Numbered from the stretch's first letter, positions 1 through 64,000 are shown. The stretch is DNA of 64,000 bases from Eledone cirrhosa (GCA_964016885.1 OZ024761.1:18538001-18602000); one strand, 5' to 3'. The notes: generated from the letters alone by a model not told the origin. A program made the numbers and translations.

Positions 1-75
1 GGAATGCCAGGGTCGTGTGCAATTTATGGGAGAGAGAGGGAGGAAGAAAAGGAGAGACCTAAGTTATTTAGCAGG

Positions 76-115
<40 letters not shown>

Positions 116-431
116 ATACATACACACACACACCAATATGTCGTATGTTTGAGGGTCAGGGTGGAGTGATCTCTCTCTACCGTAATCACTTTCCCCTTTC
201 TGTGTGTCTCTCTCATACACACATACACACTCACACATATAGATATATACATACATACTCCTTTCTATCTCCGTATTTCTCCCTCATTCGTACGTTAAGG
301 GATCAATCAGGTGATTCATGTTTCTGCGTGTGTGTGTGCATATATATATATATATAACGAAGGAAATGTGGTAAGGAACCAGGTGGACCATAACGCACCA
401 AAGTACTCAATACTTAGGGTAGTACTCATTC

Positions 432-494
<63 letters not shown>

Positions 495-819
495 TGTGCG
501 TATATATAAATTATACTATCCTTAGGTTTCTTGAATTTTGAATTACACACACACACACACACACAATAAGGAGGACTAAAGAATCAATATAGCATCATTA
601 TGTTTATTCACACACGGCGCACGTTTCGCGATCGATCAGCTCAAGGCACGATCGTTATTGATCGTGCCCGACTTCATGTATGTGTGTGGAGTGTCTGCGG
701 TGCTAAGGCCGGTGGAAAGACCGTATTCGACCGCCAGCCCCTATGGTGTCTGCTCGTGACTTCACACACACACGAGCGTCTTCAGGAATCTTACTGGAGA
801 CGCTCGTCTGTGTGAAGTT

Positions 820-1095
820 TTTACGAGCAGAAACCTTCTTCGCCCACTTATTGCTGAGAGGGTCGTGTGGAGGGCAGATTCCTCCAGCACTCCGTCCAGC
901 GTGTCCTACCAGAACCAACCGTCTCTAACTGACCCGGCTGGATCCCCAAGCGTGACCAGCCAATCTCATGGATGTTTTCCAGCCATCTTGCTCGGGGTCT
1001 ACCAGTCTCCCGCTGTCTGTTGGTTTTGCCCGTAAAATCCGTCCAGCGATTCTTTCTGTCCTGAGACATTCTCACCACATGCCCAGAAACCGACT
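820..1095 (-). mobile_element. RTE-type LINE 3' fragment
   Basis: GRPRARWLENI RTE C-terminal motif; related pieces at ~50510-51200 (+) and ~62500-62690 (-). Confidence 0.7.
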
Positions 1096-1148
1096 CGTTA
1101 TAATAGATATAGATATATATATATAAGAAAATTATTTAACAGAGTACT

Positions 1149-1340
1149 TTAAGGGCGGTGAATTGGCAGTATCGGTAGAGGGTTGGATGCCATGCTTTGA
1201 TGCATAGAGTTACGGCCCTTGCCATTCTGAGTTCAAATCCCGCCGAGGTTAACTTTGCCTTTCATCCTTACGGGGTCGATAAAATAAAGTACCAGTAATG
1301 CACTGGGTAATTGCTGGCCTTGTGCCAAAAGTAGAAACAA
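1149..1340 (+). mobile_element. tRNA-derived SINE family A, full length with TSD
   Basis: A-box-like tggcagtatcgg and B-box gagttcaaatcc; body gcctttcatccttacggggtcgataaaataaagtacc; TSD aattatttaacagagtact at 1130-1148 and 1339-1357. Roughly 25 further copies occur, e.g. 1858-2040, 9045-9212, 15280-15475, 17408-17552, 24440-24628, 26975-27170, 42270-42452(-), 59345-59495(-). Confidence 0.9.
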
Positions 1341-1697
1341 TTATTTAACAGAGTACTCGATACTTGGGGTAGTAGAGTATGGTTATAGTTTATACTATAA
1401 AGAGACAGGACCCGACGACTGAGCTCTTGCCGTTTCAACGGCTAATTCCAGACCAGTCGTTGAAACAAGAGGTCAGCCGTTGGGTCCTGACCCTTTACCT
1501 GAAGTGTCGTATACTCTGTTGAGTAACGGTCTAACTAGTTTCAAACTGAATCCATCCTGAGATATATATATGTGTGTGTGTGTAGATTGCAAAATTGGCA
1601 ACAGGTAAAAAAAAAACTGCTGATCCATTGGGGGGGGGGGGGTCATAGTGTGCGTATACATACATATAATATATATTTATACATACACATTTATGTA

Positions 1698-1729
<32 letters not shown>

Positions 1730-2050
1730 GTCAATATTTATAAAACTGCTCTATATTATTTTTTATCTGATGAAAGCACACCATAATTTAACTTGGTGTC
1801 CTTGAAATATGTATAATGAAATAAATATGGTTTTATAAATATAGTTTCCATTTGTTAATGGATTGGCAGTATCGGTAGAGGGTCAGACACCATGCTTTCC
1901 AGCATAGTTAACGTCCCTTTACGATCTGAGTTCAAATCCCGCCGAGGTTGACTTTGCCTTTCATCCTTACGGGGTCGATAAAATAAAGTACCAGTAATGC
2001 ACTGGGTAATTGCTGGCCTTGTGCCTAAAGTAGAAACAGTTAATATATCG

Positions 2051-2086
<36 letters not shown>

Positions 2087-2267
2087 GGTGTATTTGTCAC
2101 TTGTTGCTTTCTCTATCTGTCACATATTTAAACAGGCACACACATACAAACCAGCTTACAAGGATTTTCCAATCATTTCCCTCTTTCTCCATCTCTCTCC
2201 CTCTCTCTCTCTATCGCGTTCTTTCGATATTTTCTCTCATCTCAAATATGTTCCTCTTTCGCGCATG

Positions 2268-2312
<45 letters not shown>

Positions 2313-2587
2313 GACGGAGAGAGAATGTCATTTCTCTGTCCTGTATGTCACTATTCACTCACCCACTCACTCTCTGTATACTCTCCTCCTCCCTCTCTTT
2401 TATTTCCCCTCTTTCATTTTTCACTTCCTTTCTCCCTCTCATCTATTTTTAAACTTCGTCTCATCCCACACCGTTTCATTCTCCCACGCCTTTTAGTATT
2501 ACTCTATCCTTCTCTCTCATGCTTCTCACTCTGTCCTCTCTTACTCCCCCATCTATAGTTTCACTCTGTCTCCTGTCTCTCTCTAAC

Positions 2588-2990
2588 ACCCCCTCTCTTT
2601 CCAACATCCCCCTCTCTCTTCTCTTTCCAACATCCCCTCTCTCTTCTCTTTCCAACATCCCCCTCTCTCTTCTCTTTCCAACATCCCCCTCTCTCTTCTC
2701 TTTCCAACATCCTTCTCTCTCTTCTCTTTCTAACATCCTTCTCTCTCTTCTCTTTCCAACATCCCCCTCTCTCTTCTCTTTCCAACATCCCCCTCTCTCT
2801 TCTCTTTCCAACATCCCCTCTCTCTTCTCTTTCCAACATCCCCCTCTCTCTTCTCTTTCCAACATCCCCCTCTCTCTTCTCTTTCCAACATCCTTCTCTC
2901 TCTTCTCTTTCTAACATCCTTCTCTCTCTTCTCTTTCCAACATCCCCCTCTCTCTCTCCTACTCTCTTTCCAACATCCCTCTCTCTCCTC
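2588..2990. repeat. ~26-bp pyrimidine-rich minisatellite
   Basis: Tandem ttccaacatccccctctctcttctct, ~15 copies. Confidence 0.9.
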
Positions 2991-3147
2991 CTCTTCCTTT
3001 CTCTGTCATGTCTTCACCATTTTCGTATTGGTCTTCCGTCGTGTGACAACACAAACTCTAGTCTTTCCTTCCGTCTCTAAAGCTGAGACCACTGCCAACT
3101 TTTCGATACTTTCATACATTTACACAAAAACTAACCAAACCAAAACA

Positions 3148-3173
3148 ATGGTGTACAACAAATCTTGTGTGCT
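3148..3173 (+). CDS. LIMK1: Candidate alternative first coding exon of LIM kinase (MVYNKSCV-L)
   Basis: caaaacaATGG start context, 8 codons plus CT, then a consensus GTGAGT donor at 3174. Phase 2 matches the acceptor at 8428 (CT|G = Leu, then CSRCQ). No homology support. Confidence 0.55.
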
Positions 3174-3710
3174 GTGAGTATTTTCAATGGTATCTTCTCC
3201 GTCTCCTTTTTGTTTTTAAATTTCATTTTATTATATTTTATTATATTATATTATAAATTGAATAACTTATTTAATAATTTATTTATCAACTTCTTAAGTG
3301 ACATCGGTCCACCATTTGTTTTGATGAAATACCGTTATAGATAGATAGATGGACAGACAAACAGATTGGCAGACAAAGACATTTTAAGATGTGGTTTTTG
3401 GGGGGGAGAGGGGGTCATCTCTTGGTGTTGTAACCCCCAGCTCAGTCCCTGGGCTTAACAAGATCTACGTTTAACCCCCTACGTTTAACCAATGATAGGA
3501 AATGATTGTAAGGTCCCATGTAAAGATGAGGGAGGATCGATAGTCGAAAAAGTTTTTGATAGTCCCTGCTTTACGAGGGTCTACTGAAAATCAGTCCCTG
3601 GTCATAACAGACCTACGTTGAACCAATTGTGGGAAATAATTGTAAGATTCCATGTAAGGAGGGGGGGGGGGTCGATAGTCTAAAAGGTTTTTGATGGTCC
3701 CTTCTTTATT

Positions 3711-3908
3711 TACGAGGGTCTACTGAAAAGTTCATAGGCTGATCAAGATACTCTCATGGAATGACCAAATGAGGTTTATTTTTCAACATAGTACCTGGAG
3801 CTAAAACAATGCAGTTATTAATAAGAGTTGAAATTAATGCGTGTGCAAGATTTCACAGCTCTAGCATCACTCCTTCATAGTCAGCCCATGAACTGTTGCA
3901 GCTGACCG
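3711..3908. mobile_element. Mariner/Tc1-type MITE
   Basis: Starts tacgagggtc..gaaaagttcataggctga and ends in the inverted tcagcccatgaactgtt; second copy at ~48817-48995. Confidence 0.7.
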
Positions 3909-4206
3909 TTGTTGATGTTTAATCCACCGTGTCAGGCTCTGGTCAAGCAGATTCAATGATTTAAACCGTTTCGGATCATAGTGACCATCCTGTCATTTTA
4001 AAAAAATATATACCACCATTTTATCCTATATGTCCTCCTTCTCCCTTTTTTTTTTAAAACAACAGGGCATGGGTTTATTTTTAGGGGTTTGAGGGTGTAA
4101 CTTGACTGCTATTTCTAGCATGTCAAACGTCAACTTAGAAAATCCTTCCTTCTCTTCTGTTGTCATAGTGTGCTGGATCGTGTACACACACACGCACACG
4201 TATATA

Positions 4207-4303
4207 TAAGGTGTACCCCAAAAATATATGCACAAAAGCTGTGCATTCTAATATACATTGCCTCTACAGGTAATCAAAATGTGGAAACACTTTTTGGGAC
4301 ACC

Positions 4304-4310
<7 letters not shown>
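4207..4310. mobile_element. Short Tc1-like MITE
   Basis: Imperfect TIRs (aggtgtaccccaaaaa / tttttgggacaccctgta); inverted copy at ~54080-54193. Confidence 0.6.
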
Positions 4311-4373
<63 letters not shown>

Positions 4374-4493
4374 CCACACACAATGACAAGTACACGATTA
4401 TGTGTGTGTTTATGCCTTGTTTCTATGTTAAACAACTCTAATTAATATTTCCGTCTCCTGGCAAAAGCAAGGATTGTTGCGTGTGTGTGAGTG

Positions 4494-4524
<31 letters not shown>

Positions 4525-4703
4525 ATGTGTGTTTGTGTGTGTATTTCACACCTCTTAAGACATACAACATCCGGTCATAACTGATTGTCTCTTGAGCTAT
4601 GTGGAGAATGTGTGTATGTATGTATATATATATATGCTGCTTGAATGCGTATCTAAGTGTGGTATTGTATATTATTTATATAATGTGGATGTGTTTGTTT
4701 GTG

Positions 4704-4753
<50 letters not shown>

Positions 4754-4766
4754 TATAAATACCCAA

Positions 4767-4805
<39 letters not shown>

Positions 4806-4976
4806 AGTAGAAGTTGTATTTAATTTGTTGGAAGTCCGACAAACATAAATGTTTATAACTGATTTAGAGCACCCAACAAGTTACTGGAGTAAATAGTCAA
4901 TGATATTAAATAAATGGAAACTATATTTATATTTATAAATATGGTTTTATAAATATAGTTTCCATTTATTTAATAT

Positions 4977-5031
<55 letters not shown>

Positions 5032-5286
5032 CAGAGAGATAGAGAGATAACAGCCCCATTTTCCGAACAATATTTATAATATACCACATATTTTGATGTA
5101 AGCTTTTGAGGGTAGGCCCTGTAGATAAGGCACGAGTATATATTGTCTTTAGTATTTTAGTTAGTTTGTTTTTTCACGTAATATTTTCATGGAAATAGGT
5201 GCGACTTACACGCGAATCTGTTGAGTGCATAATGGTGACTCTTTATGAAAGAGGAGGCGAAAGAAAGTGGTGTTGTTGGCCTAAGA

Positions 5287-5724
5287 CAGTGGTTCACAAC
5301 CTTTTGTGTATCATGCCCCATCTCAACATCTAAAAAAATGATTATACCCCACCACCACCATCATCTTTGATACTAAAACAGCTATGATCAACTGCAAACT
5401 GTAAACAAATTGGTGTATAGGTGGTGCCAGATGTACAATAACATATGTGGAGGAGGTGAGACAGGAGGTTCTGACATATAGGTGGTGCCAGATGTACAAT
5501 AACATATGTGGAGGAGGTGAGACAGGAGGTTCTGACAGTAATGTGTACATATAGGTGGTGCCAGATGTACAATGATATGTGAAGAGGTGAGACAGGAGTT
5601 TCTGGCAGTAATGTTTACCAAAGTTACCTTAGTGTAAATAAAACCTTAAATTTGTTCTCATTAACATCATTTTCAAATGGCCTCCTCTAAATATTCAAAT
5701 CGCGCCCCGCGTTAGGAATCACTG
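5287..5724. mobile_element. hAT-type MITE with an internal tandem repeat
   Basis: Ends cagtggttcacaac / gttaggaatcactg; 8-bp TSD gcctaaga / acctaaga; internal repeated aggtggtgccagatgtacaat..gagacaggag unit (3x). Confidence 0.75.
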
Positions 5725-6096
5725 ACCTAAGAAGATGGCAACCACAAATTAAGGAAAAAATAATGTATTGTTTTATGTGGGAGGGGGGTAGTGATGTATC
5801 ATCAATGGATTTTTGATGAATGAAATATTATAAAATAACAAACAATTCTTTGTAAATAACAATAGAAGTGTGTACTTTGTCCACCTTCCCTTCTAACTTC
5901 ACATTTTCTTCGTCTTCTTCCTCCTCGTCATCTTCATCCTCTTTGTTTTCTACATAAAAGGAATATTTCTTTCGGATCTATTTTTATTTGCTACTATAAA
6001 AAGAATTAGAGAGATAGGAAGGAAGAGAGAGACAATGCAACAAGTACTTCTTCTTTCTTAAGTTAAAAGTTGTCAAAACAAAGAACAAGTGTTGCT

Positions 6097-6129
<33 letters not shown>

Positions 6130-6880
6130 CACTACTACTACTCCTGTATATCCCATCATCACATTCTGAGATGGTGGAGGGGGAGATATTGTGTCTTATC
6201 CAGAGATGGGGAGGGGAGGGGAAGCATATTGGCCCCTGGCGTTTGGGTCGGTCCTGAGTAGAGTGCGAGAAAGAGAGGGGGTGGGGGATATTGTGCCCCT
6301 TCCATACATCATATCATGACGTGGGTATGGTAGAAGAGGAAGGAAGGAATGCTGTGCTCCTTCTTTCAATACATCACATCCTTATGTTGGGGTGACAAGG
6401 GTGAAGTGAATGAGGGAGGGAGGGAGTGAGAGAGATGGAGATATGGTGTTCCTTCTTCCATACATCACATCCTGACGTGGTAGAGAGAGATAAAGGGAGG
6501 AAACACGGTGCTCTTTCAACCATACATCACATCTTGGAGTAAGGAGGGGCGAGATATGGTGTGCTCCTCCTCCTATACATTGTCCTCATCTTCCCACCAC
6601 CCCTGACAATTACTATTATTATTATTATATTTATATTCTGAATTCAAATCCCGCCGAGGTTGACTTTGCCTTTCATCCTTACGGGGGTCGATAAAATAAA
6701 GTACCAGTAATGTACTGGGGTTGATTTAATCGATGTTCCCCTCACCCCAAATTACTGGCCTTGTACCTATGTTAGAAATCATTATTAGAGATGGTGGATT
6801 GGCAGTATCGGTAGAGCGTCAGATACCATGCTTTGCAGCATAGAGTTATGGCCCTTTATGTTCTGAGTTCAAATCCCGCT

Positions 6881-7458
6881 ATGTGGCCTGACCACTCCAC
6901 ACAGTCCAGCTCTGTGGCCTGTCCACCCCACACAGTCCAGTTCTGTGGCCTGTCCACCCCACACAGTCCAGCTCTGTGGCCTGTCCACCCCACACAGTCC
7001 AGCTCTGTGGCCTGTCCACCCCACACAGTCCAGCTCTGTGGCCTGTCCACCCCACAATCCAGCTCTGTGGCCTGTCCACCCCACAATCCAGCTCTGTAGC
7101 CCACACAGCCCAGCTCAGTAGCCCGTCCATCCCACACAGTCCAGCTTTATGGCCTGTCCATCCCACACAGTCCAGCTTTATGGCCTGTCCATCCCACACA
7201 GTCCAGCTTTATGGCCTGTCCATCCCACACAGTCCAGCTTTATGGCCTGTCCATCCCACACAGTCCAGCTTTATGGCCTGTCCATCCCACACAGTTCAGC
7301 TTTATGGCCTGTCATTCCACACAGTCCAGCTTTATGGCCTGTCCATCCCACACAGTCCAGCTTTATGGCCTGTCCATCCCACACAGTCCAGCTTTATGGC
7401 CTGTCCATCCCACACAGTCCAGCTTTATGGCCTGTCCATCCCACACAGTCTAGCTTTA
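6881..7458. repeat. 31-bp minisatellite attached to a truncated SINE-A head
   Basis: Unit tggcctgtcca(c/t)cccacacagtccagct(ctg/tta), ~18 copies. Confidence 0.92.
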
Positions 7459-7694
7459 TTTTTATAGGTTTTGCCATCTGAAGAGCTCAGGCTATCATAA
7501 CTTATATTCCTCAGTGAAATATGTATAACAGAGTTTTAAATAAACCTGAATCAACTGATTATGGTCTCAGATCTTTTACTGATATATAATGCTCTGGCTT
7601 GCATCATTTATACAGGTCGTTCAGCACTTCCTTTTATCTGCTTCACAACCAACAGACTTGAATGTGATCCACACATCCCTGTTCGGATAACTAT

Positions 7695-8178
7695 ATCATC
7701 ATCATCATCATTTTACGTCCGCTTTTCCCTGCTTGCAAGGGTTGGACGGGTCCTATTCAGTACATCATCTCTCCACCCGTCACGGTCCTTCGTCCTCTCC
7801 TCCGTGAGTTTCAGCGATCTGAGGTCTGCTCTCACCACCTCTGCCCATGTTTTACGTGGTCTACCTCTACTGCATCTTCTTCTACTGCGTCTTCCTTCTA
7901 ATGGGACTTCCTGGCACTTCTTCACCCATCGGTCATCCTCCATGCACATCACATGTCCATACCATCTCAGCCTTCTCTCCTGCACACAACAACAACTTAT
8001 GCCTCTTAAACCCAGTTTCTTTCTCAACTCGTCTATGCTTGGTCGTTCACGCACATTGACATTGCACATCCAACGGAGCATACTTGCTTCATTTCTCTCC
8101 AGCCATCGCATATCTTCTGCAGTTGCTGCCCATGTCTCACTACCATGCAGCATTGCGCATCTCACACAGGCATCATAT
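7695..8178 (-). mobile_element. RTE LINE 3' end (RT C-terminus and tail)
   Basis: MLHGSETW...ERRLRWYGHVMCM...GRPRKTW; tail cccttgcaagcagggaaaagcggacgtaaaa(tga)n; homologous copies at 49285-49472(+), 55930-56395(+), 27780-27950(-). Confidence 0.9.
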
Positions 8179-8427
8179 AAGGTTGGTGTTAGGAAGGGCA
8201 TCCAGCTGTAAAAATACCAGCTAAAATACAGTTCCATTTGAACAAGGTGTGGCGCAGCCAGCTGGCCGGACTTGTGTCATAATGTGGACAACCTCTCTAA
8301 CCCATGCAAGCATGGAAAAACAAACGTTAAATGATGATAATGATGATGATGAATGGGTGTGTCTCTGTGTGTTATGTTTACTCTTAATTCTTATCTAATG
8401 ACATGTCTTGTCCTATCTCTCCCACAG

Positions 8428-8563
8428 GTGTTCTAGATGCCAACGCAGGCTAACCAACTGGTACTTTGAAAAGGGTGGACAGTTATTCTGTCGCCAGGAT
8501 TACTGGACAATATATGGTGATGCTTGTCATGGTTGTTCAGAATTAATTGCCGGACCTGTCATG
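8428..8563 (+). CDS. LIMK1: LIM kinase exon: second half of LIM1 and start of LIM2
   Basis: cccacag acceptor, gtaggt donor; CSRCQRRLTNWYFEKGGQLFCRQDYWTIYGDACHGCSELIAGPVM matches the LIMK LIM zinc-finger pattern. Confidence 0.95.
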
Positions 8564-8761
8564 GTAGGTAACATCGTCTATTTCTACCTTGCATTGTACC
8601 CAGCTTTACTGAAATAATCACAATAACTATTATGTTTTGATGTCTCTGTCTGTCTGTGGAGACACACCCTTTCTCTCTCTCTCATTGTCTCATTTTATCA
8701 TGTGTGTTTTTCTGTGTCTCTCTCTCTCTCCTCCACTCACTGTTACTTTAACATGTGTGTA

Positions 8762-8794
<33 letters not shown>

Positions 8795-8805
<11 letters not shown>

Positions 8806-8933
8806 CAGATTAAAGTTTAAACAAAGAATCACTGCTTTCACCCTTTTATGGGATCTTTTGAGAGCTTCAGAAGATCCCGTAAAAGGATGAAAGTTGCAAT
8901 TCTTTGCTTAAACTTTAATCTGTACATATAATA
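8795..8933. repeat. ~140-nt imperfect palindrome (hairpin)
   Basis: atgtacagattaaagtttaa...cccttttatgggatctt pairs with aagatcccgtaaaagg...ttaaactttaatctgtacat. Confidence 0.9.
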
Positions 8934-9209
8934 AATATTTGCTCTATGGGTTATATATATATATATATATATATATAAATATATAATCCTTATCGAGCCC
9001 TCTTTGGATTTTAGTCTTCACATTTATTATTATTATATATTAGAGGGTTGGACAACATGCTTTGTAGCACAGAGTTACGCCCCTTTCTGATCCGAGTACA
9101 AATCCTGCCGAGGTTAACTTTGCCTGACATCCTTACGGGGGCGATAAAATAAAGTACCAGTAATGTAATGTACTGGGTAATTGCTGGCCTTGTGCCAAAA
9201 AGTAAAAAC

Positions 9210-9287
<78 letters not shown>

Positions 9288-9704
9288 ATCTCTCTGGTAT
9301 TGTACTGTGTCTATCTCACACTCCTCTCTATTTTATTCAACTATATATATATATATATTTATTTATTTAACTCACTCACCCTCTTTCTGTTATTCTACCA
9401 TGTCTCTCTCTCTCCCCCTCACTGTTAATCCATGCTGTATCCTGTATGTATATATATATCATATTTAAAATGCTAGAGAGAACAAGAAAGACTTATGAAT
9501 ACATACATGTATATATTTAATGGCTAACAAGTTGTGTCAAATATTTCACAGTAAAAGTGGACATTGATGTTATAATATTGAATATCAATCAATATTAGTC
9601 CATTAAAAAAAAAATAAATAAGTGTGTCAATATCCTCTTCAGAGCCTACTCTCTCTCTCATTCTCACTCTCACTCACCCTCTCTCTGTTATTCTACCCCT
9701 TCAG

Positions 9705-9814
9705 GTGGCCGGAGAGCACCGCTACCACCCAGAATGTTTTCTTTGCTGTCACTGTTCTACCTACATAGGAGATGGAGAAGGGTACGCCTTAGTGGAACGG
9801 ACAAAACTCTACTG
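9705..9814 (+). CDS. LIMK1: LIM kinase exon: LIM2
   Basis: ttcag / gtaact; [36 protein letters not shown](C). Confidence 0.95.
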
Positions 9815-10800
9815 GTAACTATAACTCTCTATATATATATAACTCTCTACCTCTCTCCTGGTAACCATAACTCTCTCTATATATATAACTCTCTAGCTCT
9901 CTCCTGGTAACTATAACTCTCTATATATATAACTCTCTAGCTCTCTACTGGTAACTATAACTCTCTATATATATAACTCTCTAGCTCTCTACTGGTAACT
10001 ATAACTCTCTATATATATAACTCTCTAGTTCTCTCCTGGTAACTATAACTCTCTATATATATATAACTCTCTAGTTCTCTCCTGGTAACTATAACTCTCT
10101 ATATATATATAACTCTCTAGCTCTCTCCTGGTAACTATAACTCTCTATATATATAACTCTCTAGCTCTCTCCTGGTAACTATAACTCTCTATATATATAA
10201 CTCTCTAGCTCTCTCCTGGTAACTATAACTCTCTATATATATAACTCTCTACCTCTCTCCTGGTAACTATAACTCTCTATATATATAACTCTCTAGCTCT
10301 CTACTGGTAACTATAACTCTCTATATATATAACTCTCTAGTTCTCTCCTGGTAACTATAACTCTCTATATATATATAACTCTCTAGCTCTCTCCTGGTAA
10401 CTATAACTCTCTAGCTCTCTCCTGGTAACTATAACTCTCTAGCTCTCTCCTGGTAACTATAACTCTCTATATATATAACTCTCTAGCTCTCTACTGGTAA
10501 CTATAACTCTATATATATAACTCTCTAGCTCTCTCCTGGTAACTATAACTCTCTAGCTCTCTCCTGGTAACTATAACTCTCTCTATATATAACTCTCTAC
10601 CTCTCTACTGGTAACTATAACTCTCTATATATATAACTCTCTAGCTCTCTCCTGGTAACTATAACTCTCTATATATATATAACTCTCTAGCTCTCTCCTG
10701 GTAACTATAACTCTCTATATATATAACTCTCTAGCTCTCTCCTGGTAACTATAACTCTCTATATATAACTCTCTACCTCTCTCCTGGTAACTACAACTCT
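9807..10800. repeat. ~44-bp minisatellite built from the exon/intron junction of the LIM2 exon
   Basis: ~24 tandem units of ctct(a/c)ctgGTAACTataactctc(ta)n actctctAG; the first unit overlaps the true donor at 9815. Confidence 0.95.
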
Positions 10801-10871
10801 ATCTTACTTTATCTTCTCAACACTTTGTAAAACTCCAAGAGATCAGCTACATATACACAATATATATATAC

Positions 10872-11095
10872 AGTGAAGGCGTGTGGCTGAGTGGTTAGAG
10901 AACTGGATTCGCAATCATGAGGTTGTGAGTTCGATTCCTGGACCGGGCGATGCGTTATGTCCTTGAGCAAGACACTTTATTTCACATAGCTCCTTCTACC
11001 TGGAGTTGCGACCGATAGATAGTATTAGCAATTGGAAAGACCAATGGAAACACTGTTTCCTCGGTCCGATTTGACGAAAGTCGATCGTTAGGAAT
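10872..11095 (+). mobile_element. tRNA-derived SINE family C
   Basis: tggctgagtggttag A-box, gagttcgattcc B-box, ccttgagcaagacacttta CORE-like segment; inverted copy at ~18962-19188. Confidence 0.8.
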
Positions 11096-11100
11096 ATATA

Positions 11101-11272
11101 TACTGTATTTCCCAGTGCTGAAGACGCTTCGTCCTCCAGGACACACCCTAATTTTGACAACCAAAAATTGTTTTTTAAATTATAAAAAACGTTCGGCCTC
11201 CAGGGCGCATGGTAGATTTTTGAGACGTATTTTAGGAAAAAAGTAGCATCTATGATGCCGGGAAATACGGTA
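11101..11272. mobile_element. pogo/Tc-type MITE
   Basis: TA-flanked TIRs tactgtatttccc / gggaaatacggta. Confidence 0.7.
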
Positions 11273-11361
11273 TATGAAAAAATTCAGGACCCTGACGGCT
11301 GAGCTCTGGCCGTTTTGAGTTCTCTGGTGGGTTATGGTCCACTTGGTATTTTAGCTCACCC

Positions 11362-11397
<36 letters not shown>

Positions 11398-11697
11398 AGG
11401 TTATATTTAATTTGTTGGGATACAACAAGCTAAAATATTTTTATAACTGATATAAAGCACTCAACTAATTTGCATACTAAATCAACAATAAATCTAATAT
11501 TTCCACTATCCAGGAAGCTCCAACCGTTAAGGTTGCATTTTTTCAGGGTATGTCAATATTTATTTATAAAACTAATCTAATCTGTATTATATTTTATTTG
11601 ATGAAAACGCACCATAATCTGCCTTGGTGGCCTTTGAAATATGTATAATAAAATAAATATGGTTTTATAAATATAGTTTCCATTTGTTAATATATTG

Positions 11698-11741
<44 letters not shown>

Positions 11742-11900
11742 ATTATATATATATTATATATATATATATCATCATCATCATCGTTTAACGTCCATTTTCC
11801 ACGCTAGCATGGGTCTTATTATATATATATATTATATATATAAATATATGAAATTATATAAATATATATATATATATTTATATAATTTCATATGCCATAG

Positions 11901-12240
11901 AGGCACATGGCTTAGTGGTTAGAGCATTGGCCTTGCAATCGAAAGGTTGTGAGTTCAATTCTCAGACCGGGTAATGTGTTGTTTCCTTGAGCAAGACACT
12001 TTATTTCACATTGCTCCAGTTTACTCAGCTGTAGAAATGAGATGATAGGACTGGGGGTCCCTATCATTCCACTGCAAAGTGGTCGTGGAGGTGCCACGGC
12101 AAAAAAGCCCCAGCACTCACTGTAAATGAGGTTGGTGTTAGGAAGGGCATCCAGCTGTAGAAATCAAGCCAGAATCAGTTCCCGTCCCACCCTTGCAAGC
12201 AGGGAAAAAGCGGACGTCAAAATGAAATGATGATGATGAA
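11901..12240 (+). mobile_element. tRNA-derived SINE family B with an RTE-derived tail
   Basis: tRNA-like head, CORE-like segment, ttggtgttaggaagggcatccagctgtagaaa, then the RTE 3' tail; copies at ~15628-15955(-), 30570-30896(-), 49485-49820(+). Confidence 0.85.
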
Positions 12241-12292
12241 TGATGATTTATATAATTTCATACCATTTTTTACTATTTCTTCTCTTGTCCAG

Positions 12293-12484
12293 TATATATT
12301 GCTACAACAATGTAATGAAACCGAAATTCACAGAAATGCCTGAAAACCGGAAACCTCATTCCATCCAGCTGATTGAGATTCCAGCCAACCCCGACAGTGG
12401 CAGTCGTGGGGTACAGCTCACTGTAGAAAAAGGTGGCTACACCCCGTTTCAAAAGGGAGCATCCCATCTCATCCGAATTTCAGG
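12293..12484 (+). CDS. LIMK1: LIM kinase exon: end of LIM2 and N-half of PDZ
   Basis: gtccag / gtatgt; (C)IYCYNNVMKP...PHSIQLIEIPANPDSGSRGVQLTVE...LIRIS(G); phase 2-2 is consistent with its neighbours. Confidence 0.92.
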
Positions 12485-12609
12485 GTATGTGTGTGTTGTT
12501 TCTGAAACTTTTCTTGGTCATCATCATCATCATCATCATGTGAGATAGGAAAGAATACATGTGTTGTTGTTAGTCAGCCATATATATATTATCATCATCA
12601 TCATTTAAC

Positions 12610-13335
12610 ATCCATCTTCCACGTAGCACTCATATCTGAGGGTTGGGGAGCATGGACTTATGGACCACTACTCTCCATCATCTTCTGTCTCTTTCCATCA
12701 CCGTATATTCCACCATAATCCTTCCTGTATCATGTGGCTCTTTTGTTTCCCGTGTAGTCGTCCCTTAAGGATGTGGGTAGTCAAATTTTGAGCCCTGATA
12801 ACATGACCAAAACACTGAAGTTTCCATTTCCTTACTGTTTCAACCAAATGTCAATTGGCACCAATCTCTTCCAGGACAGATTCATTGTTCTGTGAGCTGT
12901 CCATTTAATTCTAAGTGCACCCCTATAGCATGACATTTCAAATGCAGTCAGTCATTTCAAGTCAGATGCCTTTAAAGTCCATGACTTACAACCATATAGA
13001 GCTACTGGCCACGCTAATGTTTTGATTACTTTCTTTTTGGTGGACTTTGTAAGAGTTCTATCCTTCCAAAGGCTGCTGAGTGTGCTCAGAACTGTTCTTG
13101 TAGTTACTAGTCTCGCCCTTATTTCCCAGCTTCCCTTTGCCATCTGCTCAAGTATTGAACCAAGGTATTTGAACTTCTTGACCTGTTCAAGCCTGGCACC
13201 TTGGCACTGTGTATTCATTTCTTCATTCTGTCTAGTTGCTGCCATTACCTTTGTCTTTTTGACGTTGATCTCCACACTATATTCCCTTGAAATTCTGTCA
13301 ACTTTATCCAGCAGTGTTTGCAGATTTCTAGCAAG
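12610..13335 (-). mobile_element. Degenerate RTE LINE reverse-transcriptase fragment
   Basis: EINVKKTKVM...LEQVKKFKYLGS...PVALYGCKSWTL. Confidence 0.85.
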
Positions 13336-13552
13336 TTATCCCTTTAGCATTTAAACCGGCTGTATCCAGCCGGAATTCTCTCACCTCTTTCTGTTCAAAC
13401 CAGCTGTAACCTGCTGCTCACACTGATGTTAGGTATTGTTCTCAAAATATATATCAAAATCTCATAGATTTGATATTATGTGAGATAAGGTAAAGCCTTA
13501 ACCACAAAAATATAATGGTAAATATAGAGTAATGTAAATGCTAAAGGGTTAA
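13336..13552. mobile_element. piggyBac-like MITE (~210 bp)
   Basis: Family ends TTAA-CCCTTTAGCATT ... AATGCTAAAGGG-TTAA; copies at ~24745-24970, 34511-34725, 37311-37464, 40082-40294, 40490-40825, 53794-54015, 55047-55260, 58702-58905, 63459-63868. Confidence 0.8.
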
Positions 13553-13628
13553 ACAACCATGTAGAGCCCTCCCTGTTGTTTTCATTGTTTTATTTATTTA
13601 TTATTTATATTTTTTCTGTTTTACTTAG

Positions 13629-13722
13629 ACTTGATGGCAGCCCTGAATTAAATTCTTTAAATGTTGGTGATAAAATTTTAGAAGTAAACGGCACAGCGGT
13701 GAAGGAAAAATCTTTCGATGAG
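13629..13722 (+). CDS. LIMK1: LIM kinase exon: PDZ C-half
   Basis: cttag / gtagcc; LDGSPELNSLNVGDKILEVNGTAVKEKSFDE contains the PDZ GD.ILEVNG motif. Confidence 0.93.
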
Positions 13723-13735
13723 GTAGCCTCTCTTT

Positions 13736-13771
<36 letters not shown>

Positions 13772-13900
13772 AATTTCTGTGATTCTGTCACAACACGTAA
13801 AGAGAGAGGAGTAGTTTGACTACCTCATACTACTCCTCTCTCTATGTTTGCTGCTTGGGTCAATGTATGTGTTTGTAAAAGGAAGGCAGGGGGTGGTGAA

Positions 13901-13931
<31 letters not shown>

Positions 13932-14112
13932 TCCACACATCTCTTGGCGTTCCATTTATTATGATGTGTATGTGTTTGTGTGAATCTATGCCTGAGTGTG
14001 TATGTTTGTAAGTATGTCTGTGTTTGCATGTTTATATTTATATACTCATACATATAAATGTATGCATACACACATATACACATACGTGTCAGCATGTTTA
14101 AAAAAATCCTAG

Positions 14113-14236
<124 letters not shown>

Positions 14237-14556
14237 TGTATGTAAAAGGTAAACAAATAACAAAACAAATGGTACAGTATATGGAAGGAATATATTAGTT
14301 TAATTGAAATAGCAGGAAGAGGGCCTTAACGTTTTGGATGATAGTCCTTCATCAGAAGAAAGAATGAGAAATTAGAAAGATTGAGGGGACAAGCAGAGCG
14401 GAATCGGGACATAATTTCTAGAGTGTTGAAAAAATTATAATTTTATCTTTTCTTGTTAGTGTTTTTTTTTTTTACCAAAGCTAATTATATTATATATTTT
14501 TTTAATCTTTTCCTCAACCCCACCTCACTACTTCATCACCATCGCCATCACGTCAG

Positions 14557-14822
14557 ATTGACTCTTTGGTCAAAAATACCAATGAAACAATCCAGTTGAC
14601 TGTTGAGTCCGAATCAAACCCCATAATTGGAGAATCTCCATCCAGAGAGACTTGTCGCAGCTTTTCCAGCATCGAATCTGGGTCACCTACCGAGATAGAC
14701 GGCATGCCAGTGCCGTTCAGACGGAATTTTTCCAGCCCCGAACCTAGCAGTTCTCCCACTGAGATAGACGTGGATGGCATGCGAGTGCCGCTTAGACAGA
14801 AATCTTTATTAAAAGCTAGAAA
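14557..14822 (+). CDS. LIMK1: LIM kinase exon: PDZ end and Ser/Pro-rich linker
   Basis: gtcag / gtaagt; IDSLVKNTNETIQLTVE...SLLKAR; phase 0-2. Confidence 0.9.
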
Positions 14823-15050
14823 GTAAGTATCTACATTCCTTTCATTTCTAAACCATCTTCTGTTGTATTCGTTGTGTTGTGGTGGTTGTGATGTGACTGT
14901 TGAGGGAGTGTTTGTAATGGTTGGGTTGTGTGTGTCAGTTGTGGGGTGGGTATCTTTATCTGTCATCCTTGGGCGATGTCTGTTGGATCAAAAGTTTACG
15001 TCTGTCTGTCTGTCTGTTCATATTTCCATGTCTATTCATCCATATATCCA

Positions 15051-15104
<54 letters not shown>

Positions 15105-15570
15105 GTTTATAAATTGGGATGGTCTAAAGTAACTGTCTTTCGTTTATTATTATAATTACGGGGTCGATAAAATAAAGTACCAGTAATGCACTGGGTATTT
15201 GCTGGCCTTGTGCCTAACGTAGAAACAATTATTATAATAAAACTTATTTATATAATAACTTAATATTATAACTTATAAAAGGGCGGTGGATTGGCAGTAT
15301 CGGTAGAGGGTCAGACGCCATGCTTTGACGCATAGAGTTACGGTCCTTGCCATTCTAAGTTCAAATCCCGCCGAGGTTAACTTTGCCTTTCATCCTTATG
15401 GGGTCAATAAAATAAAGTACCAGTAATGCACTGGGTAATGGCTGGCCTTGTGCCAAAAGTAGCAACAATTATTATAATCAAACTCTGGTTAAACATATAT
15501 CGTTGAGTGCTTGAAATCTGTTATATATGTCAGCTGATTCTAAATCAACTAACTCTTTGTCGTTGAACAA

Positions 15571-15617
<47 letters not shown>

Positions 15618-16051
15618 TATATATATCATTTTCATTTTATTTTACGTCTGCTTTTCCCTGCTTGCAAGGGTGGGACGGGAACTGATCCTGGCTTGATTTC
15701 TACAGCTGGATGCCCTTCCTAACACAAACCTCATTTACAGTGAGTGCTGGGTGCTTTTTTGCCATGGCACCTGCACGACCATTTTGCAGTAGAATGATAT
15801 GGACCCTAGTCCCTATCATCTCATTTCTACAGCTGAGTAAACTGGAGCAATGTGAAATAAAGTGTCTTGCTCAAGGAAACAACACATCACCCAGTCTGAG
15901 AATTGAACTCACAACCTTTCGATTGCAAGGCCAATGCTCTAACCACTAAGCAATGTATATGTATATATATATATCCACACACCTCTATCTACCTATTTTA
16001 TTATTTTTTACCTGTGGTTATATCTCTGTTGTAATTTCTGCTGTGTTCCAG

Positions 16052-16235
16052 TTATAGTCCGTCAAAGCGGAGAAGCAAGTCTCCATCGCCAGCGCCCCCA
16101 ACACGACAAAAGACACTTGAGTTGACTCGGGCCAATTCCTTCCGCAACCAAACGCAATCCCACCGGATGTTTCGCTCAAGTGACCTTCAGCTTGGAGAGG
16201 TTCTTGGAAAAGGATTTTACGGTCAAGCAACTAAA
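16052..16235 (+). CDS. LIMK1: LIM kinase exon: linker and kinase Gly-rich loop
   Basis: ttccag / gtgagt; ...RRSKSPSP...HRMFRSSDLQLGEVLGKGFYGQATK. Confidence 0.93.
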
Positions 16236-16709
16236 GTGAGTGTACAGCTCCTCGATGGGGGTCTAGCAGTGTTGACAGTATTTATTCTGGGTCCTTTGTC
16301 TCCTGAATGTTTGGAATATAACTTAACAAAGGTTCTTAATTAAAATTATGATGGAAGGTTTTTTGATAAAACTCTTTTGTCCCTATATTTCTAATGATTT
16401 CCAAATAAGTCTGAAAATATTTAAGAATTTGGAGAGATTTAGTAATATAACTAACTTTCTCATTATTTACAAGTCTTTAGAACATAACTTAACAAAGGTT
16501 CTTACATATAATCATGGTGGAAAGGTTTTAGATAAATATTATTTCAACCCCTTTGTTTCCATATTTCTTATAAAAATAAACACTGTCTCTGATTTTCAAA
16601 TAATTTTGAAAATATTTAAGAATTTGGAAATATCTTGCAATATAACTTACTTTCTCATAATTAGCTGGTGTTTGGAACATAACTAAACAAAGGTTCTTAT
16701 ATAAGTAAG

Positions 16710-16990
16710 AAAACAGCAAAGTAAGAAAACAGCACAGTTCCCATGACTTTCGGAAACATTTTTTCACGCTCAGAGTTGCTGAAGCATGGAACAAACTACC
16801 TGCATCAGTTGTTAGCTGTCGAGACACTGCATCCTTTAAGGCCTCCATGCTTCCCGAGATCCGCCAACAGAACAGCTAACACATACACACATGTACTTCT
16901 CTGACATTTGTGTATTATTCTATGTACTATATTGACGAGTTGTAGTGCACCTGAGCACTTTACACAATAATTTCATTATTATATTATTAT
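16710..16990 (+). mobile_element. CR1/L2-clade LINE 3' end
   Basis: Encodes FRKHFFTLRVAEAWNKLPASVV; the 3' UTR is repeated at ~59530-59615. Confidence 0.75.
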
Positions 16991-17763
16991 AAAGATAAAC
17001 TAGCAGAAAAACCACCCTTTGGGTGGTTTTCTGCTAGCATGTGTAGTGTGTATATTGATATTATATGTAAGTATATATACATGTAGATATGATACATCAA
17101 ATAAAATCGTAATTGACAATATACACGGAAATTGAACGAAGACTGTGTTACACTGTCTTATGTAATCAGTAACGTAATCCATGATACATTAAAAAAAGAC
17201 GATATTATATATAAACTGCATTGGGAGAAAATTAGTGACGGAAATATATGAATGTCTATTTAAGCGATCGCTACCCGGAAGTGTTGACATTTGAAAATTT
17301 TAAAGAAGTGAATCTTTAAATATGTAATGAAATATATTTAATGAGCAGCCACGAAATTTAGTAAAAAAATTATGTAATATTCATTCATTATTTATTCAAA
17401 GTAATTTGACGCATAGAGTTACGGTCCTTGCCATTCTGAGTTCAAATCCCGCCGAGGTTAACTTTGCCTTTCATCCTTACGGGGTCGATAAAATAAAGTA
17501 CCAGTAATGCACTGGGTAATTGCTGGCCTTGTGCCAAAAGTAGAAACAATTATTTATTCAAAGTAATCCAACTTATTTTACAAACGGGATAAAAAAATAT
17601 ATTCTGGATGCATTCCCTCACTCCTTACTTTATTATAGTTTAGATATATACACTTCAAAACAGATAGTTTTGTATCATAGAACCCGGGATTTGGTGGGGG
17701 AAGTTTTATATCAAAATGGTTAAAGATAGAGCATGATCAAAACTGTTCTCTTTTCTCTTGCAG

Positions 17764-17850
17764 GTAACTCATAAAACCACAAAAGAAGTGATGGTTCTGA
17801 AAGAATTAACAAGAATTGATGAAGTAGCCCAGAAGAATTTCATGAAAGAG
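17764..17850 (+). CDS. LIMK1: LIM kinase exon: catalytic Lys and alphaC helix
   Basis: ttgcag / gtttgt; VTHKTTKEVMVLKELTRIDEVAQKNFMKE (not in the supplied ORF track). Confidence 0.95.
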
Positions 17851-17919
17851 GTTTGTTTGTACCTTATGTCATATTAGGAGCAACATAAGAGTATTGCTCC
17901 TATCATTTTTTTAGCGGAG

Positions 17920-18150
17920 TGCAGACGTTTGTAATTTTTCTACAAAAATGACTAAATTTTCTGACAATTTTGGAGGGATGCAGACGTTTGTAATTTTCTG
18001 ACAAAAGTGACTAAATTTTCTGGCAATTTTGGGGGGATGCAGACGTTTGTAATTTTCTGACAAAAGTGACTAAATTTTCTGACAATTTTGGGGGGATGCA
18101 GACGCTTGTAATTTTCTGACAAAAGTGACTAAATTTTCTGGCAATTTTGG
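17920..18150. repeat. 59-bp tandem repeat (~4 copies)
   Basis: gcagacgtttgtaattttctgacaaaagtgactaaattttctgacaattttgggggat. Confidence 0.9.
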
Positions 18151-18356
18151 GAGGTGTGGCTGCACCCCATGCACTCCCAGCAATATGCCTCTGAGAGGCA
18201 GTGAATTGACAGTTAAGACGTTAGATAGAATGTTTTGCAGTATTCGTTCTCTCTTCACAAATTGTGCTGGGGTCCACTTTGCCTTTCGTCCTTTTGAGGC
18301 TGATAAAAACAAAAGTACTAGTCCACTACAGTACTAAGGTTGATCTCTCTCTCCCT

Positions 18357-18421
<65 letters not shown>

Positions 18422-18611
18422 GGTTTGATTAAAATACCAGGAGGCCAGAAACGCACACACACGCATACACACATATAGATTTACATATATATACATACAC
18501 ATGCCATCACACATACACGCACACACACACATACACACATATACATATAAAAACAAAAGTACTGGTCCACCACAGTACTAAGGTTGATTCTTCCTTATCT
18601 CTCTCTCTCTC

Positions 18612-18691
<80 letters not shown>

Positions 18692-19166
18692 TTGGTTTGA
18701 TTAAAATATCAGGAGGCCAGATTGGTAATGTTCCTTTAAAGATTTATTGTTGCAAAAACGCTATATATATATATATATATATTTCAATGGCCTGATTGCG
18801 TAAGATCCTGTCGGCATCATCAGGTGCAGATTGCATAATTAGTTAATCAATAAAGGAGTTGAGGCAAACACAAGTAGAAAACATATAAACAGAAAAAATG
18901 GTTAACTAAACAGAATGACCAGTTCTATCCAGTGGTGAACCACTAAACATAAATGAATATATATATCGACAGTCGATCGACTTTCGTCAAATCGGACCGA
19001 GGAAACAATGTTTCCATTGGTCTTTCCAATTGCTAGTACTATCTATCGGTCACAACTCCAGGTAGAAGGAGCAACGTGAAATAAAGTGTCTTGCTCAAGG
19101 ACATAACGCATCACCCTGTCCGGGAATTGAACTCACAACCTCACGATTGTGAATCCAATTCTCTAA

Positions 19167-19457
<291 letters not shown>

Positions 19458-19593
19458 TGAGTATAATCCACATGGGTCACACCGTTGTGTGCCTTTTCTA
19501 AACCTGATAAAACAGCAAAACAAACACTTTTTTGGGGGCCACATCAAGCCTTTAACTCCTTCGTTACCATATTTCTAATAAAATACTCCCCCT

Positions 19594-19790
19594 ATCATCA
19601 TCATCCACGTTTTGATTATGCAGGACACAATTAATTCCGAAGTAGGGGTGGGCTCTGCCTGACAGTGCTCCTTAGCGTCCTGCTCCATGTGTTTCTGTCT
19701 ACCAGTTTCACTTGGGCCAGACCAAACCTTGCTTGATCCTAACAAACATCCTCCATCCGTCCTTTTTTGGTCTTCCTGGGCGTCTACTGC
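19594..19790 (-). mobile_element. RTE LINE 3' terminus adjoining the 87-bp array
   Basis: The minus strand continues GRPKK...W from the array unit and ends in a (gat)n tail at ~19594. Confidence 0.7.
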
Positions 19791-22700
19791 CTCCTGGGTT
19801 GACATTCATCACTTTGCTGATCCAGCCCTCACTGCACTCAACATGGCCACACCAGCCTCTTCCTGGGCCTCTACTGCCTCCTGGGTTGACATTCATCACT
19901 TTGCTGATCCAGCCCTCACTGCACTCAACATGGCCACACCAGCCTCTTCCTGGGCCTCTACTGCCTCCTGGATCAACATTCATCACTTTGCTGATCCAGC
20001 CCTCACTGCACTCAACATGGCCACACCAGCCTCTTCCTGGGCCTCTACTGCCTCCTGGATCAACATTCATCACTTTGCTGATCCAGTCCTCACTGCACTC
20101 AACATGGCCATACCAGCCTCTTCCTGGGCCTCTACTGCCTCCTGGGTTGACATTCATCACTTTGCTGATCCAGTCCTCACTGCACTCAACATGGCCATAC
20201 CAGCCTCTTCCTGGGCGTCTACTGCCTCCTGGGTTGACATTCATCACTTTGCTGATCCAGTCCTCACTGCACTCAACATGGCCATACCAGCCTCTTCCTG
20301 GGCCTCTACTGCCTCCTGAGTTGACATTCATCACTTTGCTGATCCAGTCCTCACTGCACTCAACATGGCCATACCAGCCTCTTCCTGGGCCTCTACTGCC
20401 TCCTGGGTTGACATTCATCACTTTGCTGATCCAGTCCTCACTGCACTCAACATGGCCATACCAGCCTCTTCCTGGGCCTCTACTGCCTCCTGGATCAACA
20501 TTCATCACTTTGCTGATCCAGCCCTCACTGCACTCAACATGGCCACACCAGCCTCTTCCTGGGCCTCTACTGCCTCCTGGATCAACATTCATCACTTTGC
20601 TGATCCAGTCCTCACTGCACTCAACATGGCCATACCAGCCTCTTCCTGGGCCTCTACTGCCTCCTGGGTTGACATTCATCACTTTGCTGATCCAGTCCTC
20701 ACTGCACTCAACATGGCCATACCAGCCTCTTCCTGGGCCTCTACTGCCTCCTGGGTTGACATTCATCACTTTGCTGATCCAGTCCTCACTGCACTCAACA
20801 TGGCCATACCAGCCTCTTCCTGGGCCTCTACTGCCTCCTGGGTTGACATTCATCACTTTGCTGATCCAGTCCTCACTGCACTCAACATGGCCATACCAGC
20901 CTCTTCCTGGGCCTCTACTGCCTCCTGGGTTGACATTCATCACTTTGCTGATCCAGTCCTCACTGCACTCAACATGGCCATACCAGCCTCTTCCTGGGCG
21001 TCTACTGCCTCCTGGGTTGACATTCATCACTTTGCTGATCCAGTCCTCACTGCACTCAACATGGCCATACCAGCCTCTTCCTGGGCGTCTACTGCCTCCT
21101 GGGTTGACATTCATCACTTTGCTGATCCAGTCCTCACTGCACTCAACATGGCCATACCAGCCTCTTCCTGGGCCTCTACTGCCTCCTGGATCAACATTCA
21201 TCACTTTGCTGATCCAGCCCTCACTGCACTCAACATGGCCACACCAGCCTCTTCCTGGGCCTCTACTGCCTCCTGGATCAACATTCATCACTTTGCTGAT
21301 CCAGTCCTCACTGCACTCAACATGGCCATACCAGCCTCTTCCTGGGCCTCTACTGCCTCCTGGGTTGACATTCATCACTTTGCTGATCCAGTCCTCACTG
21401 CACTCAACATGGCCATACCAGCCTCTTCCTGGGCGTCTACTGCCTCCTGGGTTGACATTCATCACTTTGTTGATCCAGCCCTCACTGCACTCAACATGGC
21501 CATACCAGCCTCTTCCTGGACGTCTACTGCCTCCTGGGTTGACATTCATCACTTTGTTGATCCAGCCCTCACTGCACTCAACATGGCCATACCAGCCTCT
21601 TCCTGGGCGTCTACTGCCTCCTGGGTTGACATTCATCACTTTGTTGATCCAGCCCTCACTGCACTCAACATGGCCGTACCAGCCTCTTCCTGGGGTCTAC
21701 TGCCTCCTGGGTTGACATTCATCACTTTGCTGATCAAGCCCTCACTGCACTCAACATGGCCATACCAGCCTCTTCCTGGGCCTCTACTGCCTCCTGGGTT
21801 GACATTCATCACTTTGCTGATCCACCCCTCACTGCGCTCAACATGGCCGTACCAGCCTCTTCCTGGGCCTCTACTGCCTCCTGGGTTGACATTCATCACT
21901 TTGCTGATCCAGTCCTCACTGCACTCAACATGGCCATACCAGCCTCTTCCTGGGCCTCTACTGCCTCCTGGGTTGACATTCATCACTTTGCTGATCCAGC
22001 CCTCACTGCACTCAACATGGCCATACCAGCCTCTTCCTGGGCCTCTACTGCCTCCTGAGTTGACATTCATCACTTTGCTGATCGAGCCCTCACTGCACTC
22101 AACATGGCCATACCAGCCTCTTCCTGGGCCTCTACTGCCTCCTGGGTTGACATTCATCACTTTGCTGATCCAGCCCTCACTGCGCTCAACATGGCCACAC
22201 CAGCCTCTTCCTGGGCCTCTACTGCCTCCTGGATCAACATTCATCACTTTGCTGATCGAGCCCTCACTGCACTCAACATGGCCATACCAGCCTCTTCCTG
22301 GGCCTCTACTGCCTCCTGGATCAACATTCATCACTTTGCTGATCGAGCCCTCACTGCACTCAACATGGCCGTACCAGCCTCTTCCTGGGCCTCTACTGCC
22401 TCCTGGATCAACATTCATCACTTTGCTGATCGAGCCCTCACTGCACTCAACATGGCCATACCAGCCTCTTCCTGGGCCTCTACTGCCTCCTGGATCAACA
22501 TTCATCACTTTGCTGATCGAGCCCTCACTGCACTCAACATGGCCGTACCAGCCTCTTCCTGGGCCTCTACTGCCTCCTGGATCAACATTCATCACTTTGC
22601 TGATCGAGCCCTCACTGCACTCAACATGGCCATACCAGCCTCTTCCTGGGCCTCTACTGCCTCCTGGATCAACATTCATCACTTTGCTGATCGAGCCCTC

Positions 22701-24117
22701 ACTGCACTCAACATGGCCGTACCAGCCTCTTCCTGGGCCTCTACTGCCTCCTGGATCAACATTCATCACTTTGCTGATCGAGCCCTCACTGCACTCAACA
22801 TGGCCATACCAGCCTCTTCCTGGGCCTCTACTGCCTCCTGGATCAACATTCATCACTTTGCTGATCGAGCCCTCACTGCACTCAACATGGCCGTACCAGC
22901 CTCTTCCTGGGCCTCTACTGCCTCCTGGATCAACATTCATCACTTTGCTGATCGAGCCCTCACTGCACTCAACATGGCCGTACCAGCCTCTTCCTGGGCC
23001 TCTACTGCCTCCTGGATCAACATTCATCACTTTGCTGATCGAGCCCTCACTGCACTCAACATGGCCATACCAGCCTCTTCCTGGGCCTCTACTGCCTCCT
23101 GGATCAACATTCATCACTTTGCTGATCGAGCCCTCACTGCACTCAACATGGCCATACCAGCCTCTTCCTGGGCCTCTACTGCCTCCTGGATCAACATTCA
23201 TCACTTTGCTGATCCAGTCCTCACTGCACTCAACATGGCCATACCAGCCTCTTCCTGGGCCTCTACTGCCTCCTGGGTTGACATTCATCACTTTGCTGAT
23301 CCAGCCCTCACTGCACTCAACATGGCCATACCAGCCTCTTCCTGGGCCTCTACTGCCTCCTGAGTTGACATTCATCACTTTGCTGATCGAGCCCTCACTG
23401 CGCTCAACATGGCCGTACCAGCCTCTTCCTGGGCCTCTACTGCCTCCTGAGTTGACATTCATCACTTTGCTGATCGAGCCCTCACTGCGCTCAACATGGC
23501 CGTACCAGCCTCTTCCTGGGCCTCTACTGCCTCCTGAGTTGACATTCATCACTTTGCTGATCGAGCCCTCACTGCGCTCAACATGGCCGTACCAGCCTCT
23601 TCCTGGGCCTCTACTGCCTTCTGGGTTGACATTCATCACTTTGCTGATCAAGCCCTCACTGCACTCAACATGGCCATACCAGCCTCTTCCTGGGCCTCTA
23701 CTGCCTCCTGGGTTGACATTCATCACTTTGCTGATCAAGCCCTCACTGCACTCAACATGGCCATACCAGCCTCTTCCTGGGCGTCTACTGCCTCCTGAGT
23801 TGACATTCATCACTTTGCTGATCAAGCCCTCACTGCACTCAACATGGCCATACCAGCCTCTTCCTGGGCCTCTACTGCCTCCTGGGTTGACATTCATCAC
23901 TTTGCTGATCAAGCCCTCACTGCACTCAACATGGCCATACCAGCCTCTTCCTGGGCCTCTACTGCCTCCTGGGTTGACATTCATCACTTTGCTGATCCAG
24001 CCCTCACTGCGCTCAACATGGCCGTACCAGCCTCTTCCTGGGCCTCTACTGCCTCCTGGGTTGACATTCATCACTTTGCTGATCCAGCCCTCACTGCACT
24101 CAACATGGCCGTACCAG
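19771..24117. repeat. 87-bp tandem array (~50 copies, ~4.35 kb) derived from RTE LINE coding sequence
   Basis: The unit reads WYGHVECSEGWISKVMNVNPGGSRGPGRG on the minus strand (RTE RWYGHV...GRP motif); one 1-bp deletion near 21694. Confidence 0.95.
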
Positions 24118-25304
24118 CGCATGCTGATTTTCAAATCATTTTTAAAAAATAACCAAGAATCAGGAAGGATTTTATAATATAACTAAGTTCCTCATTATTA
24201 AATTGGCATGGCATTTAAAATATCATCATCATCATCATCATCAGCATCATTATCATTTAATGTCCTCTTTCCCTGCTAGTAAAGGTTGGACAGGTTTCCC
24301 TAAACCAAGTCAGCATTGAGGCAAGGTTACTGGCCTCCCAGACAAGCCGGTGGGGGTCTGCATCTTGCTTATGTAGTCATACATTCTTTCGAAGGCAAAA
24401 ATGATTGGCCTTGTGCCTAAATCAGAAACCATTATGAACTCAGTGGATTGGCAGTATCGGTAGAGAGTCGGACACCATGCTTTGAAGCATAGAGTTACGT
24501 CCCTTTATGATCTGAGTTCAAATCCCGACGAGGTTAACTTTGCCTTTCATCCTTATGGGGTCGATAAAATAAAGTACCAGTAATGTACTGGGTATTTGCT
24601 GACCTTGTGCCTAAAATAGAAACAATTATGAACTATAGGGTAAAAACTGTTGTTTCTTTTGTCCTTTTTATTCATTCAACCCTAATTCCCTCCCCCCTTA
24701 TATTTCATATCAGCATTGTACCAGCTTTTCTAATACATTCTTCTTAACCCTTTAACATTTAAGCTGGCCATATCCAGCCAAAATTCTCTCACCCCTTTCT
24801 GTTCAAACCATTTGTAACCGGCCAGTCATACCAACATTTAGGTATTGTTCTCAAAATAAATATCAAAATCTCAGATTCAATATTATGTGAGAAAATTACA
24901 TGAAGTAAAGCCTTTACTGTGAAAATACATAGTAAATATAGAGTAATGCAAATGCTCTATATTTAGGGTTGAATAATATTATAATGGAAGGTTTAAATTT
25001 AAATATGCATTCTTTAAAATCAACAGCTTCCTATCATGCGGCTGGGGTAGGTGTAGGGTTTGGGGCAATTTCAGGCAGTTTAGTATCACAACGGTTAAAG
25101 AACTGTTGGTTTTTAATTTTTTTTTTTTTAATTAAAATTAATATCTTGTTATTCTGTAACTTGCTGTGAACCCCAAAGCTCTGTGTGGTCCGCTGGTGGT
25201 CCAGGTAGGCTGCTGGTGGTCTAGTTCAACTGCTGTAGACCCACATGTGGTCCAGGTGGACTGCTGGAGGCCTGTTTGTGGTCCAGTTGAACTGCTAAAA
25301 GCCT

Positions 25305-25486
25305 GCATGGCTCAATGTTGTATATCACTAGTCTCAAATGTTGTTGATGTTGGCTCAATTCCAGACCATGGCTCAATATTGTGTATCACTAGCCTCGAAT
25401 GTTGTTGATGTTGGCTCAATTTCAGATCATAGCTCAATATTGTATATCACTAGTCTCAAATGTTGTTCATGTTGGCTCAATTTCAG
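25305..25486. repeat. 61-bp triplication ending in the LIMK splice acceptor
   Basis: Units end ...gttggctcaatt(c/t)cAG at 25364, 25425 and 25486. Confidence 0.9.
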
Positions 25487-25590
25487 AGTTCATTTCCGGT
25501 GGAACTGTAAAAGATTTCTTACATGATTTGACAATCAGTTTGACTTGGGAGACACGAGTGAAGATGTGCAAAGATATAGCTGCAGGAATG
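25487..25590 (+). CDS. LIMK1: LIM kinase exon: hinge to alphaE
   Basis: tttcag / gtaagt; (E)FISGGTVKDFLHDLTISLTWETRVKMCKDIAAGM. Confidence 0.94.
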
Positions 25591-25715
25591 GTAAGTCATG
25601 ACAGCCTCTTCATCCTCATTTCTCTCTATCTATCTCTGTCAGTCTGTCTACCTTGTATCTCTAACTATTTATATGTCTACCTCTCTATTTATCTTCAGAC
25701 TGTTTATATCTCTAT

Positions 25716-25753
<38 letters not shown>

Positions 25754-28031
25754 TATATACACAGAGAGAGAGGGAAAATGATTAAAAGCCAAATAAAATG
25801 TATGTGCAAGGGAGAAATGTTTAAATAGGTACACTGTATTCCTGTGTGTTGTATGAGGTGATTAAAAGAGTTGGTGTCAGGAAGGGCATCTGACTGTAAA
25901 ACATTGTTTTAAAACAATGCATCCAGCTCATGCTTGTCAGGCACACAAGATGAACATGTTTTGCCTGCAGCATATCACATAAACGTAAATTCATCTAATG
26001 AAATCGCGCCCATACCAGCAACAAACGCAACTACTACACTATAGATGGGTCGCCATAGATATAATTATAATGAATAAACGATTTATGTAAACACAACATT
26101 TTTCTTAATGTTATTCTTATATATATACATACATACATGTGGTGGTGGTATAAATTAGCAGAAATAAACCTCATTTACATAATAATGAAGGAATTTTCAA
26201 TGAGCAGTGGGAGAAATTTTAATGTCTCGTGTTAAATTAAGACTGTGGGAATTTAACAGGAAGATGTTTCATCTGTGGATTAGACATCTCTAAAAATAGA
26301 TACACACATTGGGGGTCTCTCTCTCTATATATATATATATTCTTACAGTTGTTCTCTTTTTCTATGTTCTCACAATTGTTCTCTCTCATTCATAATTAAT
26401 GTCTCTCTCTCTCATTCATAATTAATGTCTCTCTCTCTCTCACCCCCTACTTCTCCCCTAATTACCAGGTAAGAAATCTCAGTTGATGTTCACCTGAGCA
26501 GCTCATTTTGGTATGTAGTCAGGTGTGAAAACAGTGAACAGAAACAATAAATTTGATTGAGAAATTGTCATTCATTCCCTCCTTCTTTCTCTCTCTCTTT
26601 CTTTTTCAACTGTTTTTTTTTTCCAGGTACCTAATGTTGTTACTTTATTGTTATTGTTGCTATGGCAGTAATTGGTAGAGCTTTGGGCAATGTGCTTTGT
26701 AGCATATAGTTACGTCCCTTTACGTTCTGAGTTCAAATCCCACCAAGGTTAGCTTTGCCTTACATCCTTACGTGGAGGGGGTGGGATCGATAAGATAAAG
26801 TACCAGTAATACACTGGGGGTTCAATTTAATCAACTTTCCACTCCCCCTTCAAATTGCTGGCCTTGCGCCTAAATCAGAAACTATTATTATCATCATTAA
26901 ATAAAGTACCAGTAATGCACTGGGTAATTGCTGGCCTTGTGCCTAAAGTAGAAACAATTATTATCATCATTATTAGGGCGGTGGATTGCCAGTATCGGTA
27001 GAGGGTCGGACAACATGCTTAGCAGCAAAGAGTTACGTCCCTTTACGGTCTGAGTTCAAATCCCGCCGAGGTTAACTTTGCCTTTCATCCTTACGGGGTC
27101 GATAAAATAAAGTACCAGTAATGTACTGGGTAATTGCTGGCCTTGTGCCTAAAGTAGAAACAATTATTATTGTTGTTATTTCCCATGAGACAACAGAAGT
27201 CATCCAGTAATTTATGGTGAAAAGGGAAAGTTGATTATACTGACCCCCTAATAATGGTTTCTGATTTAGGGAAAAGGTCAGCAATTTTGGATGTGTGTGT
27301 GTGCGAGGGGAGAAGTCAATTCAGTAGACCCCAGTGTATTACTAGTACTTTATTTTATCAACCCTGGAAGGATGAAAGGTAAAGCTCACCTTGGCAGGAG
27401 TTAACCTCAGAATGCAAAGGGACATAACTCTTTTCTGCAAAGTAAGTTGACTGACTGGTTAATTAATAACCATTGTTTTTACATCCGTTCTTCCACGCTT
27501 GCATGGGTTGGACAGGTCCTTCTCAGCACGGTGTCTCTCCACTCACTGCGTTTCTTCATCTTCCTTAGTCAACCTCTACTGCAGCTTTTACAGTGTGTGC
27601 TGGGTGCGTTTTGTGATGACACCTACACAACTACATTTACAGTGTGGGCTGGGTCTACACGACCACTTTGGAGCTGTGTTTTATGGCTGGCTACCCTTTC
27701 TGGTGCCTTTTTAGTTGCCTCGTACAACATACAAGGATATGGTGTACCTATTTTCAACTGGATAAACACAGTAGCTCTCAACTAACCCTAACCCCACTGG
27801 GAATCCAGCGATCATCATTCATGCATATCACACGTCCGTACCAACACAGTCTTCTCTCCTGCACACCAACTCGGATTCATCTTAAATCCAGTTTCTTTCT
27901 CATTTCATCCAAACTCTGCCTTTCTCATACATTTACATTACAAACTTTTATCTAATATCAAAATAGAAGTAAAATAAATCTCAAATTCTTTGATGCCATA
28001 TTCTCACATTCCCATATTCTTATATTTCCAG

Positions 28032-28097
28032 GAATATTTACATTCCATGGACATTATCCACCGGGACTTGAACTCCCAGAATTGTTTAGTAAAAGAG
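28032..28097 (+). CDS. LIMK1: LIM kinase exon: catalytic loop
   Basis: ttccag / gtttgt; EYLHSMDIIHRDLNSQNCLVKE carries the LIMK-type HRDLNSxN loop. Confidence 0.96.
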
Positions 28098-28139
28098 GTT
28101 TGTATTATTTATTTATCTCCTTATATTTGTAGATGCTGT

Positions 28140-28850
28140 TCCTAATGCCTACCACATTTACAGTGTGAACTGGGTGCTTTTTATTGTGACATCAACATGA
28201 CCACTTTACAATGTGAACTGGGCACTTTTAGTCGTGGCACCAACACAATCACTTTACAGTGTGAACTGGGCACTTTTAGTCGTGGCACCAACACAATCAC
28301 TTTACAGTGTGAACTGGGCACTTTTAGTCGTGGCACCAACACAATCACTTTACAGTGTGAACTGGATGCTTTTTGTCATGTCACCCAATGACCTCTTTAC
28401 AGTGTGGACTGGGCGCTTTTTGTCATGGCACGAGGACGACCATTTCACAGCGTGGACTGGGCTCTTCTTATCATGACACCAGAATTACCACTTTATACCA
28501 CTGGACGCTTTTTGTCATTGCACCAGAACAACCACTTCACAGTGTGGACTGGACGCTTTTTGTCATTGCACCAGAACAACCACTTCACAGTGTGGACTGG
28601 ACGCTTTTTGTCATTGCACCAGAACAACCACTTCACAGTGTGGACTGGGCTCTTTTTGTCATAACACCAGAATGACCATTTGAGAGTGTGGGCTGGGTGA
28701 TTTTTGATGTCACTAACAAGACCACTTTACAGTGTGAACTGGGCACTCTTTGTCATGGCACCAAAATGACCACTTCACAGCATGGACTGGGCTCTTTTTG
28801 TCATGACACCCTAATGACTGCTTTATAGTGTGGCCTGGGTGCTTTTTGTC
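28140..28850. repeat. 48-bp degenerate minisatellite derived from a SINE-B internal segment
   Basis: cactttacagtgtgaactgggcacttttagtcgtggcaccaacacaat units (~14); the same family occurs inverted at ~36735-37020. Confidence 0.85.
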
Positions 28851-28952
28851 CTTATATATATATATATATATATATTACAGGCTTCTACAAGGTGTCTGTC
28901 TCCCAAATTTCACCCACAAAGCATTTATTATTTATTCTATGTTTGTTTATAG

Positions 28953-29390
<438 letters not shown>

Positions 29391-29438
29391 TAAAGGTTAG
29401 CAACTTGTGGAAATTCTGTTATTGGGTAAATAATGAAA

Positions 29439-29471
<33 letters not shown>

Positions 29472-30260
29472 GAGAACAGTGGATTGGTAGAATCAGTAGA
29501 GCATCAGACATCATGCTTCGCGGCATAGAGTTACGGCACTTTACATTCTGAGTGCAAATCCCGCCAAGGTTAGCTTTGCCTTTCATTCTAACGAGGTTGA
29601 TAAAATAAAGTACCAATCATACACTGGGGTTGATATAATCACCTCTACCCCCCCCCCCCCAACATTGTTGGCCTTGTGCTATATCAGAAACCATTAGTAT
29701 TTGTACAGCATCGTAGACCATGCTTCGCGGCATAGAATTTCGCCCCTTTATGCTCTGAGTCTGAGTTCAAATCCCGCTGAGGTTAGCTTTGCCTTTCACC
29801 CTTACTGTTTGTTTTACGTCCGTTCTTCCATGCTAGCATGGGTTAGACTGGTTGTCCTGTTGTGGGCAGTGTCCTGTTGTCGGCTGACCTTGTCTTGCTC
29901 ATACGGGAACTGATTCTGGCTTGATTTCTACAGCTGGATGCCCTTCCTATCACCAACCTCATTTACAGTGAGTGCTGGGTGCTTCTTTCTTCCCCGTGGC
30001 GCCTCCACGGCCACTGCAAAGTGGTCGTGGAGGTGTCTTACGAGGTCGATAAAATAAAGTACCAGTCATGCACTGAGGTCGATTTAATAGACTTTTCCCT
30101 CCACCAAAAGTTGCTAGCCTTGTGCCTAAATCAGGAACCATTATTATTATAAGGGTAGCGGAGGGGTGGTGTTGTGGTACCAGTCCAATTTCTAGTTCTA
30201 ACTTCTGCCATACTGTTCTGAGTTCAATTCTAAAAGTCATTTCTTGTTTCCTATTTCCAG

Positions 30261-30415
30261 ATCATTGGCCGTGTTGTTGCTGACCCAGACTACCTTCCAA
30301 GGACATATGACTTTGGTATGAACGCCGAGGCCTTTCTCAGTAAATTTGCCAAGGACTGTCCCAATGCCTTTTTCAAACTCTGTCTATTGTGTTGTCAACT
30401 CAACCCAGACAGTCG
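30261..30415 (+). CDS. LIMK1: LIM kinase exon: C-lobe
   Basis: ttccag / gtaggt; IIGRVVADPDYLPRTYDFGMNAEAFLSKFAKDCPNAFFKLCLLCCQLNPDS(R). Confidence 0.96.
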
Positions 30416-30894
30416 GTAGGTGACTTATACATTTGTGTGTTTGTGACCCATCATCATATATCATCATCACCCTTTTATGTCCGTTCTTCCACGCTAGCAT
30501 GGGTTAGACGAGTTGTCCTGTTGTGGGCAGTGTCCAGTCGGCTGACCTTGTCTTCATACGGGAACTGATTCTGGTGGCTTGATTTCTACAGCTGGATGCC
30601 CTTCCTAACACCAACCTCATTTACAGTGAGGGCTGGGTGCTTTTTTTTCCGTGGCGCCTACACTGTCCACTTTACAGTGTGGGCTGGGTGCTTTTTTTTC
30701 CGTGGCGCCTACACGACCACTTTGCAGTAGAATGATAGGGACCCCAGTCCTATCATCTCATTTCTACAGCTGAGTAAACTGGAGCAATGTGAAATAAAGT
30801 GTCTTGATCAAGGAAACAACACATCATCCGGTCTGGGAATTGAACTGACAACCTTTCGATTGCAAGCCCAATGCTCTAACCACTAAGCCATGTG

Positions 30895-30978
<84 letters not shown>

Positions 30979-31073
30979 ATTCTAAATAGAAATGTCTTGT
31001 GTGTGTATATATTTATATATATTGTGTGTGTGTGTGTATATATATAATTTGTATATTTTTTTCTGTTTGACAG

Positions 31074-32103
31074 GCCTTCTTTTGATAAAATCCATATGCT
31101 GTGTGAAGCCCTACTTCTCCATTTTGAACACAACATGGCACTTCCAACAGAGTTACAGGAAGATGCTTTGACATTCTACCGGAAGACTCGGGAGAACTGT
31201 ACCGTCTCTCGCAAAGCAAAGGACTCTAATAACCAAAAATATTCCAAAAATAACCTCCATAAAATTTCCGAAACAAACTCCAAAGATGCCAGTGGCGGCA
31301 GCACCAACAGTGCCTCTGCTGTCTCTACTACTACCACCACCACCACCGCCTCAGACTGTACTACTGACACAAACACCAATACTGCAGACAGTACTACTAG
31401 CACCAACACAAAAACGACAGACGATACCACTGCCACCACCACAGACAGTACTATAACCAACGCCACAGACTGTACTACTACAACCAATACTGCACACTGT
31501 ACTACCACAAACACAGACTGTACTACTACAACCACAGACTGTACTACTACAACCAATACTGCACACTGTACTACCACAAACACAGACTGTACTACTACAA
31601 CCACAGACTGTACTACTACAACCAACGCCACAGACTGTACTACTACAACCAACGCCACAGACTGTACTACTACAACCAATACCACAGACTCTACTACTAC
31701 AACCAATACCACAGACTGTACTACTACTAACAAAGACATTACAACAACCACAGATAGTACTACAACCAATACTACAAACACCACCACCACCACCACTGAT
31801 TCCAATATAACCTCCACCCCTTCCACCAACACATCTTCCCCTCCTCCTCTTCCTCTTCTTCTCCCCACCACCGCCACCACCACCACCAAGGTAAACACAA
31901 ATAACTCTTTCCCCCTGTCTCCCATCACCACCTCCACCACCACATCTTCACAATCATCATCATCGTTGTCATCACCGACATCTTCGCCATCATCGTCTTC
32001 GTCATCGTCATATTTAACCTCTCTGTCGTTATCTCCGTCGTCGCCAGTCCAAACATGCCCACCACCGCCACCAATCAAAGCAACATTATCTTCAAACACG
32101 TGA
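31074..32103 (+). CDS. LIMK1: LIM kinase terminal coding exon with a long Thr/Cys-repeat and Ser/Pro-rich tail
   Basis: gacag acceptor; (R)PSFDKIHMLCEALLLH matches the LIMK kinase end; frame stays open to TGA at 32101-32103; AATAAA at ~32141. Confidence 0.85.
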
Positions 32104-32113
32104 CATTTAATTA

Positions 32114-32146
<33 letters not shown>

Positions 32147-32459
32147 GAATATTAATATTATATATTTTAAACCCTTCCCTCCCCCCCCCCCACTTCACCA
32201 TCTTCCCATCTCCTGGTGGTCGAAGGGGGGGGGGCTGGGAATAAGTAGGACCGACCAAAAGATGTGACCTTTGACATTTTTTTTTTTTTTTTCAAAACAA
32301 GAAACATTCCAAAAAAATAAATTTGCATATTAAAATGGAGGACGAGACAGTGAGAGGTGGTTGGCATGGATGGCAGGAGCAGTCAGGTGATTTTTGTTGT
32401 TTTTTTCTAAAACTGAATAATTTTTAAAAGTGTGTGTATATACATGTGTATACATACAG

Positions 32460-32505
<46 letters not shown>

Positions 32506-33019
32506 GTATATATACACACACACATATATATATACACACACACACATATATATATATACACACACACACATATTTATATATATATATGTATATGTATATA
32601 TATATTTTCTTTCGCTTGTTCCAGCTCATAGGCTGTGACCATGCTATACATACATTTTATATATATGTATATATATATGATGGCTGCAAACTCTGCTAAG
32701 AGTACTGCAATCGCTTGTCAGGTTATAGAGTTTCGTGCAATTTTAGGCTTCGGCCAGCCACACAAACCTGTAACAGAGCCTGATCAAGCAATGCCTGTGC
32801 TTTGAAGGTTTTTTTTAAGTGGGGATGGCCTTACATATACATACATACATACATATACATATATTGTTTTTAAAAAATGGTTAATAAATGTTTACAAATA
32901 AATATTGTGAAAATGACAAAAACAAAACCAATCTTACAAAAATTGTTGTACATGGAACCATAATGTCCAAAGATAAAATGTTCCTTTTTCTTTCTTTTCT
33001 AATGCCGATTCTTTGTGTT

Positions 33020-33860
33020 CTTGTATAAACACCTCCCTCCTATTAACTTTTGAATAATACCCCTACTAATCTTTGTGTCATATCTCCCTCCTATTAATTT
33101 TTGTATAACACCTCCTTCCAATTATTTTTTGTATAACACCTCCTTCCAATTATTTTTTTGTATAACACTTCCTTCCAATTATTTTTTGTATAACAACCTC
33201 CCTCCTGTGAATTCTTGTGTACTCCTTTGGTTTTTTTTTTATAGTTTGTTTTTCACCATGCTGGTGGTTATTGTGGTGGTAGTGTTGGCACTATCCCTCT
33301 TTAATCAGTGTACATCAAGCAGGTACACACTGTACCTCTTGTCTACTGGTGTACCAGTGTCATACCATCTGCTCTCTATAGGCTCTCTCTTCAGTTACCT
33401 TTGAAATTGGTTGGAGATCTCTCCTTTCCAACATAGTCTGTCTTTGTACTTATCAACCCAACGACAGAGACTGGAGATTTCTTGTATCCAGTGTAGTCTC
33501 TCTCTGTACTTATCAACTAAACTCCAGCAATTGGAGATCTCTCCTCGTATCCAACATAGTCTCTCTCTGTATTTATCAACTAAACTCCAGGGTTTGGAGA
33601 TCTTTCTGTACTTATCAATTTATTTATGAGACTAATTTCCATTATGTTACTGAGAGATGTTTTTGGACAGTTATACATGAGTTGGGGCCTCTAATTCTTT
33701 ATTCACATTTGATGTTGCTGTACATCAGTTATTCAGGAATAGGGGCCTCAGTTCCTTGCCCACAGTTGATGTTGCTGTCCATTAGTTATACATGAGTTGG
33801 GGCCTCAATTCCTTCCTCAAACTTGATGTTGGTGTACATCAGTAATACATGAGTTGGGGT
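33020..33860. repeat. Cluster of three short tandem repeats (~33, ~60 and ~61 bp units)
   Basis: tgtataacacctccttccaattattttt; ggagatctctcc..gtacttatcaac; atacatgagttggggcctc..ttgatgttgctg. Confidence 0.75.
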
Positions 33861-35450
33861 CCTAATTCCTTGGTCGCGCTCAGATTCTTAGTGGAAGCAT
33901 AGTTGATGCTGCCACCCATCAGTTCAGGATAGATTTATTTAAAAGGAGGTGTATACACTCACTTCTTCATCGGGATCCTACATAGAGCATATTGCAGCAG
34001 TTTTTAAGAAAAGTAGATCCCTTTTCCCAACTTCCGAAACCCCAGTTGATGCTACTGCCTAATTAAAAAAGAAGACTGTCTGAAGACACATCTCATCAGG
34101 ACCCTGTCATATAGTATTGCTTTATACTTGTTACTTGCTGCAGTGGTTGCACAAACCTGCAAATTAAGGGGGTTGGGTTCAGAGACAGTTGCTTCGGACA
34201 GGACTCGCTGAAAAGCGACCTTGAGGGCTCTCCCCTAACAACCTTTCCAGGAATAAGTGGGCAAAGAATAATAATGTTTTTCGTGTGTTCAAGAGCAATA
34301 TTCCACTGTCTATTTTTTGGGGGGTGGGGGTTAAGTCGTTGCTTTTAGGCGACAGTAGTCACTATATTTTAACCCTTTTATTACCATATTTCTAGTGAAA
34401 GACACTGCCTTTAGTTTTTAATTAATTTTGGAAATAATCAAGAATTTGGGGTGATTTTATTTAGCAATATAACTAACTTTCTCATTAAGTTGGTATTTTG
34501 GAACATAACTTAACCCTTTAACATTGACATTACTCTATATTTACTATTGTATTTTCATGGTAAAGGCTTTATCTCACATAATATCGAATCTACAAGATTT
34601 TGATATTATTTATTTTGAGGACAATACCTTAATGTCAGCAGGAGCAGCCAGCTATGGCTGGTTTGAATAGAAAGAGGTGAGAGAATTCAGGCCACATAGG
34701 GCCGGTTTAAATGCTAAAGGGTTAACAACACTTCTTATATAAAATTATTATGGAAGGTTTTTTTAGATAAATATAAGCACTTTATAATAAGCAGTTTTGT
34801 ATCATAGAACCAGAGACAGTTTCGTATCAGAATGGTTAATTCTTTGTTTGTCAATCTACCAGACTACTAATCTCTGTCATCTTAAGTACATGCTGACCAA
34901 TCTGCCAGCCTACCAATGTCCACTTCCTATCTGTTTTTCTATATGTTTACTTCTCTGTCCATCTATCTATCTCTATTTGTAAGAAAGATGCTGATGTTAC
35001 ATAAATCGTTTATTCGTTATAACTATTTCAATGGTTCCCTTAGGCAATCCACGATGTAATGTATGCATTTGTTGTTAGTATGGGAACAGTATCTTCAGAT
35101 GAAAATCTGGTTATGTGATATGCTGCAGGCAAGAAAAAACACGTCCTTTTTCTTGTGTTGCTGGCAGACATAGCTCTTTAAGGGTCCTTCCAGTTGTTCT
35201 GTTCACATTTTGTGGAGCAAGGCATTATCTATGTGTCAATTATTAATTCTGACCAACCTATCAATCTACCTATGTATCCTCATGTTTACCTACCTATCTG
35301 TCAATCTTCTTACTACTGGCATCTAAGCTCGTCAGACAATCAAACTATATTCAAAATATCTTTGGAGTAAACCAGCAGTCTGCTGCACTACCACAATCTC
35401 TTCAAAATTTTTGTCCCTGTTCCCTCTGAATTCAATGAAATACAATGGTG

Positions 35451-35481
<31 letters not shown>

Positions 35482-35803
35482 TTGTCCCCCGTTATTCGCA
35501 GGGGTTATGTTCCTCGAGCAGCCACGAAGAGTGGAAAAACCGCGAATATTGGACCTTGTTCATAAAAATGCCTATAAACATAAAAATATAATGTAAAATA
35601 TACTAATAAAAAAAAAGGAGCATCCAATAGGCTGGCAAATACGGTATATTGTTATTAATAATTTAGCGTTAAAAAAATATATATTGCCACGAAAAAAGCT
35701 GCAGAAGATATTTGCGATTCTGCGAATATGCGGTGGTTTCCACAAACAATTATTGGTTAAGTTCTGAGGAAGAAAATTCAGCGAATAACCGGGGGTACAA
35801 TGT
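35482..35803. mobile_element. Tigger/pogo-like MITE
   Basis: gtcccccgttattcgc ... gcgaataaccgggggtac inverted ends. Confidence 0.65.
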
Positions 35804-35960
35804 ATATAGATATATATACATACAGACATATATGTGTATGTATATACATATATGTATATACATATATGTATATACATATGATATATGCATACACACACAC
35901 ATACGCACACAGATATTAAACCCTTTGTGAGACAACTGTTTTCTTTTTTGTATATATGGG

Positions 35961-35997
<37 letters not shown>

Positions 35998-38319
35998 AGG
36001 TATGTTTTTGTTTGTGTGAGAGATAGTTTGTGACTTTCGAAAAAAAAAAATTTATAATTTACAGATTATTTATTTTTCTCATTTTTAAATTTTATAAATT
36101 CTTTCATCTTTTTTATATTATATATATATGTGTGTAAGTGTATGTATATAGGTATGTTTATATACATATACATGTGTGTGTATGTATATAGGTATGTTTG
36201 TATATGTATGCATGTATATAGGTATGTATACACACACGTGTGTGTGTGTATACACGTGTGTGTATGAGAAAATACTGTTTTATAAGAATATTAATTATAT
36301 AAACAAATGTTGTTATTATTATTATTTCAAAATAAAGATACTGTTATGGGTTATTTTTGTTTTTTCGAGGAATACACCCAAACTGACCCCCATGTGTTTT
36401 TGTCAAACTGTTTATACAAATATTCTTAACTTCCATCCATATTATGGGTTCACTGCTCTTTTTAGTAGCTGTAATATATAATTTATAGTAGCTGTAATAT
36501 ATAATTTATTTCATTGAGAGGGGATTTTTTTTTTAAGGGAGTACTTCTCCTTTTTCCATTGGTGAAGAAATCAGCAGAAAGCATTTCAGCACCAAATAAA
36601 ACAGAACTAGTCCCATTCTCTTATATTGAGTACATTATTTCAATTGTGGTTCCCTTCCATTCTTTAACAAAATGTTATTCCATGACACACACACTATATA
36701 AATGTATATATATATATATATGCTAAGATAAACAGTACCCAGTTCACCTTGTAAAATGGTTGTACTAGCGCAACAACAAAAATCACCCAGTTCATCCTGT
36801 AAAATGATGGTGTTGGTGTCACAACAAAAATCACCCAGTTCACCCTGTAAAATGATTGTGTTGGTGTCACAACAAAAATCACCCACTCCAGCCTGTAAAA
36901 TGATTGTGTTGGTGTCATAACAAAAATCACCCACTCCATCCTGTAAAATGATTGTGTTGGTGTCACAACAAAAATCACCCAGTTCACCCTGTAAGGTGGT
37001 CGTGTTAGTGCCATGAAAAAAAAAGCAGCCATTTCATGTTGAGAAATGGTTGACATTAGGAAAGACATCCAGCTGTAGAAAATCAAGCTAAAAACAGTGT
37101 GTATGAGTAAGATGTGGTCACCTAATCTGTCTAGCCTGACAACCTGTTTAACCCGTGCAAGTATGGAAAAGAGATATGGTGATGATGATATATATATATT
37201 ATTATCATGTAGTAGTAATAAATACAAAGACCAAAATCCTGAGATGACTCAATAAAGGTTGTATATATAAATAAACCTGTAGAGCAAATATTTATTAGCA
37301 CATTAAAAGTTTAACCCTTTAGCATTCACATTACTCTGTATATACTATTATATTTTAATGGTAAAGACTTTACCACATAATATCGAATCTATGAGATTTT
37401 GAAAACAATACCTTAACATCAGTTTGAGCGACCAGTTACAGCCAGTTTCAACACTAAAGGGTTAAGCAAATAATTACTACTTTCACCCTAAAGCAGGATC
37501 ATTTGAAACTGATGTGTCTATATATAGACACACTCACAGATTTATAGATATGTGTGTGTGTGTGTGTTTCACATTGGTATCTAGTCTTAAACTTTCATGT
37601 ACACCTTTGTTCACAGGAAATGAAAAATGTAAATTTGTGCCAACTGATTTAGACTTGGAAATGTCTCCCTATTTTTTTAAATGTCTGTTGACCCTTTTAA
37701 AACTCTTAAAATCTGTCTGCTTGTTTTCTCTGTTATAGAGGACCTGTGAATATAACTGGTATAGGACAAAAAATATATAAGTAGGGCATTGAGAGATTGA
37801 GGGAGTGTGTGTGTGTGAAACAGTGATAGCGGGGGAGAGAAAAAGCAGGACTTACTAACCTGTGCCAAATGAAAATAAAAATATAAAATATCAGACATAT
37901 AAACCTATCCATGGTACCTATCACTAGTAGTTCTCTACATGTTTCATTTGGGGAAGGAAAAAAAAAAACCCAAACCCCAGAAAATCAGAAATGGGAACTT
38001 GCAGTTGAAATTATTTCAAATATTCTAAAAATCTAAATAATTGTTAAACAAACTATCATATTTGTGTTTTGTTATTTCTTATATATACTTATGTATATGT
38101 CACACACATACATATAGAATAACTTTTACAAAGATAGTGATGAATAGATTCCTAGTAAAGCAACCTGTACAGATAATTTTAGCTATCTTTCATTGACATT
38201 TTCTGTAATATATATATCCATATGTGGTTGACGGCCAAGAGAAAAGAGTACTCAATATTCATTTTATTAAGGCTAAATAATAAATAAGTTAACTTATTTA
38301 CTGACCCTACAAAACCTTA

Positions 38320-38645
38320 ATTCAAAATATATGGTATATTGTAAATGCTGGATATGTAAAAAACGGTGTGACTTGTCTACTGGTCCTTCAAAATATATGG
38401 TACATTGTAAATGTTGGTTATGTAAAATGAAGGTGTGTGACTTATCTACTGGTCCTTCAAAATATATGTTGGTTATGTAAAATGAAGGTGTGTGACTTAT
38501 CTACTGGTCCTTCAAAATATATGGTACATTGTAAATGTTGGTTATGTAAAATGAAGGTGTGTCACTTATCTACTGGTCCTTCAAAATATATGGTACATTG
38601 TAAATGTTGGTTATGTAAAATGAAGGTGTGTGACTTATCTACTGG
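38320..38645. repeat. ~69-bp tandem repeat (~5 copies)
   Basis: ttcaaaatatatggtacattgtaaatgttggttatgtaaaatgaaggtgtgtgacttatctactggtcc. Confidence 0.9.
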
Positions 38646-39620
38646 ACTTACAAAGCATCAATTAAACAAATGATCAATTTATAGAGATGTGCCAGGAGTT
38701 CCCAAGTGGAAGGGAGTTTTTATCTATGAACAGACCCACATCTTTAGCTGTAGAGGCCAGAGCACCAAATTGTAATCGTCTACTTTCATATTCATTCTCC
38801 AAAAGATACTGTCTGTATATTGAAGGTCACCAACCTCCTTTTTTTTTTTATTTTCAGGATATTTTTTGAATTGCTAGATATGTGTGATAAAACCAACATT
38901 GTACATTGTCATTAGGAACATAACTTCACAAAGGTTCTTTGGTAAAGTTATGAGTGGAAGGATTTTAGATAAATGTAAACACTTTAAAACAGTGGAGCAT
39001 AACTTAAAGGTTCTTAGAGAAAGTTATCCATGGATGGAAGGCTATTAGATAAATATAAAAAGTTTAAAAGATCAGTGGAACATAACTTAACAAAAGTTCT
39101 TCGATAACGTTATGGATGGAAGTCTTTTAAAATAAATATAAACACTTTAAAACAAATAGTTCCAGTACATGGGGCCAGTATGATATCAAAAAGTTAATGG
39201 GTTTATGTTTACAAAAATGTCAGGTCAGGACACTAAATAAATACTTTGCAGCACATCTCCCTTACTATCCTCTGGGAAAACGCCTTCTCCACTCTGTCCC
39301 CTGGGGCGGTCAGCATGTGGGACGCCATTTGCTCATATTACAGAGAGATGGAGGTGATGACAGTGGGAGTTTGGTTCATCCGTGTTCGGACACAGTGTTA
39401 CTTTTTATAACAATCATACTATATTGTGTTAGCTTCAGTCTGGTTTTTCTTGTTTGCCCTTTATTCTGAGTTAATTAATTAATTAGAACCTGTCGGAAGA
39501 GAGAAGATAGTGGAGGAGAAGACATTCATGGATTGAATGTGGTGTAAGTGGAGGGAACAATTAAGTCAGATAGCCACTATTTTGGTTGAAATATATTCAT
39601 GCATATGTGTATGTAGTGTG

Positions 39621-39665
<45 letters not shown>

Positions 39666-42600
39666 CTGTCTGAGATTGTTTTATGAAAATACTCCTTTAT
39701 GCTACTTTACATATTTTGTTCCAGTTCCAAATATGGAAAGCTCCACCATTCCACAAGGAATATCAGACTATAGATCAATAATATAATAATAATGGTCTCT
39801 GATTTAGGCGCAAGGCCAGCAATTTGAAGAGAGGGAGAATGTTGATTAAATTGACCCCCAGTGCGTTACTGGTATTTTATTTTATCAACACCCATTAGGA
39901 TAAAAGGCAAGTTAACTTTGGCAGGATTTGAACTCAGAACATAAAAGTCCATAACCTTTTACATTCGGAGTTCAAATTACGACAAGGTCATAACTTAATG
40001 ATAAAAAATGTTTTCTGATTTAGACACAAGGCCAACAAATTTTTGGGGGAGGGGAAAGTCAATTAAATCAACCCTAGTACCTTAACCCTTTAGTATTTAC
40101 ATTACTCTATATGTGCTATTATATTTTCGTGGTAAAGGCTTTATCTTACATAATATCGAATCTATGAAATGCTGATATTTATTTTGAGAACAATACCTTA
40201 ACATCAGTATGAGTGGCCAGTTAGAGCCAGTTTGAACAGAAAGAGGTGAGAGAATTCTGGCCGGTTACAGCTGGTTTAAATGCTAAAGGGTTAATTTATT
40301 TATCTATCCTGGAATGAAGGGCAAAGTTGACCTCAGAACGTATAAGGGCCATAGCTTTTTACGTTCTGAGTTCAAATCTAGGATAAGGGTTTTTAGCAAA
40401 ATTTGAACTTAAAAATTAAAGAGCCAGAACAAATAATGGTATTCGTTGGTCCTGTGACTAGAGAAATCACCATTTTTAGCAGTTATTCTTTAAACTTTTA
40501 TCATTCACATTACTCTATATTTATTATTGTATTTTCACGGTAAACATTTTACCTCACATAATATCAAATCTATGAGATTTGATATTATTTATTTTGAGAA
40601 CAATATCTTAATATAAGTATGAGCAGCTGGTTATGGCTGGTTTGAACAGAGAAAGGTGAGAGAATTCTGGCCAGATATGGTTGGTTTAAATAATTGTTTC
40701 TACTTTAGGCACAAGGCCAGCAATTACCCAGTACATTACTGGTACTTTATTTTATCGACCCCCGTAAGGATGAAAGGCAAAGTTAACCTCGGCAGTTATG
40801 GTTGGTTTAAATAATAAAGGGTTAAAGTATCCTGGCTATTTTTATTAAAATTAGAAATATACTAAGTACTGCTAGTTCTAACAATTCTGCCAATCCCCCG
40901 TCCTCATAGTTATAATTCTTTCAAACATTACCATAAGGTCAGCAAACAATTTGGGGAAAGAGGAAAGTTAATTATATCAACCCCAGTATTTAGCTGGTAC
41001 TTTATTTTATTGTACAATTGTGCTAATCCAACGCCCTTATATATAATAACGATAATAGTACTCTGTCAGTTATGACGACGAGTATTCCTGTTAATATGAC
41101 CAACGGAATAGTCTGCTCATGAAACTAATGTGCAAGTGGCTAAGCATTCCTCAGACACGTGTACCTTTAACGTAGCTTTCAGGGAGATTCAGCGTTACAC
41201 AGAATGTGACAAGGCTAGCCCTTTGAATTTTCCAGATACAACTCATTTTTGCCAGCTGAGTGGACTGGAGCAACGTGAAATAAAATGTCTTGCTCAAAGA
41301 CACAGTGCATCGCAGGGAATTGAATTCATGGCCTTACAATCATGAGCCAAATTCCCTAACCACAAAGCCATGCTCCTTCACAATAATAATAATAATAAAA
41401 TTTGCCAGTGTGGAAATTCCAAGCCAACCGTTATCTAATTATTTGTTTCCTCTTTTCCATTCCACAATTAACAAAGTCTTTGATAACGATGCAATATATT
41501 TTCTCATAATGTTGGCTGTTTTTTTTTGCATTATTTTTTTTTAATAATGATAATCAGATTATTTTTTAATTAATTTAATTTAATTTTTTTTAAAGATTTA
41601 TTATCAAAAAATAATTTATATATTTCCTTTATCTCTCTTTTCAAAAGAAATCTTAGTTTATTTTTCATTATATTGCCAAAAAATTCAGAATTTATAAAAG
41701 GACCAAAGGACCAATATTTTTTTTTTTTTTTTTGCAAAATTTTAATACACAACCGAAATAAAAAAAATAAAAATAAAAATAAAAAATACGAGAAAAAAAA
41801 ACCGAAAAAAAAAAAAACATTTTAACCCTTTCTTTACCATATTTTACCTGGATGAAAAGCACTACCTATGATTTAGAAATAATTTCAAAATTAATCAAGA
41901 ATTTGGAGGGATTTAGTAATACAACTAAATTTCTCATTATTAAGTTGGTGTTTGGAACATAACTTAACAAAGGTTCTTACATAAAATTATGATGAAAGTT
42001 AAACAAACAGTTGTGTATTGTAAGAACCAGGGGTGATGTTCAGCAATTTGGTATCGAAAGGTGTTGAATATATCTTCTGAAGAACAAAAATGAAAAAAAC
42101 ATTTTTTTTCTTCTTCCTCTCAATAATATCAATTATATTTTTTTAAATTTATTTATATTTCTTTTTTTGTAAAAGATAATGTTAAATAAAGAAAGAAAAG
42201 AAAAAAATTAGCCTCCCTCCCTCAAAAAAATTTTTTTTAATAATAATAATAATTTCTTGATAATAATAATCAATGGAGGGAAAAGTCGATTAAATTGACC
42301 CAGTGCATTACTGGTACTTTATTTTATCGACCCTGTAAGGATGAAATGCAAAGCTAACTTCGGCGGGATTTGAAATCAGAACGTAAAGAGCCATAACTCT
42401 ATGCTGCAAAGCATTGTGTCGGATGCTCTACCGATTCTGCCAATCCACCGTCCTACAACTTTATGATAATAACGATTAAATTAATTTATTTTTTAAAGAA
42501 TTGTTTCGATGAATGATGACCATGCCATCTTCTATAATTCTTTGAATTCCCTTCGGCAACCTTTCTTCTTTCAACAGCAAATTATTATTTCTCTGTGTCA

Positions 42601-45600
42601 ACTGTTAATTACGACCTGCAATTTTTCATTGGCTGTTGTCGTAAAATGCGGAAGGTTATCAAAGGAAATACAGAGCCTCGTTTCTTAATTTCTCTCTCCT
42701 CAATTACTACCAAATTTTCTTATTCATTTCCTATCTTTCTTTTTTCTTTTTTTCAACAAAATAACCCTCACCCAAAACACAAAAAACTGCTGCTTTAAAC
42801 ATATTAAACCATTCATTTTGAAAAACAAAAAAAAAACAACCCCTCTACTACAAAAGCCCTTTAAATTGGCCTCCACCCCACTTGGCCATCCCTAAAACAA
42901 CTCTCCAAAACAAGAAAATATTTGATCAAAACCAAGAAACAAATGACTAGAGTCGTGAGTCATGTTACATTTATTGTTATTTATTAATATTTTTTGTTAA
43001 AATTTTAATGTTTGACATTTTACACCCTACCCCCTTTTTAATATCAACTCAAAATTTCTAAAAAAAAAAAAGAGAAAGAAAATGTTTCCCCCTTTTTTTG
43101 AAAATCTTTTTTCCTTGTTATCCGACCTGACCTTGTTTAGGGTCTGTCTCAAACATGAGTCTATCTCAAACGTTGAAAGTCTGTCATAACATTTGTGACG
43201 CTGTCTCAACATTTGAGATGCTGTCTTGAACCTTAAGATACTGTCTCAAGTGTTGATAATCTATCTTGAATGCCGAGATGCTAGCTCAAATGTTGAGGCA
43301 ATATCTCAAACGTACAGTCTGTGTTTCAAATGTTGAGACTGTGTCCCCAATACCGAGTCTGTGTCTCAAATGTTGTGCTCATATCTCAAATATTAACGGT
43401 CAGCCCCAAATGTTGCAGCTATATGCTGAAATAGTGGGGCTATGTCTCAATTACACATGATTTGAGTTAAAATGGGATTTAAATAATCTTAAACAGGAGG
43501 TTTTTCTTTCTTACAAAGTTCTTTGCTGGATATTTTAAGCTCTTCCTTCGCAACCCACCATTCGATAGAAGCAGATATGAAAGTTACCAACAGCAAACAT
43601 TAGTTTTTACAATATCAACTCTTTACTTCTCTGCTCTACCCATCTCTCTCTCTCTCTCTCCACCCTTTTGTCTGTTTACCCATCTATCTATCAATCTATC
43701 TGCCTGTTTGTCTATCTCTATCACTCCATATGTCTATCTTCTCTCTGTCTCTCCACCCATCTGTCTATCAATGTGTTTCTATCTATCCCTCCATGTCTAC
43801 CTATCTATCTATCTATCCCTCCATGTCTCTATCAATCCCTCTATGTGTCTATCTGTCTATCCCTATCTCTCCCTCCATATATCTATCTCTATCTATTCCT
43901 GCATATGTCTATCTATCTATCTCTCCCTCCATATGTCTATCTCTATCTCTATCTATCCCTCCATGTCTATCTGTCTATCTCTATTCCTGCATATGTCTAT
44001 CTGTCTATCTCTATCTCTCCTTCCATATGTCTGTCTGTCTATCTCTATCTCTCCTTCCATATGTCTATCTCTATCTATCCCTCCATATGTCTGTCTGTCT
44101 ATCTCTCTATCCCTCCATATCTATAGCCACCTGTCCCCTAACAAGTTCTAGATTACTTGGTGAGGTTTAATGTTATTAACAATCAGATTGGGCAGAAATA
44201 GGAAGAGTAGGAGGAGGGGGTAACACTGGAACTATAAATTGTAAAGGTCACTATTTCAGTGAGAAGAGGTCATCATATATGTATCTCTGGATTTAGTGGG
44301 GGCTGGAAGAGGATTCACCATATATGGATCTCTGGATTTGGTGGGGTTTCACCATGTGTACCTCTGGGTTTAGAGCTGTGTGTGGAGAGAGAGTGTGTCC
44401 GAGTTCTTCTGAAGGAATGGTGAACAAAAATAAATAAATAATATAAAAATAAAAACGAAGCTTGCCGTTCCTTGTTTCATTAAAGCTAAAAAATCATACA
44501 AAAAATAATAATAACCACTGCAGTTTCAACAAAAATAAATGATTTTTAAAAAAAAGCTGAGGAAAAAATACGAAACTGCGTTTTAATGTAAAGCTATGTC
44601 AAAAATTGTTGAAAAGTGTAAGACTGAATGCGAAACTATGTACAAAAAATATTAAAAAGTGTGAAAATGTGTGTGAAATTATTAAAAAGTGCAAAACTTT
44701 GTTTAAAACTATGAATAATTATGTAAATTATTATAATTATCTGCAATTTTTTTATATGTTGGTTTTTATAAAATTGAAAATAAAAATCCTTCCAAAACTT
44801 TTTAGAAATTCCCTCGTTTTTCTTTTATCATGGCTGTGCTATCTTAATTTAGCAAGTTTTATTTATTACCAAATTACCAAGTGCCAGATCGTCATACAAG
44901 GTGGACAAAGTGCTTTTTGTCGTGACAACAGCATAATGGGAGGGGTCGAGCAGATTTAGAGGATGTCCTACTTCCCATGCTTGTGTGTAGAGGTTGAGCA
45001 TGACCACAGGGGGTACCTCAGGAGTGTGTAAGATGGAGGAAGAGAGGGAATATGCTAGTTGGACACGGATGAGATGAGTGGGGTATTTAGTTGGTGAGGA
45101 CGAAGGTATTAAGACCAGGGAAGATGAATGGGGAGGGGTAGGGAAATGCTAGTTTCAGGTTAGTGTCCGCTACATGTTTCATCAATTGTGAGCATTTTGG
45201 AGGTTAGATTAGTTGATGCACACGAAAAAAAAAAACGAAGAAAAATTATTTCCCACTGAAATCGAAAGCGTCGTTCTTTTATAACAAAATGTCTTTGTAT
45301 TTGTTTTGCAAGATTATTGGCGTAGGTAATCACTGAAATAGGTATTATAGTTTTTGAGAGGGTCATGCCGACAATAAAAACACGCGCATCATTTGTTTCT
45401 ACGTTGTTTTTTTTTTAATCCTACCTGGGTGCAGCGGCGTGCAGAGCTCTGGTTATCTCGATTGTATGCCCCAAAGACTCAAGTATAAGGCCAAATATAC
45501 TGAGAAATATTATGAGAAAGGAAAATATTTTGAATATCTAAACACAGATGAAACATGAAATAAACGCTTCATTCGATTTTTAATATTAATCAATCAAGTT

Positions 45601-45769
45601 CTTTTCCCCAAATGATGCCCGGGGTTAACTAATGTTTATGGATATTTTTTTTATTGAGAAACGTAATCGATATGTACTTTATATGTATTGATTAAAACTA
45701 AAATCAGTACAATATATATACGCGCGAAGGTTGCGTAACCCGAGACCACAAAGAGGGAGCAAACCTTGA

Positions 45770-46170
45770 CAAGGATCTAGTAGAGGAGACTAGATGCTAC
45801 CGACTAGATATAGTCGGGGTTTCCTCAACAAAGTTCCGTGGCTCTGATACTGTAGATTTGGATGGGGGGAGTGGAAACTCCATTATTCAGATGTGGCGCC
45901 AGAAATGACTGCACAGGCGGGAGTCGGGGATACTCACAAGCCCCCGGCTGTCAGAATGTGTTATGGACTGGATCTGGGTCCTGAGAGAAGAAAGGATTTG
46001 CCTTTTGAAGTTTAGGTTGAAAGATAGGTCTCCGTAGGTGGTGCAAGTTTTTACACCAAACAAGGAGTCCGAATACAGGTCCCTTCTTGATGAAGTCACT
46101 ACAGTGGGAGATGTAGTTAAGACTGAGTCATATATCCTAATGGGAGACTTCAATGACATGTTGACATTGT
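45770..46170 (+). mobile_element. Degenerate RTE LINE APE-endonuclease fragment
   Basis: ERICLLKFRL..*VVQVFTPNKESEY...YILMGDFND, with stops. Confidence 0.7.
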
Positions 46171-47212
46171 GACATCTGACTGATCAAAGAAGACTTTAAA
46201 AGCAACTAGTAGCGACTCTTTTTGAGAAAATGGATGAAATTTGGCATCGTGGTGTTATCAAGTACGTGCAGGAAAAGAGTTTAGATCCCACCAAGGACAT
46301 TTACGTTGACATGGTTGCTACATTAGGGGATGACATTCCAGGGACTATGTTGAAAAATAAACCTCTTTTGATCATTCCATGAGAGTATCCTGGCCAGCAT
46401 ATGAACTTCTCAGTTAAACTCTTGTATATGTGTTAAGATTGAATGTGGAAAATATACGTAAAAAATAGTTTTTTCACTTACCTGAAGTTGAATACAATTC
46501 TCAGGTAGAAATATTCCGTAAATTTATATCAAAATGTAGACAAATAAATTATAAAAAGATCCATCATCGATCAAATTATAAAATATTTAATGTTAAATAC
46601 AGTCTTTGCTGTGTAAAGACATATCTTAAGTATGGTCATTTGGTACCCTGTAAGGGTAATTAGACTCATACTAAGGTAGAGATGATCCTTTTCTGTGTAT
46701 CGAACATCACTTGGTATCGATGCATCCCAGATGGACATCAATACACATCTATATACACTCACACATCACTATATACACAGGTAACAGTCTATATATACAC
46801 TATGTATATACGCAGACAACAGTCTATATAAACTATATACAATCTAACTATACACCATATATATCTTAAGTATAGTTATTTGGACTAAATAAGGTAAGGG
46901 TAATTAGATTCATACCAAGGTAGAGATGATCCTCTGCTGAGTATCGATGCCTCCCAAATAGGCATCACTACGAGAAGTGATAGTTAAACTTGAACAGGTG
47001 GTTGGTACACTCCTTCTCCAGCCTTGACTTCAAAATGTTGACTCAGGGGTGCGTCAACTGTTTCTTGTTTGAGGTTGTTCAAACCTGCAGAACAGAAGCG
47101 GTTCCTAGAACTTGGTTGGTGTTTGCACCTGGAGCTTCCTGTTATGTCATCGGGTAGTTCTGCTAAGTGCCTCTCTGAACAGTGCACTGCCGTCGATGGG
47201 GCACCTTCTAGT

Positions 47213-47358
47213 CAGCGGTCGCCAACCACTGGTGGTCCGCAGAAAAATATTAATGTATTTATCTTTTGAAAAAATTTCTAAAGTTTATATTAGCGGTCCA
47301 TCAGATTTTAAATTATCAATTTCGTGTTCCGTGATGTCCGAAAGGTTGGCGACTGCTG
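47213..47358. mobile_element. hAT-type MITE
   Basis: TIRs cagcggtcgccaacc / ggttggcgactgctg. Confidence 0.7.
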
Positions 47359-49245
47359 TTGTAGTGCACTGTACTATTAGTATTTTAAAAGCTTCTAAGA
47401 TGTCTGACCTCTGCCCTAGCAATAAATAATTAATTAATTATATGTATGTATTTCTATTTAATCTCCTATATTTGTTAAATCTATTTTGTTTCTGTAATAA
47501 AATGTTTTAAAATATTCTTTTTAAATTTCAGAAAAACTTAAAACATCAAACACATGGTGATGGTCGCTTGGTTTCTTATTGGACTTGGTTGGTTTCGTTA
47601 TAAAAGTGTCTTTTAAATAAATATGTTAATGGACAAACTTCTAGTTAATTAATTAACTTGCTTCTCCAGGATCTCAAATGTTTTCCAGTAAAATATTTCA
47701 TTGAGAAATGAAAATATAATAATATATATATGTTTAAACAAAACTGCTCGTTGGATTTTGTTGTTTGTTCATTGAAAGCAGATGATTATATATTGTGTGT
47801 ATATATTTGTATGTATCATCATCATCGTTTTAAGTCTATTTTCCACATTAGCATGGGTTCGACGAGTATATATGTAAGTATTTATATGTTGTATGTGTGA
47901 CTATGTTTGCATACGTGTTGCTGTGTCTGTATTGGTGTGTTTCTCTGTATATATGTATATGATGGTGTGTGTAGGTATTGGTGTGTATGTGTCTCTTTGA
48001 AGATGTATGTGTACATGTCTGTCTTGTTTATGTATGTATTTGTGCGTGCGTGATTTTGCGCGCGTTTGCATGTGGGTGAATGTGTGTGTACGTTTGTACG
48101 CGAACGTCAATGTGTGTGAATATGCAGCATAGTGGTAAGTGTGTTGGATTTACAATCAATGTCGTAGGTTCGATTCCTGGACTGGGTTGTATGCTGTGTT
48201 CATGAGCAAGTCTTCATTTCATGTTGCTCCAATATAATCAGCTAAAAATGAGTACCAGTAATAACTGGTAAATTGACCATTCAATGGACTAGCGCCGGCC
48301 TGGAGGCAGTCTTGTACTCTCAGTTGCTTCATGCCCCGAAAACCGGGATCAAAAACGAATTATATATATACGAAAGAGAGATGTTTATCCCATGTTCAAT
48401 CGGTGTTAAGCACAGTAAAGAAGGTACTCAATACATAGGGTATAAATATTTAATATAGAAATGGCTTCTACAGGACGAGAACATATATATATAGAAATGA
48501 ATGTATGTGGACAACTCGTCTAACCCATGCTAGTGTAGAAAATGGACGTTAGATGATGATGATGATATGTATGTATAGACTGAGGAGATACGACTGTCCG
48601 TTTTTCCATTGTCTTTATCCTGTGCGCCTCATTCTGATGATTCTGTATGAATGAAACAGCTCTAGTCCTGTAGAAGTCATTTCTCTCTCTCTCTATATAT
48701 ATATATATAACAAAGATACCTATATTCTACCAACGTATTGAGCACTTTTTTTAAGTGTGGTTACCCCCAACCCAACCCAACCCAACTTGTGAACATATAT
48801 ATATATATATATATATAAGGGTCAGCTGAAACGTTCATAGGCTGACCTCATTTGGTCATTCCATACTCTCATGGAATGACCAAATGAGGTTTATTTTTCG
48901 ACATAGTCCCTGGAGAGAAACAATGCAGTTATTATTAATAAGAAGAGTTGCATGAAAGATTTCACAGCTCTACCATCACTGCTTCATAGTCAGCCAATCA
49001 TCATGAGTGTATATAATATATATATATATCCATCTTTATAAGAAACAAGTGTACAGGTATATCACCACCAACGTTGTTTTGTCATATTAGTGTTTCTTAA
49101 TGAGATGCCTTCTTACCTGGTGGTGTCCTGTGACGTTCTTGCAGCTCAGACATCATGGTAGCTCACCTGCATCATGTGAGCTTGGCTTACCTGGGCATTC
49201 ATCGTGTTAGCCTAAGTGGCAAACTAGCTTTACTTGAAATCCCCA

Positions 49246-49280
<35 letters not shown>

Positions 49281-49914
49281 GGAAATGCCAGTTGAAGGAA
49301 GACGTGGTAGAGGTAGACCACGAAAAACATGGGCGGAGGTGGTGAGAACAGACCTCAGATCATTGAAGCTCACGGCGGAGATGACGAGGGACCGTGACGA
49401 GTGGAGAGATGCTGAATAAGACCCGTCCCACCCTTGCAAGCAGGGAAAAGCGGACATAAAATGATGATGATGAGAGAGAGAGAGAGGTACATGGCATAGT
49501 GGTTAGAGCATTGGCCTTGCAATCGAAAGGTTGTGAGTTCAATTCTCAGACCGGGTGATGTGTTGTTTCCTTGAGCAAGACACTTTATTTCACATTGCTC
49601 CAGTTTACTCAGCTGTAGAAATGAGATGATAGGGACTGGGGTCCCCATCATTCCACTGTAAAGTGGTCGTGGAGGTGCCACGGCAAAAAAGCACCCAGCA
49701 CTCACTGTAAATGAGGTTGGTGTTAGGAAGGGCATCCAGCTGTAGAAATCAAGCCAGCATCAGTTCCCGTCCCACCCTTGCAAGCAGGGAAAAGCGGACG
49801 TAAAATGATGATGATGATGAATGATGATATATATATATATATGTGTGTCTGTGTACAAATCTCTATATATATATATATATATATAAAAACCACTGACATC
49901 ATAGTTAGGCCTAT

Positions 49915-50515
49915 ACATACCCAATTATACATACATCCCTACATACAGATTGTATATCTATACACAACTATATATACATCCCTACATACAGATTGTATAT
50001 CTATACACTAACCTGTCATTCTATATACACAACTATATATACATCCCTACATACAGATTGTATATCTATACACTAACCTGTCACTCTATATACACAACTA
50101 TATATACATCCCTACATACAGATTGTATATCTATACACTAACCTGTCACTCTATATACACAACTATATATACATCCCTACATACAGATTGTATATCTATA
50201 CACTAACCTGTCATTCTATATACACAACTATATATACATCCCTACATACAGATTGTATATCTATACACTAACCTGTCACTCTATATACACAACTATATAT
50301 ACATCCCTACATACAGATTGTATATCTATACACTAACCTGTCATTCTATATACACAACTATATATACATCCCTACATACAGATTGTATATCTCTACACTA
50401 ACCTGTCATTCTATATACACAACTATATATAGATCCCTACATACAGATTGTATATCTCTACACTAACCTGTCACTCTATATACACAACTATATATACATC
50501 CCTACATACAGATTA
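49915..50515. repeat. 65-bp minisatellite (~9 copies)
   Basis: acatccctacatacagattgtatatctatacactaacctgtca(t/c)tctatatacacaactatatat. Confidence 0.92.
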
Positions 50516-51419
50516 TTTGCATTTGTCCTCAAACGCGTGGATCCTTCTCTCTGTTTCTGCTAAAAGTGTCCATGTTTCCCACCCATATAGGAGGATGGAG
50601 ACTATCAGCGTTTTGTACAATCTGTTTGAGGAGAAATACATGAGAAAACTCCTTCGTATTTCCTATTGCGAACGTAAAACCAATGAATACGTGCGGAGAA
50701 AGGTTGAAAGTTTTGTGGGACACAACGAACCTCTTCTCGCTACTGTGAGCGAGGAGGAAACTGGCATAGTTTGGCCACGTCACACGACATGACAGTCTGT
50801 TAAAGACCATCATGTAAGACATTGTTGAAGGTGGATGCTGGAAAAGGACGCCAACGCAAAACCAACAGGGAGGAGACACAGGGGTAGGCCTCCAGCAAGA
50901 TGGTTGGATAGCATCCATGAGCTTGGCTGGCTGGCTGGCTGGCTGGTCAAGCTCGGGGATCAAGCAGGATCAGTTGGAGACAGTTGCTTCTGACAGGACC
51001 GACTAACTGGAGGGAGTGTTTGATGACTCTGCCCCCATGACCCTCTCAGGAAAAAGTGGACGAAGAAGAAGACAACGTCAAAGAATAGATGCACATGACT
51101 ACACCAGATTTGCTGATGGCTGCCATTGATAGACTATTTTGAATGAATATTGCTTCTGTATTCGGATCCCGCCAACGACTACACAAGTCAAGGGACTGAT
51201 AATGATGTTGATGATACAGATTATATATCTATACACAGACCTGTCTCTCTCTCTCTCTACACCATCAAAGTAAAACCAAATACAAACATTTTATATATAT
51301 ATCTTTTATAAAACACATCCATGAAATATTTCAATACAACCTGGGATTATTGTGGAAGAGTTTGTACAACAGTTTGGTTTTGTCGTTTGTTTGTAATTTA
51401 CACAATAGATGTATGTATG

Positions 51420-51469
<50 letters not shown>

Positions 51470-51527
51470 CATATATATATATATATATATACATGTATGC
51501 ATATATATATATATATATATACATGTA

Positions 51528-51601
<74 letters not shown>

Positions 51602-51652
51602 CATATATATATATATATATGCATATAGATTAAGAGAAATATATAAATATAC

Positions 51653-51683
<31 letters not shown>

Positions 51684-51725
51684 TATAGCTTAACAGAAAT
51701 ATATAGATATACATGTATATATACA

Positions 51726-51803
<78 letters not shown>

Positions 51804-52262
51804 CATATATATATATATATATATACAATAAATATTCAGCCATTTTGAATTAATAAATGCGAACACTTTCTGCAAGTGTATGACTGTCCATTACATATGA
51901 GTGTGTGTATGTGTGTATGTATGTGTGTGTGTGTGTCTCTTTTATATATACATATATATAGTAAGGAGATAGACAAGTGTAGAATCGAATATTTTAAACA
52001 AAAAAAAAGTTTTAAATGAAACAAAAAAAAAAAGAATACAAAAAACGAAACATAAGCCTGTACAGTAATGTGAGAGTGGTTCTGTGTATATGTAGAAGTG
52101 AAAAATTGCTTAATAACCAATTATTTATAGTATGGAGGAAGTACTTTGCTGTAGTTTAAACATACATATACATACACACACATATATATATATATATATA
52201 TACATACATACATACATACATACATACATACACATACATACATACATACATACATACATACA

Positions 52263-52298
<36 letters not shown>

Positions 52299-52314
52299 TA
52301 CATACATATATACA

Positions 52315-52690
52315 TGGTGGCTGCCAACTCGTTTTCGAGTACGGCCACTACTTTATATCCATGTAGGAGAACCCCTACCGATGCGCTGAACGAGTGTGAC
52401 TTTTTAGTCCAGCCAGCGACTTGAAAACTCTGGTACAAACACTACACTTGTGATAATTATTGACACAGTGCTGGGCCCATGGTACCATGTGACGACAAGT
52501 ACAGAGAGATCTCCAGATATAAAGCAATGCCTGTGCCGTGAAGCTTTTATAGTGAGCAAAGGCACTGCACAAAGTCAGTCCCACTCTCTTAACCAAGATG
52601 ATATTTACCAAAAAGAAGAACAAGTCAACATCATTGGATACCATCAGAGTTGCAGGTGTTATATCAGAGTTTTCTTTCTCCTAGAATAAT
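52315..52690 (-). mobile_element. LINE (RTE-like) 3' fragment with a C-terminal C2H2 finger
   Basis: [24 protein letters not shown] followed by a short UTR and a (tgta)n tail. Confidence 0.55.
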
Positions 52691-54531
52691 GCCTTGACAA
52701 AGGCTAAGGGGTCATATACATACATATATATATATACATACACACATACATATACATATATATATATACACATACATATACATACATATATATATATACA
52801 CACATATATATATATATACACACCAATTCATCTATATATATTTGTGTGTGCGTGTGTGTGTCTGTGTGTGTGTGTGTGTAAGAAAATCTTTTTCTTGTCA
52901 ATTTTATTTTCATTCAATTCATTGGAGAAATTTTTACATTTTTTTCCTTTGTTTCTTCTTCGATGGAGAAACAATAGTTTCAGTTTCTTGTCTTGGTTTT
53001 TTTTTTTTTTAACCACAGAGTGTAGGTTTAGAGTGGAGTCCAGCTGTAGATAGGAGTGGAGTGGAGTGCAAAGTGTAGATGTAGAGTTGAGTGGAGTGTA
53101 GATGTTCACTGACCCGAGTCAGTCAGTAAAAAAAAAAAACACACAGACAGAAAATGGAACCAACACAAGCAACCTTGACTTTTTTAACACAGGGCAAACC
53201 AGACAGAATTAGGGAGTTTTTATCACACAGACAGGGACCCCAGGTTTACCATGCCCCCGCTTCCCACTAATCCTTCATTAGGACCCACCCTCAGTTAGGT
53301 TTTAATAGACAAGGACCCTAGATTTACCCCAGCAAATCACCCCCACCCTCACAGGTTTTATTACAGATAAGGACCCTAATTTTTCTTTGGAACCTATCCT
53401 CACTGTTGAGTTTTATTACAGACAAAAAGCCCAGTTTTACCCCGATTTCTCCACCCCTTCAGCTGAGTGTTTATAGGGGTGTTTATTTTTTACACTAATA
53501 TTTTTTTCAATGTGTCAATAAATTTCAGTTTACATATAACATGTACAGGTTATCGTATGTATGTGTGTGCAAGGAAGGGAGTATGTACATTTATATATAA
53601 ATATGTACATATATACACACACACCCATATATATACATATACATATATATATATATATTTACATACACACATGTATATCTACAAGTTTAAAAGATATAGA
53701 GAGAGAGAGTGGAGAAAAGTGTATATAGCTTTTGAAAAAAACAGCATTTTGTACACATATTTAGAGCAAATATGTAGGAAAATATACATACTGTAACCCT
53801 TTAGTATTTTAACCAGCCATATCCGGCCAGAATTCTCTCACCTCTTACTGTTCAAACCAACCGTAACTGGCCACTCATACTGATGTTAAGGTATTGTTCT
53901 CAAAATAATATCAAAATCTCAGATTCGATATTATGTGAGATAATTATGTAAGAGAAAGCCTTTACTATGAAAACATAATAGTAAATATAGTGTAACATAA
54001 ATGCTAAAGGGTTAAATGATGCTATAAAATTAGTATCACCTTAAAGTATGTATATTTTCCTACATATTATTTGCTCTATATACAAGGTGTTTCAAAAAAA
54101 TGTACACACACTTTTGATTACCTGTACAGGCAATATTTATTAGAATGCTAGAATGCTGTTCAAGAGTGTATACAATTTTTGAGACACCCTGTATGTGTAC
54201 AAAATTGTATGCGTTTATCAAAAATATATGCCTTTTTCTCCTCTCACTCTCTCCCTATATATATAAATATATATATATCTTTTAAACTTGTATAATTGAT
54301 GCTCTGAACTAAGGTCCATTGAGCTTTATTATTGAGAAACATGATCATTACATATTCAATATGTATTGATACCTTTACATAGTGTGTATTTATATATGGG
54401 CGTGGATGCATTTCTTAACATGTTCTTAGATGGTTTTGTAGTTTATTTGGTGATCTTCATCATTGCCATTATGCTACCCTATTCCCCTATCCCCAGTCCC
54501 CTACCATTATGTCTGTCTGTCTGCATCTAAC

Positions 54532-54768
54532 CTAAGCAGATTTCAACTCTGTTCTTTGGGCTGACAGTTGTTGTTGTTGTTGCTGTGCTGTTTCTCGTTT
54601 GAAATGTGAAGTATCAATGGTTGCATGATCCACAATGCTGAACACAAACTGCAGACATCCTGTCTTTATGTAGCTACCGTGGTGCAACAGAGCGGTACCT
54701 TCCCATCCTGCACCACTGCCACCAATCAGACTGGAACCACTTCCTGTGCAGTTACACTGCTTCTTGAT
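54532..54768 (-). CDS. PHF12: PHD finger protein 12 (Pf1) last coding exon
   Basis: [45 protein letters not shown] matches my recollection of the PHF12 C-terminus; CAG acceptor, TAG stop. Confidence 0.93.
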
Positions 54769-55529
54769 CTGCAACAATTTTAAAAATAAAACAAAAGAAA
54801 ATATGAGAGGTTAGCTAAATATGCTGAACATTCTTGTAAACTTCAAACTTACTTATTTTGGGTGAAAAAAAAAAACTGTTTTGATATCAACTCAGCCAAA
54901 ACTGTCTTTGAAACAAAACCACCCATTTCAACTCTTTTTATATCAACCCAGTCAAAACTGTCTTTGAAACAAAACCACCCATTTCGAAAGTTTCCTCTTT
55001 AATTTGTATTAAATCTTCCAACATAATTTTATATATGAAACATATGTTAACCTTTTAGCATTTAAACTGGCCATCTGACCAGATTTCTCTTACCTCTTTC
55101 TGTTCAAACCGGCCATAACCAACTACACATACTTATGCTAAAGTATTGTTCTCAAAATAAATAATATCAAAATCTCATAAATTTGATATTATGTGAGATA
55201 AAGTGTTTACCATGAACATAAAATAGTGTATGTAGAGTAATGTAAATGCTAAAGTGTTAAGTTACTATCTTAACAACGGAATTATTTATAATTTTAGTAA
55301 ATCCCTTAAAAGAAAAGAAAAAAGGAAAGAGGAGAAGAGTAGGAGGAGAGGGAAGAAGAAAGAGTAGTAGAAGAGGGGACAAGAAAGAGTAGAAGGAGGA
55401 GAGGGGAGTAGAAGGAGGAAAAGAGGGGAGGAGAAAGAGTAGGAGGAAAAGAGGGGAGGAGAAAGAGTAGAAGAATAAGGAGGTGGAGGGGAGAAAAAGA
55501 AACAAAGTAAAGAAGTAAAATATACTTAC

Positions 55530-55814
55530 CCCACGCCACTTAGCACTCATGATGGGTCTGTTGTTGTTAAGGTGGTTATTATCATCAGTACTGGACTCTG
55601 TGATCTCCTTGTTGGCAGCAGATCCATTCTGGTTCTCCTTGCGAGAGTTCCAACTGCTCTCCTTCCTCTTGGCGATGATGCTCCGCACCGAGGCAACAAA
55701 TGCTGTTGGTTGCCGCGTCGTGGCTGGCTTGTCTGAGAAATCACATGAGTAGAGAACATTGTCTGCTGTTGTGCCGTGTTCGCTGTAGTTTAGAAGTTCG
55801 TAGTGACGAGTCGT
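55530..55814 (-). CDS. PHF12: PHF12 exon (FHA-like region)
   Basis: ccag / gtaagt; [29 protein letters not shown]...MSAKWRG. Confidence 0.93.
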
Positions 55815-56714
55815 CTGGCAGTTGGATTAATATGGCAGAGGGGAAAAAATATAAATATATGAAAATATATTTCGGAAAAAAAAAAAAAAAAAAAAAAATC
55901 TTAAATACAGAGAAATTACAATATTTTTTTAATGTCTTAGGTATTTACATGAAAAGGATTGACATGTGCAGCTGAGTTGGAAGTGATATCATGATTGGTG
56001 GGTGTAAAATCAGTCGACTGGAATTTGCAGACGATATGGAGGATATGCAACGGCTGGAGAGAAATGAAGCAAGCATGCTCTAATGGATGTACAATGTCAA
56101 TGTGCGTGAATGACCAAGCATAGACGAGTTGAGAGAGAAACTAGGTATAAGAAGGATAAACTGTAGTGTGTAGGAGCGAAGATTATGTTGGTATGGACAT
56201 GTGATGCACATGGAGGATGACCACTGGGTAAAGAGTGCTAAGAAATCCCAATGAAAAGAAGATGCAGTAGAGAACGACCACGAAAATCATAGAGGAGATG
56301 ACAAAGGAGCATGAAGAATAGAGAGACGATGTGCTGAAAAGGACCCTCACACCCTTGCAAGCAAGGAAAAGCGGACATAAAATGATGATGATGATGTTAC
56401 TTAACTCGACAGAAGGGGATCTCCGACTTGCACTCGATAGGTTTGATGCTATGTGCTCAAAGTCTTATATAGTTAGTATGTGCACACAGGTATGTGTGTG
56501 TGTTTCTATGTATATGAGTGCATACAATTGTGTGTGTGTGTGTCGAATGAGTGTATTTACATGCGAGTGTGTATAGATGATTCAGGGGAGGGCTTTATAA
56601 CTGTATGGAATGGAGACCTCTCTTGTTGCCCAAACAACGCTTCATAGAGAGGGAAAGAAAACTGAAGAAGATATTTCTACTTTGATAGATTAATGACTGA
56701 GAAAGGCCACTTAC

Positions 56715-56797
56715 CTCATCATAAAATATATAGGCATGTTTTGCTGATACATAATTACAGTGTCCAAAATGAGTCAAGCAGACATCCATATCTGCCC
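56715..56797 (-). CDS. PHF12: PHF12 exon (FHA-like region)
   Basis: ttaag / gtaagt; (G)[27 protein letters not shown]. Confidence 0.93.
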
Positions 56798-57010
56798 CTT
56801 AACACAAGGAAAAATAGAAGAAAATAATGTAAACAAAATATATTAAGACATTAAAAACACATTTTTATATCAGTTGGTAGTCCCAAATATGTTTATGTGT
56901 GTGTGTTCATATATATATGGGGTAACAAGTTATCGTTATAGGTAATCCAGTTAGAGGTTGTGAAATAAAGCCCCTCGTTGTACAGCCAACCATGTTACTC
57001 TTCCTTCTTT

Positions 57011-57048
<38 letters not shown>

Positions 57049-57366
57049 GATATTAACAAATGGAAACTATATTTATAAAACCATATCTATTTTATTATAC
57101 ATATTCCAAGGATACCATGTTAAATTATGGTATGCTTTCATCAGACAAAACACAATATATACCAGTTTTATAAATAAATATTGACATACCCTTTCAAAAT
57201 GCAACCGTTACTTTTGGAAGACATCAGGGATAGTGGATTTGTTTACTTATATTAGTAATTCGTTGTGTTACGGAGAAGGAAAAAGACGAAAAAATACTTG
57301 TCGAGTGCTTTATATCAGTTATAAAAATATTTGCTTGTTGTATCCCAACAATTTAAATAGAACTTT

Positions 57367-57403
<37 letters not shown>

Positions 57404-57493
57404 TAAAATATTTGCTCTACGGTTCTTATATATTTGATATATATTTTCCTTATCGAGCCCTCTTTGGATTTTAGTCTTCAATTTTATTATTAT

Positions 57494-57542
<49 letters not shown>

Positions 57543-57767
57543 TATATAACAAATTTAATATAGGAATGGCTTGTTCAGGTCTACAACTATTTCATTCAAA
57601 GGGAATCATCAGGAAAGCTATCTTTGAATACTATGGCTGCATTGGTGGTGAATAGTCCTGTCTTTGGAAGCATCCAAAACTATAATGATCCCCTCTACTT
57701 TCAAAGAGACAGTTTGTAATGCTATGTCTGGTTTTGAAATAAGGTTTCATTAAATTTGAAAATTTAC

Positions 57768-57869
57768 CTGTGCCAATGCTGAGGGTCCGATATGACATCG
57801 AGATTGGTTCCCCTTTTCCTGTTAAAGGACAAAGTAGAGCTCGAGCCTGGATCTCTTCAGAACCAGTTC
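57768..57869 (-). CDS. PHF12: PHF12 exon
   Basis: tttcag / gtaaat; TGSEEIQARALLCPLTGKGEPISMSYRTLSIGT; phase 1-1. Confidence 0.9.
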
Positions 57870-60043
57870 CTGAAAGTAAAAGAATTCACAGAAATCTTCA
57901 TCATCATTTAACATCCATTAGAAAGGGTTGGACAGATCTTCACAGACTGTGTCTGTACTGAAGCAAGGCCATTGGCATCCCAGACAGACTGGGAGTTACC
58001 ATGTTCTACCAAGTGCATTTTATCATTGCACCAGCACTAGAGAGGTTGTCATGTCTCCAACACAACCGGAGTGTCCTCCCAAGTAAATAAAAAATCTATT
58101 TTTAATTTAATTAAAAAGACTGCTACAAACTAAATAAGATAAACAAAAAAATAATAATTACTGGGATTGATATGAACAAGTAAATCCATTTAAGGTGGTG
58201 CCCCAGCATGGTCACGGCCTAAAAACAAAGTTTTCTATGGTGTGTTAGTACTCTGAACTCTGGATTCAGCAATCCAAGTTCATATTTTGGTAGAACCTGA
58301 TAATACCTCAATCATGGTTTACTCCTCCAGCATGGCCACAGTCCAATGACTGAAGCAGTAAATGAAGAAAAGAATATATTCCATTTATATCATCAGATAT
58401 TTACACACCGCTCGGGCTTAGCTGGCCTCCAATGAGGTTCCATCTTGTATGTTATAGGAGGTTGCTTCTTGGTCGTTTGTAAATAAGGGAACCCCAGTAC
58501 TAACAGGTCACCCCCACTGCCCTTTTTCTTTTTTTTCCAGATAAAATGTATACCAAACTTTAAAAAACTAATTAGTACTAAATCTATTCAAGGCAGTGCC
58601 CCAGAATGGCCACAGCCTAAAGACTGAAAGCAGTAAAAGAATAGAAAAATCTGTACTTGTTACGTTTGTTTTCTGTAACTGATATACCAAACTTTAAAAC
58701 ATTAACCCTTTAGCATTTAAACCGGCCAGAATTCTCTCACCTCTTTCTGTTCAACCCAGCTGTAATCAGCCGCTCGTACTAATGTTAAGGTATTGTTCTC
58801 AAAATAAATAAGATCAAAATCTCATAGATTCAATATTATTTTAAATAATTAAGTAAGATAAAGCCTTTACTGTGAAAGTACAATAGTATATATTCTTGTG
58901 ATGCTAAACTCCTCCAGTTGCAGACTGCCACAACATGTGATATCTCTCTCCACAAAGCTCGATCACCAACAGCAGAGTTCAAAGAGCAAAGATCAAGTCC
59001 AGTCCATAAGTTGACATTATCAAGCCATCGTTTTGGCTACCGGCCTCTGCTTCTCTTACCAACCAACCTTCCTTCCAGGCATAACCTACTCACACCATGA
59101 GTTGATCTTTTTATATGACGGTATAGTTTGAGTACTCTTGACAATGTCACTGGACCGAGATCTTTGGCGCTACGCAGTAATACAGAAGACCCGCCTTGCC
59201 TATGTACAAAGCGAAACCTACAGTCAGTAGGCACCTCCTAACCAAATATACACCCCAATCCACTACCCCTACCCTATCCTCCCACCAACACCACCCTCTC
59301 TCTGTAAAGTTGGTACCGCAACATCCAGTCCAAATAAATGAGATAATTGTTTCTACTTTTGGCACCAGGCCAGCAATTATCCCAGTGCATTACTGGTACT
59401 TTATTTTATCGACCCCGAAAGGATGAAAGGCAAAGTTAACCTCGGCGGGATTTGAACTCAGGTCATAAAGGGAGGTAACTATATGCTTCAAAGCATGTGT
59501 CACAACAAAAAAACACACAGTCCACGCTCCCTGACATTTGTGTATTATTCTATGTACTATATTGACGAGTTGTAGTGCACCTGAGCACTTTACACAATAA
59601 TTTCATTATTATTATAATGTGGCCGTGTAGGTAACACGGTAAAAAGTTCCCAGTTCCACACTGTAAATGTGGTTTGTGTTAGGAAGGGCATCCAGCCGTA
59701 GAAAACCTGCCAGATAGTCCTATATGAGCGAGACACGGTCACTCAACCAATCTTGCCTCAAGTGGGACAACTCCCGTCTAACCCATGCTAGTGTGGAAGA
59801 TGGACGTTAAACGATTATGATGATGATGATGATAATGACTCTTGACTTGACAACTGATGTAATTTGTCTAAGTTTGGTAATGTTGAGCAGCTCACTGATA
59901 CAGATACGGTCTCTGTCAATACATTAAAGGGTTAAAACATTAACAAGTGCTAAATCTACAAAAGGCAATGCCCCAGCATGGCCAGAGTCAAATGACTGAA
60001 AGCAGTAAAAGAATAAAAGAATATAAAAACATGTGGTAGTTAC

Positions 60044-60154
60044 GTTTGTTTTCTGTAAGTGATGGAGCCGTCTGTTGCTGTGGAAGAAGCTGCTGGAGTC
60101 GCTGCCAGGCAAGAATCTGGACTAACTTCTGGTCGAGTTTACCAAGTTCAACTT
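60044..60154 (-). CDS. PHF12: PHF12 exon
   Basis: ttccag / gtaact; (E)VELGKLDQKLVQILAWQRLQQLLPQQQTAPSLTENK resembles the PHF12 LDEKLIKFLALQR helix; phase 1-1. Confidence 0.85.
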
Positions 60155-61438
60155 CTGGAAGTATAGAGATGAGTCGGGGGTGGGGTGGAGGAGAGGTGGG
60201 GTGGGGTGGGTCGTGGAGAAGTGGGGTGGGGGTGGAGGAGGGGTGGGGTGGTTGGGTAAGGGCGAGGTGGGGGTTGAGGTGAGGGTGAGGCGGGGGATGG
60301 TGAGTTGAGGTGATGTTGAGATGGTGGGGGGTGAGTTGAGGGGTGGTGGTGGGGTGGGGTGAGGTGATGCGAGGAGGTGGTGGGGTAGGGTGAGGGATTG
60401 GAATGGTGGCAGTGTAGATTTGGGAGGGAGTAGGGAAAGGTGTAAAGACAGAGGGGTGTAAAGACAGGGGGGATGGAGAGGTTTAGCGAGGGGAGGGAAA
60501 GATGTAGGTGTGTAGGGATGGGGGGGGGGTGTAGAAATGGAGGGAAGGGAGGCATGTAGAGAGATGGGAAGGAGGGAGAGGACAGGCATAGAGAGGTGAG
60601 AAGTGCAGGGGAAGAGGTGGAGGAGAAGAAAAGAAAGAGAAACAAATAAGAACACAACTAAAATATTCCTGCCAACAGTAACAATAGAAAGCCACAGACT
60701 TAACAAATGATTCCTTTAACAACTGAAGACTTTCATCTGGTGTAAACCAGTTTCAAATGTTCTTCTTAAAACAAAAAGTCATCTCAAAATTTGATCCCCG
60801 CCTCCAAAACAAACCCCAAGCAAAATCTTTGTGTTCCCACCAAAAATATTCCTAACAAGAGCTATCATTCCCTTAAAAAAATATACTCAAACAAAAACCA
60901 TCTTTTCCCACTAAAAATAACCTAAAGAAAAGATGTTCTTCATATCAAACCCCAAAACAAAAGCCTTCTTTTCCCACATAAAAATAATCTAACAAAAACC
61001 CTGATTCCCACAAAAATTCCAAAGTTACTCCTTCCCTCCAAACAAAGGCCTTCTTTCCAGACCAAAAACCACTAACAGAAACCCTCCTTCCCAACAATTA
61101 AATACTTCTTTCCCCACAAAACAAAACCCTTTAAAAAAAAACCCTCCTTCCCACCAAACAAAAAAAGGTTCCTTCCCAACAAGAAAAGCTTCCTTCCCAC
61201 CAAACAAAAAAGCCCTCCTTCCCACCAAACAAAAGCCTTCTTTCCTCACAAAAAATGCCTCCTTCCCACCAAACAAAACCCTTAAGAAAAATCCTTCTTC
61301 CCACAAAACAAAAGCCTTCTTTCCCCACCAAAAATTCACCTTCCCTACCCCCAACAATAACCCTAAATCCACCCACCCACTCAACAATAACCCTCAATCG
61401 CCCCAGAAAAACAAAAGCAGAAGAAAAGGTCATCCTAC

Positions 61439-61579
61439 CTCCTTGCCCCTCAATGCAATGTTGCAACGTTGTGTTTAGGTTGACGATGGCTGGCGATGAA
61501 CTGAGAGTGTTGGCTACCACAGACTTTGAATGGGAAACTGGAAGGGATGATGATGATGAGGTCGTTACAGTTTTTGAAC
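61439..61579 (-). CDS. PHF12: Probable PHF12 exon (Ser/Thr-rich)
   Basis: gttgtag / gtagga; SKTVTTSSSSSLPVSHSKSVVANTLSSSPAIVNLNTTLQHCIEGQG; phase 1-1 fits the next exon; further exons are probably beyond the window. Confidence 0.7.
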
Positions 61580-61669
61580 CTACAACAACAACAGTAACAA
61601 CAACAACAATAACAACAACAGGGGCCTCTACCACTAGGCAAGTCATAGAGAAAATATAATGATGATAAT

Positions 61670-62500
61670 AATTGTTTCTACTTTTGGCACAAGGCTAGCA
61701 ATTGCCCAGTACATTACTGGTACTTTATTTTATCGACCCCGTAAGGATGAAAGGCAAAAGTTAACCTCGGCGGGATTTGAACTCAGACTGTAAAGGAGCG
61801 TAACTCTATGCTGCCAAGCATGGCGTCCGACCCTCTAACAATACACCGCCCAGAGAGAAAATATAATTGTTTCTACTTTAGGCACAAGGCCAGCAATTAG
61901 CCAGTACATTACTGGTACTTTATTTTATCGACCCCGTAAGGATGAAAGGCAAAGTCAACCTCGGCGGGATTTGAACTCAGACTGTAAAGGGGCGTAACTC
62001 TATGCTGCCAAGCATGGCGTCCGACCCTCTACCAATACTGCCAATCCACCGCCCAGAGAGAAAATATAATATGGGTTTCCGCTTTAGGCACAAGGCCAAC
62101 AATTTTGGGAGAGAGGAAGTCAATTAAATCAACCCAAGAGTGTTACAGGTACCTTATTTTATCAACCCCATAAGGATATGAACAATGCTAACCTCAGCAG
62201 GGTTTGAACTCAGAACGTAAAGGGACATAACTCTATGCCGCAAAGCATGGTGTCTGACGCTCTACCAGCACTGTCAATCCACAACCCTCATAATGGTTTC
62301 TGAATTAGGCACAAGGCCAACAATTTTGGAGGTGAGGAAAGTTGATTAAATCAACCCCAGTGCATTACTGGTACTTTATTTTATCAACCCCGTAAGAATG
62401 AAAGGCAAGGCTAACCTTGGTGGGATTTAAACTCAGAATGTAAAGAAACACAGCTATAAGTCACAAAGCATGTTGTCCGATCTTCTAACAACTCTGCAAA
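61670..62500 (-). mobile_element. Four head-to-tail SINE-A copies
   Basis: Reverse-complement SINE-A bodies starting near 61670, 61865, 62070 and 62290. Confidence 0.85.
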
Positions 62501-62754
62501 TTCTTCTTCTTTTTCTTGGCCCACTTATTCCTGAGAGGGTTGTAAGAGCAGAGTCCTTAAACACCCGTTCCAGCAGGTCCTATCAGAAGCAGCTGTCTCT
62601 AATTGATCCTGCTGGATCCCCCAAGTGAGACCAGCCGAGCTCATGGATGGTATCCAACCATATCAGTCTGAGTTGGGTCTTCTGTCAGGGCCGCTTTTTG
62701 CAAAAATTCATCACTTTTTATTTTATGTGAAAACCCATGTGAACGATAAGATAT

Positions 62755-63455
62755 ATTTCTTTATTTGCCACAAGGGCGCACAAGAACTGGGACATTACAA
62801 GGTGTGACGGCAAGGGTTTTACAGAAAGTTGTGTAAAAAAAATTTAACAATTATAAATAAACAATTAAAATCCCCAATAGAGTGGAATGGTACTGCAGAG
62901 TTGTTTTACACCCTTTAGATAGAACAACCCTCAACACCAGGAGCACATTTTGTAAGTGCTCCCATCTTCCCGCTTTTGTCTTCTTCAAATTACAGGTTTA
63001 TATACAGAGAAGGACCATTCACTCAAGTTATTTTCACCATATTCACCCACCTTTCAGTGAATTTACTAGGGTGGAGCACCTCTCTCTCCACTCCCACTTT
63101 CCTTTTGAAGTGGTATTTAAAGAAGGGGATGAGTTGTTGTCCGGAGAGGAAGGAGTTTGCTCTGATAAGATAAGGTTCTTCTTCTTGTCGTGTCCACAAG
63201 AGTGTCAGTTACAAAGCTTGGCTAGATGTCGTTCCAACACAGCTGAACACATTGCTGTCCTTTCACATTAAACTCTACCAATTCCAATGCTATGCAGGGG
63301 TGCTCCAGCAGGGGACATATCAGGAGGTGCTGTGCAGGGGTGCTCCAGCAGGGGACATATCAGGAGGTGCTATGCAGGGGTGCTCCAGCAGGGGACATAT
63401 CAGGAGGTGCTGCGTAGTCTGTGGTTCGATGTCGCAGTCAAACACGATGTCCCCA
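62755..63455 (-). mobile_element. Adjacent LINE 3' fragments (Tx1/L1-like, and a Zn-knuckle-bearing LINE with an internal 40-bp triplication)
   Basis: KYHFKRKV..ERE.LHPSKFTERW, then AATAAA; CDIEPQTTQHLLICP, then ggacacgacaagaagaag; 40-bp unit x3 at 63288-63410. Confidence 0.5.
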
Positions 63456-64000
63456 TCCTTTAACCCTTTAGCATTTAAACCAGCCAGAATTCTTTCACTT
63501 CTATCTGTCCAAACCAGTTGTAACCGACTGCTCATACTGATGTTAAGATATTGTTCTCAAAATAAATAATATCAAAATCTCATAGATTCGATATTATGTG
63601 AGATAATTATGTGAGGTAAAGCCTTTACTGTGAAAATATAATAGTATATATAGAATAATTGTTTCTACTTTTGGCACAAGGCCAGCAATTATCCCAGTAC
63701 ATTACTGGTACTTTATTTTATCGACCCCGTAAGGATGAAAGGCAAAGTTAACCTCGGCAGAATTTGAACTCAGAATGGCAAGGGCCGTAACTCTATGCGT
63801 CAAAGCATGGCGTCCGACCCTCTACCGATACTGCCAATCCTAGAATAATGTCAATACTAAAGGGTTAAATATCCCCAGGGAGATGTGTATTCATTATTGG
63901 AAAAAACACTAAAGCAAATAATAGTATTAGTATGTAACATGTAATTAATTAAACAGTTATGTAAATCAGTGGATGATATATACAGGAGAAAGACAGTGGT

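What the first reader, a model, noticed from the sequence alone, without database searches (positions are those of the whole stretch)
3100..8563. Candidate alternative first exon giving a LIMK2b-like isoform with 1.5 LIM domains
Seen: an ATG in a strong caaaacaATGG context (3148), 26 coding nt and a perfect GTGAGT donor in exactly the phase required by the 8428 exon. It sits in a unique, non-repetitive island (~3000-3200). I found no exon for the first half of LIM1 between 1 and 8427. Known: vertebrate LIMK2b uses an alternative first exon joined at the equivalent mid-LIM1 junction and loses the first zinc finger, and the LIM domains restrain kinase activity. Inference: this invertebrate LIMK may make a truncated-LIM isoform from an internal promoter, either convergently or as an ancient shared feature.
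Basis: partly seen in the sequence, partly recalled or inferred. Interest (0 to 1): 0.72.

Follow-up and report, generated by a model that had tools for sequence, protein, structure and literature searches.

The report
Octopod LIM kinase short-start exon
A tiny start exon in an octopus-like animal's LIM kinase gene likely replaces the first zinc finger of this actin regulator, as in human LIMK2b, and the same shortcut is annotated in many other animals, so it is probably real but fairly ordinary.

Summary
In detail: ATG 3148, 26 coding nt, GTGAGT donor, phase 2 matching the 8428 exon of a single-copy, intact LIMK. No RNA run of this species was available, so the junction is not shown here. Support comes from relatives: 5 of 9 intron-less cephalopod-like LIMK proteins (75 of 79 contigs) start MGYN(S)N..RYL directly on the same exon, and the 3148 exon is the best match to that start among 9,457 possible ATG-to-donor mini-exons in the 147-kb intron. 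The canonical zinc-finger-1 exon lies 139 kb upstream of the window; a third 5' exon 40 kb upstream is identical (12 of 12 aa) to the Argonauta model's start. Same-junction truncated isoforms are annotated in 9 of 9 mollusc clusters checked, a nemertean, a brachiopod, a tick, amphioxus and vertebrate LIMK1, with unrelated leader peptides. So the design is a recurrent use of one old intron, not an octopod oddity and not LIMK2-specific. Whether the exon has its own promoter, and whether the kinase is de-repressed, is untested. A lead: none of 10 cephalopod-like proteins carries full LIM1. Interest 0.33.

The parts
3148..3173 (+). Coding part of the alternative 5' exon (9 codons with the junction codon), phase 2
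   Evidence: best of 9,457 candidates against the P0003 start
3174..3179 (+). Splice donor GTGAGT
3001..3147 (+). Likely 5' UTR / promoter-proximal unique DNA; start of transcription unknown; out-of-frame 12-codon uORF 3008-3046; frame of the 3148 ATG is open for at least 50 codons upstream
   Evidence: inference
3060..3082 (+). Possible acceptor (AAG, 16 of 20 pyrimidines), phase 1 to the 3148 frame; basis of the internal-exon rival
   Evidence: 81 of 982 150-nt blocks hold such a site
2594..2955 (.). CT-rich 26-bp x14 tandem array just upstream
8428..8563 (+). Shared exon: zinc finger 2 of LIM1 and start of LIM2. Two further 5' exons that fit its phase lie upstream of the window: a 12-aa exon from G000:C22:18497587 (40 kb before base 1) and the canonical finger-1 exon at L015:974-1097 (139 kb before base 1)
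   Evidence: Pfam LIM positions 29-56; upstream exons
9705..32103 (+). Twelve further coding exons (LIM2, PDZ, linker, kinase, Thr-rich tail); AG/GT ends, open frame of 923 aa to TGA at 32101

Best explanation
The 26-nt reading frame at 3148-3173 is likely the coding end of an alternative first exon that would splice to 8428 and swap the first zinc finger of this LIM kinase for a 9-residue leader. Shown: the sites, the phase, the intact downstream gene, a canonical finger-1 exon 139 kb upstream of the window, a second short exon 40 kb upstream, and a homologous leader on the same exon in spliced proteins of a relative. Inferred: the gene has several promoters in and before its 147-kb phase-2 intron; each gives a kinase with the same finger 2, LIM2, PDZ and catalytic domain but a different N-terminus. 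The likely effect is separate transcriptional control plus changed partner binding, location or half-life (as for LIMK2b), rather than a constitutively active kinase, because LIM2 and the PDZ domain stay.
For: Five of 9 members of a Logan cluster (P0003-6, P0011; 75 of 79 contigs, longest contigs 2.3-5.8 kb holding 675-685-aa ORFs, hence spliced) begin with a 9- or 10-aa leader on the CSRC exon. Thirteen leaders of other invertebrates leave 279 to 4,688 candidates ahead of it. The P0003 group lies outside window + Argonauta (100/99; 84.6% against 91.8% identity), so the exon predates that split. AlphaFold of P0003 keeps finger 2 confident (blocks 11-40 pLDDT 83-87; residues 1-10 mean 62). LIMK2b lacks half of LIM1, is separately induced by p53 and has a 6-h against 24-h half-life (PMC3749167, passages); a PDZ surface mediates autoinhibition (PMC10730565, introduction and passages).
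Against: No RNA evidence for this species. Similarity is 5 of 9 residues on a very short peptide; with the 10-aa P0005 leader the exon is best of 67 GTRAG candidates but 3-7 of 9,457 score higher and 35 of 200 shuffles match it; against all GT donors 15 of 200 shuffled P0003 leaders find an equally good candidate somewhere. The organism behind P0003 is unnamed and its DNA was not seen. No in-frame stop lies in the 150 nt before the ATG and a fair acceptor exists at 3082. The AlphaFold alignment held many full-LIM1 rows and had no control. Reviews also credit the LIM domains with inhibition, so some de-repression is possible.
Confidence: 0.72

Rival explanations
1. The exon is real but internal: 3083-3173 (91 nt) is spliced from an upstream exon. 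Either a non-coding exon precedes it (same protein, no promoter at 3000), or it is a phase-1/phase-2 exon mutually exclusive with the canonical finger-1 exon.
For: Acceptor with 16 of 20 pyrimidines, same phase and first two bases as the canonical exon; open frame upstream of the ATG.
Against: AAG acceptor, whereas the 13 downstream acceptors and the canonical one are CAG or TAG; 81 of 982 blocks hold such a site; relatives' proteins start at the matching Met; A-rich run before the ATG looks like UTR.
Confidence: 0.15
2. Chance or decayed site: the ATG-donor pair is not used in this species, and the relative's leader comes from elsewhere or has been silenced here.
For: Thousands of candidates exist; weaker match to P0005; Gly2, Asn5, Arg7 and Tyr8 of the relative differ.
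Against: Same length, top rank of a pre-named candidate, consensus donor and start context all coincide.
Confidence: 0.08
3. The mini-exon is a decayed duplicate of the 3' end of the canonical finger-1 exon rather than a newly recruited leader.
For: Its last 8 residues are the best of 471 nine-residue candidates against the canonical tail; 11 of 3,661 score better on a tail profile; it and the -40 kb exon both have Cys at the fourth-ligand position, found in 52 of 3,661 candidates.
Against: Post hoc; most of the score is one Cys that the relative lacks (P0003 122 better, P0005 1,301 better of 3,661); 8 of 26 nt identical and exon-level DNA score reached by 418 of 500 shuffles.
Confidence: 0.05

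Closest known systems
Vertebrate LIMK2b (isoform of LIMK2)
   Same: Loses half of LIM1, replaced by an unrelated short sequence; rest of the kinase kept (PMC3749167, PMC10000741, passages).
   Different: The host gene is the single invertebrate LIMK, not the LIMK2 paralogue (duplication after Ciona, PMC1781342). Exon homology to LIMK2b was not tested: no LIMK2b sequence was compared, and its exact junction is recalled, not checked. p53 control and half-life untested.
Truncated LIMK1 isoforms of vertebrates
   Same: A LIMK1 form missing the start of LIM1 is mentioned in PMC10000741; dog and teleost LIMK1 models switch N-terminus at the same junction.
   Different: Teleost leaders tested are unrelated to the octopod one.
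RefSeq X2/X3-type LIMK isoforms of molluscs, Tubulanus, Lingula, Ornithodoros and Branchiostoma
   Same: Full and truncated forms side by side, switch at the same Cys; several leaders are conserved within a genus or family (venerid clams, scallops, oysters, abalones, amphioxus).
   Different: No detectable homology to 3148-3173 among the leaders tested (those were not scored); they are automatic annotations whose read support I did not see.

Membership tests
LIM kinase (LIMK) | Two LIM domains, PDZ, C-terminal kinase | tested here: met
   Exons match P0002 and P0003 along their length; those proteins carry LIM, PDZ and kinase in Pfam; finger-1 exon upstream
LIM kinase (LIMK) | Intact kinase motifs incl. 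HRDLN, DFG and activation-loop Thr | tested here: met
   open frame of 923 aa
LIM kinase (LIMK) | Phosphorylates cofilin Ser3 | not testable with these tools
   needs assay
LIMK2b-type isoform | Finger 1 of LIM1 lost, finger 2 kept | tested here: met
   Pfam LIM 1-27 on the upstream exon, 29-56 on the 8428 exon
LIMK2b-type isoform | Short unrelated leader spliced at mid-LIM1 | tested here: inconclusive
   shown in a relative's spliced proteins; junction not seen in this species
LIMK2b-type isoform | Same gene can encode the full two-LIM form | tested here: met
   intact in-phase exon 139 kb upstream of the window, no other LIM finger-2 exon between; its expression is not shown
LIMK2b-type isoform | Own promoter / true first exon | not testable with these tools
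   no CAGE or RNA reads; possible acceptor at 3082
LIMK2b proper | Product of the vertebrate LIMK2 paralogue | tested here: not met
   one LIMK exon match in this genome; groups with cephalopod-like proteins; paralogues arose in chordates (PMC1781342)
LIMK2b proper | Exon homologous to the LIMK2b first exon; p53-induced; short half-life | not tested
   no LIMK2b sequence compared; regulation needs experiments

The most novel reading that the evidence does not exclude
In coleoid cephalopods the 1.5-LIM kinase has become the main product, made from several short start exons, while the full-length form is minor and carries an odd finger 1 (Cys2-His spacing 26 against 17 in 118 of 128 homologues); across bilaterians finger 1 is an optional module swapped at one ancient intron by independently recruited leaders.
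Probability: 0.3. Interest if true: 0.55.

Novelty: new member of a known kind. Interest (0 to 1): 0.33.

Why it matters
LIMK2b's half-LIM start has been called unique to LIMK2 (PMC3749167). This locus and the annotated isoforms of molluscs, a brachiopod, a tick and amphioxus suggest it is a repeated, probably much older way to tune LIM kinase. That gives a comparative handle on what LIM1 finger 1 does, which is open: the basis of LIMK autoinhibition is described as unclear (PMC10730565). It also corrects cephalopod gene models, which need at least three 5' exons over 147 kb. It is not a new mechanism.

Tried and rejected
Sequencing runs: no RNA holder listed (a long, intron-rich query, so a weak search). 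The three runs laid behave as DNA of one sample and cannot show splicing. A protein search with the canonical exon found nothing (weak evidence). The representatives search added little; its proteins entered only the pooled tests. Metagenome scan: 2 loci at 50-54% identity, not followed. Earlier findings: nothing shown. The first tree used wrong exon ends (13 stops) and was discarded; the first tail comparison was off frame and the first 26-nt comparison off by one, redone. A DNA match between flanks of the two exons was AT-repeat only. A hydrophobic candidate exon at -76 kb resembling the clam leader: 139 and 318 of 1,000 shuffles did as well. Of 31 leaders tested against the 67 GTRAG candidates only P0003 gave 0 of 200 shuffles; one abalone leader gave 2 of 200, taken as chance. 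No homologue of the 26-aa P0010 leader in 464 kb. No excess of hydrophobic residues before the junction in leaders (background is repeat-biased). Nagata 1999 on LIM inhibition is not held, so which LIM domain inhibits was not read at source. No cephalopod genome other than G000 could be searched.

Full report
Observation. The sequence is as described. ATG at 3148, 26 nt, donor GTGAGT at 3174; the exon at 8428 begins one base before a Cys codon, so the phases fit. The island 3001-3200 has one match in the genome and single-copy depth in three DNA runs of one sample. The 8428 exon has one match in the 3.0-Gb genome. With corrected AG/GT ends the gene runs to TGA at 32101 as a 923-aa open frame with intact kinase motifs. 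Its core is 91.8% identical to an Argonauta hians LIMK model, so the animal is an octopod-like cephalopod.

Upstream anatomy (negative numbers extend the window coordinates upstream). I fetched 400 kb upstream. A finger-1 exon with acceptor, four zinc ligands and a phase-2 donor lies at -139026..-138903. It matches Pfam LIM positions 1-27 (E 9e-4, under the curated cut-off) while the 8428 exon matches 29-56. It is the only finger-1 hit in 464 kb and no other finger-2 exon lies between, so it belongs to this gene. Its Cys2-His spacing is 26, against 17 in 118 of 128 distinct homologues (2 have 28). A second short exon at -40413..-40379 encodes 12 of 12 residues of the Argonauta model's start; that model is a genome annotation whose transcript support I did not see.

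Is 3148-3173 used? No RNA run was listed. A search with the 8428 exon returned two proteins. P0003 heads a cluster of 9 Logan proteins, all read; their ORFs sit unbroken on contigs of 1-6 kb, so they come from spliced RNA (inference). Five begin with MGYNNSRYL or a 10-residue variant on the CSRC exon (75 of 79 contigs), one with Met-Arg, one with a 26-aa leader, two are internally truncated, none has finger 1. Against the P0005 leader it is first of 67 but 3-7 of 9,457 score higher and 35 of 200 shuffles match. Thirteen control leaders leave 279 to 4,688 candidates ahead of it. The P0003 group branches outside window + Argonauta. I take this as good but indirect evidence that the exon is real and old within cephalopods.

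How widespread? Of 129 proteins classed (the query exon, the cephalopod-like set and the best-scoring of the 225 hits), 88 have full LIM1, 33 are truncated at this junction and 8 were unclassed. In 10 clusters listed (8 chosen because the representative was truncated, 2 with full representatives), 10 of 10 hold both forms (only 15 of 25 and 15 of 128 members listed for two). In a less biased set of 8 invertebrate clusters with full representatives, 3 of 8 have named same-junction isoforms (Lingula, Branchiostoma, Liolophura); Limulus, Glandiceps, Daphnia and Penaeus show none (15 of 27 and 15 of 28 listed for the last two) and Tribolium gives only unnamed or metagenome fragments. Molluscs total 9 of 9. 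Dog and teleost LIMK1 models do the same. Leaders are conserved within genera or families but those tested are unrelated to the octopod one. The simplest reading is an old intron between finger 1 and finger 2 that lets any upstream ATG exon of phase 2 give an in-frame kinase; leaders were recruited repeatedly or diverged beyond recognition, and these data cannot tell which. The intron itself was seen only in this genome; its position elsewhere is inferred from where the proteins switch.

Mechanism. Shown: sites, phase, three 5' exons, homologous spliced leader in a relative. Predicted: finger 2 stays folded (no control). Inferred: an internal promoter; a kinase that keeps LIM2 and PDZ. LIMK2b is induced separately by p53 and turns over four times faster than LIMK2a (PMC3749167); LIM domains bind BMPR-II, PKC and neuregulin (PMC2172847); autoinhibition involves a PDZ surface and its basis is unsettled (PMC10730565). 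I therefore favour changed regulation, binding and stability over release of the kinase (about 60:40, inference). Rivals: internal exon from an acceptor at 3082 (0.15), chance or decay (0.08), decayed duplicate of the canonical exon (0.05).

Literature seen. Passages: PMC10000741, PMC3749167, PMC8834001, PMC11432035 (47, nothing relevant), PMC1781342, PMC2172847, PMC8750758, PMC10605254, PMC8699892; passages and Introduction of PMC10730565; abstract and outline only of bioRxiv 10.64898/2026.06.23.733925. No supplements were read. Seven searches listed no paper whose title or abstract start deals with half-LIM LIMK isoforms in invertebrates; the library lacks most subscription journals, one search listed 20 of 461 and one search listed 12 of 27. 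The isoforms themselves are already in RefSeq.

Verdict. Likely real, a new member of a known kind. It works like LIMK2b in architecture but is not LIMK2b. Interest 0.33. The boldest open reading, that the short form dominates in coleoids, rests on 0 of 10 cephalopod-like proteins with full LIM1 and on contig counts that assemblers can bias (probability 0.3).

Noticed in passing
G000:C22 near 18437448 (about 100.5 kb upstream of the window): Another ATG-donor pair with consensus start context and GTGAGT donor in phase 2, four codons long; possible further 5' exon. Two more such pairs at 76.3 kb (hydrophobic, 17 codons) and 24.1 kb upstream.
   Followed up: partly
L015:974-1097: The canonical finger-1 exon has an Asp-rich insertion of about 9 residues inside the zinc finger.
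   Followed up: partly
window 3148-3173 and G000:C22:18497587-18497621: Both short exons put a Cys three residues before the junction, where the fourth zinc ligand normally sits; the relative's leader does not.
   Followed up: partly
window 16035-16058: Tandem acceptors 6 nt apart; relatives' proteins occur with and without the matching two residues (P0003 against P0004), so the choice looks conserved.
   Followed up: partly
window 19771-24118: 87-bp unit repeated 50 times, 97% matches, inside a LIMK intron.
   Followed up: no
window 25306-25487: 61-bp unit in three copies ending at the acceptor of a kinase exon, leaving two upstream acceptor-like copies.
   Followed up: no
window 31074-32103: Long last exon with a Thr/Asp/Cys repeat tail; the Argonauta model also has a long Thr-rich tail, the P0003 group a short one.
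   Followed up: no
L021:4090-5166 (about 196 kb upstream, + strand): 359-aa open frame with a polyprenyl synthetase domain, E 1e-76, apparently in one exon.
   Followed up: partly
window 55257-55826, - strand: Frame holding what looks like a coding exon of a neighbouring gene; PHF12-like by recall only, no Pfam support.
   Followed up: partly
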